Counted from the first letter of the stretch, positions 1 through 64,000 are shown. The stretch is DNA of 64,000 nt from Marinobacter sp. (GCF_041595835.1 NZ_JBFHJO010000002.1:78752-142751); one strand, 5' to 3'. Notes: generated by a model not told the origin, from the letters alone. Program-made: numbers and translations.

Positions 1-1
1 A

Positions 2-382
2 GATTTAGGCGTTGAGCCCCGGGTGGTTCGTGAGATGGAAGGTCGCCTGGCGTCTCGCGATACCTCGTTTGATGGGCCGATGGACGATGATGACGACACG
101 GCGTATCAGGCTCCTGCGCATTACCTTGAAGATCGTCGTGCTGATCCGGCGGTGCAGTTGGAGAATTCCGATTGGTCCGAAGATTCAAACGGCCGCCTTA
201 TGCAGGCTCTGAGCATGCTGGATGAGCGTAGTCAGGATATTCTGAGAGAGCGCTGGCTGACAGACAGTAAGTCGACGTTGCATGAGCTGGCGGATAAGTA
301 TGGTGTTTCTGCTGAGCGGATCCGGCAGCTGGAAAAGAATGCCATGAAGAAGATTAAGGCTCAGATGACGGAAGCAGCCTAG
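2..382 (+). CDS. rpoH: RNA polymerase sigma-32 factor RpoH, C-terminal portion (5' end outside window)
   Basis: Translation ...LGVEPRVVREMEGRLASRD...RSQDILRERWLTDSKSTLHELADKYGVSAERIRQLEKNAMKKIKAQ matches sigma-70 regions 3/4 of RpoH; in-frame from window edge. Confidence 0.9.
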   Translation, partial: DLGVEPRVVREMEGRLASRDTSFDGPMDDDDDTAYQAPAHYLEDRRADPAVQLENSDWSEDSNGRLMQALSMLDERSQDILRERWLTDSKSTLHELADKYGVSAERIRQLEKNAMKKIKAQMTEAA

Positions 383-409
383 CAGTTCTTTTAGTTTGAG
401 TGTTTGAAA

Positions 410-449
410 ACGCCACCACCGTTTCGCGGCTGGTGGCGTTTTTGTTTGT
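410..449 (+). terminator. Rho-independent terminator after rpoH
   Basis: GCCACCACCG-loop-CGGCTGGTGGC stem followed by TTTTTGTTTG. Confidence 0.75.
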
Positions 450-548
450 ATAATCGACGCACCTGTTACAAAACATGCCTTGGGGCAGAAGGGGTTGGAA
501 CGCGCTTTCCAACCCCTTCATTCGAATACTTGAGTGGGATTCCAGAAG

Positions 549-1460
549 ATGAACATAGAGCTTCCTCGTATCGCTTTTCTCGGTATTGGTCTGATGGGCT
601 CACCCATGACCAGAAACCTGCTGAATGCAGGTTATCCAATGACGTTGTGGAACCGCACCGGGAGTAAATGCGAGCCATTTGCTGAAGAGGCAACGATTGC
701 CCGGTCACCTGCCGAAGCCGTCGTTGATGCCGATGTCGTTATCACCATGCTGGAGAACGGACAGGTAGTGGATGATGTGTTGGTGGGGCAAGGCGGGATT
801 GCAGCGTTGAAGGCCGGAGCACTGCTGATTGATATGAGCTCAGTGCAACCTTCGGTGGCTCGTAGCCATGCTGCGTTGGCGGCGGAGAAGGGGGCTGGGT
901 ATCTGGATGCTCCGGTGTCCGGAGGAACTGTCGGTGCGGCCGAAGCGCGGTTGAGTATTATGGTGGGTGGTTCCGAGGACGATGTGGCCCGGGCGTTGCC
1001 TGTGTTCAATGTGCTGGGCAAATGCACTCGTATAGGCCCGGTTGGGGCGGGGCAACTGGCTAAGTTGGCGAATCAGGCGATTGTCGGGATTACTATTGGT
1101 GCAGTGTCTGAGGCATTGTTGCTGGCAGCTAAGGGTGGTGCAGATCCTGCGGCAGTTCGTGAAGCGTTGATGGGAGGGTTTGCCGGGAGTCGGATTCTGG
1201 AACTGCATGGTCAGCGGATGATTGACAGGGACTTTGCCCCGGGTGCGCCGTCGCGGATTCAGCTGAAGGATATGCGGATGATTCTGGATGAGGCTCGCGC
1301 AGAAGGTCTGACCTTGCCTTTGGCGCAGCAGGTTCATAATGAGTATTTGTCTCTAGTGGCGAATGGTCATAGTGATGTAGATCACAGCGGATTGCTGCTG
1401 GAGCTCGAGCATATGAACAGTACCTTGATGGGTTCTCTGGGCCGTGGGCCTAAAGAATAA
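549..1460 (+). CDS. NAD(P)-dependent 2-hydroxy-3-oxopropionate (tartronate semialdehyde) reductase / 3-hydroxyisobutyrate dehydrogenase family
   Basis: N-terminal Rossmann motif FLGIGLMGSPMTRNL, family-typical length ~300 aa; start at MNIEL (549) or upstream ATG 534 uncertain. Confidence 0.8.
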   Translation: MNIELPRIAFLGIGLMGSPMTRNLLNAGYPMTLWNRTGSKCEPFAEEATIARSPAEAVVDADVVITMLENGQVVDDVLVGQGGIAALKAGALLIDMSSVQPSVARSHAALAAEKGAGYLDAPVSGGTVGAAEARLSIMVGGSEDDVARALPVFNVLGKCTRIGPVGAGQLAKLANQAIVGITIGAVSEALLLAAKGGADPAAVREALMGGFAGSRILELHGQRMIDRDFAPGAPSRIQLKDMRMILDEARAEGLTLPLAQQVHNEYLSLVANGHSDVDHSGLLLELEHMNSTLMGSLGRGPKE

Positions 1461-1485
1461 TAGTCTGCTGAATCAGGAGGTTGCC

Positions 1486-2259
1486 ATGCCCCGCTTTGCG
1501 GCTAATGTATCCATGTTGTTCACGGAAGTACCGTTTCTTGAGCGTTTTGCCAGGGCTCGGGCTGCCGGGTTTACCGGGATTGAGTATCTGTTTCCTTATG
1601 AATGGCCCGCAGAATCGATTGCGGCTGAGTTGGAGGCACATGGGCTGGAACAGGTACTGTTCAACTTGCCACCAGGAGATTGGGGGGCCGGGGAGCGTGG
1701 GATTGCCTGTTTGCCGGACCGGGTTGAAGAATTTCGCTCTGGCGTCGATCAGGGCATTGCTTATGCAAAGGCATTGGGCTGCAAGCAGCTGAATTGTCTG
1801 GCCGGAGTGAAGCCGGAAGAGCTGAGCGAGGAAGACGCCTGGAATACCCTGACCGAAAATGTTCAGTATGCCGCTGAGGTTTTTTCGGAAGCTGGGCTGA
1901 CCTTATGTCTCGAAGCCATCAATTCCCGCGTAGATATGCCCGGTTTCATGCTGGATACTACCGGTAAAGTGATGGCGCTGATTGACGCAGTGGATGCTGA
2001 TAATGTGCGCCTGCAGTACGATATCTACCATATGCAGATCATGGAAGGGGATGTTATCCGGTCCATGGAGTGTTTGTTGCCGTGGATTGCGCATATACAG
2101 TTTGCAGATAATCCGGGCCGACACGAGCCCGGAACCGGAGAAATTAACTTTTCGAATGTTTTCGCTGCGCTGGATAAAATGGGTTACAAAGGCTGGGCCA
2201 GCGCAGAGTACAGGCCTTCAGCAGTGACCGAGCACACCTTGGGTTGGTTCAAGGTCTAG
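1486..2259 (+). CDS. hyi: hydroxypyruvate isomerase
   Basis: MPRFAANVSMLFTEVPFLERF...GDWGAGERGIACLP...QYDIYHMQIMEGD closely parallels E. coli Hyi; AGGAGG RBS 8 nt upstream of ATG 1486 (ORF-track start 1444 is an upstream extension). Confidence 0.9.
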   Translation: MPRFAANVSMLFTEVPFLERFARARAAGFTGIEYLFPYEWPAESIAAELEAHGLEQVLFNLPPGDWGAGERGIACLPDRVEEFRSGVDQGIAYAKALGCKQLNCLAGVKPEELSEEDAWNTLTENVQYAAEVFSEAGLTLCLEAINSRVDMPGFMLDTTGKVMALIDAVDADNVRLQYDIYHMQIMEGDVIRSMECLLPWIAHIQFADNPGRHEPGTGEINFSNVFAALDKMGYKGWASAEYRPSAVTEHTLGWFKV

Positions 2260-2368
2260 TTTGACCGTCGCCAGAGGCGACACCCTCTTACAAGATCGTA
2301 ACTGGCTCGCTCTACCTGTTATTCGTAACCTTACAGGTAATGTATTCCGCTATCAGGAGGACACACCG

Positions 2369-3049
2369 GTGAAAGCACTGGTAATCGAAGACGATCAGGA
2401 TGTAGCAAGTTACCTGTTAAAGGGGCTGAAGGAATCTGACTTCGTGGTGGATCACGCTGCCGACGGTAAAGACGGCATGATGATGGCGGCAAGTGAAGAA
2501 TACGACATCATGATTGTCGATCGCATGCTGCCGGGCATGGACGGCCTTTCCATCATTAAAACTGTACGGGCGACGGGTAACCAGACGCCGGTTCTTATCC
2601 TTAGTGCTCTGGGTGATGTAGACGACCGGGTCGAAGGTTTGCGTGGTGGCGGTGACGACTATCTCACCAAGCCGTTTTCGTTCACGGAATTGCTGGCCCG
2701 AATCGAATCTTTGATTCGTCGTAACCGGCAGGCTGCAGAAACGGAAACTGTGCTGAAAGTGGCAGATCTGGAAATGGATCTGCTGGCTCGCACAGTCAAG
2801 CGTTCCGGCCAGAACATTGATGTTCAGCCGCGGGAATTTCGTTTGTTGGAATACCTGATGCGTAATGCCGGCCAAGTGGTTACCCGTACTATGCTGCTGG
2901 AAAAGGTCTGGGATTATCACTTTGATCCGCAAACCAACGTGATCGACGTGCACATCAGTCGCCTGCGCGCCAAAATCGATAAGGAATTCGATACTCCCCT
3001 GTTGCAGACGGTTCGGGGTGCAGGATACATGTTGCGTGAAACTGCTTAG
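2369..3049 (+). CDS. OmpR-family two-component response regulator
   Basis: Receiver domain (VIEDDQDV...IMIVDRMLPGMDG...KPF) plus winged-helix trans_reg_C (VHISRLRAKID...VRGAGY); AGGAGG RBS before GTG 2369, ORF-track start 2261 is probably an extension. Confidence 0.8.
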   Translation: MKALVIEDDQDVASYLLKGLKESDFVVDHAADGKDGMMMAASEEYDIMIVDRMLPGMDGLSIIKTVRATGNQTPVLILSALGDVDDRVEGLRGGGDDYLTKPFSFTELLARIESLIRRNRQAAETETVLKVADLEMDLLARTVKRSGQNIDVQPREFRLLEYLMRNAGQVVTRTMLLEKVWDYHFDPQTNVIDVHISRLRAKIDKEFDTPLLQTVRGAGYMLRETA

Positions 3050-4511
3050 TCAGCTTAGAACGTCCTCTTTCCAGCTGGCGCTGCTGTATATGGTGGTGTT
3101 TGCCACCTCGGTATTTTTGCTTCTGGCATTTATATACTGGCGCACAGCTGGGTTCATGACCGCCCAAACCGATGAAACCATTGAGGCTGAAATTGCAGGC
3201 TTGGCGGAGCAGTATCGGGGGCGCGGCGTAAACGGGCTGATCACCATCATTCGGGAACGTGTAGCCCGTGATCCGAACGCCAAATCTGTTTATCTTCTTA
3301 CCACGGATGATCTTCTGAAACTTGCGGGCAACATTGAGGCCTGGCCGGAAGGTAGCCGTTCAGCAGAAAGCGGCTGGATTAACTTTACTCTGGACTCAGC
3401 TGTTGGCTGGCATGGGCCAGAGCGACTGGCGCGCGCCCGTATCTTTGATGTGCAGGGCGGTCTTCGTTTATTGGTGGGCCGTGATGTTGATGACCTGACC
3501 AATCTCAAACGGGTGATCGAAGGTGCTATCAACTGGGGTATGGGAATTACTCTGGCGCTGGCCTTGCTCGGTGGCTTTCTGATGAGCCGAAGCACTACGC
3601 GGCGAATCGAAATAATTAATAATACCTCTCGTCGAATAATGAATGGCCATCTGTCGCTAAGAATTCCCACCCGCGGTACAGACGACGATTTTGATCAGCT
3701 TGCCGAAAACCTGAACCAGATGCTTGACCGTATCGTGTCTCTGATGGAAGGCATTCGACACGTATCCGACAGCATTGCCCATGACCTCCGCACTCCACTT
3801 ACGCGCCTTCGGAACCAGTTGGAAAGAACTCTGATATCCGTTGATAACGACGAAGCCCGCGAACAAGTGGGTCGCGCAGTTTCAGAAGCGGACCAGCTGC
3901 TGGCGACTTTCAACGCTTTGCTGCGCATAGCCCGCCTGGAAACCCGGGGTAATTCGGCTGATATGAAAGTCGTGTCGCTGGATGAGTTGGTCAGCGATGC
4001 CTGTGAACTCTATGAAGCGCTGGCGGAAGATAAAGAGCAGGACTTCAGCCAGTCTTTGGAAACCGGCGTGATGATTGAAGGCGACCGGGATTTGTTGTTC
4101 CAGATGGTAAGCAATCTGATCGACAATGCCATTAAATACACCCCGGAACACGGTGCCATTATTGTGGTGGTGCGTAAGGAGGGGGCCAGTGCGGTATTTG
4201 AGGTCAAGGATTCTGGCATCGGGATTCCCGATAGTGAAAAAGATCAGGTGTTTCAGCGCTTTTACCGGGTCGGCAAGAGTCGTTCGTTACCGGGCAACGG
4301 GCTGGGCCTTAGTCTGGTGAGTGCCGTGGCGGAAATCCATCAGGGCGAGATTTTTCTGGAAGACACTGCCCCGGAAGACGATCCGCCGGGGCTCACCGTT
4401 GCGGTCAGGATGCCGGCGTTTACCGGTGTAAGGAAGCGTATAAAGGCTACTCAGATTGAGCAGAATGAGACCGCAGATGAGCTTGGTTCATCCGCGGGCT
4501 CTCAGGCATGA
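3018..4511 (+). CDS. EnvZ-type sensor histidine kinase (two TM, HAMP, HisKA, HATPase_c)
   Basis: H-box AHDLRTPLTRL, N-box NLIDNAIKYT, G-boxes DSGIGIP and GNGLGLSLV; overlaps RR gene end, so the exact start is uncertain. Confidence 0.85.
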   Translation: MQDTCCVKLLSQLRTSSFQLALLYMVVFATSVFLLLAFIYWRTAGFMTAQTDETIEAEIAGLAEQYRGRGVNGLITIIRERVARDPNAKSVYLLTTDDLLKLAGNIEAWPEGSRSAESGWINFTLDSAVGWHGPERLARARIFDVQGGLRLLVGRDVDDLTNLKRVIEGAINWGMGITLALALLGGFLMSRSTTRRIEIINNTSRRIMNGHLSLRIPTRGTDDDFDQLAENLNQMLDRIVSLMEGIRHVSDSIAHDLRTPLTRLRNQLERTLISVDNDEAREQVGRAVSEADQLLATFNALLRIARLETRGNSADMKVVSLDELVSDACELYEALAEDKEQDFSQSLETGVMIEGDRDLLFQMVSNLIDNAIKYTPEHGAIIVVVRKEGASAVFEVKDSGIGIPDSEKDQVFQRFYRVGKSRSLPGNGLGLSLVSAVAEIHQGEIFLEDTAPEDDPPGLTVAVRMPAFTGVRKRIKATQIEQNETADELGSSAGSQA

Positions 4512-4513
4512 TT

Positions 4514-4795
4514 TCAGTGGCTGGCACGAAAGCGATTAACGTGTGTCAGCACAGGGCTTAAAATCGCGTCGGCACGGTTTTCTACGTGTTGGGTCAGATG
4601 CTCGATTTGTGAACGGCGTCGGTCAACTTTTGCCTGCAGACTGTCCCATTCACCTTCCAGGTGCTTCTGTTCTGCCATCAAAAAAGCTGCGATGTTATGG
4701 CGGTTCAGCTTGTTGGTGATGCCCATCTCGTCCAGCTTGAAGCCCAGGCTATCAACGCCTTCCAGTACCAGGCCTACAATCTTTTGAGTGTTCAT
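4514..4795 (-). CDS. hypothetical small protein (93 aa, helical, charged)
   Basis: Clean ORF with GGAG RBS 9 nt upstream of ATG; no family recognised. Confidence 0.5.
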   Translation of the reverse strand: MNTQKIVGLVLEGVDSLGFKLDEMGITNKLNRHNIAAFLMAEQKHLEGEWDSLQAKVDRRRSQIEHLTQHVENRADAILSPVLTHVNRFRASH

Positions 4796-5022
4796 TTTGG
4801 TGTCTCCAATAGACGATGGTTAATGTTTATTGGGTATGAACGCTATCGATCGAGGCTAGAGTGTGCAACCTAATTTCAGGTGTCCGCCGAAAGGCTTGTC
4901 TTGCTAAAAGGTAACCTGGTGGCCACGGCAGGGTAATGCGCATCATGCAGAATAGAGGTGTAGGTGAGGGAGCTGGTCCGCAACAAGCTTGCTTCTTCCT
5001 CCAGCACAGCGCTAGCCTTATA

Positions 5023-5048
5023 CCCCGTGATTCACGGGGTTTTTTTTG
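5023..5048 (+). terminator. Rho-independent terminator (CCCCGTG-att-CACGGGG followed by T8) just upstream of greB, possibly the 3' end of a small RNA
   Basis: Perfect 7-bp GC stem plus 8 consecutive T on the plus strand; nearest upstream plus-strand CDS ends 500 nt away. Confidence 0.7.
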
Positions 5049-5085
5049 CCTCAAAACTTCTGAGCCAGGCTGGACATAACGCGAC

Positions 5086-5586
5086 ATGGTGAAAACGACA
5101 GCGACTCCCGGGCATGCTCCTCGCTACATTACCCCTGAAGGGGAGCGCGCCTTACGCGAAGAGCTACAGTACTTGTGGAAGGTTAAGCGACCGGAGGTGA
5201 CTCAAGCTGTGCGAGAAGCTGCTGCGCAAGGTGATCGCTCTGAAAATGCAGAGTATATATACGGCAAGAAGCAGTTGCGGGAAATCGACAGAAGAGTGCG
5301 CTTTCTCAGCAAACGACTGGATGAGCTGACGGTGGTGGATCGCCTGCCGGAGGATCAGAGCCGTGTGTACTTCGGTGCTTGGGTAACCGTTGAAGACGAC
5401 GAGGGTAATGAACAATCTTATCGGCTGGTGGGGGCAGATGAATTTGATCTCAGCAAAGGCTATCTGAGCATTAATGCACCTCTGGCCAGAGCGTTGATAG
5501 GTAAACATCTGGATGATGAAGTGTCTGTGAGGACGCCAGAGGGCTGGAAAACGGTTTTGATTACAGATATTCGTTATAGCGCATGA
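5086..5586 (+). CDS. greB: transcription elongation factor GreB
   Basis: GreA/GreB family: N-terminal coiled coil YITPEGERALREEL...GDRSENAEY and C-terminal FKBP-like domain; 166 aa with the basic N-terminal patch typical of GreB. Confidence 0.8.
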   Translation: MVKTTATPGHAPRYITPEGERALREELQYLWKVKRPEVTQAVREAAAQGDRSENAEYIYGKKQLREIDRRVRFLSKRLDELTVVDRLPEDQSRVYFGAWVTVEDDEGNEQSYRLVGADEFDLSKGYLSINAPLARALIGKHLDDEVSVRTPEGWKTVLITDIRYSA

Positions 5587-5715
5587 TTGTCCGACAAGTG
5601 AGAGTTGTCACAAAACAGTCTTTTTATTGAGCGAAGTGTAAAGTTTGGCTATACACTGATTGAATATTGTCACTCTTGATGGGTGGGGTGCGAATAATAA
5701 ATCAGGAAAGCTGTC

Positions 5716-6183
5716 ATGGATGCCTTGAATCAACTCGCTGGAAAAGTCACAAAGCCGGGTCTTATAGTAGGTTGTGCAGGTCTGTCGATGGGATTGATTG
5801 TTTCAGGGATGGCCTTTGCTCAGCCGGAACCCTCTGAAGTGCCCGCTTTTGAGTACGAAGAGCGCTCAACCATTCATACCATTCCATTCAATTCCATTGA
5901 GGAAGAGGCTCTCGCTAATACGATTATAGAGGGTGGTCTGGCCGCTCCGGCAGCGGGTGTTCCTGTGCAGTCAGGCAAAGATGCTGATTTCTATCTCGAT
6001 CCACTGGCGCTTCAGCCGAGAGATGAGCGAACCGATTTGGGCCGGTCTGAAATTCCGGTGGATATTCGCTTCGAGAATCCTAAGGTGGTGCCTGGTCAGA
6101 CACACAGTAACAACTACCTGATTCGCCAGCCTACAAATCGTACCTACGACGCGCTCAATGTGAATATGACAGAGCGCCCTTAA
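5716..6183 (+). CDS. secreted hypothetical protein (signal peptide, 155 aa)
   Basis: N-terminal hydrophobic segment with AFA-Q cleavage-like site; AT-rich promoter region upstream; no family recognised. Confidence 0.6.
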   Translation: MDALNQLAGKVTKPGLIVGCAGLSMGLIVSGMAFAQPEPSEVPAFEYEERSTIHTIPFNSIEEEALANTIIEGGLAAPAAGVPVQSGKDADFYLDPLALQPRDERTDLGRSEIPVDIRFENPKVVPGQTHSNNYLIRQPTNRTYDALNVNMTERP

Positions 6184-6194
6184 CTGCCGTAGCT

Positions 6195-6506
6195 TCAGGC
6201 TGCAGCGGTATCGGGTTGGGCGGCTTTGTTCAGTACATCCTCATAGAAGAAGGCGAGCGCATGCTTTGCCTGATTAAGCCTTGCCCTTGATACTCGTACC
6301 TTTTCACTCAGGTAGCCAAGAAACAGAGTTTGGTCTTCTTGTGCCAGGCTATCTGGGTCCTTCAGGCCGTGAAACAGCATAAAACGGCTGATCCAGTGCA
6401 GGTAGGTCTGTTCTGCCCGCTGGTTGAGTTCACGTTTTCGGATGGCAACCTGAACAAGGTTTACCATGCCGGGGCGTGATTGCTCCAGCGCTTCAGTGAT
6501 GTCCAT
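6195..6506 (-). CDS. phage-integrase N-terminal SAM-like (core-binding) domain protein, stand-alone
   Basis: EQTYLHWISRFMLFHGLKDP...TLFLGYL...AKHALAFFYEDVL resembles the integrase N-terminal SAM-like domain; start taken at MDITEAL (ATG 6506, GGAAGAA RBS) rather than ORF-track 6596. Confidence 0.55.
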   Translation of the reverse strand: MDITEALEQSRPGMVNLVQVAIRKRELNQRAEQTYLHWISRFMLFHGLKDPDSLAQEDQTLFLGYLSEKVRVSRARLNQAKHALAFFYEDVLNKAAQPDTAAA

Positions 6507-6602
6507 TTTAGGTTCTTCCGTATGATTTGTTGTTCTTATGTTGCGCGCATCATATGACAAACGTGTGAAAGGCGCAAAAATACAGAGACAGGACAAGGTG
6601 AT

Positions 6603-6650
6603 AAAAAAGCGGGGACCCGCCGGCAGGTGCCGGCAGGTTACTCGAACGGC
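6603..6650 (-). terminator. putative Rho-independent terminator downstream of ACBP gene
   Basis: On the minus strand a GC-rich hairpin (GCGGG..CCCGC) is followed by TTTTTT. Confidence 0.4.
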
Positions 6651-6911
6651 TTACTTAAGGGATTCCAGTTTATCGATGTACTTCTGCATGGCTTCATCGC
6701 TGGAGGCACCTTTCAGTTTCTCCCACGCGTCGTATTTTGCGCGGCCAACGAAATCCATCATGCCCGGGCGCTTGCCGGAAACGTCACCTTCAGTGGCTTG
6801 CTTGTACAGGGCATAGAATTCGAGTTTCAGTTCATTTGATGGCTGGAAATCGCCATCGGCGGTCTTGATGTAGTTTACCGACTCTTCAAATTTTGTTTTC
6901 AGGTCACTCAT
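6651..6911 (-). CDS. acyl-CoA-binding protein (ACBP)
   Basis: 86 aa; FEESVNYIK...KLEFYALYKQATEGDV...GRAKYDAWEKLKG is the canonical ACBP four-helix signature. Confidence 0.85.
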   Translation of the reverse strand: MSDLKTKFEESVNYIKTADGDFQPSNELKLEFYALYKQATEGDVSGKRPGMMDFVGRAKYDAWEKLKGASSDEAMQKYIDKLESLK

Positions 6912-7106
6912 TGTTGTGCTCCTTGGATTGAAAGGTTGTCTCCCTTAACGATTCCGGAGTATAGCTGCGGCAATCACTTCCGTCATTGACTGAAACAGCG
7001 TCAGACTTGGCATTATGGCGATCTGGCAAAAGTTTGCCCAAGTCCTCATTTTGAGCCATTTCTGGCCAGTTGTTGGTTGAGAAAGTCCGGGCTCCGGTGT
7101 AAAGTT

Positions 7107-7133
7107 CCTGCCGTTGTCTGCTAGGAAGGCAGG
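7107..7133 (+). promoter_or_regulatory. GC hairpin (CCTGCC-N15-GGCAGG) in the tssB leader/promoter region
   Basis: 6-bp inverted repeat 50 bp upstream of the tssB start. Confidence 0.3.
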
Positions 7134-7181
7134 CATAAAGGACTGAAATACGCTGCAAATGAATTGCACAGGGAGCACGTC

Positions 7182-7679
7182 ATGTCTGGCAAAGATGGTT
7201 CTGTCGCGCCAAAAGAGCGCATCAATATCAAGTATGTCCCCGCTACAGGAGATCAGCAGGCTGAAACTGAACTGCCGCTGAAGATGTTCGTGGTTGGTGA
7301 TTTCAAGGGGCATGCTGAAGAAACCCCCATTGAAGACCGTAAAGCCATTTCTGTTGATAAGAACAACTTCCGTTCTGTTATGAAGGAAGCTGGGCTTACT
7401 ATCTCTACCTCTGTACCCAACAAGCTTGAAGACAATGCTGATGACCTGCCGGTTAACCTGCAGATAGAAGGGCTGGAAGATTTCTCCCCTGACAGCATCG
7501 CGCGCCAGGTTCCTGAGCTGAAAAAGCTGATTGAACTGCGTGAAGCGCTTGTTGCCCTCAAGGGCCCTCTCGGTAACGTTCCGTCATTCCGCTCCAAGCT
7601 TCAGGAGTTGCTGGATAACGACAGCGCCCGGGAATCGCTGCTGGCTGAGCTGGAACTGGCGACTGAAAGCGGCGAGTAA
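7182..7679 (+). CDS. tssB: T6SS contractile sheath small subunit TssB (VipA)
   Basis: MSGKDGSVAPKERINIKYVPATGDQQAETELPLKMFVVGDF is the hallmark TssB N-terminus; GGGAG RBS before ATG 7182. Confidence 0.95.
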   Translation: MSGKDGSVAPKERINIKYVPATGDQQAETELPLKMFVVGDFKGHAEETPIEDRKAISVDKNNFRSVMKEAGLTISTSVPNKLEDNADDLPVNLQIEGLEDFSPDSIARQVPELKKLIELREALVALKGPLGNVPSFRSKLQELLDNDSARESLLAELELATESGE

Positions 7680-7742
7680 TCGCGTTTCCGGAACCGGGTA
7701 CAACCAACACCAATTATCAATTACGTACTGAAGGGATGTGGT

Positions 7743-9224
7743 ATGTCTGATACTGCTGTGCAGCAATCTGCTGCCTCCGAATCCGTGGCAGAGGGCTCTC
7801 TGCTTGACCAGGTTATGGCCAACAGCCGCATGGCGCCGGCCGATGAAGGTTACGATGTTGCCCGAAAGGGTGTCGCAACCTTTATTGCCAACCTATTGAA
7901 AAGCGATGAAAAAGGCCAGCCGGTCAATAAGGCCCTCGTGGACCAGATGGTGGTAGAACTGGACCGCAAGATCAGCGCTCAGATGGATGAAGTTTTGCAC
8001 GCTCCGAAGCTGCAGGAACTGGAATCTTCCTGGCGTGGGCTGAAGCTGATGATCGATCGCACTGAATTCCGAGAAAACATCAAGGTAGACATTCTGCACG
8101 CAACCAAACAGGAACTGCTGGAAGACTTTGAATTTGCTCCGGACGTTACCCAGACCGGTTTTTATAAGCATGTTTACGCTGCAGAATATGGTCAGTTTGG
8201 TGGCGAGCCTGTTGGTGCCATTGTTGGCAACTATGCTTTTAGTCCGGCGACGCCAGACATGAAGTTGCTGCAGTATGTGTCTTCAGTGGGGGCTATGTCT
8301 CACGCACCCTTTCTGTCTTCGGTAGCGCCATCTTTCTTTGGTGTCGATAGCTATCAGGAGCTGCCGGCTATTAAAGAGCTAAGCGCAGTATTCGAGGGAC
8401 CGAAATATGCTAAATGGCGCTCTCTGCGCGAATCTGAAGATGCTCGTTATCTGGGCCTGACGGCACCGCGCTTCCTGTTGCGTACGCCTTATGACCCGAC
8501 AGAAAATCCCGTGCGCAGTTTTAACTACAAAGAAAACGTCTCAGGTGATCACGAGCACTACCTGTGGGGCAATACGGCTTACTTGCTGGGCACCCGTTTG
8601 ACGGACAGTTTCGCCAAATATCGCTGGTGCCCGAACATCATCGGCCCACAAAGCGGCGGTGCGGTTGATGATCTGCCTGTACATACCTTCGAATCTTTTG
8701 GTCAGCTGGAAGCGAAGATCCCGACGGAAGTTCTGATCACTGATCGTCGTGAATACGAATTGGCTGAAGAAGGGTTCATCGCCCTGACCATGCGCAAAGG
8801 CAGTGACAACGCAGCCTTTTTCTCGGCCAACTCGGTGCAGAAGCCTAAGCAGTTCCCGAATACCAAAGAGGGTAAGGAGGCGGAAACCAATTACAAATTG
8901 GGTACTCAGTTGCCTTACATGATGATTGTGAACCGCCTGGCTCACTACATCAAAGTGCTACAGCGTGAACAGATCGGTTCCTGGAAAGAACGTCAGGATC
9001 TGGAGCGTGAGCTGAATACCTGGATCCGCCAGTACGTGGCAGACCAGGAAAACCCGCCGGCCGAAGTTCGCAGTCGTCGCCCACTGCGTGCCGCGCAGGT
9101 TGTAGTGTCTGATGTAGAGGGTGACCCGGGCTGGTACCAGATCTCGCTGGCAGTACGCCCGCACTTTAAGTACATGGGTGCGAACTTCGAACTCTCGTTG
9201 GTTGGCCGGCTGGACAAGGATTAA
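7743..9224 (+). CDS. tssC: T6SS contractile sheath large subunit TssC (VipB)
   Basis: 493 aa; conserved TssC segments GFYKHVYAAEYGQFGGEPVGAIVGNYAF and PRFLLRTPYDP. Confidence 0.95.
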   Translation: MSDTAVQQSAASESVAEGSLLDQVMANSRMAPADEGYDVARKGVATFIANLLKSDEKGQPVNKALVDQMVVELDRKISAQMDEVLHAPKLQELESSWRGLKLMIDRTEFRENIKVDILHATKQELLEDFEFAPDVTQTGFYKHVYAAEYGQFGGEPVGAIVGNYAFSPATPDMKLLQYVSSVGAMSHAPFLSSVAPSFFGVDSYQELPAIKELSAVFEGPKYAKWRSLRESEDARYLGLTAPRFLLRTPYDPTENPVRSFNYKENVSGDHEHYLWGNTAYLLGTRLTDSFAKYRWCPNIIGPQSGGAVDDLPVHTFESFGQLEAKIPTEVLITDRREYELAEEGFIALTMRKGSDNAAFFSANSVQKPKQFPNTKEGKEAETNYKLGTQLPYMMIVNRLAHYIKVLQREQIGSWKERQDLERELNTWIRQYVADQENPPAEVRSRRPLRAAQVVVSDVEGDPGWYQISLAVRPHFKYMGANFELSLVGRLDKD

Positions 9225-9227
9225 TCC

Positions 9228-9665
9228 GTGTTTGGCGACACTGCGACTGACAGCGTTCGCAACACAGGCAGCCTGTTCGAAAGACTCGAGCAGGCTGCTG
9301 CCCCCGCGGGGCAAGGCATGGGAGAAGTGACTCATGTGGTGGAATCCATCAAACGCCATTTAGTGCGCTTGCTGAACGCTCATCCAGGCAACAGCGCAAG
9401 CGTGCCGGACCTGGGCTTGCTGGATTTCAACGACGCCACCCTGGGTACTCACGATCTGAGTATCCAGATTCGCGGGGCGATCCGTCAGTGTATCGAGAAG
9501 TTTGAGCCCAGAGTGAAACGGGTGGACGTGGTGGCGTTGCCGCCGGGCCCAAACCCATTGCAGTTGAAGTTTCAGGTTACGGTTTATCTGAGCGTCACAG
9601 GAAGTGATGACAGAACCACAATAGACCTGGTTTTAGATGAAAAGCGGTACTACCGGATAGCATGA
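9228..9665 (+). CDS. tssE: T6SS baseplate subunit TssE (gp25/lysozyme-like)
   Basis: 145 aa; SLFERLE...SIKRHLVRLLN...LGLLDFND motifs typical of TssE; GTG start. Confidence 0.9.
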   Translation: MFGDTATDSVRNTGSLFERLEQAAAPAGQGMGEVTHVVESIKRHLVRLLNAHPGNSASVPDLGLLDFNDATLGTHDLSIQIRGAIRQCIEKFEPRVKRVDVVALPPGPNPLQLKFQVTVYLSVTGSDDRTTIDLVLDEKRYYRIA

Positions 9666-9696
9666 ATCCGCCCGGAGTCAGACTGGTGCAGTATTT

Positions 9697-11469
9697 ATGA
9701 AGTTGAATCGGTTCTACAGGGATGAGTTGAACTTTTTGCGGCGGCAAGGCAGGGAATTTGCCGATGCACATCCGCAGCTCACCCGATTTTTATCTGAACA
9801 AAGCACCGACCCGGATGTAGAACGCCTTTTGGAAGGCTTTGCCTTCCTGACCGGCAAGCTGCGAGAAAAAGTTGAAGACGAATTTCCGGAGCTTACGCAC
9901 TCGCTGCTAAACATGCTCTGGCCTAATTACCTGCGGCCAGTGCCAAGTTGCACCATTATGCGTTTTGACCCACAGCTTCACGCTATCAGTGAACGTCAGC
10001 GGGTTGAGCGTCATACCGAAATCAAAAGCCGACCTGTGGGCGAATCCAGCCGCCAGACCCAGTGCCGGTTCCGAACCTGCCGGGCCGTAGATATTTTCCC
10101 AATCAGCGTGGCAGAGGCTCACGCCGAACATTCACGGGAGGTATCTTCTGTCTCTGTAGACCTGGCCTTGCACACCGATCAGCCCCTGAACACGCTGAGT
10201 CTTGAATGTCTGCGTTTTTATCTGGGTGGTGATAACCATACGGCTGAAACCTTGTATCTGTGGCTAAATCACTACCTCAGCCGAATGGAGTTGGTGGTGG
10301 GGGAGAGTGTTTATAACTTGCCACCGTCTCTGCTGAAGCCTGTCGGGTTTGCGTCAGAAGAGGCCATTTTGCCCTATCCGAAAAATGCCTATGCAGGTTA
10401 CCGGATTATTCAGGAATACCTGAGCTTTCCGGAGACATTCAGGTTTATCGATGTCACCGGCCTGAAATTACGGTTGCCATCGGTACAAGCGGATGAAGTC
10501 AGCCTTCGTTTCCATTTTAGCCGTATGTTGCCTCCGGACACTCGGGTAACCCGCGACTCCATGCAGCTTTACTGTACACCTGCGGTAAACCTGTTCCGCC
10601 ATGAGGGTGAGCCGGTAGACCTGAACGGCCGGGAAACCGAGTATCGGATTTCACCGTCCAGTCGCTGCCCTGAGCACTATGAAGTGTTCAGCATTGAACA
10701 GGTTGAAGGTTGGCTGGAAGGCCGCTCTGGCCGCGGTGAGCCGCGTATCTATACCGGGTTTGAAAGCTTCCAGCATGAAGTGGAGCGGGATCGTGGCCGT
10801 GCCGCACTGTATTACCGGGTGCGCACCCGGGAAAGCGTCCGGGGTGACGGCTTTGATCACTACATCGCCTTTGTTCGGGGGGATGAGTCCGACTGTATGA
10901 ACCGACAGGAAGCGGTTTCTCTGACGCTCACCTGTACTAATCGGCAATTGCCTCAGCAACTGGCGGTAGGCGAGATTTGTATGGCTACGGAAACTACGCC
11001 GGCCTTCGCCTCTTTCAGTAACATCACCCGGCCTACAGCCACCTTGCGGCCAACACTGGACGGTAGCTTGTTGTGGACGTTGATCTCCAATCTTTCACTG
11101 AACTACCTGTCCATGCTGGATGTGGATGCTCTGCGTACGGTGTTGCGTGTGTATGACTTTCGGGCTTTGGTTGATCGTCAGGCGGAGCGGGTCTCCCAGA
11201 AACGGCTGGCGGGTATCCGCGAAATAACGACTCAACCGGTGGACCGGATGATCCGGGGGTTACCTGTACGTGGCATACGCTCCGTGTTGACGCTGGATCA
11301 GCAGAACTTTGCCAGTGAAGGGGATTTATACCTGTTTGGCTCGGTGTTAAGCCAGTTTTTTGCGCTTTACGCCAGTATTAACGCCTTTCACCAGCTGGAA
11401 GTGGTGAATACAGAGAATAAGGAACGGTACACATGGACGTTACAGCAAGGTCAGCAGCCGCTGATGTAG
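9697..11469 (+). CDS. tssF: T6SS baseplate subunit TssF
   Basis: 590 aa; canonical N-terminus MKLNRFYRDELNFLRRQGREFADAHPQLTRFL...ERLLEGFAFL. Confidence 0.95.
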   Translation: MKLNRFYRDELNFLRRQGREFADAHPQLTRFLSEQSTDPDVERLLEGFAFLTGKLREKVEDEFPELTHSLLNMLWPNYLRPVPSCTIMRFDPQLHAISERQRVERHTEIKSRPVGESSRQTQCRFRTCRAVDIFPISVAEAHAEHSREVSSVSVDLALHTDQPLNTLSLECLRFYLGGDNHTAETLYLWLNHYLSRMELVVGESVYNLPPSLLKPVGFASEEAILPYPKNAYAGYRIIQEYLSFPETFRFIDVTGLKLRLPSVQADEVSLRFHFSRMLPPDTRVTRDSMQLYCTPAVNLFRHEGEPVDLNGRETEYRISPSSRCPEHYEVFSIEQVEGWLEGRSGRGEPRIYTGFESFQHEVERDRGRAALYYRVRTRESVRGDGFDHYIAFVRGDESDCMNRQEAVSLTLTCTNRQLPQQLAVGEICMATETTPAFASFSNITRPTATLRPTLDGSLLWTLISNLSLNYLSMLDVDALRTVLRVYDFRALVDRQAERVSQKRLAGIREITTQPVDRMIRGLPVRGIRSVLTLDQQNFASEGDLYLFGSVLSQFFALYASINAFHQLEVVNTENKERYTWTLQQGQQPLM

Positions 11470-12449
11470 CCGGGCTGGAACCCATTCTCGGAAACGCGAG
11501 GCGCTACAGCTTTTTTCAGCTGGTTGATCTTATTCACCGACACCATGGTGACGATCTGGAACGCTCAGGTTCGGGCGACCCCTTGCAGGAGCGTATCCGT
11601 TTTTCAGCGTCGGCAGGGCTGGGTTTTCCGGGTAGTGATGTCGTGTCGGCATTATCGCCAGAGCATGAGCACGCGCCCTATCAAATGGAAGTCAGCTTTC
11701 TTGGGTTACACGGCTCTCAGTCGCCATTGCCGGGGTATTACCTGGAAGATATGGCCTGGGAAGCTGGCCAGAATCTGGGGGTGCGCCGGCACTTTCTGGA
11801 CTTCTTTAATCACCGGCTGGTGACTCTGTTTCATAGGGCGTGGCGCAAATACCGGTATTACGTCCGGTTCCAGCCAGGTGCCAGTGACGGGTTTTCTGAA
11901 CTGGTGTTTTCCCTGACCGGATTGGGTGACCGCCGCTTACGGGAAGCGACGCCGGTAAACTGGTCGAAAATGCTGGCCTATGCCGGTTTGATGGCAGGGC
12001 GAAGTCGCTCCCCGGAAGTGGTCAGCGGGATGATTGCTCATTGCTTTGATCTCGATGATGTCAGCATTGAGCAATGGGTACTGCGCAAAGTGGTGATTGC
12101 GGAAGACCAGCAAACCCGACTGGGCCAAAACAGTGCCAGCCTTGGGTACGACACGCTGCTGGGCTCCAGCATTCGGGATCGTAGTGGCAAATTTATTCTT
12201 CGGCTACGTAACCTGACCCGACAACGTTTTGCTGATTTTCTGCCGAACGGGGCAGAGCATGAGCGGTTGCTCAAACTGGTGGAATTTGCGACCCGCGAAC
12301 AGCTGGCCTATGACCTGGAGTTGGCGATGCGCCCCAAGGATATCCGGCCGATGCAGCTGGGCGAAGATGTGCGCCTGGGCTGGAACTCATTTGTGACACC
12401 GGAACGGGCCAGTGTGCGCCCTGCGGTGCGAATCCAGATTCGACGTTAA
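11433..12449 (+). CDS. tssG: T6SS baseplate subunit TssG
   Basis: 338 aa; RYSFFQLVDLIHR motif; 37-nt overlap with tssF as is usual. Confidence 0.9.
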   Translation: MDVTARSAAADVAGLEPILGNARRYSFFQLVDLIHRHHGDDLERSGSGDPLQERIRFSASAGLGFPGSDVVSALSPEHEHAPYQMEVSFLGLHGSQSPLPGYYLEDMAWEAGQNLGVRRHFLDFFNHRLVTLFHRAWRKYRYYVRFQPGASDGFSELVFSLTGLGDRRLREATPVNWSKMLAYAGLMAGRSRSPEVVSGMIAHCFDLDDVSIEQWVLRKVVIAEDQQTRLGQNSASLGYDTLLGSSIRDRSGKFILRLRNLTRQRFADFLPNGAEHERLLKLVEFATREQLAYDLELAMRPKDIRPMQLGEDVRLGWNSFVTPERASVRPAVRIQIRR

Positions 12450-12466
12450 GGCAAGGAGCCGGAGAC

Positions 12467-13657
12467 GTGGCAAAACAGAGAGCAGAACTGACGTTGGTGA
12501 TCACCAACCCCACGGAAATCAGCGGGGGGGCCAGTATCGAGCATTGTTTCAGCTCGACAGGTGGCTCTATCGGAACGGCGGCTAATGATACCTGGCGCTT
12601 GTCTCCACATCGCACGGGCGCTGTGCCTGGCCATGCTGAGGTGCGTTATCTGGATGGTGAGTTTTGCCTGATTGACCGTAGTGGCAGAACATTCATCAAC
12701 AGCAGTAGTCAACCCGTTGGGCGGGGGCGTCGCGCACGCCTTAGCCATGGTGACACGGTGACCATCGGGCGCTACCAGATGAGAGCAGAGCTCCATGATT
12801 GTTCTTCTGGAACGTCATGGTTTGAGGGAGAGGAGGGGCTGGATCATCAGCTTGTGGATGTTGGCGATGGTGAGTTACGTCGTTCCGGGCATGAACAGGA
12901 TGTATCTGAAGGCCGTGAACCTCTGGAAGGTCTTAAGGCATCAGATGATAACGTGCAAAACACGGATCCGCTGGCGTCTTGGCAGCAGCCAGATAGCTGC
13001 AATAACAGATACGTAACAAAGGAGCGACACGGAATGTCAGAGAGCAAGGTACCGGGTCCGGATGCCAGCCGTCAGCACATCAGCGGGGCTCCTCTGATGC
13101 GTGGCCTGGGCACTGAAATTGATTTTGCCGACAGTGATGACATGCGGCTGTTTCTTGAAGAAGCCGGCCAGACTCTGAAGGCGGCTGTCAATGGTCTGCT
13201 GGCACTACATATGGGCGAAGACACCCGGCATCGAGCTCTGCGCACCCGGCTTCAACCTATCGAAGATAACCCGTTGCGGTTAGGCAATGACTACGCCGGT
13301 ACCATCCGGGCACTGTTTGCCGCCGAGCGAAGCCCGGTTCATCTGTCTGCCCCGGCCGCCGTGAGGGAGAGCCTGGAGAGCCTGAATCATCACCAACAGG
13401 CAACGCAGGAGGCAATCCGTGAAGCGCTGGAAGCGATACTTCATGCCTTTTCGCCAGAAGCGTTGTTGCGCAGGTTCCACGGCTATCGCCGGGGCTTGCA
13501 GGATAACGAAGACGAGGGCCGCTGGGCCTGGAACATGTACCAACACTATTACCAAGAGCTGAGGTCCAGTCGTCAGCAGGGTTTTGAACGCCTGTTTCAG
13601 GAAGTGTTCGACCAGGCATACGACCAACACTTGCGCCAATTACAGAGGGAAAGTTGA
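12467..13657 (+). CDS. tagH: T6SS-associated FHA-domain protein (TagH/Fha)
   Basis: N-terminal FHA domain (GRSGRTFINSSSQPVGRGRRARLSHGDTVTIGRYQM), acidic linker, C-terminal TagH-like region; position between tssG and tssJ as in Vibrio. Confidence 0.85.
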   Translation: MAKQRAELTLVITNPTEISGGASIEHCFSSTGGSIGTAANDTWRLSPHRTGAVPGHAEVRYLDGEFCLIDRSGRTFINSSSQPVGRGRRARLSHGDTVTIGRYQMRAELHDCSSGTSWFEGEEGLDHQLVDVGDGELRRSGHEQDVSEGREPLEGLKASDDNVQNTDPLASWQQPDSCNNRYVTKERHGMSESKVPGPDASRQHISGAPLMRGLGTEIDFADSDDMRLFLEEAGQTLKAAVNGLLALHMGEDTRHRALRTRLQPIEDNPLRLGNDYAGTIRALFAAERSPVHLSAPAAVRESLESLNHHQQATQEAIREALEAILHAFSPEALLRRFHGYRRGLQDNEDEGRWAWNMYQHYYQELRSSRQQGFERLFQEVFDQAYDQHLRQLQRES

Positions 13658-14193
13658 TTGTGAATTACTGCAAATGGAGCTTGCTGACTATTGTGATATT
13701 TCTGGTGGGGTGCAGTACCCCTTATAACGCAGTTACCAAAACGGCCAAAGTGCTGTGGGACCCTGATATCCCTGTGGGCTATCCGGAAGATCAGCCCACT
13801 CTTGTGGATCTCACCATGCTTGCGGAACCGAGTGTAAACCCGAATCAGTCTTTGGCACCGACGCCGATCGCGTTTCAGATCATCGAATTGCGGGACAGTT
13901 CGTTGTTGATGGCGGGTGACTTCGATCAGTTGCTGAACAACCTTGAGGGCTCGCTCGGGCGGAACTACGTGGATCATAGCGATTACACCTTGGTGCCTGG
14001 CCAGTTCAAGTTTGTCGAACCTTTTGAAATCAGCGAAGACACGCGGTTTATCGGGGTGATTGCCTTTTATGCCTACCCCAACTTGTCCCAGTGGAAAAAA
14101 GTGGTGAAGGTTAATCCGATCGGAGGTACTTATCACCTGCTGGTAAACCTGCGTGAGCGGGAAGTGAAACTGACACCTTCGGATGAAAGCTGA
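13654..14193 (+). CDS. tssJ: T6SS outer-membrane lipoprotein TssJ
   Basis: Lipobox LVGC after a hydrophobic signal sequence; ~180 aa; conserved position. Confidence 0.85.
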   Translation: MIVNYCKWSLLTIVIFLVGCSTPYNAVTKTAKVLWDPDIPVGYPEDQPTLVDLTMLAEPSVNPNQSLAPTPIAFQIIELRDSSLLMAGDFDQLLNNLEGSLGRNYVDHSDYTLVPGQFKFVEPFEISEDTRFIGVIAFYAYPNLSQWKKVVKVNPIGGTYHLLVNLREREVKLTPSDES

Positions 14194-15527
14194 TGACTGC
14201 AATCAATCGGGTAGTCTGGAGTGACGGACTCTTCATCAAGCCGCAACACTTCCAGCAACAGCAGCGATATCTTGAGCACCAGATCAATGAACGGGCTTTG
14301 GCGATCTCAGATTACTTATACGGTTTCAGTAATCTGGAGCTGAATGCCGAGTATCTGAGTTTTGGCCGGATCGGGTTGGTGCGGGCATCCGGGTTGTTCC
14401 CGGATGGCACCCGATTCAATCTGCCTCAAGATGATGTAATGCCTGATCCGCTGGAAATCACGGATGCCTCGGTAGCCAACCAGGTGGTGTACCTGGCTCT
14501 GCCATTGGGTAGTGACTCTCTGGCCGAAGTGGAGTGGCCAGATGGCCCTGTCGCTGGCCGGTTTCGTGCGCTCTCGGTTGAAATCCGAGACCTGCATTCG
14601 GTCGACGGTGATACCTATAGCATTGATGTCGGGCGAGTGGCGCCACGGCTGATGCTGGAACGGGAAGACCGAAGCGCCTACGCGGCACTGGCTATTGGTC
14701 GGATTCTGGAAAAACGCCCGGATGGCAGCCTGGTGATGGACCCCCATTTCCTGCCAACCATGCTCAGTGTGCGTTCAGCGCCACGCCTGCACCGGTTTGT
14801 GGGTGAAATGTCAGGCTTGATGCAGGAGCGCGCCCGCAATATTGCTGAGCGCGTGGGCGCGCCAGGCCAGGGTAGTGTTGCCGATGTCTCAGATTTCATG
14901 CTGCTGCAACTGTTGAATCGGGCGCACCCGAAGTTTATGCATCTGGCACGTTTGCGTCAGTTGCATCCGGAGAGGCTCTACGAAGCCTTGCTGGAGCTGT
15001 GTGGAGAGTTGGTGACCTTCACTGATGAAAGCCGTATGCCACGTGAGTTTATCTCCTACGACCATGACCTTCCGGAGGGCTGTTTCAGCCCACTTATGCA
15101 AGTCTTGCGTCAGGCTCTGAGCACAGTGTTGGAACCACGGGCCCTGTCTATTTCTCTGCAGCAGCGTCAGTACGGACTGACCGTTGCACCGGTGCAGGAC
15201 AGTCAGCTAATCAACGATGCCGAGTTTATTCTGGCGGTCAAATCCGATATGCCGCTGGACGACCTGCGCAAACAGTTTACTCAGCAGTGCAAGGTGGCCT
15301 CGGTGGAGAAAATTCGCGACCTTATCAGCCTGCAGCTGCCGGGCATTCCGTTGTCCGCACTGCCGGTAGCCCCGCGCCAATTGCCTTATCATGCGGGCTT
15401 TGTGTACTTCCGGCTGGATGATCAGAGCCAGGCCTGGCAGATGCTCGACAACGCCAGCGGTTTCGCCTTCCATGTGGCGGGCAGCTATCCGGGGCTGGAG
15501 ATGCAATTCTGGGCAATCAGGAGCTAA
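14193..15527 (+). CDS. tssK: T6SS baseplate subunit TssK
   Basis: 444 aa; N-terminus MTAINRVVWSDGLFIKPQHFQQQ is the TssK hallmark; ATGA overlap with tssJ stop. Confidence 0.95.
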   Translation: MTAINRVVWSDGLFIKPQHFQQQQRYLEHQINERALAISDYLYGFSNLELNAEYLSFGRIGLVRASGLFPDGTRFNLPQDDVMPDPLEITDASVANQVVYLALPLGSDSLAEVEWPDGPVAGRFRALSVEIRDLHSVDGDTYSIDVGRVAPRLMLEREDRSAYAALAIGRILEKRPDGSLVMDPHFLPTMLSVRSAPRLHRFVGEMSGLMQERARNIAERVGAPGQGSVADVSDFMLLQLLNRAHPKFMHLARLRQLHPERLYEALLELCGELVTFTDESRMPREFISYDHDLPEGCFSPLMQVLRQALSTVLEPRALSISLQQRQYGLTVAPVQDSQLINDAEFILAVKSDMPLDDLRKQFTQQCKVASVEKIRDLISLQLPGIPLSALPVAPRQLPYHAGFVYFRLDDQSQAWQMLDNASGFAFHVAGSYPGLEMQFWAIRS

Positions 15528-15530
15528 ATC

Positions 15531-16352
15531 ATGGCAGATGCACCGGTAATGGATGGACCAGGTAGCACCACGGATTCGGGTGATCGTGCATTCAGTGAAC
15601 TTCTGTTTGCGGGCTCCGGGAATACCGGCGACCGGCCAGAGTTTAATAACACAGCTTTTCAGCTTAGAGGGCTGGAAGAAAACCGCTTGATCGATGCCGC
15701 CACATCGTTACTGGGTCTGGTTATCCGGGTTCGCCGGCTGGCGGACTTCCGGGATGTGGAAAGTCTGTACCAGCAGGTACTGGACGAGGTCGCCGCTATC
15801 GACCGAGAGTTGGTCGAGCAGGGGTATGAGCGTCCCACCGTTGTGGCCTACCGTTATGTATTGTGTGCTTTCATCGACGAAGCAGTGCTGGGGACTGATT
15901 GGGGGGCTCACAGTGTGTGGTCCCAGCATTCTCTGCTATCGCGATTCCACAACGAAACCTGGGGTGGGGAAAAAGTCTTCGCCATTCTGGCTCGCATGGA
16001 GAAAGAGCCGGAGCGTTACAGGGATATGCTCGGCTTTATCTATCTGTGCCTGTGCCTGGGTTTTGAAGGTCGTTACAAGGTGATGGAAAACGGTCGGGAA
16101 GAATACGATCAGATTGTACGTGGTCTGTATGAGCAGTTACGAGACCTAAGAGGCGACAGGGATCCACGGCCGCTGGCTGATGCCTCAGAAAACGTGGTTC
16201 CGGCTCGTAACCGTTTGCGCAGCGGCTTGCCAGTCTGGGGTATTGGAGGTCTGTTTATCGCAGCGATGGCGGGCATTTACCACTTGTATAACGTGGCGCT
16301 GAACGAACGCATCAGGGATGTGCTCAGCGTTCTGGACCAACTACCAAAATAA
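15531..16352 (+). CDS. tssL: T6SS membrane-complex subunit TssL (DotU-like)
   Basis: DotU-type cytoplasmic domain (YRYVLCAFIDEAVL) plus single C-terminal TM (IGGLFIAAMAGIY). Confidence 0.9.
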   Translation: MADAPVMDGPGSTTDSGDRAFSELLFAGSGNTGDRPEFNNTAFQLRGLEENRLIDAATSLLGLVIRVRRLADFRDVESLYQQVLDEVAAIDRELVEQGYERPTVVAYRYVLCAFIDEAVLGTDWGAHSVWSQHSLLSRFHNETWGGEKVFAILARMEKEPERYRDMLGFIYLCLCLGFEGRYKVMENGREEYDQIVRGLYEQLRDLRGDRDPRPLADASENVVPARNRLRSGLPVWGIGGLFIAAMAGIYHLYNVALNERIRDVLSVLDQLPK

Positions 16353-16361
16353 GGATATCAC

Positions 16362-19005
16362 TGTGATTCGGGTAGAACTGCCGGCGCTGATCGGGCGCCT
16401 GAACGACATTTCACGCCAGGCACTGGAAGCCTCAGCGGCCCTGTGTATCAGTCGTCAGGGTGCGGAAATCACCCCGGCGCACCTTCTGTTTAAATTACTG
16501 GAAACCCCGTTCTCGGATGTGCGCCAGATTCTGGAACACACGGGCATCAACCACCAGCAACTGCAGCCCGTGGTGGGTGACAGCCTGAATGGCGAACCGC
16601 AAACCGCTGAGCCGTACCCGTCGTTCTCACCGCTGCTGGTAGAGCTGATGCAGGATGCCTGGCTGCTGGCCTCGGCTGAACTGGGCCACACGGAACTTCG
16701 CTCAGGGGGGGTGTTTCTGGCGCTGTTGATGAACGCTGACCGATACCTGATGCCCCGGGTCGCCCAGGCATTAGTGGACATCAACCGGGAACAGCTGCGC
16801 AAGCAGTTTGATCGGGTAACCGAGGGTTCTGTGGAACGTCCGCAGCTGATGGAAAGCGGTGGTGCCAATCCAGCGGTTGAGGCCGATATGGACCCGCTCA
16901 AACGTTACGCCACCGACTTCACCAGGCTGGCCCGGGAAGGCAAACTGGACCCCGTGGTGTGTCGGGATGCCGAGATCGATCAGATGATCGACATTCTGTG
17001 CCGTCGCCGCAAGAACAACCCCATCGTGGTGGGCGATGCCGGGGTGGGCAAAAGTGCTGTGGTTGAAGGGCTCGCCCTGCGTATCGTTAACGGCGATGTG
17101 CCGGACCGCCTGAAGAACGTCGAACTTTGGACCCTGGATATGGGTGCCCTGCAGGCTGGTGCCTCGGTGAAGGGCGAGTTTGAAAAACGCTTGAAGGGCG
17201 TGATTGAAGCCGTTAAAGGTTCGGCTATCCCAGTTATCCTGTTTATCGATGAAGCCCACACCCTGATCGGCGCAGGTAACAATGAAGGTGGCTCGGATGC
17301 GGCCAACTTGCTAAAGCCTGCTCTGGCCCGGGGCGAACTGCGCACCATCGCTGCTACTACCTGGCGCGAGTACAAGAAATACTTCGAAAAAGATCCGGCT
17401 CTTAGCCGTCGCTTCCAGCCGGTGGCTTTGGATGAGCCGACACCGGGTGAAGCCGTTTACATCCTCCGAGGCCTGCGCACGGTCTACGAAAAGGCCCACC
17501 ACGTATTGATCGCTGACAGCGCCCTGAAAGCGGCTGCTGAAATGTCCGCCCGTTACCTGGCCGGTCGCCAGCTGCCGGACAAAGCCATCGACGTACTGGA
17601 TACTGCCTGTGCCCGAGTCAGCCTGAACCTGAGCACACCGCCACGCCGTCTCAGCCATGTGCGAAGTGAACTGCATCAGCTGGTCCAGGAGCTGGAGCTT
17701 CTGAACCGGGAACACACGCTTGGCCAGAACGTGGATGCCGAGCGGGAGCAGACCCTGGAGCAACAGATTGCTGACTTAACCTCTGAATCCGAAGCGCTGG
17801 AACAAAGCTGGAATGATCAGCGCGAACTTGTTGCCCGATTGGTCGAGGTCCGCGAACAGCTGTTGGCGGAGGATATTGAGGGCCGAACCACCGATGACGC
17901 TGCAGTTGAGTTAGCCGAGAGCGATCATGAAGAGCGCCCGGACCTGAAAAGCGAAGCCGCCGCCATCGAACAGGAACTGGCTGAACTCCAGGCCGACGAA
18001 CCGTTGGTACACGCCCGGGTGGACGCACGCCAGGTGGCCGAAGTCATCGCTGACTGGACCGGCATCCCGGTTAATCGCATGACCACCGACGAGCTGGAAA
18101 AAATCACCCATTTGCCGGAGTATCTGCAGGCCCATATCAAAGGCCAGGACACCGCCATTAGCTGCCTGCACCAGCACCTGCTCACCGCCCGCGCTGATCT
18201 CCGTCGTCCAGGCCGCCCGATGGGTGCCTTTTTGCTGGTGGGACCGAGCGGCGTAGGTAAAACCGAAACTGTGGTGCAACTGGCCGAACTGCTCTATGGT
18301 GGCCGCCAGTTCCTCACCACCATCAACATGTCTGAATACCAGGAGAAGCACACCGTCTCCCGCCTGATCGGTTCACCCCCAGGCTACGTCGGATTTGGCG
18401 AAGGCGGCATTCTTACCGAAGCCATCCGCCAGAAGCCTTATTCCGTGGTGCTGCTCGACGAAGTCGAAAAAGCCCACCCGGAAGTGCTCAACCTCTTCTA
18501 CCAGGCTTTCGACAAAGGCGAACTGGCCGACGGTGAAGGCCGGTTGATCGACTGCAAAAACGTGGTCTTCTTCCTGACCTCCAACCTCGGCTTCCAGACC
18601 ATCGTCAACCACGCCGACGAGCCGGAGAAGATCGAAGAAGCCCTGTATCCGGAATTGGCCAGCTTCTTCAAGCCGGCGTTGCTGGCGCGGATGGAAGTGG
18701 TGCCCTACCTGCCGCTGGGTGAAGACACCCTCAACCGCATCGTTGGCGACAAACTCCAGCGTCTGGCTGACCAGATTCAAGCCCGTTACCACACCGAGGT
18801 GGTACTGGAAGACGGCCTGGTCGAAGCTATCCGCAGCCGCGCCACCAGAAGTGAAAACGGCGCGCGGATGCTGGAGTCGATCATTGAAGGCGAACTGCTG
18901 CCACCGGTGTCGCTGGCGTTGCTGGAAAAACTGGCGGCCAGGGAGCCGGTGACGAAGGTCACACTGGGTGTGGAAGAAAACAAATTCACAGGAATCGTCG
19001 CTTAG
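16362..19005 (+). CDS. clpV: T6SS AAA+ ATPase ClpV (TssH)
   Basis: Two AAA modules (GDAGVGKSAV..., GPSGVGKTETVVQLA...), ClpB-type N-domain VIRVELPALIGRLN; AAGGA RBS before GTG 16362. Confidence 0.95.
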
Positions 19006-19260
19006 CCTGGAGGCTTCCTGAATCGTAACGCACCGTGGGGGATAGCTTTCCAAAACCCTGCGGAGCCATGGGTGAAGGGTGAAAGCCCTTCACGGGTTGG
19101 CCAGGGATGGCTAAGACAGGACCCTCACTGCGACGCAGGAGCAGTAAGCAGTGAGGGCGGAGCGGAGCGTACAGGGATGTATTCACAGCGTGTTTTGGAA
19201 AGCCACCCCGCAGGATGCGCGGGCGACGAACTCCCAAGTAATCATTTTGGAAACAGAAAC
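19006..19260 (+). other. highly structured non-coding intergenic region (two perfect hairpins plus a long-range inverted repeat) between clpV and vasH
   Basis: Hairpins GTGAAGGG-tgaaag-CCCTTCAC (19072-19093) and CCCTCACTGC-N16-GCAGTGAGGG (19122-19157); TTTCCAAAAC (19047) vs GTTTTGGAAA (19192); CCTGCGG vs CCGCAGG. Confidence 0.6.
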
Positions 19261-20835
19261 ATGGGAAGGATGCAGAAGGAACTGCACACCGGCATCGATC
19301 TGGCCGTGGCACTGATCAAACAGGACACGCTGACAGCGCTGTTGGACACCGCCACCCGGCAACTCGAACATGCCTTCGGACTCAGCAAGTGCTGGGCGCT
19401 GGAACTCGACCTCAGCGGCCGGACCCTGCACTGCAGCAAACTGGACGAAGCGGGCGAGTTTGATTGTAACGACTTCAGCCACCCCTTCGCCCACGTGCTG
19501 CAGACAGGCCAGCCGAGGGAGCTCACCCGTGCTGCCAGCTATCGCCTGGACCATGCCGGCTTCCAGACGCTCCTGGAACTTAGTGGCCGCCCGAGAAGCT
19601 TCTGGCTGGAACCCCTCAAAGGCGAAGACGGCCGGACCCTTGGCATGCTTGTACTTTGCGGCGATCACCCTGACTGGCAAGGCATCGTTGCTCAGTCACT
19701 GTACAGCGGGCTCAAGCAGCTACTGGTGCATCAATGGATCAGCCAGTTGCAAACCCGTGATCAGGTGTGGCAACGGCGGCTGCTCAAGCGCTCCCTCGAC
19801 CACCTGCACGATGCTGAAAGCCTGCGCCAGCGCTGCAGGCAGCTGGCCTGCACCCTGGTGGGTGATTCCGAAGCCATGGCCAACCTCCGGGCCCAGGTGG
19901 TGCGTGCGGCGGGTAGCCAGCTGTCAGTGTTGATCCAGGGTGAAACTGGTTGTGGCAAAGACGTCGTTGCCCGAGGTATTCACGATATGTCTGACCGCGC
20001 CAGTGGGCCTCTGGTGGTGGTGAATTGTGCGGCCATTCCAGACACCCTGTTGGAGAGCGAATTGTTCGGTCACACCAAGGGCGCATTCTCTGGCGCGGAT
20101 CAAGCCAAAGATGGCCTGCTGGCCCAGGCCAATGGAGGAACCCTGTTTCTGGATGAAATCGGCGACATGCCTATGGCGTTGCAATCCAAACTGTTGCGAG
20201 TCCTCGAAAGCCGACAGTTCCGGCCTTTGGGAGCCCGGGAAGAGCAATATTCAGATTTTCGTGTGGTAGCTGCTACCCATCAGCCTTTGCAGCAGGGCAT
20301 CGAAGAGGGCGTGTTCCGTCGGGACCTGTTTTACCGCCTGAGCCAGTTCCCGCTACGTGTGACTCCGCTGCGTGAGCGGACCGAAGATCTGGAAGCTCTG
20401 AGTCGCCATTTCATTGGCTTATACACCGAGCGCGAAGGCAGTGGCCCTCTCGGTATCAGCAGTCACTCCCTGCATACGTTGGCAGGCTATAACTTTCCGG
20501 GCAACGTGCGGGAGTTGCGCAATATCATCGAACTCGCGTGCCTGCAAACCCCGGAGGGTGACGATATTCAGCCTGAAGCCTTAAGGCTCGATGATCCACT
20601 CTCGGATACCTGCCGGCCCATAAATGCTGAAGCAGAAGCTCACATCATGCCCGGTGTGCCGATGACCGACGAAATTCGTGACCTGAAAGCCGCGGCGCAG
20701 GCGTTTGAGGCAGCGATTATCCGAGATCGCCTGCGGCAATACAACGGCAACCGCGCACAAGCCGCCGAAAGCCTGGGTTTGCCCAAGCGTACCTTGGCCC
20801 ATAAATGTCTGAAGTATCAGGTAACCGACGTATGA
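19261..20835 (+). CDS. vasH: sigma-54-dependent transcriptional activator (VasH-like bacterial enhancer-binding protein)
   Basis: Central AAA+ sigma54-interaction domain (GETGCGKDVVARGIH, GAFSGA, ESELFGH, FLDEIGDMP), C-terminal Fis-type HTH, N-terminal GAF-like region; start taken at MGRMQKEL ATG 19261, not the ORF-track 19072. Confidence 0.9.
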   Translation: MGRMQKELHTGIDLAVALIKQDTLTALLDTATRQLEHAFGLSKCWALELDLSGRTLHCSKLDEAGEFDCNDFSHPFAHVLQTGQPRELTRAASYRLDHAGFQTLLELSGRPRSFWLEPLKGEDGRTLGMLVLCGDHPDWQGIVAQSLYSGLKQLLVHQWISQLQTRDQVWQRRLLKRSLDHLHDAESLRQRCRQLACTLVGDSEAMANLRAQVVRAAGSQLSVLIQGETGCGKDVVARGIHDMSDRASGPLVVVNCAAIPDTLLESELFGHTKGAFSGADQAKDGLLAQANGGTLFLDEIGDMPMALQSKLLRVLESRQFRPLGAREEQYSDFRVVAATHQPLQQGIEEGVFRRDLFYRLSQFPLRVTPLRERTEDLEALSRHFIGLYTEREGSGPLGISSHSLHTLAGYNFPGNVRELRNIIELACLQTPEGDDIQPEALRLDDPLSDTCRPINAEAEAHIMPGVPMTDEIRDLKAAAQAFEAAIIRDRLRQYNGNRAQAAESLGLPKRTLAHKCLKYQVTDV

Positions 20836-21473
20836 CCCTGAAAGAGAAAATCCAACATGGCCTGCTTGGTCTGGTGCTGTTGTTGGCGAGCAGCAGCAGC
20901 TTGGCTGATCTGCGTCTGAGCAGAGCGGAAACCTGCTCGAAAGAAGCCAACCGGCTGGCAAGGCTGGCCTGTTTTGATGAGGTGTTTGGCACACCACTGG
21001 CTCGCTATGAAGAAGGCACAAAGGCGGTGGTAATTCATCAATCTGAGCGCTGGCGCCAGGCTTTTGCACAGTCAGGTCATGATGACACCGGAGGCGTGAT
21101 TTATCGGAATACCGGCACAGTGGCCGGGCATCTTGTGACGGTTACGGCCCTGGGTACTCAGCCTCCACGGCCGGTGCTGACGCTGCAGTGCCATAACAAC
21201 ATCACCGAGCTGATGGTGATGCTACCCGAACCGACAGGCCTGGAGCGGGTTGACGTAACTCTGGGCTCGGAGCGCAGCCAATGGCGAGTGCGGGACGAAG
21301 GCTTAGTGGTAAGTGCCGGTAGAGGTCTGCCCGCCATTCGGCTGGTGTCGGGGGTAGCCAGCCAGCCCGACGCCAGAATTCACGCCAATGCACCGGAACT
21401 GGATGGTCTGTTGTTTGACCTGAGCGGCTATGAAGACGCTATCAAGCCGTTACGAAAAGCTTGCGGCTGGTAA
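20832..21473 (+). CDS. T6SS-associated secreted protein occupying the vasI position (signal peptide, ~213 aa)
   Basis: MTLKEKIQHGLLGLVLLLASSSSLA signal peptide; ATGA coupling to vasH stop; location between vasH and tssA identical to V. cholerae vasI. Confidence 0.6.
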   Translation: MTLKEKIQHGLLGLVLLLASSSSLADLRLSRAETCSKEANRLARLACFDEVFGTPLARYEEGTKAVVIHQSERWRQAFAQSGHDDTGGVIYRNTGTVAGHLVTVTALGTQPPRPVLTLQCHNNITELMVMLPEPTGLERVDVTLGSERSQWRVRDEGLVVSAGRGLPAIRLVSGVASQPDARIHANAPELDGLLFDLSGYEDAIKPLRKACGW

Positions 21474-21485
21474 GGAGGGAGCCTC

Positions 21486-22931
21486 ATGCAGTTAATCGAA
21501 CAGCATCCTTACGTCGATCAAATACTCACCGCTATTCCGGGAGATTCCAGTACCGGTGGTAGTCTTGAAGATGACTGCGTACTGGAATTTCTGGAAGACG
21601 AAGTAAGGAAAGTAGGCTCGCTGGCCCACAACGACATCAACTGGAACAGGGTTGAAAGCGAATCGCTGCAACTGCTGGCAGATCGTAGCAAAGATATCAA
21701 AGTGCTGGGTTTCCTGATGTTGGCCTTGCAGCGGGGCGGCGATGGTGAGCGCTTTGCCTTGTCCCTTTACGTGCTGCACCGGGTGCTGGATGACTGGTGG
21801 GAAAAGGCCTGGCCCTTTCCCGGCGCAAAGGGCCAACGGGCTCGTAAAATGTTGTTTAACCAGATGTTGCAGAGGGCATTGAAAAGCGTCGAAGGTTTGG
21901 ACTTTGACGCCAGCGTAGGCGACGGACGTCAATTTTGTCTGGATCTGATTAGCAAACTCGATGACCAGGCGAAACAGCGAGGCCTGCCGGATGACCCGCT
22001 GTTTGATTTAAAACGGGCGGTAGAGAAACTGCCGAAACCGGATCAGGACGCCAATAACCCGATGCCCTCTGATGCTGAGACAGACAGTGTGGCCAGTACT
22101 CAGGTCGCACCGACGGCCAAACAACCTACTTCCAGTACGGCCTCTGCTGCTTTGGGGAGTCTCACTCTGGACCCGGGCAATGAGCGGGCTACCCGCCAGA
22201 GTTTACTGAAAGTTGCGGAATGGCTGACCAGTATCGAGCCAGGCAACCCGCTGGGTTACCAGGTTCGCCGTTATGCCATCTGGCAGAGTATCACCAGCCT
22301 GCCTCCAACCCGGGATGGCAAACGTACAGATTTGGCTGCTGTCAGCGCAGACCGGGTAGCGGATTACAAAGAAGCGCTGGATAAATTGCCAGATAACCAG
22401 TTGTGGCAACGCATTGAGCAGAGTTTATCGGTAAGTCCGTTCTGGCTGGACGGCCACTGGCTGAGCGCTCGCGTGGCCCAGGCTTTAGGTAAAAGCCGTT
22501 GTGCTGAAGCAATCAGGGAAGCCTTGAAGGCTTTTGTTGAACAGTTGCCGCAATTGGCAGAGTTGACCTTCAATGACCAAACACCGTTTCTCAGTGAAGA
22601 GGCTGCGGAATGGATGCACACGGTTCCCGTTTCAGCCGGGGCCAGTGGTGGTGGAACCAATCCCTGGGAGCAGGCGCTGGATAGCGCCCTCGAATTGGCG
22701 CAGAAAAACAAGTTGTCATCTGCGTTGGAACTCCTGGAACAGGGGCTGGCCGATGCCCGGGAGCCTCGGGAGCAATTCTACTGGCGTCTGGCTATTGCAA
22801 AGCTGATGAAAGAAACCGGCCTGAAAGCCATGGCGGCACAACAGATTCAGGATCTGCAGGGGCAGGTTCGCGGGCTGATTCTCGAAAACTGGGAACCAGG
22901 CCTTATCAAACAAATGGAACGACTGGCGTAA
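21486..22931 (+). CDS. tssA: T6SS protein TssA (ImpA N-terminal domain, VasJ-like)
   Basis: 481 aa; ImpA_N-type N-terminus (HPYVDQILTAIPGDSSTGGSLEDD...). Confidence 0.9.
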   Translation: MQLIEQHPYVDQILTAIPGDSSTGGSLEDDCVLEFLEDEVRKVGSLAHNDINWNRVESESLQLLADRSKDIKVLGFLMLALQRGGDGERFALSLYVLHRVLDDWWEKAWPFPGAKGQRARKMLFNQMLQRALKSVEGLDFDASVGDGRQFCLDLISKLDDQAKQRGLPDDPLFDLKRAVEKLPKPDQDANNPMPSDAETDSVASTQVAPTAKQPTSSTASAALGSLTLDPGNERATRQSLLKVAEWLTSIEPGNPLGYQVRRYAIWQSITSLPPTRDGKRTDLAAVSADRVADYKEALDKLPDNQLWQRIEQSLSVSPFWLDGHWLSARVAQALGKSRCAEAIREALKAFVEQLPQLAELTFNDQTPFLSEEAAEWMHTVPVSAGASGGGTNPWEQALDSALELAQKNKLSSALELLEQGLADAREPREQFYWRLAIAKLMKETGLKAMAAQQIQDLQGQVRGLILENWEPGLIKQMERLA

Positions 22932-22955
22932 CGCCCGTCCGCATTAAACGCAGGA

Positions 22956-25900
22956 ATGGATACCATGTGGAGAAAAGCATTACTCATTGGACGTTGGCTT
23001 CTGCCGTACCTCCGGAACGCTGCTCCGGTTGTTCTCGTGTTGAGCCTTATTGCCCTGCTGGTGGCAACCTGGTGGCTTGGCCCTCGCCTGGAAATTAATG
23101 ATGAATACCCTTTGGTTGCCTGGCAAATGCGGGCTCTGGTTACCCTTGGAGTGATTCTGTTGGTCGTGATGTTCTGGGGCATGGCCCTGGCTCGTCGCTT
23201 GGGTAAGGTCAACAAGGCCAAGGCCGCTGAGCAACAGGAGCAGGAAGATCCGATTCTGCCCATGGAGCGGCGGCAGCAACGCCTGCTCGACCGGCAGTTG
23301 CAGGCACTAAAAAGCAATTTGCCCGGTCGCAAAGGGCTGTATCGCTTGCCCTGGTATCTGGTGATGGGGCTGGAAGATGCCGGTAAAACCAGCTTGATTC
23401 AACGTTCGGGGCAAACCTACACACTAACCAATGTCACCCGTAACAATCGGAGAGAGCGTAACCCCTTTGGTTTTGATTGGTGGATTGGTGACCACGGCGT
23501 ACTGATTGATCCGGATGGTGAGCTGCTGAGTCAAAACCAGGGCGAAGGTGCCACGAGCGAAATTCAGAATCGGTTGTGGAACCACTTTATCGGCTGGCTG
23601 GAACGCAGCCGGCCGCAACGTCCTCTGAACGGTATTATTCTGGCTGTAGATTTGGCTCGACTGAGCGCCGAGGGCGATCAGCAACGTCAAGCCCAGGCGA
23701 TTCTGCTGCGGACGCGCGTGCGGGAATTGATGGAGCAACTAGGCTCACGCCTGCCAGTGTATGTCACCTTCACGAAAATGGACCTGCTGTACGGTTTTAC
23801 GCCTTTTGTTCGCACCTTGTCGAAGCTGGAAAAAGAGAAAGCACTTGGCTTTACTTTCCGGCTGGAGAGCCAGCAAGACCATGACCAATGGCTTGAGCAG
23901 TTTGCTGACCGATATGCACAAATGGTGGACGAGTTAAGCCAGCGCTTACCGGATGTACTTTCAGATACCCGAGATCCCGAAGAACGGGCTGCCGTATATT
24001 CGTTTACCCGTCAACTGGCCGGGCTTAAGCCGGCCATTGAGCAATTTCTCAGTGACCTGCTGTCAGCCGATGCCTTTTCAACCCCGGCCCTGGTCCGAGG
24101 TTCCTATTTCACCTCCGTTCTTCAGGAAGGTGTGCCGGAAGATGCCTTTGTGGCTGCAGCGGCCCGCAATTACCAGATCAGCAGCCCCATTCAACCGGCC
24201 CAGCGCAGTGGGCAGTCTGTCAGCTTGTTTACCAAAGATCTGTTTCCTGAAGTAATTTATCGGGAAGCAGGATTGGCCGGTGACAATCGCAAGGTTGTGA
24301 TCAAGCGCCGCAGGAAGGTTGCGTTCGCGGCTATGGTTGCCCTTTGTGCCGGAGCTGGCATAACTGCCGGCTGGCAGCACTATTTTATCAAAAATGCTGA
24401 AGCCGCTGTCCAGGTGGAAAACCGGGTTAACTCCTTCCTCAACAACTGGCAGCCTGTGGGTTACGAGCCAGACAGTACTGGCCGAAACCTGCTCCAGCCA
24501 CTGGATGAACTGCGGGAAGCCACGCTGGCTTTCGGCGACTACCGCAAGGAATGGCCGTTGGTCACCGATATGGGACTGTATCAGGGCCATAAAGTCGGGC
24601 CGGAAGTTGATACAGCCTATCTGGACATGCTGGCCTATCAATATCTGCCGACTTTGATGTTCGGTGTGATGGAAGAAATGGGCCAGGCACCCGACAACAG
24701 TACGGAACGGCTGGAGCACTTGCGAGTGCTTCGCATGATGTACGATGAGAGCGGGCGTCGCAGCGATATTGTCTTTGCGTACATGCGGGAATACTGGCAA
24801 GTTCGATTCCCCGGTCAGCGGGATGTGCAAAATCGCCTGTACAGCCATTTACAGTACGCCATGACCCATACCAATCTGGCTGGAATGGCTGCAGAAGGTG
24901 ACCAGGCTGCAATTATGGCGCTGGCACCGTTCCGCAGTAGTGTTCAGTGGGCGCAGCATGAACTGGGTCGCATCAGTACACCGGACCGCGTTTACCAGGA
25001 TCTGGAGGCAGAAGCGCGCCGGGAATTGCAGTCGCCTCTGGAGTTGGCGCGCAGTTCGGGCCCGGCATTTTCCACCGTGTTCACCCGAGTTGATGCATAT
25101 GGGGAACCACTTGCCGGAGAACTACCAACTGAAGAGGACCCCATCGCAATCGATATGTTGTTGACGCGAGAGGGGCTGGAGAAGTGGTTCCTGCGTAAAT
25201 CTGGCTCTGTGACCGAGTTGGCGCTGGTTGATGCCTGGGTGCTTGGGCGCCGGAATGACGTTGACTTCAGTAAAGCGGACGAAGCTGAATTACTGGCCAG
25301 CCTGCAAACCCTGTATGCAGAGAACTACGCAAACACCTGGCGCACTGCGCTGAGTCGAGTCGACATTCACCGGTTTACAGATCTCAATCATGGGGTGCGT
25401 ATTCTGGAAAGCCTCACCAGCGGCCACCAACCGTTGGCCCGCTTTTTAGGTGAGATTCAGAATAATACTCGCCTGATTCCTGTGGGTGAGGGCGAAGCCG
25501 AAATAGCCCGGAAGCTGCTTGAGGAGTCACCTCATTTCAGAATGCTCCAGGATATCGAGCGCCAGTTTGATGAACTGAATCAGTTAACGCGAAAACAAGG
25601 TGATCATCCGACGGGGCTGGATGAAATTATGGTGGTGGTCACGGAACTGCACGAATATATGCGCAGTATTCAGGAGTCGCCGGATGCTGGTAAAGCAGCA
25701 CTGAGCGCAGCGCGAGCGCGCATGGGGCTTCAGGGTGCAGACCCTATATTCACTTTACAGCGCATGGCAGGCCATCAGCCAGAGCCGTTGAACCGCTTGT
25801 TGAATCGCCTTGCGACCGAGAGCTGGCGGGTTGTGCTTGATAAGGCTGTGGCTCAGCTTGAGCGAGAGTGGTACAGGGAGGTGTATCAGCCATTCCAGCA

Positions 25901-26549
25901 GAATCTGGCTCGCCACTACCCATTTGCCTCCGAAGCGGGTCGGGACGCTGCCCTGCAGGATTTTGAGCGATTTTTCGCACCGGACGGCATACTGGAAAAC
26001 TTCTACAACGACAACCTGAAACTGTTCCTGGAAGATCACCCTGAACAGGTGGGCGATGCCCGTAAAGCAAGCCTGGTGCGTCGGGATGTACTTGCTGCAC
26101 TGAACCGGGCACGACAGATTCGCCAGGCGTTCTTTACGCGAAGCGGAACTCTGGATGTAGAGTTTGCATTGGAGCCTTTGAACCTCTCCAATAATAAGCG
26201 CCGAGCCGTTGTCAATCTTGATGGCCAACTGGTGGAGTTCTCTCATGGGCCGCGCCAGAGCATACCTTTGGTATGGCCCAATACCTTGCGGGATGCGGTA
26301 GAAAGCCGAATTACTTTGGTGCCGGTACAGGTCAACCGTTCGCCCAGGAGTATTTCGGAAAATGGCCCCTGGGCATTGTTCCGGTTGTTGGATAAAGCAG
26401 ATATCACTGGCGTCAGTAGTAACGCGGTGGACGTGATGTTCAAAGTGGATGATGGCGAGATGCGTTACCGCCTGCATGCGGCCAGTAATACCAACCCGTT
26501 CACACAGCAGCTACTTGCAGGCTACCGAATTCCCCGCAGCTTGTATTAA
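22956..26549 (+). CDS. tssM: T6SS membrane-complex subunit TssM (IcmF/VasK)
   Basis: 1197 aa; N-terminal TM helices, P-loop GLEDAGKTSLIQRSG, IcmF-related C-terminal region. Confidence 0.95.
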   Translation: MDTMWRKALLIGRWLLPYLRNAAPVVLVLSLIALLVATWWLGPRLEINDEYPLVAWQMRALVTLGVILLVVMFWGMALARRLGKVNKAKAAEQQEQEDPILPMERRQQRLLDRQLQALKSNLPGRKGLYRLPWYLVMGLEDAGKTSLIQRSGQTYTLTNVTRNNRRERNPFGFDWWIGDHGVLIDPDGELLSQNQGEGATSEIQNRLWNHFIGWLERSRPQRPLNGIILAVDLARLSAEGDQQRQAQAILLRTRVRELMEQLGSRLPVYVTFTKMDLLYGFTPFVRTLSKLEKEKALGFTFRLESQQDHDQWLEQFADRYAQMVDELSQRLPDVLSDTRDPEERAAVYSFTRQLAGLKPAIEQFLSDLLSADAFSTPALVRGSYFTSVLQEGVPEDAFVAAAARNYQISSPIQPAQRSGQSVSLFTKDLFPEVIYREAGLAGDNRKVVIKRRRKVAFAAMVALCAGAGITAGWQHYFIKNAEAAVQVENRVNSFLNNWQPVGYEPDSTGRNLLQPLDELREATLAFGDYRKEWPLVTDMGLYQGHKVGPEVDTAYLDMLAYQYLPTLMFGVMEEMGQAPDNSTERLEHLRVLRMMYDESGRRSDIVFAYMREYWQVRFPGQRDVQNRLYSHLQYAMTHTNLAGMAAEGDQAAIMALAPFRSSVQWAQHELGRISTPDRVYQDLEAEARRELQSPLELARSSGPAFSTVFTRVDAYGEPLAGELPTEEDPIAIDMLLTREGLEKWFLRKSGSVTELALVDAWVLGRRNDVDFSKADEAELLASLQTLYAENYANTWRTALSRVDIHRFTDLNHGVRILESLTSGHQPLARFLGEIQNNTRLIPVGEGEAEIARKLLEESPHFRMLQDIERQFDELNQLTRKQGDHPTGLDEIMVVVTELHEYMRSIQESPDAGKAALSAARARMGLQGADPIFTLQRMAGHQPEPLNRLLNRLATESWRVVLDKAVAQLEREWYREVYQPFQQNLARHYPFASEAGRDAALQDFERFFAPDGILENFYNDNLKLFLEDHPEQVGDARKASLVRRDVLAALNRARQIRQAFFTRSGTLDVEFALEPLNLSNNKRRAVVNLDGQLVEFSHGPRQSIPLVWPNTLRDAVESRITLVPVQVNRSPRSISENGPWALFRLLDKADITGVSSNAVDVMFKVDDGEMRYRLHAASNTNPFTQQLLAGYRIPRSLY

Positions 26550-26552
26550 ACT

Positions 26553-26774
26553 GTGTCCCGTCGCCCGGGTATGTGTGCCCGGGTTGGCGGGAGCCGGCAC
26601 CGGGAAACCGACCTTCAGTTTCTGGAACGACTGGCCGCCGAAGAAGGCTGGCACTACCGCTACCAGCACGGCGACACCCCGAAACTGGCCCCGGTCACTC
26701 GAGTGATTATTATGGATCGCATAGCTACCGTTCTGACTCGATTCCCGAGCAAAGCAATCAGACTCAGGAGCTAA
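26553..26774 (+). pseudogene. vgrG: vgrG remnant (internal fragment of the gp27-like region only)
   Basis: ETDLQFLERLAAEEGWHYRYQHGDT matches the conserved VgrG segment (S/TDLxFLxRLLEEEGIYYYFEH); no start, gp5-like or C-terminal parts; surrounding frames broken. Confidence 0.6.
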
Positions 26775-26993
26775 ACCGAACCGGATGAATCTTTCTATCG
26801 GTTGATCAACCTTCTTCTTGCTGCCACCACCAACCGCGAAGACGTACTGGCGCAATATGAACGAAGAAGACTACAAAGCCTTCATTCCCCGTTTGTGACC
26901 GGCGTTTTATTGGGGAGGGTGATCAAATGCCTACGCAACATGCCCCCGAACTGGCTAAAATGTGCCAATGTATCAATGCAGAGATCACACGTG

Positions 26994-27437
26994 ATGAAAG
27001 GCTTTATAGTTCTCGTTCTATTGTTGGTGGCTTCCGTCGCCCAAGCAGAAGCCTATCGCTGGGTTGATGAGAGCGGCCAGACCCACTTTGGTGATCGGCC
27101 TCCTGCGAATGCTGTTTCCAGTGAGGTGCAGCTGGAAACAGCACAGCCAGCGGTGGATGCGGCTGCCAGTGAGCGCAAACAGCGGATGATCGAATTTGTC
27201 GCGCAAAGCGAAAAAGAACGTGCGGTTCGAAAAAAAGTCCGGGCCGAGCAAGAGGCCCAGGCAGCCGAGCGGGAAGCTCGGTGTGAGGGCCTGATAGCGC
27301 GCATGAAACACCTTGAGAGAGTGTCCCGCCTCTACAGATTAAATAAGGATGGCGAGCGTGTTTTCGTTGACGATGAGGAAAACGAAAGGATCCGTAAGGA
27401 GTTTCGGGCGCGCGTCCGGAATGAGTGCGACATTTGA
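26994..27437 (+). CDS. DUF4124-family periplasmic protein
   Basis: Signal peptide then AEAYRWVDESGQTHFGDRPP (DUF4124 hallmark) and a charged coiled-coil tail; start at MKGFIV (ATG 26994), not the upstream ORF-track extension. Confidence 0.7.
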   Translation: MKGFIVLVLLLVASVAQAEAYRWVDESGQTHFGDRPPANAVSSEVQLETAQPAVDAAASERKQRMIEFVAQSEKERAVRKKVRAEQEAQAAEREARCEGLIARMKHLERVSRLYRLNKDGERVFVDDEENERIRKEFRARVRNECDI

Positions 27438-27464
27438 ATCTGCTTCCGCCTGCATCGCAGGTTT

Positions 27465-28559
27465 TCACCTTTGTACCACAGCCTCCGGCCCGTTCAGCAT
27501 GGCGATCAACGGATTTTTCCGGAAGATGTAATCTCTGAGCAAATAACCTAGCAAAAGTCCGAGCATAAACCCGCCCAGGTGTGCCGCCCAGGCCACGCCG
27601 CCCTGTGCAGTGAACATGCCGAACAGGTTAATCAGGCTCCAGATCAGGAAGTACCAGTGGGGTGCGAGTTTTTTCTGGTAAATGATGATCATGAAAGTAA
27701 GGCTGGCGTGGCGGAACCACATCAGATACAGGCCGAAAAGAGCCGCAATCGCACCGCTGGCGCCAACCAGCAGCAAAGGGCCCTGGCTGCTGTCGAATAC
27801 CAGTAATTCGATCAACGCTGCCACCGCTCCCATGAACAGGTAGAGCCCCAAAAAGGCACTATGGCCCAGGGCATCTTCAAGATTGTCGCCAATAATCCAT
27901 AGGAAATACATGTTGCCGGCCAGATGCATCAGGCCACCGTGGACGAACTGGTAGGTCAATAGTTGCAGGGCAAAGTGTATGGGGCTTTGGGTCTCTGAGT
28001 TCAGCGCCAGGTTCAGGAAAATCCATTCATTCGCTGCCGGTGACAGCAGGCCAGTGCCGAAAATCAGGCCACACAAAACAACCAGCGTTCGCGTAACCCA
28101 GGGGGTTCGATGGGGCTGTATGTTGTACTCCACCGGCATAGCCGTCAGAAACTGGAATAACCAGGACTTCCAGGTCACTTTCTGATTCAAGGTTGTTAGG
28201 GCCTGCTTCAGCCTGGGTGAGTGCATGACCTGATCTATTTCATGTTTATCGAGCCAGACACCATCACAGTCCGGGCAGCAGTCGATTTCAGTAGTGTAGT
28301 GCGTAAGTAACTGATAGTGGGTCATCGGTACCCGGCAACGCCTGCACAAGCGGTCGCTGGTGCGAAGGGCTGGGCCGAGATGAAGCTCGTGACTGTACTG
28401 TTCTATAAACTCGTGCTGCTGTGCAATGGCCTGGTTCAGTGATCCGTCTTCAAACCAGACGCCGTGGCAGTGCCGGCAGTTAAGTATGGCCGGGTTGCTG
28501 GTAGGCGTCAGGCTGCCAATCGTGCAGGAAGGACAAAGTTTAGCGTGTGTTCTGGGCAT
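27465..28559 (-). CDS. rhomboid-family intramembrane serine protease with two N-terminal zinc-ribbon modules
   Basis: N-terminal CPSC...CRHCHGVW and CRRC...CPDCDGVWLD zinc ribbons; C-terminal 6-TM rhomboid core with GASGAIAALFG (catalytic Ser) and AHLGGFMLG (catalytic His). Confidence 0.85.
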   Translation of the reverse strand: MPRTHAKLCPSCTIGSLTPTSNPAILNCRHCHGVWFEDGSLNQAIAQQHEFIEQYSHELHLGPALRTSDRLCRRCRVPMTHYQLLTHYTTEIDCCPDCDGVWLDKHEIDQVMHSPRLKQALTTLNQKVTWKSWLFQFLTAMPVEYNIQPHRTPWVTRTLVVLCGLIFGTGLLSPAANEWIFLNLALNSETQSPIHFALQLLTYQFVHGGLMHLAGNMYFLWIIGDNLEDALGHSAFLGLYLFMGAVAALIELLVFDSSQGPLLLVGASGAIAALFGLYLMWFRHASLTFMIIIYQKKLAPHWYFLIWSLINLFGMFTAQGGVAWAAHLGGFMLGLLLGYLLRDYIFRKNPLIAMLNGPEAVVQR

Positions 28560-28633
28560 GAAATCCTTTTCCTGATTCAGCGGAGGCTTCGGTGTCTGTT
28601 CCGGAGCCTGTAGAAATAAGTGGTCCGTATGGG

Positions 28634-28963
28634 TTAGTCAGATTCTGTCAGGTAGTTGTGGGCAAAGGCCTGTAAGTCCTCTGAGACACGCTGACGAATG
28701 GTCGCCCGGTCTTGCGGAGCAAGGTTATACTTCCGGGCCAGCAGTTCGAAGTCTTCGTCCTTGAGGGTAATGGTCAGCCGGGGGCGGGCTCTGCCTTTAC
28801 GATAGGGCAGCTGGAGAACCTTGCGTACCATATCGGCGGTGCTCATATCCTGCATGGCAGCAGACACCCGGAAAGCTCTTTGAATATCGTTGGAGAGGTC
28901 GAAGGCCATTTGTACGGCCTGAACCGCCTGCTCTTCTTTTGACCAATCCGGTTTGTTTGCCAT
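28634..28963 (-). CDS. hypothetical small protein, possible ribbon-helix-helix DNA-binding fold
   Basis: 109 aa; segment RPRLTITLKDEDFELLARKYNL resembles an RHH beta-strand/helix; immediately downstream of the PspA-family gene. Confidence 0.5.
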   Translation of the reverse strand: MANKPDWSKEEQAVQAVQMAFDLSNDIQRAFRVSAAMQDMSTADMVRKVLQLPYRKGRARPRLTITLKDEDFELLARKYNLAPQDRATIRQRVSEDLQAFAHNYLTESD

Positions 28964-28971
28964 GAGTATAA

Positions 28972-28994
28972 CCTGAGGGTTATGCCCCCGGCAT
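28972..28994. other. perfect GC hairpin ATGCCCCCG-gcatg-CGGGGGCAT between the PspA-family gene and the small gene (attenuator/terminator candidate)
   Basis: 9-bp perfect stem; T-rich run only on the plus-strand side. Confidence 0.35.
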
Positions 28995-29009
28995 GCGGGG
29001 GCATCGATT

Positions 29010-29705
29010 TTATTGTGCGGACTTATCTTTGAGGCGAGCTAGTACGCTATTTACAGCGTCTTGTTCGCCATCAATGCCGGCAGCTTTCAGCTTTTCGTCC
29101 AGATCGGCACCGGTCAGCTCTTTTTCAAGGCTGGCGTTGGCGGTTTGTCGATCTTCTTCCCGGGCCTGGCGCTCACGGATGCGCTCCAGAGTTTCTTTGG
29201 CGGTGCTCAGGGAGGATTGTTGACTGTTGATGTTGGTGTCAATCTGGGCGGTGGTGCGCAGCACACGCTCGTTGGTTTTCACCACTTGCAGTTCCCTGCG
29301 ATAGTCACCCAGTTGTTTCTCTGCGCGTTGTACTCGCTCTTTCAGCCCTGCAATTCGCTGTTGCAGCAATTCCCGGGTCTGAGTCAGTTCTGCGGCACGG
29401 CGTTCATGGCCAACAATGCGTTCGGCGACTTCTCTGGCCAAATCTTCCTGACCGGCAGCGATGGCCTTGCGGGCATCTTGCTCTCGTTTGCTGGAGCTGT
29501 CTTGTTCAGAGCGAATCTGGCGTGCTAAAGATGCTGATTCAGCCATCAGTCCGGCAAGCTCATGTTTGGCTTGTTTCAGCTCTTGCTCAGCATCGCGTAG
29601 TTCCTGTTCCAGAATACGGTTGCCCTGGTTATCCACTACGGCTTCACCCAGTTCGTTAACGCCACCGCGCATAGCGGTCAGAATCTTTTTCAGTACGGAT
29701 CTCAT
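29010..29705 (-). CDS. PspA/IM30 (ESCRT-III-like) family protein, YjfJ-like
   Basis: 231 aa all-helical coiled coil; N-terminus MRSVLKKILTAMRGGVNELGEAVVD...ILEQELRDAEQEL typical of PspA/IM30; size and partner gene match E. coli yjfJ. Confidence 0.8.
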   Translation of the reverse strand: MRSVLKKILTAMRGGVNELGEAVVDNQGNRILEQELRDAEQELKQAKHELAGLMAESASLARQIRSEQDSSSKREQDARKAIAAGQEDLAREVAERIVGHERRAAELTQTRELLQQRIAGLKERVQRAEKQLGDYRRELQVVKTNERVLRTTAQIDTNINSQQSSLSTAKETLERIRERQAREEDRQTANASLEKELTGADLDEKLKAAGIDGEQDAVNSVLARLKDKSAQ

Positions 29706-29719
29706 GTCTCAGCCCTCAT

Positions 29720-30124
29720 TTAAGCCAGGTAGTCTTCAAATGTCTGTAACAGGTCGATGGCATTTTCGGCCAGTGTGACCAGTTCCTGCATGATTTCGGC
29801 TGTGCCGGAGGTTGGGCTGAGAGCGCCATATACCACATAGTGGTCCCCGGTTTTACCGAGAGAGCTTAGTGGCATGGGAACGCTGATGCGTAGCATGTTT
29901 TCATGCAGGTCCTGTATGCGCTCCGGGTTCAGTTCCTGTTCATTAAAAAGATACGCAAGACACAGAATCTGCGTGTCGGTTACGGTAACGTACACCGGTG
30001 TTTCTTCTGCCCCGGAAACGGTTACTTGCAGTACCGGTTCATCCCCGGAAATGGGCATAACGTCGAAGGTTCGGCCTGCATGGGTAGCGTCTCCCAGGGC
30101 CAGGGTGAGAGTTTGAATATCCAC
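29720..30124 (-). CDS. YjfI-like small cytoplasmic protein (DUF2170-like), partner of the PspA-family gene
   Basis: 134 aa, 14-nt spacing to the downstream PspA-family gene, same order and sizes as E. coli yjfI-yjfJ. Confidence 0.55.
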   Translation of the reverse strand: MDIQTLTLALGDATHAGRTFDVMPISGDEPVLQVTVSGAEETPVYVTVTDTQILCLAYLFNEQELNPERIQDLHENMLRISVPMPLSSLGKTGDHYVVYGALSPTSGTAEIMQELVTLAENAIDLLQTFEDYLA

Positions 30125-30188
30125 AAATAGCTCCTTCCTGTGGCGTTGAACCGGTTCGGCCGATTCGAACGGACCGTGTCCTATGGCT

Positions 30189-30205
30189 TGACATTTTATG
30201 TCAAT
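30189..30205. promoter_or_regulatory. perfect palindrome TTGACA-ttttA-TGTCAA in divergent promoter (operator candidate; also a perfect -35 hexamer on both strands)
   Basis: 17-bp perfect inverted repeat in the AT-rich region between yjfI-like (-) and yqiJ-like (+) genes. Confidence 0.5.
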
Positions 30206-30256
30206 AAACTGAGTCTATACCTCGCAATTAAACATTTGCAAGAGTTAGTTTGTTTG

Positions 30257-30271
30257 CGTTATAACGTTTTT
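30257..30271. promoter_or_regulatory. second palindrome TGACA-caaac-TGTCA in the same divergent promoter
   Basis: Same half-site as the 30189 site, 68 bp away, 57 bp upstream of the yqiJ-like start. Confidence 0.45.
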
Positions 30272-30327
30272 TCGTTTGACACAAACTGTCAGTCACTCGT
30301 TTTTCCAGAACGGATGTCCAGTCGCGT

Positions 30328-30954
30328 ATGGAAACATTCTTCATTGTAGCTTTCTCTTTTCCAACGGTGGTTTTTTCCGTTCTATTGTGTGTAGCCATTA
30401 TTTATTGGCTGATCTCTCTGCTTGGTATGGGGGATATAGACGCAGACGGTGAAATTGACGCCAGTGGCGACTTTAGCGGCCTGATGGTGACTCTGGGGCT
30501 TCAGGGTGTACCGCTTCCGCTGGTGCTGACGCTTTTGTTCCTGTTTGGCTGGCTGGCCAGTTATTTTATGGATCTTATTTTCGGTGCGCTTGTTCCCGGT
30601 AGTGTGTTGCACTGGCTATTTGGAATTGTCGTTATTTTTGTGGCACTGGTGGTTGGTGTGCTGACTACCGCGGTTGTTGTTCGTCCGCTCAGGCCCCTGT
30701 TCCGTCGCGCATTCTTACCGCCGCTTCAAAAGCGAATTATCGGTACTCCCTGTGTCGTGCTTTCTTCAACGGTGACTGAAACCTCTGGCAGGGGTGAAAG
30801 TATTCTTGATGGTGCTCATCTGGTGCTTCAGATTCGCAGCCATTCGCCGTTGTCCCATCGGGATAGGGCCGTCATTATTGAACATATTCCGGAACACAAT
30901 GCCTGGTGGGTGGTCCCGGAATCGGAATTTCATTCCGGTGATTCTGCCGGATAA
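30328..30954 (+). CDS. NfeD/YqiJ-like inner-membrane protein (TM region plus C-terminal OB-fold), flotillin partner
   Basis: 208 aa; hydrophobic N-terminal two-thirds, C-terminal beta-rich domain (GTPCVVLSSTVTETSGRGESILDGAHLVLQI) typical of NfeD-type partners of SPFH proteins. Confidence 0.7.
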   Translation: METFFIVAFSFPTVVFSVLLCVAIIYWLISLLGMGDIDADGEIDASGDFSGLMVTLGLQGVPLPLVLTLLFLFGWLASYFMDLIFGALVPGSVLHWLFGIVVIFVALVVGVLTTAVVVRPLRPLFRRAFLPPLQKRIIGTPCVVLSSTVTETSGRGESILDGAHLVLQIRSHSPLSHRDRAVIIEHIPEHNAWWVVPESEFHSGDSAG

Positions 30955-30998
30955 CGCTGACTTAATCTCCCTTTCAACCAGCTCAGGAGAATTGCTAA

Positions 30999-33002
30999 AT
31001 GGATTTATCGTGGATGATGCCGGCACTGATGACCGTTGGTGTTCTGGTCTTGCTGATACTGGGTGTGCTTACCCTGTTCAAAGCGTTCTATCGTAAAGTA
31101 GATCAGGGCCAGGCACTGATTGTGAACGACCTTTCGCCAACGCCGAAGGTGTACTTCACCGGTGCCATGGTGTTGCCGGTTATCCACCGCGCCGAGACCA
31201 TGAAAATCTCGGTTATCACACTGGAGTTGAACCGTACTGGCAAGGAAGGGTTGATCTGTAAAGATAATTTGCGGGCGGATATCACCGTTGCTTTCTATCT
31301 GCGTGTGAATGAAACCCCGGAAGATGTTCTTCGGGTTGCCAAGTCGGTTGGAGTTGGTCGTGCTTCAGACCGTGATGCGGTGAACGAGTTGTTCAACGCC
31401 AAATTCAGTGAAGCGCTGAAAACCGTGGGTAAGAAGCTGGAGTTTATGCAGCTGTTTGAAGAGCGCCAGCACTTCCGTGACTCCATCATTGAAACCATTG
31501 GTGAAGACCTTAACGGCTATATCCTTGAAGACGTAGCTATCGATTACCTGGAGCAGACGCCAAAAACGTCGCTGGATCCGAACAACATTCTGGATTCCGA
31601 GGGCATCAAGCGGATTACTGAAATTACGGCATTCCATAATGTCGAGACGAACCGCTTAGAGCGTGATCAGGAACTGGAAATTCAGCGCAAGAACGTATCT
31701 GCCCGTGAAGCCTCGCTGGAGCTGGAGCGCAGTCAGGCTGATGCGGAAGCTCGTCAGCGCCGCGAAATTGAAACCCTGCAGGCTCGTGAAACGTCGGAAA
31801 CTGAGCAGGTGCGCGAACAAGAACGAGCCCGGGCTGAAGCTGCTCGCATCAAGACCGATGAGGAGCTGGCCATTGCGGAAGAGAACAAGCAGCGCCAGAT
31901 TGAAATGGCACAAAAAGCCCGTGAACGTGCGGTACAGATTGAAGAAGTACGGATTCGCCAGGCTCGCGAACTTGAAGATGTAAACCGTGAACGTGCGGTT
32001 GAAATCGAGCGGATTGGTATGGAAAAAGCGCTGGAAGGTGAGCGCAAAGAAATTGCCGACATCACCAGCCAGCGGATTGCGGTTGAGCGCAACGTGGCGG
32101 AAGAGGAAGAGAACATCAAGGATGTTCGCAACCGTTCCGAAGCTGAGCGTTTGAAAGTTACGAAAGTGGTGGCGGCTGAAGCCGATGCGGATGAACTGAA
32201 ACTGAAGGATGTGAAAGCCGCAGAAGCCGCGTTTGAACGCTCTAAACTGGAAGCAGAACAGATTCGTGTTACGGCGCAGGCGGAGCTGGATGCCGCTGAG
32301 AAGCAAGCCATCGCTGATGAAAAACGGGCTCGTGGTCGTCAGGCTATGTCTGCTTCTGACGGGTTGGCTGAAGCACAGGTTCGAGAAGCTCAGGCCTCTG
32401 CCATTCGTGCGGATGGCCTGGCCCGTGCCGAGGTTAAAACCGCCACAGCCAAAGCGGATGAAGACGCTGGTATGGCGGAAGTTCGAGTGCTGGAACAGCG
32501 GCTTGAAACGGAAGCTATGGGTGAAGAGAAGCTGGGTCTGGCGAAGGCCGATGCCCGTAAGGCCATGGTTCTGGCTGAGGCCGAAGGTGAGGAGCGTATG
32601 GGCCATGCGAAAGCGGAAGCCCGTGAAGCTATGGCGAAGGCTGAAGCTTCTGGCTTGGTAGAAAAACTGAAAGCGTACGATGGAATGTCTGAAGAAGCCC
32701 GTCACTTTGAAGAATTCCGTATGAACCTGGAAGTTCATGAGAAAGAAGTAATGGCCAGGATTGAAGCTCACCAGACGGGCATTCTGGAAAATGGCCGGGT
32801 AATGGCTGCCGCATTGAAGGATGCCAAGTTTGAAATGATCGGTGGTGATGGCGGTATCTTCGAGAAGTTCGCCCAGGGAATGGGTTATGGCAAGAGCGTA
32901 CAGGGCGTCCTGGACAAAAGCCCATCGCTACAGGCTGCTTTAGCGGGCATTGCCGGGCGGGTTGCGGGTGACAAGTCCGGCGATACCTCTGAGTCGGCTT
33001 AA
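30999..33002 (+). CDS. flotillin-family SPFH/band-7 protein with long Ala/Glu-rich coiled-coil (YqiK-like)
   Basis: N-terminal TM plus SPFH domain, then ~400 aa of EA-rich heptad repeats. Confidence 0.85.
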   Translation: MDLSWMMPALMTVGVLVLLILGVLTLFKAFYRKVDQGQALIVNDLSPTPKVYFTGAMVLPVIHRAETMKISVITLELNRTGKEGLICKDNLRADITVAFYLRVNETPEDVLRVAKSVGVGRASDRDAVNELFNAKFSEALKTVGKKLEFMQLFEERQHFRDSIIETIGEDLNGYILEDVAIDYLEQTPKTSLDPNNILDSEGIKRITEITAFHNVETNRLERDQELEIQRKNVSAREASLELERSQADAEARQRREIETLQARETSETEQVREQERARAEAARIKTDEELAIAEENKQRQIEMAQKARERAVQIEEVRIRQARELEDVNRERAVEIERIGMEKALEGERKEIADITSQRIAVERNVAEEEENIKDVRNRSEAERLKVTKVVAAEADADELKLKDVKAAEAAFERSKLEAEQIRVTAQAELDAAEKQAIADEKRARGRQAMSASDGLAEAQVREAQASAIRADGLARAEVKTATAKADEDAGMAEVRVLEQRLETEAMGEEKLGLAKADARKAMVLAEAEGEERMGHAKAEAREAMAKAEASGLVEKLKAYDGMSEEARHFEEFRMNLEVHEKEVMARIEAHQTGILENGRVMAAALKDAKFEMIGGDGGIFEKFAQGMGYGKSVQGVLDKSPSLQAALAGIAGRVAGDKSGDTSESA

Positions 33003-33010
33003 AAAGCCCA

Positions 33011-33050
33011 TGGCACCGCTGCTTCTTAAGAGAGTGGTGCCAGTTTTTAT
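33011..33050 (+). terminator. putative Rho-independent terminator after flotillin gene
   Basis: TGGCACC-N18-GGTGCCA stem followed by GTTTTTATT. Confidence 0.5.
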
Positions 33051-33085
33051 TCAAGTTCCTCTCCCCCAGTTCAGGAAGATTTGGT

Positions 33086-36000
33086 ATGTCGACGGATCGC
33101 TCCGGCCTTGAAAGCATCATTCAGGAAGGCTCTGCTTTTGAAACCATTCAGCGTCGGCTGAAAGAGCAGGGGGGGCAACTGCGCTCGCAGGTATCCGGGT
33201 TGAATCAGACCCGTGAAGAAATTTTCGGCAGTGCCAGTATGAGTGTGCTCGGGCGGGCCCGGGTCAGAACCGAGAATAACGCCATTCCACGTGATGTGGT
33301 GCGTCTGGGTGACAAGCTGTTGTTTGGCTTTAACCTGCAACTGGGGTTGCGTAAAACCCTGGAAATAGACGATGTCTTTTGCCTGTATCACCTGAACGAC
33401 GGTGATGATGGCTTTGAAATGACCGAAGCCACCATTGAAGGGACTTTCCTGAAGGATGCCCGGTTTGCCACTGACTTCCGGGAGCTGCAGCAGTACTACA
33501 ACACGGCCACGCTGTCTCAGCTGGTGATCCTCAAAGGCATGCTGCTGATGGCGTTTCGCATCGGCGACAAGCTGGATGATCTGCGGATTTTCCGCTGGGA
33601 GCTGACGCCGGGTGGCGATGTCAGTCGCTATATCGACAATCGGGGTGAGCGGGATCTGACTTTCCCTGAACGCTTCAGTTTTCCCTGGAAACCCGTTGGT
33701 CGTGATTTGCAGGTTCAGGGCCGCTCTCCGCACCTGAACATTGCTGACACCTTGTTTGTGGATAACCTGCGGGGTGACATTACCTTCAAGGTGGAAAACA
33801 ATACTGCCACCGGGGAAGGCATTTATGCAGATCCGGTAGAATCGGACTCTCAGTCTCTGGACGACGCCACGTTTGAATACGCCGACCTGGGCGAGATTCT
33901 TCTGGTGCGGATTCTGCCCTTCAATGAAAAACTTTGGCGCTATTACCTGTTCAACCGTACCCAGCGAAAAATTGAACGGGTGGATAGCATGGCGGGTTCG
34001 GTGGCATCGCTGCCGGATAATCATGGCCTGATCTTCCCCTCCGGCTACTACCTCACTACCGGTGAACTGAAAACCTTCCAGATCCCGGAAGGCGACTTCC
34101 GCCTCAAGCGTTCGTTGCGCTCGCCTAACGGTGAGGATGTGCTGTATGTGTTTTTTGAGCAGCTTACCGGGCAGGTCATTCTGTTCCGCTACAATCTGAT
34201 CCGTAAACAAGCGGATGTGCCGTTGATCGGCCATGGGTTTGCGCTCTTTGAAAATGGCCATCTGGTGGTTTTCAATGCGGATAATGAGCCGACGCTGGTG
34301 CACCCGCTGCAGGTTTGGGATACGCCGTTTACCTCGGAGAGTTTCCATGCACAGGCCAGTGTTGCTAATGATTCTGAACTGGCCCGTATCGGTAACCCGG
34401 ATTTGGTGCGCGGCATTGCTGAACTGAATACGGTTATTACCCTGGTAGAAGCCAAGAGCGCCAGTGAGCGTCACTTTACAGCACTGATCCGTACCGTAGA
34501 CCGTGTTCTCGACCAGTTTTACTGGCTTACAGCGAGGCAGGATGAAGCGCTGTTTGCTGGCTTGCATGAGCAGCTGAGCACGATTCGCAATACCGCCGAG
34601 TTGGTGCTGGACGAATACGAAAAAGTGCAGAGCATCCGGGCGCAAACAGAAATGGCTATCAGTGAAGTGGCCGATGTTCAGAGTGCCCTGATGCGCGATC
34701 TGAAACCGGATAGCTGGAAAGCGCCAGATCAGTTTGTGGGTTATCTGGCCAGGCTTCGGGAACACCGGGGCCGGGTGCGGACGCTGAGTGATCGCCGCTA
34801 CGCAGACAAAAACCGCATAGAGGCCCTGGAAAAGGAGCTGGCGGAGGCGGAAGAGAGGCTGACGGATCGAACGTTCCGTTTCCTTGCTTCGCCCGAAGCT
34901 TTAGAGGGTTACCGCAATACCCTGGCAGAATTGCAAGCCGCACTGGCGGAAGCCGGAAGCCGGGATGCTTTGAAAAAGATTGTAGAGCGATACCGGGAGC
35001 TGACCACCGGTCTGGATATGATTCAGGGCATGCTGGCTTCCATGGCGGGTGATGATGCTGCGCTGGAAACGGCCATCACCGATAACATTTCGGGGATATA
35101 CGCCAGTATCAATCAGCAGCGTTCAGAAGCAGAAATTCGCCTGAAAGAGCAGGGCAGTGCCGAGGCGCGGGCTCAGTTTGCCGCCCGGATCCGGCTGTTT
35201 GAGCAGAGTCTGGCAAACGGCGTCAGTGCGCTTTCAGATGTGCGGGAATGTGATGGTTTGATGACCCGCATGCTTGATCAGCTACAAGAGCTCGAGAGCC
35301 AGTTTGGTGAGTACGATGAGTTTCTTGCTGCCGTTCTGGAACAGCGTGAAAACGCCCACGAAAGTATTGAGGCCCGGCGTCAGCAGCTTCAGGATCAGCA
35401 GCAACGCCGGGTAACAACGTTGACGGATGCGGCTGAACGTATTCTGAAAAACGTCAGTCGCCGAACGGAACGTTTTTCCAGCCCGGAAGAACTGCACGCT
35501 TTCTTTGCCTCCGATGCCATGGTGGCGCGCCTGCGCAGCATGGCTGAAGAGCTTCGTGACCTGGGCGCAGCTATGGAAGCTGACGATTGCCTGGGGCAGC
35601 TGAAAGCCACTCAGGATACCGCTCTGCGCAGCGTGCGGGACAAAGCTGACATCTTCGAAGAAGGTGGCGCGGTTATTCGTCTCGGCAGGCATAAGTTCAG
35701 CGTAAACCAGCAAGAGCTGGATCTCACTCTGATTCCCCGGGATGACCATGTGCTGCTACACCTCACCGGCACCCAGTATTACGAACGGCTGGATGAGCCG
35801 GAACTGGATCGCCTGCGGGGTTACTGGAACATGAGCCAGCCGTCTGAGTCCGACAAGGTTTACCGGGCTGAGTATCTGGCAGCGCTGGTGATTGAAGAAT
35901 TCCGGAAGTCGTCTGATTTACCGGTGAACGTTGCCGATGTTGAAGAGCTGACTGGTTATATTCGTCATTTTGCTTCGCCCCGTTATCGTGAAGGCTACGA

Positions 36001-38338
36001 GAAAGGTATCCATGACCACGATGCCGCATTGCTTGTCAGAACCTTGTGGCCCGCCATTCAAAACGCCGGACTGCTGCGCTTCAGCCCGAATGCCCGTGCG
36101 CTGGCTATGCTGTTCTGGGCAGAGCTGATTCAACAGAAGATTTCTGCACAACAGCTGCGTTCTCGCTGCCTGTCGGCTGGCATACTGAGGCGCATGATGC
36201 AGTCCAATGAATTGCTGCAGTCTCTGGAGCAGGAGCTTGGGCCAAAGTTGTCGGAATTTGTTGAGATTCATGAGCTCAGATTAACCGAAAAAGGCAGTGC
36301 CGAACGCACTCTGCTGAAATCCGCAGCCCAGTATCTGGTTTTACAGTTGGCAGAAGAAGCAGAAGCCTTTGAAATCACTCGCTATGCCGGTGAGCTGGCC
36401 GAAGGCTTTATTGAAGCCCTGAAGAGGGATAATCAGTTTGCCCAGTACGAGACGGCGTTAAATGTGGTGGCCGGAAAGCCTGCCGCGCGCTGGAGCATCA
36501 CCAGCCATTGGGTAAAAGCCTGGATGGGCAAGGCCAACCAGCAGCATTTACTGCATTACCTGCCGGAAGTGGTGGCGGTGCTCAACGCCGGAGACGCTAT
36601 CTCTACGGCCGTACGCAGTGTTGAACTGGCGTTTGAGGTTGACGGTTTGCTGGGTCAGCATGCCAGCATTAACGATCGGTCCCTGAGCCTGCAGCTGGAT
36701 GAGTTCGATGAACGCCTGCGTTATCATCAGCAGGAAGTCATTCCCGGTTGGCAGCAGTTACAGGAAGTCCGTCATAAGGTTTTGGCAAAATGGCGCGACC
36801 AGCTGCGCCTTGAGGAATATCGGCCCCGGCCGCTGTCGTCGTTTGTGCGCAATAAACTGATCAGTGAGAGCTATCTGCCAATCATTGGCGACAACCTGGC
36901 CAAACAGATGGGCACTGCAGGTGAAGACCGTCGCACAGACCAGTCCGGCTTGCTGATGATGATCTCGCCGCCAGGTTACGGTAAAACCACCCTGATGGAA
37001 TATGTCGCTAACCGCCTGGGCCTGATCTTCATGAAGATCAACTGCCCGAGTTTAGGCCACGATGTCACCTCGCTGGACCCGGAAAAAGCCCCCCATTCCA
37101 CCGCCGAAGCGGAGCTGGTCAAGCTTAACCTCGCTTTGGAGATGGGCAACAACGTGATGTTGTATCTGGATGATATCCAGCATACCCATCCTGAATTTCT
37201 GCAGAAATTCATTTCCCTGTGTGACGGCACCCGGCGCATTGAAGGCGTATGGCGTGGTCGAACCAGTACGTATGACATGCGTGGCAAGCGGTTCTGCGTG
37301 GTGATGGCCGGTAATCCCTATACCGAAAGCGGCGAAATGTTCAAAGTGCCGGACATGCTGGCGAACCGGGCGGATATCTACAATTTGGGTGATGTGTTGT
37401 CGGGCATGGAGCATGCCTTTGAGTTGTCTTACATAGAGAATAGCCTCAGTGCCAACCGGGTGTTGGCACCTTTGGCGACCCGGGGTATGGCAGACTTCTA
37501 TCGGTTTGCGGATCTGGCCGAAGGCAAAACAGTGGCGGATTCGGATTTCGAGCACGACTACAGTGCTGCCGAGCGGGATGAAATTGTTTCCCTGCTGAAG
37601 AAGATGATGCGGGTGCGGGAAACCGTTCTGCGGGTAAACCAGGCGTACATTGCTTCCAGTGCTCAGGCTGAAGCCTATCGTACTGAGCCTGCCTTCAAGT
37701 TGCAGGGCAGCTACCGGAACATGAACAAACTGGCGGAAAAGCTGTCGCCGGTCATGAGTGACAAAGAACTGGAAGCCCTGATTGACGATCACTACCAGGG
37801 TGAATCTCAGCTGCTGACTCAGGGCGCGGAAGAGAATTTGCTTAAACTCAAGCAGATGCGAGGCACCTTAACCGAAGCTGAAGCTGCCCGGTGGCAGGCT
37901 ATCTGTGAAGAATATCGCCGGCGGCAGCAGGCTGGAGGTGACGAAGAAACCGGCGTGAAAGTGGTACGCCAACTGGGTGTGATTGCTGAACAAATGCAGC
38001 AATTGGGACAACAGTTGGCCGCAGGCCTGGAAAGTCAGAAAGGTTCTGAACCAGATCTCGGTCAAGCCCTGGGGCAACTGTCCCGCTCCCTGGAAACCGG
38101 CCTGACCGAAGGTTTACAGTCTGTGCAACTGAGCCCCTCAGTGACGGTAAATCTGGATAGTCCTCCACAGGTTGGCGAAGCCTTGATGGCCTTTGCCCGG
38201 ATTTTTGAGGAATCCATCGTGCCATTGGTGAAAACCATGGACGGTAAGTTGGACCTGGATCTGAAAACCCAAACGGAAATGAGCCGGGTGTTGAAAGTGA
38301 TTCGGGAGCTGCAAGATCGATTGCTGGAACGGAAATAG
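33086..38338 (+). CDS. giant (1750 aa) multidomain protein: N-terminal beta-rich region, long central helical region, C-terminal MoxR-like AAA+ P-loop ATPase module
   Basis: Single uninterrupted ORF; Walker A ISPPGYGKTTLMEY, Walker B VMLYLDDIQH, MoxR/AAA_5-type sensor segment FCVVMAGNPYTESGEMFKVPDMLANRADIYNL around aa 1290-1460; no close match to any family I can name. Confidence 0.85.
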   Translation: MSTDRSGLESIIQEGSAFETIQRRLKEQGGQLRSQVSGLNQTREEIFGSASMSVLGRARVRTENNAIPRDVVRLGDKLLFGFNLQLGLRKTLEIDDVFCLYHLNDGDDGFEMTEATIEGTFLKDARFATDFRELQQYYNTATLSQLVILKGMLLMAFRIGDKLDDLRIFRWELTPGGDVSRYIDNRGERDLTFPERFSFPWKPVGRDLQVQGRSPHLNIADTLFVDNLRGDITFKVENNTATGEGIYADPVESDSQSLDDATFEYADLGEILLVRILPFNEKLWRYYLFNRTQRKIERVDSMAGSVASLPDNHGLIFPSGYYLTTGELKTFQIPEGDFRLKRSLRSPNGEDVLYVFFEQLTGQVILFRYNLIRKQADVPLIGHGFALFENGHLVVFNADNEPTLVHPLQVWDTPFTSESFHAQASVANDSELARIGNPDLVRGIAELNTVITLVEAKSASERHFTALIRTVDRVLDQFYWLTARQDEALFAGLHEQLSTIRNTAELVLDEYEKVQSIRAQTEMAISEVADVQSALMRDLKPDSWKAPDQFVGYLARLREHRGRVRTLSDRRYADKNRIEALEKELAEAEERLTDRTFRFLASPEALEGYRNTLAELQAALAEAGSRDALKKIVERYRELTTGLDMIQGMLASMAGDDAALETAITDNISGIYASINQQRSEAEIRLKEQGSAEARAQFAARIRLFEQSLANGVSALSDVRECDGLMTRMLDQLQELESQFGEYDEFLAAVLEQRENAHESIEARRQQLQDQQQRRVTTLTDAAERILKNVSRRTERFSSPEELHAFFASDAMVARLRSMAEELRDLGAAMEADDCLGQLKATQDTALRSVRDKADIFEEGGAVIRLGRHKFSVNQQELDLTLIPRDDHVLLHLTGTQYYERLDEPELDRLRGYWNMSQPSESDKVYRAEYLAALVIEEFRKSSDLPVNVADVEELTGYIRHFASPRYREGYEKGIHDHDAALLVRTLWPAIQNAGLLRFSPNARALAMLFWAELIQQKISAQQLRSRCLSAGILRRMMQSNELLQSLEQELGPKLSEFVEIHELRLTEKGSAERTLLKSAAQYLVLQLAEEAEAFEITRYAGELAEGFIEALKRDNQFAQYETALNVVAGKPAARWSITSHWVKAWMGKANQQHLLHYLPEVVAVLNAGDAISTAVRSVELAFEVDGLLGQHASINDRSLSLQLDEFDERLRYHQQEVIPGWQQLQEVRHKVLAKWRDQLRLEEYRPRPLSSFVRNKLISESYLPIIGDNLAKQMGTAGEDRRTDQSGLLMMISPPGYGKTTLMEYVANRLGLIFMKINCPSLGHDVTSLDPEKAPHSTAEAELVKLNLALEMGNNVMLYLDDIQHTHPEFLQKFISLCDGTRRIEGVWRGRTSTYDMRGKRFCVVMAGNPYTESGEMFKVPDMLANRADIYNLGDVLSGMEHAFELSYIENSLSANRVLAPLATRGMADFYRFADLAEGKTVADSDFEHDYSAAERDEIVSLLKKMMRVRETVLRVNQAYIASSAQAEAYRTEPAFKLQGSYRNMNKLAEKLSPVMSDKELEALIDDHYQGESQLLTQGAEENLLKLKQMRGTLTEAEAARWQAICEEYRRRQQAGGDEETGVKVVRQLGVIAEQMQQLGQQLAAGLESQKGSEPDLGQALGQLSRSLETGLTEGLQSVQLSPSVTVNLDSPPQVGEALMAFARIFEESIVPLVKTMDGKLDLDLKTQTEMSRVLKVIRELQDRLLERK

Positions 38339-38363
38339 TCATCCGGGGCCGGTGACTCGCGTT

Positions 38364-38380
38364 CTAGACAATTGGTCTAG
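38364..38380. promoter_or_regulatory. TetR-family operator candidate CTAGAC-AATTG-GTCTAG upstream of the tetR-family gene
   Basis: 6-bp perfect inverted arms 20 bp upstream of ATG 38400; same half-site repeated at 39029 and 39115. Confidence 0.55.
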
Positions 38381-38399
38381 CCGGGCTTAGAATTTCGCC

Positions 38400-38993
38400 A
38401 TGGAACCAAAAGTAGCAAGTCATGATGTGCGCAGCCACATCCTGGAAACAGCCCAAACCATCATCAGTGGCAAGGGATTCAGTGCTGTCGGATTAAACGA
38501 AATCCTGCAGACTGCCGGGGTGCCTAAAGGATCTTTCTATCACTATTTCGGGTCCAAAGAAGCCTTTGGTGAAGAGTTGCTCAAGAGCTATTTTGCCGAT
38601 TACCAAGAGACTCTGGATGCCATGCTTTCTCGTACAGGCCTGTCAGGTGCGGAGCGCCTGATCGGCTACTGGGAGTCCTGGCTGGAAACCCAGTCGGCCT
38701 GCGACCCGAAAGGAAAATGCCTCACTGTTAAGCTTGCCGCAGAAGTCAGTGATTTGTCGGAGCCGATGCGTGTTGTCCTGGAGCGGGAAACGGCTCGCGT
38801 CATTGCTCGCTTGGAGCAGGCGATTGAGGATGGTATCGCTGATGACTCTTTACCGGCTTCTTTAGATGCAAAGTTAACGGCGTCAACGCTTTACCAGTTG
38901 TGGCTGGGGGCGAGCCTGCGCAGCAAAATCACTCGTGACCGCGAGCCCATGGAGTGTGCGTTGGCGGCAACGCGCGCATGGCTTGGTCTGTGA
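38400..38993 (+). CDS. TetR/AcrR-family transcriptional regulator
   Basis: N-terminal HTH ILETAQTIISGKGFSAVGLNEILQTAGVPKGSFYHYF is the TetR_N signature; 197 aa. Confidence 0.85.
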   Translation: MEPKVASHDVRSHILETAQTIISGKGFSAVGLNEILQTAGVPKGSFYHYFGSKEAFGEELLKSYFADYQETLDAMLSRTGLSGAERLIGYWESWLETQSACDPKGKCLTVKLAAEVSDLSEPMRVVLERETARVIARLEQAIEDGIADDSLPASLDAKLTASTLYQLWLGASLRSKITRDREPMECALAATRAWLGL

Positions 38994-39028
38994 GGCTGCG
39001 ACAGAATAAAATCATACTATGATCCATG

Positions 39029-39043
39029 TAGACGACTGGTCTA
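39029..39043. promoter_or_regulatory. second TAGAC-N5-GTCTA operator copy (embedded in extended GACGAC...GTCGTC palindrome)
   Basis: TAGACGACTGGTCTA. Confidence 0.45.
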
Positions 39044-39068
39044 GTCGTCAGTTAGACTGAGAACAAGT

Positions 39069-39095
39069 AGTAAAGAATAAGCCGATCTGAACGGC
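39069..39095 (+). terminator. Rho-independent terminator of the tetR-family transcript
   Basis: AAGCCG-atctgaa-CGGCTT followed by TTTTATTTT. Confidence 0.65.
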
Positions 39096-39114
39096 TTTTT
39101 ATTTTCCCAGACAA

Positions 39115-39129
39115 TAGACGACCGGTCTA
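39115..39129. promoter_or_regulatory. third TAGAC-N5-GTCTA operator copy, 14 bp upstream of the alcohol dehydrogenase start
   Basis: TAGACGACCGGTCTA. Confidence 0.5.
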
Positions 39130-39142
39130 AGAGTGAGGCTTC

Positions 39143-40300
39143 ATGAATAATTTTGAATTCTACAACCCAACACGAATCGTATTTGGAAAAGACACGATTC
39201 AGCGCCTGAATAGCCTGGTGCCTGCTGATGCGCGGGTACTGTTGTTGTTTGGGGGTGAAAGTGCGAAGAAAACAGGCACTATCGATGAGGTCAGGCAAGC
39301 ATTGGGCGACCGGCACGTTGCAGAGTTTGGTGGCATTGAGCCAAACCCGACCTACGAAACTCTGATGAAAGCGGTGGCTTTAATCGAGCAGGACCAGTTC
39401 GACTTTTTGCTGGCGGTTGGCGGCGGCTCGGTGATTGACGGCACCAAGTTTGTGGCCGCCGCCGTTGGTTTTGATGGTGATCCCTGGAGCATTTTGGAAA
39501 AGCAGGGGCGGAATATTACCCAGGCCATTCCGTTTGGAACCGTATTGACACTACCGGCCACGGGCTCTGAAATGAATAACGGAGCTGTGGTGACTAATAA
39601 GGCGCTGCAGGCAAAGCTTCCGTTTTTCAGCCCGCTGATTTATCCCGCGTTCTCTATTCTGGACCCGGTTAAAACCTTCACGCTGCCGCTCAAGCAGGTC
39701 AGTAACGGGGTTGCCGATGCGTTCACTCATATTGTTGAGCAATACCTGACTTATCCGGCTAATGGGTTGGTTCAGGATCGTTTTGCTGAGGGCTTGCTGC
39801 AGACGCTCGTTGAGATCGGTCCGAAAGTACTGGAAGACCCGGAAAACTACGAGTTGAGAGCGAACCTGATGTGGGTGGCGACATTGGCTTTGAATGGATT
39901 GATTGGTGCGGGCGTACCTCAGGATTGGGCAACCCATATGGTTGGCCATGAGTTGACGGCGCTGTACGGCATTGACCATGCCCGGACGCTGGCTATTGTA
40001 CTGCCGGGTATGCTCGAGGTGCGCCGTGAGTCCAAAGCTGACAAGTTGCTGCAGTATGGCGAGCGGGTTTGGAACATTCGGGAAGGCTCACCAGAAGAAC
40101 GTATTGAAAAGGCAATCCAGGCGACTCGCCAGTTTTTTGAGAGCCTGTCTATTCCCACCCGATTGCCAGATTATGGGCTCGATCAGAGCTCCATCGACGA
40201 TATCATCGGCCAACTTGAACACCATGGTATGACCAAGCTCGGAGAGCACGGAGATGTGACTCCGGATGTCAGCCGTCGTGCTCTGGAAGCAAGCCTGTAA
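39143..40300 (+). CDS. iron-containing (group III) alcohol dehydrogenase
   Basis: 385 aa; GGGSVIDGTKFVAAA nucleotide-binding motif and conserved His-rich metal site region (WATHMVGHELTALYGIDHA). Confidence 0.9.
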   Translation: MNNFEFYNPTRIVFGKDTIQRLNSLVPADARVLLLFGGESAKKTGTIDEVRQALGDRHVAEFGGIEPNPTYETLMKAVALIEQDQFDFLLAVGGGSVIDGTKFVAAAVGFDGDPWSILEKQGRNITQAIPFGTVLTLPATGSEMNNGAVVTNKALQAKLPFFSPLIYPAFSILDPVKTFTLPLKQVSNGVADAFTHIVEQYLTYPANGLVQDRFAEGLLQTLVEIGPKVLEDPENYELRANLMWVATLALNGLIGAGVPQDWATHMVGHELTALYGIDHARTLAIVLPGMLEVRRESKADKLLQYGERVWNIREGSPEERIEKAIQATRQFFESLSIPTRLPDYGLDQSSIDDIIGQLEHHGMTKLGEHGDVTPDVSRRALEASL

Positions 40301-40316
40301 CGGAGGAGAAAAGAAC

Positions 40317-41345
40317 ATGGAGAATTCATCGTTGATAAATCGTCAGTGGGTTTTGAACCAGCGCCCGAAAGGCGCGCCGGCACCGGAAGATTTTAAACTG
40401 GTGGAGAGTGCGGTACCGAGCCTCAATGAAGGTGAGGTGTTACTCAAAACCCGCTACTTATCCTTGGACCCGTACATGCGGGGGCGAATGAGCGAGGCTC
40501 CTTCTTATGCTCCTTCTCTGAACATCGGCGAGGTGATTGTTGGTGGCACCGTATCGGAAGTGGTGGAATCAAAACATTCCGGGTTTTCGAAGGGTGATCA
40601 GGTTCTGTCTGCCAGTGGGTGGCAGGAATACGCGATATCTGACGGGTCAGGGCTGATGTCGGTCGAAGGCTTGCCTGAGCCTTCATACGCCTTGAGTCTG
40701 ATGGGGATGCCTGGCTTTACGGCGTACCACGGGTTGCTGAACATTGGCGAGCCAAAGCCTGGAGAAACAGTTGTCGTCGCCTCAGCCAGTGGTGCGGTAG
40801 GCTCCGTGGTTGGCCAAATTGCAAAACTGAAAGGCTGCCGGGTTGTGGGTATTACCAGTGGTGGTGACAAACAGCGGTACGTTCAGGAAACACTGGGCTT
40901 TGATGTGAGCCTGGACCGGCGCTCACCGGATTTTTCGGCAGAACTCGCTAAAGCCGTGCCGAATGGGATTGATGTGTATTACGAGAACGTGGGGGGTGCT
41001 GTTTTCGACGCGGTTCTGCCGCTGCTGAACGATTTCGCCCGAATTCCGGTGTGTGGTTTGATTGCCCACTACAATGCAACCGAATTACCTCAGGGGCCGG
41101 ATCGTGTGCCCATGCTTATGGGCATGATTCTGCGCAAACGGATTCGGATGCAGGGGTTCATTATCATGGATCATTACGAAACCGGGTACGCGCCGTTCGC
41201 CAAGGAAATGAGTGCATGGCTGAAGGCGGGCCAGATTCGTATTAAGGAAGATCGGGTGCAGGGCATAGAAGCCGCGCCGGACGCGTTTATTGGTCTTTTG
41301 GAAGGAAAGAACTTCGGTAAAGTGGTGGTGGATTTCGGGGCATAG
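40317..41345 (+). CDS. NADP-dependent medium-chain oxidoreductase (YncB/CurA/alkenal reductase family)
   Basis: N-terminal MDR oxidoreductase domain then Rossmann fold ASASGAVGSVVGQIAKLKGCRVVG; GGAGGAGAA RBS. Confidence 0.85.
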   Translation: MENSSLINRQWVLNQRPKGAPAPEDFKLVESAVPSLNEGEVLLKTRYLSLDPYMRGRMSEAPSYAPSLNIGEVIVGGTVSEVVESKHSGFSKGDQVLSASGWQEYAISDGSGLMSVEGLPEPSYALSLMGMPGFTAYHGLLNIGEPKPGETVVVASASGAVGSVVGQIAKLKGCRVVGITSGGDKQRYVQETLGFDVSLDRRSPDFSAELAKAVPNGIDVYYENVGGAVFDAVLPLLNDFARIPVCGLIAHYNATELPQGPDRVPMLMGMILRKRIRMQGFIIMDHYETGYAPFAKEMSAWLKAGQIRIKEDRVQGIEAAPDAFIGLLEGKNFGKVVVDFGA

Positions 41346-41481
41346 TAATCCGCTGGCGTGTCACGGGAACTGCACACATGCGGGTTAACGGCTGAAGAGT
41401 CGGTAACCCGCAATGAAGAACGTGCGCCTTTGACGTATCATCGTCGGATCAAAGCCTTTAAGTGCATGACAGGAGACCATA

Positions 41482-41919
41482 ATGATCTGGACCGTTTATC
41501 TATCTGGTGAGATTCACACAGACTGGCGTGAGCAGATTGCTGCTGGTGCTGAAGCCGCTGGCCTGCCGGTAGAATTTGTTTCTGCTAATACCGACCATGA
41601 TTCCAGCGATGCGGCTGGTGATTTTCTGGGTAAGCCTGAAAATAACTTCTGGCGGGATCATCAGTCGTCCAAGGTGAACGCGATCCGTACTAAAACTCTG
41701 CTGGAGCAATGTGATCTGGCCGTCATTCGTTTTGGTGACAAGTACAAACAGTGGAACGCAGCGTTTGATGCCGGATATTGTGCGGCCATGGGTACGCCCT
41801 ACGTTACGCTGCACGATGAAGATATTGTGCACCCGCTGAAAGAAGTGGACGCTGCCGCCATGGCATGGGCGCAAACTCCGGAGCAGGTTGTAGAACTGCT
41901 GAAATACATTACCGCGTAA
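41482..41919 (+). CDS. YtoQ-family protein (nucleoside 2-deoxyribosyltransferase-like fold)
   Basis: 145 aa; MIWTVYLSGEIHTDWRE...AGYCAAMGTPYVTLH pattern recalled for the YtoQ family. Confidence 0.6.
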   Translation: MIWTVYLSGEIHTDWREQIAAGAEAAGLPVEFVSANTDHDSSDAAGDFLGKPENNFWRDHQSSKVNAIRTKTLLEQCDLAVIRFGDKYKQWNAAFDAGYCAAMGTPYVTLHDEDIVHPLKEVDAAAMAWAQTPEQVVELLKYITA

Positions 41920-41969
41920 TCACTCCGTCACGGGGGTATCACTAACAGGACGTTTTGAGGCAAAGGATT

Positions 41970-42854
41970 ATGCCGCTCTTCTTTATCCAAACTGCCAGAT
42001 CTTGGGTTCTGGCAGTTTGTCATTTATGTTTTAACGCATCTTTTTTTTATTCATCGTTAGTTCTTGCTCAGGCACCGGCAATTCCGTTGGCCAATGTCTA
42101 CCATCAGGGCGTTGATCTTCAGGAGTATTGGGTTAGTGAAAAGCTTGATGGTGTTCGTGCCTACTGGGACGGTGAGCAATTCTGGTCCCGGGGTGGGCAC
42201 GTTTATGCTGCACCGCCTTGGTTTACCAGGCAATTTCCGGATCATCCACTGGACGGAGAGCTGTGGGCCGGGCGAGAGCAGTTTGCTCAAGTATCCGGTG
42301 TGGTGCGAAAGCAACAACCCGAACACAATGCGTGGCGGAAGATTCGCTTCCATGCTTTTGATTTGCCTCTGGAAAATACACCGTTTGAGAAGCGCTATCA
42401 GCGTTTGAAACGGCTGGTGAACGAGGCTGGAACGAAATATCTGGTGCTGGTCAGGCAGAGCCCGGTGGCCAGCCACAATGCATTGATGGCAGAGCTGAAC
42501 CAGATTGTTGCGGCGGGCGGTGAGGGCCTGATGCTCAAGCGTAAAACCGGCCTGTATAAAGCCGGGCGCTCAGATGATTTATTGAAGGTGAAAACCTTTG
42601 CTGATGCGGAGGCGGTCGTGGTAGCGCACATACCGGGAAAAGGTAAGTACCTGGGCATGATGGGTGCGTTGGAGGTGGAGCTGGGGAATGGCCGCCGATT
42701 TCGCATTGGTACGGGCTTTCGTGATGCTGACCGACGTAATCCGCCGAGCATCGGAGCAACGGTGACTTTCCGGTATCGAGGCTTCACGGCCACGGGGTTG
42801 CCCCGTTTCGCCAGCTTTCTTCGTGTACGGGATGACGAGCCCGGGGGCCGTTAG
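41970..42854 (+). CDS. ATP-dependent DNA ligase, minimal LigE-type with N-terminal signal peptide (predicted periplasmic)
   Basis: Adenylation motif I KLDGVR, motif pattern EGLMLK/KxK; cleavable-looking signal peptide ending LAQA; AAAGGA RBS before ATG 41970. Confidence 0.8.
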   Translation: MPLFFIQTARSWVLAVCHLCFNASFFYSSLVLAQAPAIPLANVYHQGVDLQEYWVSEKLDGVRAYWDGEQFWSRGGHVYAAPPWFTRQFPDHPLDGELWAGREQFAQVSGVVRKQQPEHNAWRKIRFHAFDLPLENTPFEKRYQRLKRLVNEAGTKYLVLVRQSPVASHNALMAELNQIVAAGGEGLMLKRKTGLYKAGRSDDLLKVKTFADAEAVVVAHIPGKGKYLGMMGALEVELGNGRRFRIGTGFRDADRRNPPSIGATVTFRYRGFTATGLPRFASFLRVRDDEPGGR

Positions 42855-42916
42855 CGGTCGTCCATGTTTGATGTCGTTGAAGAGAGTACACTGGACAGAT
42901 AACTAGGAGAATTTCC

Positions 42917-43828
42917 ATGGTGTCAGCTCTGTCGGCTGGAAAAGTTCAGCAACATGTTTCGGCCATCGTCAGTGGTTTCCTGGGTGATTGGCTGGAAGCT
43001 CGTGGCAATGGGCTGGCGGTACCAATGACGTTGTTTGTCGACGGTAAACCGTTGAGTGCCTCAAATCCGAGGCTCGAAAACCCGGGTAGTACGGTCTGCT
43101 TGTCGATTCATGGTCTGATGGAACTGGAGTCGGTCTGGGATTTTCCTGGCCGGGCGGGTGAGTATTACGGTAGCCGGTTAGCTGCATCTATTGGCGATAC
43201 CAGTGCCGTGAAACTGCGTTTCAACTCGGGGCGCCCGATTTATCGGAATGGTCAGGATCTTGCGGATCTTTTAGAGCAGTTAGTGGTTCATTGGCCTGTG
43301 CCCGTGAAGCGCATTATTTTGCTGGGTCACAGCATGGGGGGGCTGATGGTTCGCAGCGCCTGCTACTACGGTTTAGCGAAGGGGCACAGCTGGGTAAGTC
43401 AATTATTGGATTGCGTCTATATTGGTTCGCCACATGATGGTTCCTGGCTGGCTATTGGAGCACACAAGCTTGCTGGTATGTTGACCAGGGCGTCCCGAGA
43501 TTATGTGAAGGTTGTGGGTGAGGTGATAGACCTGCGTAGTGAGGGTATTCGCAATCTTTCTCGAGGCGAGGTGTTTGAACCGGGAATGGAGGATCAGCCT
43601 TTATTGCCCGAAGCCCGGCATTTCGTGGTGAGTGGGTTGCTGGTGAAGGGCGAGAGCCACCCGGTAAATGTTTGGTTTGGTGATGCGTTGGTACAGCAAT
43701 CCAGCGCTTACGGTGAGCGCAGAGACGGTTGGGCGCTGACGGCTAGTGCCAATTTTTCAGGAGTGGATCATCTTCGCTTGGCTCATCACCCGTTGGTGAG
43801 TAAGCAACTACAGGAGTGGCTGATATGA
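42917..43828 (+). CDS. alpha/beta-hydrolase fold esterase/lipase-like protein
   Basis: Nucleophile elbow GHSMGG within an alpha/beta hydrolase-like core; 303 aa. Confidence 0.7.
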   Translation: MVSALSAGKVQQHVSAIVSGFLGDWLEARGNGLAVPMTLFVDGKPLSASNPRLENPGSTVCLSIHGLMELESVWDFPGRAGEYYGSRLAASIGDTSAVKLRFNSGRPIYRNGQDLADLLEQLVVHWPVPVKRIILLGHSMGGLMVRSACYYGLAKGHSWVSQLLDCVYIGSPHDGSWLAIGAHKLAGMLTRASRDYVKVVGEVIDLRSEGIRNLSRGEVFEPGMEDQPLLPEARHFVVSGLLVKGESHPVNVWFGDALVQQSSAYGERRDGWALTASANFSGVDHLRLAHHPLVSKQLQEWLI

Positions 43829-44103
43829 ACAGGCCGGAAAGTTGTGTGCATTGGTGGTTGGGCCTGGCAGACTTGCTGGGCCATGGTGTGCAGCATGGTG
43901 CGATCAAGGTGAAACGAATTCACTTGTCGGTGGCAGATGAAGCTTTTCGGGTGCTGACAGCCGTTCCCGTTACCCGGCCAACCAGTCGGGTGGTTCAGGC
44001 GTGCCATCACGGTATCTCGCATTTGAGCTACAACTGTGTGTCGTTTGCTGGCCAGGCAGTGGTTGAGTTCGCGGGGGCTGCCCGCTCAGGAACCCGGATA
44101 TAA
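43825..44103 (+). CDS. hypothetical small protein translationally coupled (ATGA) to the hydrolase gene
   Basis: 92 aa ORF starting in the hydrolase stop codon, terminator immediately downstream; no family recognised, could be spurious. Confidence 0.3.
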   Translation: MNRPESCVHWWLGLADLLGHGVQHGAIKVKRIHLSVADEAFRVLTAVPVTRPTSRVVQACHHGISHLSYNCVSFAGQAVVEFAGAARSGTRI

Positions 44104-44117
44104 TGGCCGGGAAGCAG

Positions 44118-44152
44118 AGAGCGCAGCCTGAAAAGGCTGCGCTCTTTTGTTA
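44118..44152. terminator. strong hairpin terminator between the hydrolase operon (+) and cysK (-), possibly bidirectional
   Basis: 11-bp perfect stem AGAGCGCAGCC-tgaaaa-GGCTGCGCTCT then TTTTGTTATTA on the plus strand. Confidence 0.6.
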
Positions 44153-45124
44153 TTACTGCTGGTTTTCTTGTTCTCCGAAGGTATCGGCGAACAAAGCAGT
44201 AGACAGGTAGCGTTCAGCTGAGTCTGGCAGAATGACGACAATATTCTTGCCCTTGTGTTCTGGCTGTTTACTTACCCGCACGGCTGCTGCAACAGCAGCA
44301 CCACCAGAAATACCGCAAAGGATGCCTTCTTCCTGCATCAGGCGGTGGGCCATTGCCATGGCGTCTTCATTGGAAATAGTTTCTACCTGGTCTACCAGAT
44401 CCATATCCAGATTGCCTGGAATGAAGCCGGCGCCAATGCCCTGAATTTTGTGCGGGGCGGGTTTTGGCTCTTGTCCGTTGCGCACCTGGCTGATGATAGG
44501 CGAATCGGTTGGTTCGACCGCTACGGTGGTGATTGCTTTGCCTTGCGTGTTTTTGATGTAACGGGAAACACCGGTCAGTGTGCCGCCTGTGCCAACCCCG
44601 GCAATGAAAACATCCACTTCACCATCGGTGTCGTTCCAGATTTCAGGGCCTGTCGTATCTTCATGAATCTTCGGGTTGGCTGGGTTTTCGAACTGTTGGG
44701 GAAGGAAGTAATTGTCAGGATCCTCAGCAACCAGTTCTTTTGCCCGGGCGATCGCGCCGGCCATGCCTTTGGCGGGCTCTGTCAGTATCAGGTCTGCTCC
44801 CAGAGCTTTCAGAACTTTGCGGCGCTCCAGGCTCATGGATGCTGGCATAGTGAGTACCAGTTTGTAGTCCCTGGCCGCAGCCACAAAGGCTAGTGCAATG
44901 CCTGTATTGCCACTGGTAGGCTCAACAATCGTCATTCCCGGTTTGAGTACGCCACGTTTCTCGGCATCCCAGATCATGGCTGCACCAATCCGGCATTTGA
45001 CCGAATAAGCCGGGTTACGGCCCTCGGTTTTAGCCCAGATAGTGGCCCCATCGTTTACCCGGTTGAGCTTGATGAGCGGGGTGTTGCCGATGGATAGGGA
45101 GTTGTCGTTGTAGATACGTGCCAT
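44153..45124 (-). CDS. cysK: cysteine synthase A (O-acetylserine sulfhydrylase)
   Basis: 323 aa; [15 protein letters not shown]-lysine region [19 protein letters not shown], GxGTGGT loop. Confidence 0.9.
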
Positions 45125-45229
45125 GCTTTGTTCCTGCTGTCTGGTAAGATTCGGAAATCCTACCTTTGAGGGTCTGGTTAATGCTAGTGCCGCGTCAGGT
45201 AAACTTAAGAACGATATGGAGTAAGGTTA

Positions 45230-46008
45230 TGAGCGAGACCTCTTTTGACTGGCAAAACACGCCCGCGGCTGTATGGCGCCGTCACCGGGCAGGCCTCAGG
45301 GCGATTCGCCGGTTGGATTCAATCAGCTGGGATGATCTCACCGGCATCAGTCAGCAAAAAGAGGCGCTGGCTCGCAATACTGAGCGTTTCCTGAATCTGC
45401 AGCCTTCCAATAATGTGTTGCTTTGGGGGTCTCGTGGGACGGGTAAATCTTCGCTCATTAAAGCGTTGCTGAATCGTTACCATGAACAGGGGTTGCGCAT
45501 AATTGAAGTCGATAAAGATGACCTGGTGAATCTGCCGGAAATTGTCGATGATATTTGCGATCTGCCGTTCCGGTTTTTGATCTTCTGTGATGATCTTTCT
45601 TTTGATGTGGGTGAATCTGGTTATAAGGCGCTGAAAAGTATACTGGAAGGCTCGTTGGAATTGCCCCCGGAGAACGTTCGGGTATACGCCACATCTAACC
45701 GTCGTCACCTGATGCCTGAATTTATGAGCGACAACTTGAAAAGCGAAATGCGTGATGGCGAGTTACATCCTGCAGAAGCGATTGAGGAGCAGGTTTCGCT
45801 GGCGGATCGATTCGGGCTTCAGCTTTCGTTTTACCCCTTCACTCAGGATACTTATCTGCAGGCAGTGGACGCGCTCTTTCCTGAGGTGACTGATCGGGAG
45901 CAGTTGCACATTGAAGCCGTGCGTTTTGCAACCAGTAAAGGTGTTCGCAACGGCCGTTCAGCCCAGCAGTTCTATCGTCAGTTTGCTGGCGATCCTAGAT
46001 TTAGCTGA
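45230..46008 (+). CDS. predicted AAA-type ATPase (DUF815-like)
   Basis: P-loop GSRGTGKSSL, Walker B FLIFCDDLSF; ~260 aa; start at MSETSFDW (ATG 45230) rather than ORF-track 45166. Confidence 0.6.
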
Positions 46009-46014
46009 GCTGTT

Positions 46015-47319
46015 TTATTGCCGGTTCGCCAGGCGGATAAAACGGTGATGAATCAGTCGGATGGCAACAAAAACGAGCACCAGAACTCCGGGAATGGCGA
46101 TGCCCAGCAGTACTGGCTTGTTGAGTGGGATGCCGGATTCCGCCAGAGCGTTCAGACCAAGGCTCAACAGGCCGATCAAATAGTAGGAAATAGCCACCAC
46201 CGAGAAACCTTCTACGGTGTGCTGCATCATCAGTTGAATGCGCGAGCGCCTGTCCATGGAGCTGAGCAGTTCCTGATTCTGGCTTTGGATGGCCAGCTCT
46301 ACTCGGGTTCGCATCATGTCGGAGGCCCGGTCTATCCGTCGGGATAGATCTTCCAGCCGGACGCTCACGGCTTCACAGGTTTTGACTGCCGGGGTTAACC
46401 GCCGGGTCATGAATTCCGTGATGGTCAGGTGGCCAGACACTTCATCTTCCCGGAGCTCTTCCAGCCGGGTCAGTACGAGGCGATGGTAGGCTTGGGTGGC
46501 GGAAAACCGGAAGGTGGAGTGGGCACGGAACGCCTCGATTCTGGCAGCCATGTTGGTCAGCTTGGCGAGAATGGTTTGTTCGTCCAGAGTTTCGTTGTCG
46601 GCCAGAGCCTGGGTAATGGTGGCCAGTTGCTGATCCATTTCATTCAGGGCCGGAGTGATCTCCCTGGCCACGGGCAGTGCCAGCAGAGACATCAACCGGT
46701 AGGTTTCGATTTCCATCAGGCGTTGAACGAGTCGCCCCAGTTGGCTATCTGACATACTGTAGTTGAGCACCATAAAGCGCCCGAAGTTGTCGCTGTGCAA
46801 CTGGAAGGTGCCCAGCACCCGGGCAGCGCCTTCCTGAGGGCTGCTGCCAACCAGTCGCATACCTTCAAAATGCTTGCGCATGAACGCCGGTTCGTTGCGG
46901 GCGTTTTCCGACGAGGGGCTCACCTCGATATGAAATGCGGCAACGACCGTGCCTTCAAGTCGTTCCAGCCAGCCTTTCGGCAGGGCGCTAAGGCCGGTTT
47001 CGTCAAAAGGCTCGGCCTCAGAAGGAGCCAGGTTGGTAAAGGTGTAAGCGGTGAACTCCATATGAACTTCACGGCGAACACGCAACTGGTCAAAGTTCTG
47101 CTCGTAGCAGGTAACTTCCTGTTCGGGCCAGGGTTCACCAAGCATTCGGTGCAGAGCTTGCAGGTGTTTGAACTGGCGCTCTCGCTGCTCTGGCGTGGTC
47201 ATCACTGCAATGTGGGTTACCCTCGCGCGGGCTGGTAACACCTGAAACGGGCGAGAGTGCAATTCCTGGTAAAGGTCAGTGCGTTGGGGATGAAAAGCCA
47301 GGGCAAGGGGCTTGGTCAC
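46015..47319 (-). CDS. DUF3422-like membrane-anchored protein (C-terminal TM helices)
   Basis: 434 aa, long cytoplasmic helical domain and two C-terminal TM helices; 4-nt overlap with upstream histidine kinase gene implies co-transcription. Confidence 0.55.
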   Translation of the reverse strand: MTKPLALAFHPQRTDLYQELHSRPFQVLPARARVTHIAVMTTPEQRERQFKHLQALHRMLGEPWPEQEVTCYEQNFDQLRVRREVHMEFTAYTFTNLAPSEAEPFDETGLSALPKGWLERLEGTVVAAFHIEVSPSSENARNEPAFMRKHFEGMRLVGSSPQEGAARVLGTFQLHSDNFGRFMVLNYSMSDSQLGRLVQRLMEIETYRLMSLLALPVAREITPALNEMDQQLATITQALADNETLDEQTILAKLTNMAARIEAFRAHSTFRFSATQAYHRLVLTRLEELREDEVSGHLTITEFMTRRLTPAVKTCEAVSVRLEDLSRRIDRASDMMRTRVELAIQSQNQELLSSMDRRSRIQLMMQHTVEGFSVVAISYYLIGLLSLGLNALAESGIPLNKPVLLGIAIPGVLVLVFVAIRLIHHRFIRLANRQ

Positions 47320-49352
47320 GGGTCTGTCCTTGATTCGTTATAAAGTTTGGGGATGATAACGCGGAAGCATACGCCGTCAATGCCGTTGCGATGGTGGTTT
47401 TGTGCTTCAACACGGCCGCCGTGAAAATCCGCTATCAGTCGGACAATCAGCAAACCCTGACCCAGATGGCCCTCTGTTTTGCCTTCCCGGTGGGAGACAA
47501 ACGCACTGAAAATGTCCACACCCGAGCCGGTTGGCAAGCTGGAGCCTTCGTTAAACACCTCAAGCTGATAATGGTCCGCGTATTGCTTCAGGCACACCTC
47601 AATTGCTCCGCCTTCAGGGGTGAAATCCCGGGCATTGTCGGCCAGTTTGTCCAGCATTTGTACGAGCATCTCTGGTGAGCCCCGCAATGGGCAAGTGGTT
47701 TCCGGTATCTGGCAGTGAAAGTTATATTCGGGCGCCAGCTGTTGATAGGCGGCGGTAGCCTGGCTGACGACTTCAGCCAGGTTGAAGTCTTCCTTGTCTG
47801 CCTGATCGAAACTCTGTTCCAGGCGGGCGGCTTCACTCATGCTGTACAGAATACGGCGTAGCCGTTCGGTCGCGGAGGAGGCGCGCTTCAGGTACTGTTG
47901 CCGTTCCTCTTCTGAGTGGTTGTGGGCGAGATTTTCCAGTGATGAGCGCACCACGGCCACGGGTGTTTTCAGCTCGTGGGACAATCGGCGGGAGAAGCTT
48001 TCCAGATAATGGTTGTAGCTCTGTAAGCGAGACACCATCTGGCCGAAGTGTTGTTGAAGCTGGCCCAGTTCGTCCCGTGAGCGTGCCGGGGGGATGGCTT
48101 CACGTATCCGGCCATCGTCGTCGACACTGGCACTGACCAGTCGCTGCAGTCGTGAAATGCGCCAGGATAGCCAGCTGGCGTAGCCCAGCAGCACCAGAGT
48201 CAATGCCAGGATGATCAACAGGCTCCGGGCCAGCACGCTGCCGAGTGCCGAGCCTGACACGCTAAGCAACTGGTCCAGAGACTGTTTCAGCAGCAGTGAG
48301 CGGCCACCGAAGAAAGAATGCTCCGTGGCCAGCCACAGGGTTCCTTCTTGTTTGACCAAGCGGTGTTCAGGCAGCCCCCCGGTATGTAGCTGGAGGCTGG
48401 TTTCAGCAAGCTTTTTGGGTTCTGGCTGATACAGTCTGACCAGACTGCCTAGTGCGTTCAGGGTGATCTGTTCAAGGATCTGACTGGCGGAGAAGGTGTC
48501 AAAATCCGGTGTCTGGCCTGTGGCATCAGGTTGGGTATGGGCAACAACCCAGCCAGCGGGTTCCATCACGGTGATCTGTTGTCCGTCGCTTAGCTGGCTT
48601 TTAAGTGCTCGCTCAAGGTCGGTGCTTCGTTGCACCAGCATGGGTGGCGGTGAGATTGAGGTGCCTTGGGTGCGTGGATTTTCGCCGGTTTGCAGGGCCT
48701 GAAAGCCCAGTCGACTGCCGGGTACTGGCTTAGGCATCCGTAGCTCTAACTGCCAGCGAGACCCAAGGTCTTCCCAGGCAACGGCGAGCTGGCGGTCGGG
48801 CTTATTGGCATCGCCATCAATCAGAGCCGGGACGTTGGCGCCCGGTGCTGTTGTTCTGATGAGCCATTTGCGTGGGTGGCTGGATTGTTCGAGATCATTG
48901 GCGGGCGATTCAAGTACCAAGTCGAAACGATCATAGGGTTGTTCAGGGTTATTGGGTTTGTACGGGTGCAGGCCCTGATCCCGCTTTTGCACCAGCAGGT
49001 AGAAGTATCGATCATTGCTGACAGCCAGCCATCTCAGGTTGTTTTGCCCGGGGGTGAACTGCCAGGGCAGTTGCTCCTCGTTTTCATTGAAACCGGGCCA
49101 GGTGGTTGTGAAACCATCCACCTTGGGTGATTGGTCAGTGGGTATGGCATAGATGGCTTCAGCGCCTTCAACGACCGGGGCACCCAGCATCAGGTCACCT
49201 GCCAGTTCAGCGAGGCGGACACCTTTTTCGTCCAGCTGCTGTATGGCTTGTGCACGAAGCGCGTTGTCCAGTTCCAGCACAAATTTTAGCCCTGCCCAGG
49301 GAATCAGAAGCATTAGTAAACTGGCCAGAAAGAGCTGGCGCTTCAGGCTCAC
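47316..49352 (-). CDS. sensor histidine kinase with large periplasmic sensor domain
   Basis: N-terminal TM, ~330-aa periplasmic region, second TM, HisKA (LSHELKTPVAVV) and HATPase_c (DNARDFT...GQGLLIVRLIADFHGG). Confidence 0.85.
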   Translation of the reverse strand: MSLKRQLFLASLLMLLIPWAGLKFVLELDNALRAQAIQQLDEKGVRLAELAGDLMLGAPVVEGAEAIYAIPTDQSPKVDGFTTTWPGFNENEEQLPWQFTPGQNNLRWLAVSNDRYFYLLVQKRDQGLHPYKPNNPEQPYDRFDLVLESPANDLEQSSHPRKWLIRTTAPGANVPALIDGDANKPDRQLAVAWEDLGSRWQLELRMPKPVPGSRLGFQALQTGENPRTQGTSISPPPMLVQRSTDLERALKSQLSDGQQITVMEPAGWVVAHTQPDATGQTPDFDTFSASQILEQITLNALGSLVRLYQPEPKKLAETSLQLHTGGLPEHRLVKQEGTLWLATEHSFFGGRSLLLKQSLDQLLSVSGSALGSVLARSLLIILALTLVLLGYASWLSWRISRLQRLVSASVDDDGRIREAIPPARSRDELGQLQQHFGQMVSRLQSYNHYLESFSRRLSHELKTPVAVVRSSLENLAHNHSEEERQQYLKRASSATERLRRILYSMSEAARLEQSFDQADKEDFNLAEVVSQATAAYQQLAPEYNFHCQIPETTCPLRGSPEMLVQMLDKLADNARDFTPEGGAIEVCLKQYADHYQLEVFNEGSSLPTGSGVDIFSAFVSHREGKTEGHLGQGLLIVRLIADFHGGRVEAQNHHRNGIDGVCFRVIIPKLYNESRTDP

Positions 49353-49355
49353 AGC

Positions 49356-50057
49356 TTAAACCTCACGGGCGTTCCATCGGTAACCCATTCCGTAAGCCGT
49401 TTGAATACCATCAAACCTGTTGTCCAACTGCATGAACTTGCGGCGGATGCGCTTGATATGGGAGGTCACGGTGTTGTCATCAAGCACGGTGCTGGCGGCT
49501 TCCATCAGTTGTTCACGGCTGCGGACATGGCCTGGGTGCTGTACGAGTGAATGCAGCATCCAGAATTCAGTGACGGTCAGATCAACCGGTTGCTCATCCC
49601 AGGTGACGGTCATGCGGTCGACATTCATGGCCATGCGGCCCCTTTGCACCATTTCATCGGGTTTCTGTAAAGCTTCAGCCCAGGCCTCGGCCCGGCGTAG
49701 CAAGGCGGTGATCCGGGCCAGCAGGTGGTCCAGGCTCATGTCTTTAGTGACGTAATCATCTGCACCCAACCGCAGGCCGTGAACGGTGTCAATGTCACTG
49801 TCCCGAGCGGTCAGAAAGATGATCGGCAGGGTGGCAGACTGTGCCCGCAGAGCCTGGCACAGGGTGAAGCCACCTTCTGGTTCGTGACCCAGCCCTACAT
49901 CAATAATGGCGAGGTCCGGGAGCGTCTGGCGCAAAACCTGCCAGGCAGAGGGCCGGTCGCCAAATGTGGACACCCGATAGCCCCGGCGCTCAAAGGCTGC
50001 CCGGTAGTTATCGCGAATGCCCGCTTCGTCCTCAATCAGCACAATGTGTTTTTTCAT
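49356..50057 (-). CDS. OmpR-family response regulator
   Basis: Receiver (VLIEDEAGIRDNY...DLAIIDVGLG...TKD) plus winged-helix C-terminal domain; 4 bp upstream of the kinase gene. Confidence 0.85.
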   Translation of the reverse strand: MKKHIVLIEDEAGIRDNYRAAFERRGYRVSTFGDRPSAWQVLRQTLPDLAIIDVGLGHEPEGGFTLCQALRAQSATLPIIFLTARDSDIDTVHGLRLGADDYVTKDMSLDHLLARITALLRRAEAWAEALQKPDEMVQRGRMAMNVDRMTVTWDEQPVDLTVTEFWMLHSLVQHPGHVRSREQLMEAASTVLDDNTVTSHIKRIRRKFMQLDNRFDGIQTAYGMGYRWNAREV

Positions 50058-50235
50058 GGTGTGTGTAATTCAGCAGGATGTTGTGTCATTAAACCATGCT
50101 CAAGGGCTGGTACAAGCAAGAGCATCACTATTGCCATAATTCATCATTTTCTATCGCTGGCTTGCCCGCTTCTGCCACGGTGAAGCCCTGTCTGGCTGTT
50201 GCAATGGCATCACTAACTTCCAAAAAAAGGATGTC

Positions 50236-52377
50236 GTGATGATGTTGCTATCGCTGCTTGCCAAGCCAGCCGTAAGAGCTGAGCTTAACCCGGCCCACTC
50301 GTCAAAACGAAAGGCGGATACACGCAAACGGCTGCGTTTTGTTGAAGGTGTCAGTCTGTGGCTGGCCATGCTGCTGATGCTGTTTGTGCACCCGTTGTAT
50401 GCTGAAGCCAGCCTGGCTGATACGGAACAAGCCGGACAACTCTACCTGATGAATGGTCAGAGTGCCTGGCAGCAACCGGCACTGATCCTGAACAGTGATT
50501 TTAAAGTACAAGTGTCCGGTTTGTTGGCTCAGACTAAATTGAGCCGGGAATTCAAAAACACCAGCGATCGGTGGCAAGAAGGCATATTTGTCTTCCCACT
50601 GCCGGAAAAAGCTACAGTATACGGGTTGACCATGGCCGTGGGCGAACGCCGGGTGACGGGCCGTATTGAACCGAAAGAAAAGGCTCGTCAGACCTATGAG
50701 AAAGCCAAGTCAGCCGGGCACCATGCGGCTACTGTTGAACAGCAGCGCCCGAACCTGTTTACCAGCCGGGTCGCCAATATTCCGCCGGGCGAAACCGTTC
50801 GTGTAGAAATCAGTTACCAACAAGTAGTCAGCTATCGTAACGGCGAGTTTGAGTTACGCCTTCCCACGACTTTAACGCCCCGCTATATCCCGGGTGAAAG
50901 CATTTCTGAAACTCCGGAAGCATGGCAGTCCGGCTGGGCTCTGCCCACCAGACAGGTGCCAGATGCCGACGAAATCACTCCCTTCACCGTGCGCCCGGAA
51001 GATGTGAGCCAACAAAGTCATCGGGCCACCATTGAGCTGGATATTGAAAGCGGTTTTCCGCTGGCTGAAGTCACCAGCCCAAGTCATAGCTTCCAGACAG
51101 AAATTGACGATAGCCACGTGTTGGTGACACCGGAAGGTGATGAGGTATTGATGGATCGGGATGTGATCGTCCGTTGGCGTCCGGTCACCGGACGGACGCC
51201 AACGGCTGCAGTGTTTCATCAGCAATGGCAGGGAGAAGACTTTCTGATGGCAATGGTCTTACCTCCGGAAACGACCGGTCCGGTTTTGCGCCGTGAATTG
51301 CTGTTTATGATTGATACCTCAGGCTCTATGGCGGGAGAGTCCATGATTCAGGCCCGTTCGGCACTGTTGCGTGGGCTGGATACTCTGCGACAGGGTGATT
51401 ACTTCAACATCATTCAATTCAATAGCGAAGCGCACAGTCTGTTTGCGAGGCCGGTTCCCTCCGAAGGGTATTATCTGGCCCGTGCCCGCCAGTATGTTAA
51501 GGGGTTGCAAGCTAACGGTGGCACTGAAATGGCAGGAGCTTTGTCACTGGCCATGACGATGGCGCAGGCACCCGCTGACGATCTGGTACAGCAAATGGTG
51601 TTTATCACCGATGGGGCTGTCGGCAACGAATCTGCACTGTTTGACCAGATCCGTCGTGGCTTGAACGACCGTCGACTGTTCACCGTGGGTATTGGTGCTG
51701 CGCCGAACATGCACTTTATGCGTGAAGCTGCTCGTTGGGGGCGAGGCGCATACACCGCTATTCATGACAGTAGTGAGGTGAACCGCGCTCTGGAAGGCTT
51801 GTTTTCGGCGATGGAGGCACCGGTATTAACGGATCTTGATGTTCGGTGGCCGTCACAAGGCCACGACGTGGAACCCGTGCCTGCAAAATCCGGTGATCTT
51901 TTCCGGGGTAGCCCGCTGGTGCAGGTCGTTCATGGGGTTCCGGCGGCGGGTGAGCTGCAAGTGTCCGGGAAACTGCCCGGGGGGCGTCGCTGGATCTCCC
52001 GGTTGAACCTGAGCAATGCCGCGGAAGCTAACGGCTTGAATCGTCAGTGGGCCCGAGGCCGAATTGATGAACTGATAGATGCTGCCAGCCTGAGTGGTGA
52101 CTTGCCAGATGAACAGCGCATTACCAGATTGTCGATGGAGCATGGCGTGATGTCGCCGTTCACAAGTTTTGTTGCGATCGAAGAAAAATCCGCCCGGCCA
52201 GCCTCAGAGAACCTTGAACGTGAGCAATTGCCCACCCTGTTGCCGGCGGGCAGTCGTTCCGGAATGCTGCGTTATCCGCAAACAGCTACCTTCTGGCCTT
52301 TGCTCAGTGCTTTGGGCTTGTTGGGTCTGATGTTTGCGCTGGCAATTGCGATGCTGAGCCGGAGGCCGGCACTATGA
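50236..52377 (+). CDS. marine-proteobacterial sortase target protein (VIT domain plus vWA domain plus C-terminal sorting signal)
   Basis: Signal peptide; vWA MIDAS motif DTSGSM; C-terminus YPQTAT then hydrophobic helix and basic tail SRRPAL. Confidence 0.75.
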   Translation: MMMLLSLLAKPAVRAELNPAHSSKRKADTRKRLRFVEGVSLWLAMLLMLFVHPLYAEASLADTEQAGQLYLMNGQSAWQQPALILNSDFKVQVSGLLAQTKLSREFKNTSDRWQEGIFVFPLPEKATVYGLTMAVGERRVTGRIEPKEKARQTYEKAKSAGHHAATVEQQRPNLFTSRVANIPPGETVRVEISYQQVVSYRNGEFELRLPTTLTPRYIPGESISETPEAWQSGWALPTRQVPDADEITPFTVRPEDVSQQSHRATIELDIESGFPLAEVTSPSHSFQTEIDDSHVLVTPEGDEVLMDRDVIVRWRPVTGRTPTAAVFHQQWQGEDFLMAMVLPPETTGPVLRRELLFMIDTSGSMAGESMIQARSALLRGLDTLRQGDYFNIIQFNSEAHSLFARPVPSEGYYLARARQYVKGLQANGGTEMAGALSLAMTMAQAPADDLVQQMVFITDGAVGNESALFDQIRRGLNDRRLFTVGIGAAPNMHFMREAARWGRGAYTAIHDSSEVNRALEGLFSAMEAPVLTDLDVRWPSQGHDVEPVPAKSGDLFRGSPLVQVVHGVPAAGELQVSGKLPGGRRWISRLNLSNAAEANGLNRQWARGRIDELIDAASLSGDLPDEQRITRLSMEHGVMSPFTSFVAIEEKSARPASENLEREQLPTLLPAGSRSGMLRYPQTATFWPLLSALGLLGLMFALAIAMLSRRPAL

Positions 52378-52955
52378 CTCGATTTCTGATACTTCTGACA
52401 AGCTCTTCAGTGCTGCTGTTGATGTTTGGGTTGTGGATTCCGTTCAAGGCACTGGTGGCTCAGGAATTACTGGAAAGAGCCTGGGCTGAAAGTCAGTCCG
52501 GGCAAAGCGAAGAGAGGCCTTGGCCTTGGGCTGATACCTGGCCTGTTGCGAAACTGGAGTTGCCAGAGCTCGGTGTATCCATGATTGTGCTGGAGGGCGG
52601 CCATGGTGAAAGCCTGGCCTTTGGACCGGGCCGGGTTTTTGGTGGCGAGGGGGGGGCTTTGATTCTGGCGGGCCATCGCGATACGCACTTCAGGCATTTG
52701 CAGAACTTGCAGAAGGGATACCATCTCCGGCTGCAAAATCAGAACCAGCAATGGCAGAGGTATCAGGTCATGGATACCAGAATTGTCGATAGCCGGTACG
52801 AGTCGATAGATACCCATCGCCTGGCCGCAGACTCTGTGCTTTTGGTGACCTGCTATCCCTTTGATTCCATGGATGCGGGAGGGCCATTACGGTATGTCGT
52901 GGAAGCGCGGCCGTTACCTGATGAGGACTTTGGTAATACTGTTGCGACCTTGTAA
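52374..52955 (+). CDS. class GG / marine-proteobacterial sortase (transpeptidase)
   Basis: 193 aa, N-terminal TM, catalytic His (LAGHRDTHF) and LVTCYPF (TLxTC) active-site Cys motif; ATGA overlap with target gene. Confidence 0.75.
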   Translation: MTRFLILLTSSSVLLLMFGLWIPFKALVAQELLERAWAESQSGQSEERPWPWADTWPVAKLELPELGVSMIVLEGGHGESLAFGPGRVFGGEGGALILAGHRDTHFRHLQNLQKGYHLRLQNQNQQWQRYQVMDTRIVDSRYESIDTHRLAADSVLLVTCYPFDSMDAGGPLRYVVEARPLPDEDFGNTVATL

Positions 52956-53002
52956 TTTGGCGTACACTTGTACGCTAAAACTCTGAGGTCCGGAAGCGCA
53001 GT

Positions 53003-53722
53003 ATGGGTGTTGTAAGAAAAATAATCGCTTGGTTGTGTGTTGCTGTTTTCTGTCTGTTGTCTTTTGTGCTGTATCTGGCACGCCCTTTTAATCCAGACAA
53101 CAACCGTTTGCTGGCTTGGGTCATTGCCCGGTTCTGCCGGCGGGTGCTGGGCATGGAACGCCCGTTGTATGGCGCAGAAAACATGCCTAAAGACCGGCCA
53201 ACGGTGATTGTGGCCAACCATCAGGAAAATGACGATCTGTTGATTGTTGGTGACCTGTTACCTCCGCGCACGGTTGCCGTTGGTAAGTCTGCTTTGCTCT
53301 GGATTCCCTTCTTTGGTCAGGTATTCTGGCTGGGTGATAACATCATCCTGAATCGTAGTCAGTCTCATAAAGCAGTGGCAGCAATGAAAGCCACCAGTGA
53401 CGCCATTAACAAAGACCGCAAAAGCATTTGGGTTTTCGCTGAAGGTACCCGTAGCCGGGGCCGCGGTCTGGGCCGTTTCAAAAAAGGCGCATTTCACATG
53501 GCCATTGCGGCAGGCGCGCCGATTACCATGGTGTGCGTAGCGGATTATCACGGCAAAACTCAGGGGTGGTTGGGGCGCAGGAAACCTGTACCGGTTCGTA
53601 TTCTTCCGCCTATTGAAACTCAGGGTTTAACCAATGCAGATATCCCAGAGCTAATGGCCCGTTGTCATCAGCAGATGGCCGAAGCCATTGCCGGCCTTGC
53701 GGAAACTCCAGGAACTGCTTGA
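53003..53722 (+). CDS. plsC: 1-acyl-sn-glycerol-3-phosphate acyltransferase (lysophospholipid acyltransferase family)
   Basis: N-terminal TM, acyltransferase block ANHQENDD (HX4D variant), FAEGTRS and PI motifs. Confidence 0.75.
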   Translation: MGVVRKIIAWLCVAVFCLLSFVLYLARPFNPDNNRLLAWVIARFCRRVLGMERPLYGAENMPKDRPTVIVANHQENDDLLIVGDLLPPRTVAVGKSALLWIPFFGQVFWLGDNIILNRSQSHKAVAAMKATSDAINKDRKSIWVFAEGTRSRGRGLGRFKKGAFHMAIAAGAPITMVCVADYHGKTQGWLGRRKPVPVRILPPIETQGLTNADIPELMARCHQQMAEAIAGLAETPGTA

Positions 53723-53788
53723 ATGGCCCAGGGAAACAGGGCAGTCTTTCGATCAGTGTTATTGGGACAGTGACAGGAGAACGGATAG

Positions 53789-54031
53789 ATGAGTCTGATC
53801 TGGTTTCTGATTATTGGTGGTCTTGCCGGTTGGCTGGCGGGGCTGATCATGAAGGGCAAGGGCTTTGGAGTGCTGGCTAATATAGGCATTGGTATTGTCG
53901 GCTCAGTGATTGGTGGCGTTGTGTTTGGCCTTCTGGGTCTGGCCGTGAAAAGCATGGTTGGTGAACTGGTGACTGCTACCGCAGGTGCTGTGTTGTTACT
54001 GGCCGTCGTTAATAAAATTAGGCAGGGCTGA
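53789..54031 (+). CDS. GlsB/YeaQ/YmgE-family stress-response membrane protein
   Basis: 80 aa, MSLIWFLIIGGLAGWLAGLIMKGKGFG signature. Confidence 0.8.
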   Translation: MSLIWFLIIGGLAGWLAGLIMKGKGFGVLANIGIGIVGSVIGGVVFGLLGLAVKSMVGELVTATAGAVLLLAVVNKIRQG

Positions 54032-54032
54032 G

Positions 54033-54434
54033 ATGATCATACCTATTACCGCTGTATTTGCTGCCGTTATTGGCTTGTTGTTGCTGGTGTTGTCCGGCCT
54101 GGTAGTGAAATACCGGCTGAAATACCGGATGGGCATGGGCGTCAATGAGGACCCGGAGTTTGGAGCAGCGGTGCGTGCTCACGCGAACCTTGTGGAATAT
54201 GCTCCAATTGGCTTGATCATGCTTGCCATTGCTGAGCTGAATGGGGTTTCCAATACGCTGATTTATTGGACTGGCATGGCTCTGGTTGCCGGGCGCATTC
54301 TGCATGCTTTTGGCATGATCAACGGCAAGGGGGGCGAGCACAAAGCCCGGATGATTGGAATACTACTAACCTGGCTGGCCATCCTTGTGGCCGCACTGTT
54401 GCTGTTGTGGAATGTAGGTAAGGTTTACGGTTAA
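54033..54434 (+). CDS. MAPEG-family membrane protein
   Basis: ~133 aa, 3-4 TM with conserved NLVEY/YAP motif region; start at MIIPI (ATG 54033). Confidence 0.65.
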   Translation: MIIPITAVFAAVIGLLLLVLSGLVVKYRLKYRMGMGVNEDPEFGAAVRAHANLVEYAPIGLIMLAIAELNGVSNTLIYWTGMALVAGRILHAFGMINGKGGEHKARMIGILLTWLAILVAALLLLWNVGKVYG

Positions 54435-54450
54435 CGCCAGATCTGAATGA

Positions 54451-54476
54451 GCGGGGCCCTTGTGGCCCCGTTTTTG
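54451..54476 (+). terminator. Rho-independent terminator after MAPEG gene
   Basis: GGGGCC-cttgt-GGCCCC then TTTTTG. Confidence 0.65.
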
Positions 54477-54489
54477 TAATGGGGAATGG

Positions 54490-54951
54490 TTAAAGCGCCT
54501 GTGCAATTTCCATAGAAAGATACTCCAGCTCTACCCGGCGATTGGCAGCATGATCTTCAGGCCGTGCCAGAGGGCGATCTGAGCCCCATGTGGTCAGAAG
54601 CAGGGCCGATGGAGAAACACCCTCTTGTGTCAGTAACCGAGCTACAGCGTTGGCACGTTGACGGGCAACAAACCGGTTGTAGTCGCCAGAGCCAAAGTTA
54701 TCGGAATGGCCGTGAATTTTTACTCGTATGCCAGGGTGGTTCTTGAGATACAGCGCATGCTGTTTGAGGATCTCAGTATCGGTTGTATCCAGAGTATGTT
54801 TGTTGAAACCGTAGTGAAAGCGAGTACGGTGAGGGCGACCTGCCTCCTGATGATGCTGGCCCGCCAAAAAACCGGACGCCAGTGCGGCTCTGGCCAGCAT
54901 TTCAGGGTTGTCCAAAACAAGTGTCGTCATCTGCAGTATCCTTGCATCCAA
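54490..54951 (-). CDS. OmpA-family peptidoglycan-binding domain protein
   Basis: C-terminal OmpA_C-like motifs (HTDxxGSxxYNxxLSxxRA pattern: GHSDNFGSGDYNRFVARQRANAV; RRVELE). Confidence 0.6.
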   Translation of the reverse strand: MDARILQMTTLVLDNPEMLARAALASGFLAGQHHQEAGRPHRTRFHYGFNKHTLDTTDTEILKQHALYLKNHPGIRVKIHGHSDNFGSGDYNRFVARQRANAVARLLTQEGVSPSALLLTTWGSDRPLARPEDHAANRRVELEYLSMEIAQAL

Positions 54952-55162
54952 AGTCAGGTTCTTTTTGTTATCACTCTCGTACTATTTAGTGATAGAGCAA
55001 CAACAGCAATTGGCGAATAGTCGATACAGGAATCCGTGTGCACGGAGAGCCATTGAATGGCACTTGTATGACCGCCTGATGACAATTACATCGAGAAAAG
55101 AAGGCCGCGCTGTGGTAAAAAACAGCTTTTCAGGGACAGATTGTGATGAATAGTGACCGCCT

Positions 55163-56614
55163 ATGCTGATTATTCCTGCTGAAAATGCCGTTAACTGGAA
55201 GCGCCCTCCTTGGGTGACGCTGGGGCTTATCATGACTTGCCTGATGGTATTTCTGTTCTATCAGGGAGGCGATGAACAGAAGCTGGAATCAGCCATTGGA
55301 CAATATCTCGGCAGTGGATTGCTGGCGCAGGAGGCGCCGGCCTATGAAGACTATCTGCAACGGGAAATCCGTTTCGAGGATGATCAGCAGCGAGTTCTGG
55401 AGTTGCAGGACTTTCAACAGCTCAGGGCGCAGGGGAACGAGCCCTGGCAGGCTGTCACCCTGTTGCTGGACCGTGAGTATTATCAGTACCTGAAAGACAA
55501 TAGCGACATTATCTGGACCCCGGCAGAGCGCAGCCAATGGATGGAGCAGCGTAGTGCCATAGAACAACAGTGGATCAGCCAGATGAGCGCGTTTCAGCTG
55601 GGTTTGGTACCAGCGGACCTCTCGCTTTATACCCTTATTACCTATCAGTTTCTGCACGGTGGGTGGGGCCATATCATTGGTAACCTGGTATTTCTGTTCC
55701 TGCTGGGGTTTACCGTGGAACGGGCACTGGGGCCTGGCCGCTATCTGGTGGCTTATCTGGTGTGCGGCGCACTTTCTGGTTTGGTGTTTACGGTCTTTTC
55801 CTCCGGGAGTTTGATTCCACTAGTGGGCGCATCGGGCTCCATATCCGGTTTGATGGGGATGTACGTAGCCATTTATGGCCTGCAAAAAATCCGTTTTTTT
55901 TATTTTCTGGGAGTTTATTTCAACTACTTCCGAGCGCCGGCTATTGCCATGCTGCCGGTGTGGTTAGGTAAGGAAATTTATGATTACTGGTTTGCAGGGG
56001 CCACAGGTATTGCATACATGGCTCACGCTGGTGGCCTTCTGGCTGGCGCAGGCCTGGTCGGGCTGCTTGGTAAAAGCTGGCTGCAAGTCAAAGAAGAGTT
56101 TTATGAGCCGGAACCGGAAGAGCAGGATGCCCGTTTCACCTCTGGCTACGCTCAGGCCATGGCCAGCCTGGGGCGTATGGAGTTTGACCTGGCTCGTCGC
56201 CAGTTTGAAGCGTTGAGGGAACACTATCCGGAACGTTCGGTTTTACTGGAACACTTGTATCAGCTTGCTAAGCTTCGGCCAGACATGCCTGCATACCGGG
56301 ACCTGGCGACTGAGCTGATGTCAGACGCCTTGGCCCGTCGGCAGCCGGAACAACTGCTTTCTGTGTGGCAGGAGTATCTGAGTAAAGGCGAGGCTCATCA
56401 TCCGCTGGCAGGGGAAGATCATAACCGGGTATTGTTTTTCAGCTTGAAACAGCATGACTTAAAATCCGCCGAAAAAGCGTTTGAACGCATGCGGCTGAGA
56501 GCTGAGCCCGAAATGGTTCACGAAGCTTGCCGGCTGCTAATTGCTGAGTTTGAAAAGCTCCAGATGGAACCCAAAGCCCGGCATTACAGGCAACTACTCC
56601 AGGGCCTGAACTAA
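55163..56614 (+). CDS. rhomboid-family membrane protein with C-terminal soluble helical (TPR-like) extension
   Basis: Rhomboid core with GASGSISGLMG (Ser) and AHAGGLLAG (His); ~170-aa helical C-terminal tail. Confidence 0.8.
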   Translation: MLIIPAENAVNWKRPPWVTLGLIMTCLMVFLFYQGGDEQKLESAIGQYLGSGLLAQEAPAYEDYLQREIRFEDDQQRVLELQDFQQLRAQGNEPWQAVTLLLDREYYQYLKDNSDIIWTPAERSQWMEQRSAIEQQWISQMSAFQLGLVPADLSLYTLITYQFLHGGWGHIIGNLVFLFLLGFTVERALGPGRYLVAYLVCGALSGLVFTVFSSGSLIPLVGASGSISGLMGMYVAIYGLQKIRFFYFLGVYFNYFRAPAIAMLPVWLGKEIYDYWFAGATGIAYMAHAGGLLAGAGLVGLLGKSWLQVKEEFYEPEPEEQDARFTSGYAQAMASLGRMEFDLARRQFEALREHYPERSVLLEHLYQLAKLRPDMPAYRDLATELMSDALARRQPEQLLSVWQEYLSKGEAHHPLAGEDHNRVLFFSLKQHDLKSAEKAFERMRLRAEPEMVHEACRLLIAEFEKLQMEPKARHYRQLLQGLN

Positions 56615-56651
56615 GCGCTGGCCACGACTACGGAGAGGCGGTCAGGTGTTT

Positions 56652-58106
56652 CTACTCAGGCGCCCCGAAGCTGGCTTTGGGGCCTTTCAACGGCTCCCGG
56701 TTGTGTGCTTGCTCCAACCACACACCAATTTGGTTGTGAACCGGATGAGTCAGGCAACGTTTTTGAATAAAAGACAAAAACGCACTGGCCTTTTCCCACT
56801 GCTGGAGGCCATTCGCCAGCGCTTGAGCTGCCAACAGGTAAGCGGGTGCCAGTTGTTCGCTGTCAGGAAACCGTTTGTGGAAGTCCTGCAGTAACCGAAG
56901 TGCCGCTTTGAAATGCCCTCCGTGGTACAGCGCTGTAGCGCATCTGAAGGAAAGCTCGGGGTCGTCCAGCTGAAAGTTGGGCTCCAGTGTTTGCAGTGTG
57001 TTGATCAGCCCGTTCAAGCTGTCGCCGTCGTTACGTTCGGCTAACCAGCTCATCAGTCGAGGGTGGTACCGGTACAGCTCCTGTACATCGTTTCTGGCTG
57101 TCAGTAGCTGGTAGAGCTGGCCTAACCTGCGAGGGTCGTCTCTGTCCTTTTTGAGTGCGTCTTTGAGCATGCGCTGAACGCGGTCGTAATTGCCGTCTTT
57201 CAGGTTCATATCCAGATCTGCATCAAAGCGGCTGGAGCGATCCCGCTGCTGATAGCTTGCCGTGGTTTCCTCATCCTGAATGTCGGAGGCAAAGCCCAGC
57301 TCTTCCTGATATTGGAACAGAAGATAGCCCAACATGTGGAACAGAATCAGGGTAAAGGTACTGTTAAGAAAACCCGCAAGCGGTTGTGCCACCCATAACG
57401 GGAAATGGGTGACGGCGAAGTCTTGTGCGGCACCCGATGCCAGCGTCAGTAAAATCAAATAGCCGTAAAGCAGAAAATATGGAGTGCCGATTCGGGAAAT
57501 AAGCACCGCAAGGTTCATGGGGTTTATCGCCGCTCCGACTGAACGCTCCATGGCCAGTACCATGATGCTGGCAGGCAGCGCCAGCACTACAAATGCTAAC
57601 GCCAGCAGCATAAGAACAGGCCCGCCCAGCATAGCAGCAGCACCGACCAACGCTCCCATTAAAATAAAAACCAGTAGCTGTAGGATTACGATATTAAAAC
57701 CGCTGCCGGTAAACGCCTCCGATACAGGGGGCGGTTTCAGGTGCCCCTCGGCGGTGCGATTGATCACGGCGTAGGTATATTTGAACAGTGCCAGCGCCAG
57801 CGTCAGCCAGATGATCAGCCCTATGATATTGGCCGGAGCAATAAGCGGCACCAGAGTGCAGATGGCAATAACGATCAGGGGATCTGTGTAGAAAGGGTAT
57901 CGGAAAAATTCCCCGATCCTGTGCCAGAAAGGTACAACCTCTGTTGCGGCGCCCAGGTATCGCATGGCTTTACTGCATTTGGGACAGAGCGCTTTATGCA
58001 GGCGAGTATCTGCGTCGGGCATGCACCTGTGGCAGTAGTACATCTGACACTCACTGCAGTGCCATTTTGCAGGGTCACCCGGATGGTAATGACAATCGTG
58101 TTTCAA
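56652..58106 (-). CDS. hypothetical polytopic membrane protein with N-terminal B-box/zinc-ribbon and C-terminal TPR-like region
   Basis: N-terminus CHYHPGDPAKWHCSECQMYYCHRC...CPKC, then ~6 TM helices, then helical repeats. Confidence 0.55.
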   Translation of the reverse strand: MKHDCHYHPGDPAKWHCSECQMYYCHRCMPDADTRLHKALCPKCSKAMRYLGAATEVVPFWHRIGEFFRYPFYTDPLIVIAICTLVPLIAPANIIGLIIWLTLALALFKYTYAVINRTAEGHLKPPPVSEAFTGSGFNIVILQLLVFILMGALVGAAAMLGGPVLMLLALAFVVLALPASIMVLAMERSVGAAINPMNLAVLISRIGTPYFLLYGYLILLTLASGAAQDFAVTHFPLWVAQPLAGFLNSTFTLILFHMLGYLLFQYQEELGFASDIQDEETTASYQQRDRSSRFDADLDMNLKDGNYDRVQRMLKDALKKDRDDPRRLGQLYQLLTARNDVQELYRYHPRLMSWLAERNDGDSLNGLINTLQTLEPNFQLDDPELSFRCATALYHGGHFKAALRLLQDFHKRFPDSEQLAPAYLLAAQALANGLQQWEKASAFLSFIQKRCLTHPVHNQIGVWLEQAHNREPLKGPKASFGAPE

Positions 58107-58299
58107 AGCAGAAGTCCTGATCCGTCAGAAATCAGACGCAATAATGACAGAAGTACCGAAAAGCCGCATTACATCTGTTTGCATATCAGAAGCTAATGTT
58201 GCCGGATACAGTTGCTGACCGGTTGGTAAGTAGTGTCGGCTCAAGTTCTGGTCTCAATGGTCGACAACCCTTATTGAGCATCCGGTGAGATAGCAGCAA

Positions 58300-58887
58300 A
58301 TGCAAAAGTCCTATAGAAATATTTTGTTGTTCGTTTTTGCACTGGGCTTGCTGGTATCACTGCCTTTACTGGGTCATATCACCAAAGACAGCCAGTATTA
58401 CGGTTTCAAAACAGACCTCGAGGTACCCGTACTGCCGGGGTATGACGCGGAGGCCGAACGGTTACGCCTGGTTTTTTTTGGCTATCAGCACTGTGGCACG
58501 GTTTGCCCGCTGCAGTTGATGAACTTAAAAGAATTGCACAAACGCCTGATGCAGCAGCCGGTGAATTTTGTATTTGTTACCCTTGACCCGGAGCGTGACA
58601 GTCAGCAAGAGCTGGATCAGATTATGTCGGCTATGGGAGAGAATTTTTACGCTGTGCGCCCTGAAACTCAGGCTGAGGCGCAGGCATTGGCGATGGGTTT
58701 TTCGGAATACGCGGGAAAAGTCACCGCCGCTGAAGGTTATGACTTCAACCACGGTGCCCGTATTTACGCAGTGACACCAGATAATCGCCGTCATTTGCTT
58801 TATGTAACACCTGAACTGGATCTTGATAGGGTCGAAGCGGACATCGAACGGCTCCTGGCCGGCTTGAAAGGAAGAAACTTAAAATGA
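58300..58887 (+). CDS. SCO1/SenC-family thioredoxin-fold copper chaperone
   Basis: Signal anchor, CxxxC motif HCGTVCP and thioredoxin-fold pattern; 195 aa. Confidence 0.8.
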
Positions 58888-60407
58888 GCATATCAACGCA
58901 GGACAATGATTTAATCCGTCAGCAACGGCTGATGACTGACAAACAGATGCTGGTCATCTTGCTGGCTCATGTGCCCGTGGTAGGTTTGCTGGTCCCATGG
59001 GGGCATGGTACGCATGCATTCGCAATTGTTGCTTCTTTGCTGGTAGGCGGGTTGGCACTTGTCGGCTACGTCATGCTACGTGGTACCCGGGCTTGTTCTG
59101 CTCTGTTTTCAGCGTGTTTGATGCTGTTTTCTGCCGTGATGATCCAGGCTCAGATGGGCCGGATCGAAATGCATTTCCACATTTTTTCGGCCTTGGCGCT
59201 GGTCATCATCTACCGGGACTGGTTGCCGGTATTAGTCGCTGCCGGCGTGATTACCGGCCATCACCTGTTGCTGACGGCGTTGCAGCTTTCGGATTCTCAG
59301 GTTGGCGGTATGCCTCTGATGATTTTTAATTACGGTTGCAGCTGGGGGATCGCCTTTCTGCACGCTGTGTTCGTGGTGTTTGAAGCAAGCATTCTGGTGT
59401 TCTTTGCCGTCAGAATGGGGGCTGAACAAAAGCAAACGCTTCAGATGATTGATGTGGTTCGGGCGTTTGATACCAAAAGGGATTTGCGGGGTCGGATACC
59501 TGATCAGGCTCAGAGTGCAGCCGCCCAGTCGTTTAATCAGATGATGGAACAAACCTGTGCGCTGATTAAGGAACTCCGCGATTTCTCAGGCGTTTTGGGG
59601 CAGAGTGCAAATCAATTGGCCGACGGCAGTAAAACCACCCGGAAGCATGTTGAAGATCAACAGCAACAGTCGGACCAGGTCGCTGCTGCCAGTAACCAAA
59701 TGGCTGCCAGTGTGCAGGAAGTGGCCCAGAATGCTCAGCTCGCCTCTGAAGCGGCCAGCGACGCGTCTAAAGCTTCGAGTGCAGGTAGCGACGCTATGGC
59801 CAGCGCGAGCAGAATGACCGACGCCACCAACGAGGCGTTGGACGATAGCAGCCAGATGGTTCAGCAGTTGACGGAAAAAGTGGATCTGATTGCTCAGGTA
59901 ACCGGGTCGATTCACGATATTTCAGACCAGACTAACTTGCTGGCATTGAATGCGGCGATTGAGGCCGCCCGAGCGGGGGAGCATGGTCGTGGTTTTGCTG
60001 TCGTCGCTGATGAAGTTCGTTCGTTATCGCGCCGCACCCAAGCGCTTACTGATGAAATTCGTAGCACAGTGGACGAGTTGAAAAATCTATCCGAAGCAAC
60101 CCTGGCAGCCATGGACATGGGGCGGACCCGTTCAGGTGAGTCTACCCGAGCTATTCAAACTGCAGCAGAGGCGATTGGCCGCATTGAGCAGGCTATTGGC
60201 GCTGTCAGCAGCATGAATGATCAGATCGCGGCAGCCTGTGAGCAGCAGGCTGCAACCTCTCTGCAGATCAATGAAAACATTCATTCTGTAGCGACCCGGA
60301 ATGGCCAGGTGGCTGAAGAAGCCGACAAGGTACTGGCTATGTCAGGAAATCTTGGCCAGGCTCTGGGCCAGGTTGATGCTCTGATAAACCGGTATCAACT
60401 GCCTTAG
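58884..60407 (+). CDS. methyl-accepting chemotaxis protein with unusual His-rich polytopic N-terminal membrane domain
   Basis: C-terminal MCP signalling domain ([30 protein letters not shown]); N-terminal ~180 aa with 5-6 TM helices and repeated His (WGHGTH, MHFHIF, GHHLL, FLHAVF); ATGA overlap with SCO gene. Confidence 0.85.
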
Positions 60408-60576
60408 CACTGAGTCAGGAGTATTGTCGGGTTGCTGGTGTCCATGAAGGTGTTTCCATCGTGGTGTCTGTTCATTGCAAATTGTCTGTATTTACCAGCC
60501 TGCGGTTGAAGTCTGAGTTTTCGGTGCGATAGTTAACTATAGACCCTGAAGCGCGATGCAATAGAGGAGGCACTCC

Positions 60577-63339
60577 ATGTCGAACGTATTGCCTGGTAAA
60601 AACAGTCTGAACACGCTTTCCACTCTGGCCGTAGGTGGTAAAACCTTTCACTATTACAGCCTGAGAAAGGCTGAAGATACCTTGGGTGATATGAGTCGCC
60701 TACCGTTCTCTTTGAAAGTGCTGATGGAGAATTTGCTACGCAATGAGGATGGCGTAACCGTAGATCAATCCCATATAGATGCTATGGCGCAGTGGTTGAA
60801 AAATCGCAAATCTGACACTGAAATCCAGTTTCGCCCGGCCCGGGTTCTGATGCAGGACTTTACTGGAGTACCCGGTGTTGTGGATCTGGCCGCCATGCGT
60901 GAGGCCGTGAAGCGAGCGGGGAAAGACCCGGCTCTGATTAACCCACTGTCCCCTGTCGACCTGGTGATTGATCACTCTGTAATGGTAGACAATTACGGCA
61001 GTGCGTCAGCCTTTAAAGAAAACGTAGTTATTGAAATGGCACGGAATCAGGAGCGCTACGAATTCCTGCGCTGGGGCCAGCAGGCCTTTGATAATTTCCG
61101 CGTAGTGCCTCCAGGCACGGGTATCTGCCACCAAGTCAACCTGGAATATTTGGGTAAAACCGTTTGGCAAAAAGAGGTGGATGGCAAGACTCTCGCATAC
61201 CCGGACACACTGGTCGGAACCGATTCCCATACCACGATGATTAATGGTCTTGGGATTCTGGGGTGGGGCGTTGGCGGAATTGAAGCTGAGGCCGCTATGC
61301 TGGGCCAGCCCGTGTCGATGCTGATTCCAGAAGTGGTCGGCTTTAAAATGACAGGAAAGTTGCGCGAAGGCATCACAGCCACTGATCTGGTACTGACCGT
61401 GGTTGAGATGCTGCGTAAAAAAGGTGTCGTGGGCAAATTTGTAGAGTTCTACGGCGATGGCCTGAAAGACATGCCGGTGGCTGATCGCGCCACAATTGCC
61501 AATATGGCGCCGGAATATGGCGCAACCTGCGGCTTCTTCCCAGTGGACGAGCAGACGCTCAGTTACATGCGCCTGACGGGGCGTGAGGATGATCAGCTGG
61601 CGTTGGTGGAAGCCTACGCCAAAGCTCAGGGGCTGTGGCGAGAGCCCGGGCACGAGCCTGTTTACACCGAAAGTTTAGAATTGGATATGGGGACGGTGGA
61701 GGCTAGTCTGGCAGGGCCTAAACGCCCGCAAGATCGTGTGGCGCTGAAAAACATGAAAGCCGCATTTGAACTGGTGATGGAAACCTCGGAAGGTCCGGCG
61801 GTAGCCCGGCAAGCAAAAATGGAGTCTGAAGGTGGAGGGACCGCTGTCGGGGTGGATGAAGCCTACTTCGAACATCCTGCCAGTCAACCACTGGAATTGA
61901 ACGGGGAGCAGTTTAGGTTGGACCCGGGTGCCGTGGTGATTGCTGCGATTACGTCGTGCACGAATACCTCTAATCCCAGTGTCATGATGGCTGCCGGCCT
62001 GGTCGCCCAAAAAGCGGTGGCGAAAGGGCTGAAAACCAAACCGTGGGTGAAAACGTCGCTGGCTCCTGGCTCTAAAGTGGTGACAGATTACCTGGCTGTC
62101 GCCGGCTTGCAGGATGACTTAAACAAGCTTGGTTTCAACCTGGTTGGCTATGGGTGCACTACCTGCATTGGCAATTCTGGCCCGCTGCCTGAGGCCGTTG
62201 AGACGGCTATTCTTGAAGGTGACCTGACCGTGGCTTCGGTGCTGTCGGGAAACCGGAATTTTGAAGGCCGGGTGCACCCACTGGTAAAAACTAACTGGCT
62301 GGCATCGCCGCCGTTGGTCGTAGCCTATGCGCTGGCGGGGAATGTTCGGCTGGATCTCACAAAAGAACCGCTGGGCACTGACCAGGAAGGCCGGGCTGTT
62401 TACCTGAGCGACCTTTGGCCTTCTCAGGCGGAAGTCGCTGAAGCGGTGGAAAAAGTAAAAACGGACATGTTCCGTAAACAGTATGGTCAAGTCTTCGAGG
62501 GTGATGACGCCTGGAAAGCGATCCAGGTACCAGACAGCAAGGTGTACGACTGGAACGACAAGTCCACCTACATTCAGCACCCGCCTTTTTTTGAAGGCAT
62601 GGGCGTAAAACCTGAACCGATCAGAGACATCAACGATGCCTGTATCCTGGCTATGCTAGGCGATTCGGTCACCACCGATCATATTTCTCCGGCGGGCTCT
62701 TTCGCGCTTGATACTCCCGCGGGTAAATATCTGCAGGCTCACGGCGTGGAACCTGCAGACTTCAACTCATACGGTTCCCGCCGGGGGAACCACGAAGTGA
62801 TGATGCGGGGCACTTTTGCCAACGTTCGTATCAGGAATGAGATGCTCGACGGCGTAGAAGGTGGCTACACCCGGTTTTTACCCACCGGCGAGCAGCTGGC
62901 CATTTACGATGCTGCAATGGCGTATCAGAAGCAGGGAACGCCACTGGTGGTGATTGCGGGCAAGGAATACGGCACCGGGTCTAGCCGGGACTGGGCTGCC
63001 AAAGGCACCCGCTTGCTGGGCGTACAAGCTGTGGTGGCAGAATCTTACGAGCGTATCCACAGATCTAACCTGATCGGAATGGGCGTGATGCCGTTGCAGT
63101 TCCCTGAAGGTGAAAGCCGTAAAACCCTGCGGCTGACCGGTGAGGAAACCATTAGCATCGAAGGACTGTCCGGCGACATTAAACCGGGGCAGGTCCTGAC
63201 CATGACCGTGAAGTACAAGGATGGCACTAGCAGAACCTGCAATCTGAAATCCCGTATCGATACCGCGAACGAGGCGGAGTACTTCAAACACGGCGGCATC
63301 TTGCACTATGTGGTGCGGGAGATGTTGAGTAACGCCTGA
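60577..63339 (+). CDS. acnA: aconitate hydratase A
   Basis: 920 aa; N-terminus [11 protein letters not shown]...[10 protein letters not shown]; Fe-S ligands CTNTSNP and [11 protein letters not shown]; SR motif. Confidence 0.95.
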
Positions 63340-63344
63340 TGGCA

Positions 63345-63382
63345 AACCGAAGTCGGCTCTGTTAGCCGGCTTCGGTTATTTC
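63345..63382. terminator. bidirectional hairpin terminator between acnA and the convergent kinase gene
   Basis: AACCGAAGTCGGCT-ctgtt-AGCCGGCTTCGGTT then TATTTC. Confidence 0.5.
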
Positions 63383-64000
63383 GCTGTGGCAATTGGCAGT
63401 GAGAGCCAGAAGGTGGCGCCTTTGCCTTCTTCTGAGTCATAGCCCACATGGCCGTCCATGGTGTGCATTATTTGCTGAGTAATTGCCAGGCCGAGCCCGG
63501 TTCCCTCTTTTTGCCGGGCTGAGGAGCTGTCAGCCTGTGCAAATTTTTTGAAAATATGCACACGGAAACTTTCAGGAACGCCTGGTCCCTGATCTGAAAC
63601 TTCAATCAATACCTGGCCGCCTGCTTTACGGATATTAATCGTGACGTCTTTGTGTGGTGGCGAAAACTTCACGGCGTTGGAAAGCAGGTTGGTCAGTGCC
63701 TGCTGGAGACGTTGTGGGTCAACATTGGCGAGCAATTCACTGCTTGATTCTATCTGTCGGAGCTGAACCTGTTTCTGGTCGGCGTAAGCCCGAATGTCTT
63801 CGATGGCTGTGGTGACAATATCCGCGACCGGCTGCCGTACCAGTTTGATCGCAACTTTCCCGCTGATCAGTTTTTCAATATCCAGCAGGTCGTCAATCAG
63901 AGAGCGTAGATGGCTGGTGTTGCGATGAGCGATGGCGAGCAGGCTTCGGGTTTTTTCCGGCAGCTCCCCTGTGGCGCCGCCGAGAATCAGTCCAAGAGAC
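63376..64000 (-). CDS. sensor histidine kinase, C-terminal HisKA/HATPase_c portion (5' end beyond window)
   Basis: HATPase_c motifs NLLSNAVKFS, DQGPGVP, GTGLGLAI; reading frame stays open to the window edge. Confidence 0.8.
   Translation of the reverse strand, partial: SLGLILGGATGELPEKTRSLLAIAHRNTSHLRSLIDDLLDIEKLISGKVAIKLVRQPVADIVTTAIEDIRAYADQKQVQLRQIESSSELLANVDPQRLQQALTNLLSNAVKFSPPHKDVTINIRKAGGQVLIEVSDQGPGVPESFRVHIFKKFAQADSSSARQKEGTGLGLAITQQIMHTMDGHVGYDSEEGKGATFWLSLPIATAK

Follow-up and report, generated by a model that had tools for sequence, protein, structure and literature searches.

In the window, the 64-kb stretch of Marinobacter sp. DNA analysed here, a very long ATPase gene lies directly downstream of a YqiJ-like gene and a flotillin gene. 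The questions raised by this locus are to which family the giant protein belongs, and what an ATPase of this size would do beside a flotillin.

The giant AAA+ protein and its domains

A single 5.25-kb ORF had been proposed in the first-pass annotation, and it was recovered exactly, reading through unbroken from its ATG, with a Shine-Dalgarno-like AGGAAG situated 8 nt 5' of the start. This gene, the domains of its product and the neighbouring features are as follows:

27465..28559, minus strand: zinc-ribbon and rhomboid protease fusion, 364 aa (Pfam Zn_ribbon_TFIIB, two stretches, and Rhomboid)
28634..28963, minus strand: 109-aa protein with two strand-helix-helix repeats (weak RHH_10 and FitA-like RHH matches; both repeats in the alignment)
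29010..29705, minus strand: YjfJ-type PspA/IM30 protein of the ESCRT-III superfamily (Pfam PspA_IM30, E 9e-42)
29720..30124, minus strand: YjfI-like DUF2170 protein (Pfam DUF2170, E 2.5e-34; BLASTP against E. coli YjfI, E 3e-12)
30189..30203, no strand: palindrome TGACATTTTATGTCA, candidate operator 1, in the divergent intergenic region
30277..30291, no strand: palindrome TGACACAAACTGTCA, candidate operator 2, 88 bp from candidate operator 1
30328..30954, plus strand: YqiJ/YuaF-like (NfeD-type) membrane protein, 208 aa (hhalign, family profile against E. coli YqiJ)
30999..33002, plus strand: YqiK-type flotillin, 667 aa (hhalign, family profile against E. coli YqiK)
33017..33039, plus strand: weak terminator-like hairpin in the flotillin-ATPase spacer (8 pairs, 3 of them G-C, tail CCAGTTTTTA)
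33086..38338, plus strand: giant AAA+ ATPase gene, 1750 aa (ATG start, uninterrupted translation; product predicted soluble)
33233..34330, plus strand: beta-propeller, aa ~50-415 (core of Pfam DUF3686; AF2 model pLDDT 86)
34523..35662, plus strand: helical, probably coiled-coil arm, aa 480-859 (DUF7902; long helices at aa 493-559 in the AF2 model)
35663..36805, plus strand: five-stranded beta domain, aa ~860-905, and compact all-alpha domain, aa ~925-1240 (AF2 model residues 1-390, pLDDT mostly >90)
36947..37675, plus strand: AAA+ core and lid, aa 1288-1530 (Pfam AAA and AAA_5; model topology; Foldseek)
37676..38335, plus strand: C-terminal helical tail, aa 1531-1750 (alignment and AF2 model)

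The 1750-aa protein is 100% identical to RefSeq WP_372964220.1 (Marinobacter sp.), which carries the NCBI name "DNA repair ATPase". No TM-like segment was detected in it, the highest 19-residue Kyte-Doolittle mean being 1.5, and the protein is therefore taken to be soluble. At E<=1e-10 it has 3425 homologues, and grouping at 50% identity leaves 663 clusters of the family. Long members within the best 150 listed measure ~1600-2000 aa and carry an N-terminal DUF3686 domain; the window protein conforms to the family in its length and in its C-terminal AAA+ module with SPPGYGKTT and AGNPYTE motifs. These two family-invariant motifs served as the scan patterns for finding related loci. The parts outside the ATPase had been thought to match no family, which proved incorrect. 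Pfam DUF3686 (PF12458) covers aa 32-479 (E 1.5e-169, 564.7 bits, profile positions 2-448 of 448), and DUF7902 (PF25472) covers aa 604-688 (nt 34895-35149, E 3.1e-17, 63 bits against a cutoff of 26, profile 1-85 of 85). A phmmer search of the whole protein against PDB returned P-loop-level matches only (E >= 0.05), and E. coli genomes contain no megablast match to the gene. On these sequence comparisons, the gene is well supported as the Marinobacter orthologue of a widespread family with a DUF3686 propeller, a DUF7902 arm and a C-terminal AAA+ module. A literature search on DUF3686, PF12458, DUF7902 and "DNA repair ATPase" with flotillin found nothing, and no experimental work on any family member was found in the literature.

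The domain order proposed earlier stands in outline: a beta-rich N-terminus (aa ~50-415), a helical middle, the AAA+ module (~1288-1530) and a helical tail. In the AF2 model a long helix (aa 17-47) leads up to the propeller, and a helical bundle (aa 418-560) comes after it. The uniform ~800-aa coiled coil of that proposal does not hold, since the five-stranded beta domain and the compact all-alpha domain, which runs into a long connecting helix, are predicted inside it. It should be noted that this region (aa ~860-1240) contains many invariant residues in the family alignment, including G867, F871, G974, H976 and D979. The first part of the tail is likewise conserved (R1532, E1534, P1535, QGSYRNM), while the final ~100 aa vary, and the model is of low confidence there.

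Within the AAA+ domain, Walker A (G1297-Y-G-K-T-T1302, nt 36974-36991) and Walker B (LYLDD with D1362-D1363, nt 37160-37174) are 60 residues apart. Sensor-1 is N1410 in G1409-N-P-Y-T1413, and the putative Arg finger is R1428, located in a segment (aa 1422-1439) with pLDDT <50 in the monomer model. All three motifs cited in the first-pass annotation, GYGKTT, LYLDD and the NPY...R segment, are present and invariant across 29 homologues (32-67% identity), K1300, D1362/D1363, N1410 and R1428 being retained down to 32% identity. Such invariance argues in favour of an active ATPase. Because Walker B reads D-D and not the usual D-E, hydrolysis could be slow, and the giant protein might be no motor but a switch or scaffold that depends on nucleotide.

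The description of this module as MoxR-like can be upheld only in part. Pfam AAA_5 scores 25.1 bits (cutoff 22), and the NP...R segment of the module is similar to that of MoxR-type ATPases (RavA, NorQ, CbbQ): the stretch AGNPYTESGE..F.VPDMLANRA resembles the MoxR consensus, ATQNP.E.EGTY.LPEAQLDRF. A likeness of fold is also evident. The best Foldseek matches to the AAA+ model are NorQ, CbbQ, RuvB, MCM, Clp and dynein, with TM on target of 0.47-0.56 for NorQ/CbbQ, and the predicted model places a beta-hairpin between alpha3 and beta4 (residues 1384-1397). On the other side, the generic Pfam AAA profile (PF00004, 27.3 bits, also over its cutoff) outscores AAA_5, AAA_3 has no match in the protein, and no VWA-domain partner gene, a MoxR hallmark, is present in the window or among the recurrent neighbours in 83 loci. 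In the predicted model the helix-2 region is a loop and a short helix with no hairpin, so that no helix-2 insert is evident. Furthermore, the giant protein is five times larger than MoxR-type proteins, with a propeller and a long helical arm, and its P-loop half is nearest to Rix7/NVL/p97, which rank first in the profile search against PDB sequences over the P-loop region only. Bona fide MoxR membership was set aside, the profile and insert evidence pointing both ways and the VWA partner being absent.

A conserved cassette and its divergent PspA-side unit

The two genes upstream are visible only by comparison of family profiles. Searched directly against Pfam, NCBIfam and PDB sequences, the window's 667-aa and 208-aa proteins gave no match, and it was suspected that the pair might be something other than flotillin and YqiJ; profile-profile comparison with YqiK and YqiJ settled the matter in favour of a genuine pair. 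The 667-aa family aligns with E. coli YqiK at a probability of 99.9% (hhalign, E 1.3e-34, 404 columns, 30% identity), and the window protein consists of an N-terminal TM segment, a divergent SPFH domain and a long E/A-rich coiled coil. The 208-aa family aligns with E. coli YqiJ at 94% (E 1.1e-7, 138 columns), which gives moderate support to its assignment as a YqiJ/YuaF (NfeD-type) protein. The two genes are thus homologous to yqiJ-yqiK of E. coli and resemble yuaF-floT of B. subtilis, both of which are units of two genes. In E. coli, however, the sib/ibs loci and hldE come next, without an ATPase. The ATPase-linked flotillins are also longer (about 650-750 aa, against 553 for E. coli YqiK), and their SPFH domain is so diverged that most miss Pfam Band_7, which is matched by 5/24 orthologues (best E 5e-11) and not by the window copy.

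The 83-nt gap before the giant gene contains only the hairpin at 33017..33039, as the first-pass annotation had stated in speaking of a weak terminator. Elsewhere the spacer is usually <150 nt, and in four loci the ORFs overlap. At least 584 species genomes carry a member of the family; tractable hosts among them are Pseudomonas, Stenotrophomonas maltophilia, Xenorhabdus, Myxococcus and Marinobacter. Surveyed were 83 loci, namely the best-matching 80 of these at least 584 and three others, of which 79 have evaluable upstream DNA. In all 79 a flotillin gene is directly upstream on the same strand, and in 75-76 loci a YqiJ-like gene is located 5' of the flotillin gene. The loci span at least six phyla (among them Proteobacteria, Myxococcota, Actinomycetota, Planctomycetota, Acidobacteriota and a Clostridia MAG), and the flotillin linkage is kept in Hahella, in Vreelandella and in a relative of 28% identity. 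The proposed linkage of flotillin, NfeD and giant ATPase is thus conserved, and the ATPase is well supported as the third gene of a cassette running from yqiJ-like through yqiK-type flotillin to giant AAA+. More distant family members could break this linkage.

A PspA/ESCRT-III-like neighbour had also been proposed, and this identification is borne out. In addition to its Pfam match, the window protein is 32% identical to E. coli YjfJ over 225 aa (E 7e-23), although the canonical PspA model (cutoff 243) gives it no more than 19 bits. A YjfI and PspA pair occurs within 10 kb in 40-41 of the 83 loci, in most cases at the head of a five-gene operon on one strand, and the 28%-identity relative likewise has a PspA_IM30 gene, 6 kb away. 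The PspA unit is co-directional in the published operon but has the inverted, divergent orientation in Marinobacter, Hahella and one Cellvibrionaceae genome. YjfI-like DUF2170 proteins have been placed in the CesT/Tir chaperone superfamily (Ravi et al., PMC11237479). The 109-aa protein is a probable tandem ribbon-helix-helix regulator of the locus, judged from its repeats; its family is present in 15 loci, always adjoining PspA. The tandem-RHH gene co-occurs with a conserved palindrome, TGACA-N5-TGTCA, a candidate operator. In the 64-kb window this pattern matches only the two sites at 30189..30203 and 30277..30291. The placement of two conserved palindromes in the shared divergent promoter region was counted as support for co-regulation in this window. 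A sigma-70 consensus scan of the divergent intergenic region returned no site, and no sigma-54 (PspF-type) promoter was seen there by eye.

The last gene of the pspA-side unit encodes the zinc-ribbon-rhomboid fusion. Such fusions occur in Marinobacter (the window and loci L004, L006 and L007) and in the Cellvibrionaceae locus L043. The full fusion profile was found in 4 loci only, and unbiased clustering gives rhomboid and zinc ribbon as separate genes elsewhere. Other recurrent neighbours among the 83 loci are PLDc_2 (13), TelA (12), rhomboid (9, and 4 fusions with zinc ribbon) and zinc ribbon (8). In 8 loci a rhomboid gene follows the ATPase immediately 3' on the same strand, and in 6 of these PLDc_2 comes next. 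Since the recurrent neighbours PspA/YjfJ, YjfI, rhomboid, PLD and TelA are all membrane-related, a role in membrane remodelling or envelope stress, as suggested from the outset, is a reasonable reading.

Proposed mechanism and competing readings

Our preferred reading combines the family identity given above with a cytoplasmic ring ATPase that would remodel inner-membrane assemblies of flotillin, of PspA or of both, and a probability of roughly 0.55 is assigned to it. The giant protein would be soluble and cytoplasmic. Its AAA+ domain probably oligomerises into a ring, as suggested by conserved motifs only, namely the invariant Walker A/B, sensor-1 and trans-acting arginine. The propeller and helical arm probably dock on the cytoplasmic face of the flotillin/YqiJ scaffold, and ATP hydrolysis would then drive assembly, disassembly or other remodelling of membrane-bound protein assemblies during envelope stress. 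Candidate targets are the flotillin cage and, in loci that encode it, the YjfJ/PspA polymer. SPFH cages partner AAA+ machines, as in HflK/C-FtsH and prohibitin-m-AAA. An SPFH scaffold and a ring AAA+ enzyme working as a pair on the inner membrane would follow an analogous, not homologous, logic here, and the genetic coupling of the window cassette is as tight as that of hflKC. FtsH, however, is a membrane-anchored AAA protease of the classical clade, enclosed on the periplasmic side, whereas the giant ATPase is predicted to be soluble, lacks a protease domain, has a pre-sensor-1 hairpin in the model and has a flotillin partner facing the cytoplasm. In B. subtilis the SPFH protein YdjI is reported to recruit PspA to the membrane. 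A published inference (Ravi et al., PMC11237479) agrees with our preferred reading.

The giant ATPase may instead be a functional analogue of Vps4, for which the YjfJ/PspA polymer would be the primary substrate and flotillin/YqiJ merely the platform. Like Vps4/CdvC with ESCRT-III, it is an AAA+ ATPase genetically linked to a protein of the ESCRT-III superfamily: the YjfI-YjfJ pair recurs in about half of the loci, the 28%-identity relative has its PspA_IM30 gene 6 kb away, and in the window cassette and PspA unit share a promoter region with conserved candidate operators. Some archaeal ESCRT loci also link SPFH domains and WD40-type propellers. Reviews, one from 2025, state that a Vps4-like ATPase is apparently absent in bacteria and describe the control of PspA polymerisation as unexplained. 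Against this, PspA linkage is ~50% where flotillin linkage is 100%, and PspA is therefore not an obligate partner. Neither an MIT domain nor Vps4_C was detected by Pfam search, the pre-sensor-1 hairpin is present in the model, and the structural neighbours are NorQ/CbbQ/RuvB/MCM/Clp, no classical-clade AAA protein, the clade of Vps4, being among the top 50 structural matches. A Vps4 homologue was rejected on these features, and the functional analogy is doubtful. Similarly tentative is the extension in which the cassette would be the missing bacterial ESCRT-type machine and the giant protein an ATP-driven, coat-like remodeller, convergent with Vps4, acting on PspA/YjfJ polymers and flotillin cages. 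The occasional rhomboid and PLD neighbours bear on membrane-protein quality control, in which the AAA+ ring would unfold or extract flotillin-sequestered clients and pass them to an intramembrane protease (rhomboid) or lipid hydrolase (PLD); by analogy, such a module might resemble HflK/C-FtsH or the SLP2-PARL-YME1L complex. A scaffolding role of SPFH proteins for membrane proteases is established. The rhomboid-PLDc_2 gene order 3' of the ATPase, the zinc-ribbon-rhomboid fusions of the Marinobacter and Cellvibrionaceae loci and the Clp unfoldases among the structural neighbours are consistent with it. Rhomboid or PLD neighbours are, however, found in only about 10-15% of the surveyed loci, and Pfam search detected no protease domain fused to the ATPase, which makes this reading improbable.

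An anti-phage or abortive-infection envelope defence system, also raised in the first-pass annotation, is very unlikely. What speaks for it is generic: the protein is a large coiled-coil NTPase, a PLD-family gene is occasionally nearby, and PspA has a historical link to phage secretin stress. PADLOC-DB 2.0 returned, for any cassette protein, only coiled-coil-type LmuB/JetC matches (E >= 5e-4), with LmuB at E 0.0015-0.04 and none for the partner proteins; these matches are not meaningful, and a known anti-phage system was rejected. NCBIfam IteA scores 15.5 bits against a cutoff of 510. The gene is also present in every Marinobacter locus returned by the scan, at 72-92% identity and in the same local arrangement, a pattern which suggests a vertically inherited core gene and not a patchy defence island, and the flanks in this window carry a T6SS gene besides genes of housekeeping or redox function. 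The defence idea is left without support. The name "DNA repair ATPase", which with "ATPase involved in DNA repair" is in use in NCBI/UniRef and Pfam, would imply an enzyme of the SMC/SbcC/Rad50 kind, and a weak SMC_prok_A match does exist at aa 510-827. That match reaches 16.8 bits, where the cutoff is 729, and is confined to the helical arm, where the only matches are spurious ones of coiled-coil type, to SMC and LmuB. Moreover, a contiguous AAA+ fold lies near the C-terminus, with Walker A and B in one domain, in place of a split ABC head; no DNA-repair neighbour is conserved, the conserved neighbours being all membrane-associated; and support for the name was not found in the literature. 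The SMC-like reading was rejected, and DNA repair as the function is scarcely credible. "ATPase involved in DNA repair" is the COG0419/SbcC label, often passed on to coiled-coil proteins through spurious similarity, and the name given to this family looks like such a coiled-coil artefact.

Prior description and meaning

The locus had been presented as a machine not yet described, and this cannot be maintained: the exact protein is in RefSeq, and the operon type is already published. In an in silico study, Ravi et al. (mSystems 2024, PMC11237479) described an operon of CesT/Tir-PspA, YqiJ/YuaF, band-7/flotillin and a "beta-propeller + coiled-coil + AAA-ATPase", exemplified by Dokdonia donghaensis ANH61663.1, and noted an abbreviated three-gene form. 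The gene set, its order (YqiJ-like, flotillin, ATPase) and the ATPase architecture are the same as in the window, the likeness being drawn from these features. The optional PLD (HKD) gene and the three-gene form of the published operon recur in the surveyed loci. Nothing essential differs; the window adds the tandem-RHH gene and the zinc-ribbon-rhomboid fusion, and its PspA unit is divergent. No mention of the ATPase was found in the SPFH evolution paper or in the Psp paper of Popp et al. The giant-ATPase cassette in the window is therefore already known and not a discovery.

The window provides a clean and complete example, in which regulator, candidate operators, PspA pair, scaffold, ATPase and rhomboid are found together, and the analysis corrects a misleading database name. 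For the assembly and recycling of flotillin cages and PspA/ESCRT-III polymers in bacteria, which are not yet understood, the giant-ATPase family is the obvious candidate energy source, because it is co-encoded with flotillin in 79/79 evaluable loci and with PspA in about half, has invariant catalytic residues and is present in at least 584 genomes; it is a good experimental target. If the ESCRT-type reading were true, bacteria would have an energy-dependent cycle of membrane repair or vesiculation that reviews deny them.

The giant ATPase and its domains

The giant ATPase gene (33086-38338, plus strand) is preceded, 8 nt before its start, by a Shine-Dalgarno-like AGGAAG, and its frame is exactly that of the first-pass annotation. 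RefSeq WP_372964220.1 (Marinobacter sp.) has the exact sequence, the nearest homologues are Marinobacter proteins of 87-91% identity named 'DNA repair ATPase', and 3425 homologues were returned at E<=1e-10 in a large protein search. Walker A (G1297-YGKT-T1302), Walker B (D1362-D1363, LYLDD), G1409-NPYT-1413 and R1428 are all invariant in an alignment of 29 homologues that are 32-67% identical to the query; the motifs recognized at first pass are thus present throughout, and the AAA+ active site, with a putative trans-acting arginine among its residues, does not vary. The domains of the protein are as follows.

aa 32-479: Pfam DUF3686 ('ATPase involved in DNA repair'), E 1.5e-169
aa 604-688: Pfam DUF7902, E 3e-17
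aa 860-905: small five-stranded beta domain (C-terminal model)
aa 925-1240: compact all-alpha domain with pLDDT >90, then a long connecting helix (C-terminal model)
aa 1288 to ~1440: AAA+ alpha/beta core (C-terminal model)
aa 1290-1413: Pfam AAA and AAA_5, weak, yet above cutoff

The non-ATPase parts had been matched to no characterised family at first pass; DUF3686 and DUF7902 match them, and they therefore belong to recognized, uncharacterised families. The N-terminal 480 aa matched 663 clusters at 50% identity in a filter-free search; among the best 150 of these, long DUF3686 members have approximately 1600-2000 aa with the domain N-terminal, and shorter entries resemble fragments. The N-terminal model (aa 1-560, pLDDT 86, pTM 0.82) displays a long helix at 17-47, about 30 beta-strands at 50-415 and a helical bundle at 418-560. 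Propeller-containing proteins make up most of its best 50 Foldseek matches listed from the PDB (WD40 domains, prolyl oligopeptidase, clathrin terminal domain, Vps18 and TolB; E 4e-7 to 4e-5, with low TM-scores), and we read the modelled beta-rich region as a divergent beta-propeller. In the C-terminal model (aa 860-1750, pLDDT 79), the AAA+ core carries a beta-hairpin between alpha3 and beta4, the pre-sensor-1 position, and is followed by a lid and a helical tail, the last ~100 residues being of low confidence. Between the two models, aa 560-859 are rich in E/A/L/R/Q; matches of this region to SMC (16.8 bits vs cutoff 729) and LmuB were rejected as spurious, of the coiled-coil type. No TM-like segment was found in the protein, which is therefore predicted to be cytoplasmic and soluble.

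Regarding the AAA+ clade, the best structural matches are NorQ and CbbQ of the MoxR type (TM on target 0.47-0.56), together with RuvB, MCM, Clp/Hsp100 and dynein, and no classical-clade AAA protein is among the best 50. Sequence-profile comparison places the P-loop half nearest Rix7/NVL/p97. The sensor-1/Arg-finger segment AGNPYTESGEMFKVPDMLANRA resembles the MoxR consensus. Two observations speak against MoxR: the C-terminal model shows no evident helix-2 insert, and a VWA partner gene is missing from the window and from the recurrent neighbours in 83 related loci. We assign the giant ATPase to a divergent AAA+ lineage within the group that has a pre-sensor-1 hairpin; the earlier label 'MoxR-like' applies in part, with MoxR membership unproven.

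The cassette and its surroundings

The genes of the locus are listed below.

27465-28559, minus strand: zinc-ribbon and rhomboid fusion, end of the pspA-side unit
28634-28963, minus strand: 109-aa protein with two strand-helix-helix repeats (probable tandem ribbon-helix-helix, RHH)
29010-29705, minus strand: YjfJ-type PspA
29720-30124, minus strand: DUF2170/YjfI homologue
30328-30954, plus strand: YqiJ-like protein, 208 aa
30999-33002, plus strand: YqiK-type flotillin, 667 aa
33017-33039: weak terminator-like hairpin in the 83-nt flotillin-ATPase spacer
33086-38338, plus strand: giant ATPase, 1750 aa, ATG start, clean translation

The weak terminator proposed before the giant gene corresponds to this hairpin, the only such element in the spacer. 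Neither the 667-aa nor the 208-aa protein has a direct match in Pfam, NCBIfam or PDB sequences. Profiles built from 24 orthologues each match E. coli YqiK (probability 99.9%, E 1.3e-34) and YqiJ (94%, E 1.1e-7), respectively, which bears out the NfeD/flotillin pair described upstream. Pfam Band_7 is matched by 5 of the 24 flotillin orthologues; the window flotillin and the other 19 miss it even at E<=1 despite clear YqiK homology in profile-profile comparison, and genome surveys of SPFH proteins are therefore likely to under-annotate flotillins linked to the ATPase.

The palindrome TGACA-N5-TGTCA occurs twice in the whole 64-kb window (30189-30203 and 30277-30291), both times in the 203-bp divergent region between the yjfI-like and yqiJ-like genes, a regulatory region shared by the two units. 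In the 83 relatives' loci surveyed, 1.84 Mb in total (the best 80 of at least 584, plus 3), it was found in 9 of the 15 with the 109-aa gene and in 0 of the 68 without, lying just upstream of the yjfI-like gene or at its annotated start (L004-L008, L033, L043, L062 and L079 compared). This restriction argues that the tandem-RHH protein regulates the locus via the palindrome, the two likely forming, judging from sequence, a dedicated repressor/operator pair. The 46 nt that separate the pspA-like and RHH genes contain a strong G+C-rich hairpin of 9 pairs (7 G-C) at 28982-29004, which has its T-run on the plus strand, the adjoining genes being on the minus strand; this hairpin could act in attenuation or in RNA stability.

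Directly 3' of the ATPase gene, 38400-41345 (plus strand) encodes a TetR regulator (nearest CurR), a YqhD-like Fe-alcohol dehydrogenase and a CurA-type NADPH curcumin/enone reductase, with a sigma-70-like promoter at 38365-38393; these genes form a redox/detoxification unit unrelated to the cassette and show where the cassette ends. No link to the giant ATPase was seen for two genes farther downstream, which encode a small DNA ligase of the ATP-dependent type (299 aa, 41955-42854, plus strand) and a DUF815 AAA-type ATPase (280 aa, 45166-46008, plus strand). About 1 kb beyond the zinc-ribbon-rhomboid gene lies a type VI secretion gene of the TssM/IcmF type (1197 aa, 22956-26549, plus strand), and the upstream part of the window therefore probably holds a T6SS cluster. 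In Vreelandella a PAAR-motif gene directly follows the giant ATPase gene (L002, 13008-13286); such T6SS/PAAR proximity may be coincidence.

Conservation of the linkage across genomes

A scan with two invariant AAA+ motifs, one genome per species, gave at least 600 matches and at least 584 confirmed relatives, of which the best 80, plus 3 obtained via exact protein look-up, were surveyed by iterated profiles of window proteins and by grouping every neighbouring ORF in an unbiased clustering. The flotillin gene lies immediately upstream of the ATPase gene on the same strand in 79 of these 83 loci, and in the remaining 4 the contig has no DNA upstream; the linkage is thus kept in 79/79 and is obligate in surveyed loci, which span Gamma- and Betaproteobacteria, Myxococcota, Actinomycetota, Planctomycetota, Acidobacteriota and a Clostridia MAG. 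In 75-76 loci the YqiJ-like gene comes ahead of the flotillin gene, and cassette ORFs often overlap or nearly abut. PspA coupling is frequent: the YjfI+PspA pair occurs in 40-41 of the 83, usually as genes 1-2 of a same-strand five-gene operon; Marinobacter, Hahella and a Cellvibrionaceae genome have it in divergent orientation. No recurrent DNA-repair or known defence genes were found near the cassette among the 83 loci.

Other neighbours are rarer. PLDc_2 hydrolase follows the ATPase gene in 13/83 loci, mostly Pseudomonas-type (L009 15966-16673 and 12 more), and TelA, a toxic anion resistance protein, in 12/83 (L021 15987-17090, L061 16041-17186 and 10 more; Lysobacter, Stenotrophomonas, Luteimonas, Thermomonas and relatives). 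Rhomboids are near in 9/83, stand-alone and directly after the ATPase gene in 8, with 4 further zinc-ribbon-rhomboid fusions; a 183-aa zinc-ribbon protein is near in 8/83, flanking the cassette as a stand-alone gene (L009 15340-15915, L010 15214-15780 and L001 13318-13869, among others, for stand-alone rhomboid or zinc-ribbon genes). The fusion in the window suggests that zinc ribbon and rhomboid work together with the cassette system.

Proposed role and novelty

The first-pass observation is confirmed and its interpretation borne out in part; the membrane-related reading of the locus and the conserved linkage are judged right. We favor, at a probability of roughly 0.55, a model in which the ATPase would form a ring, dock onto the flotillin scaffold through its propeller or arm, and under envelope stress remodel assemblies of flotillin, PspA or both, the flotillin/YqiJ pair facing the cytoplasm. 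The D-D Walker B leaves open a slow switch instead of a motor. That the ATPase is a dedicated PspA disassemblase, a Vps4 analogue, is unlikely, since PspA is linked in just ~50% of loci, and an unfoldase feeding rhomboid/PLD is somewhat less probable still, those neighbours being present in a minority of loci. The anti-phage envelope defence proposed at first pass appears very improbable: PADLOC gave no support, and the gene is present in every Marinobacter locus among those returned (best 80 of at least 584). Despite the name of its homologues, an SMC-like DNA repair ATPase is hardly credible, as every defining feature fails.

The system had also been called undescribed; the same operon, sometimes including the PLD hydrolase, was already described by Ravi et al. 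(mSystems 2024, PMC11237479), according to whom abbreviated forms without PspA are 'more widely distributed'. The PLD link is given there, and no mention of the TelA link was noticed. In Makarova et al. 2024, Vps4+ESCRT-III systems are limited to archaea and eukaryotes, with links to SPFH and WD40 noted for the archaeal ones, and according to a 2025 review bacteria appear to be without a Vps4-like ATPase. No experimental study of the giant ATPase system was found in the literature. The gene belongs, as an ordinary member, to a system that is already known from computational description and experimentally untouched; it is of moderate interest as a ready experimental entry to what powers bacterial flotillin/PspA dynamics.
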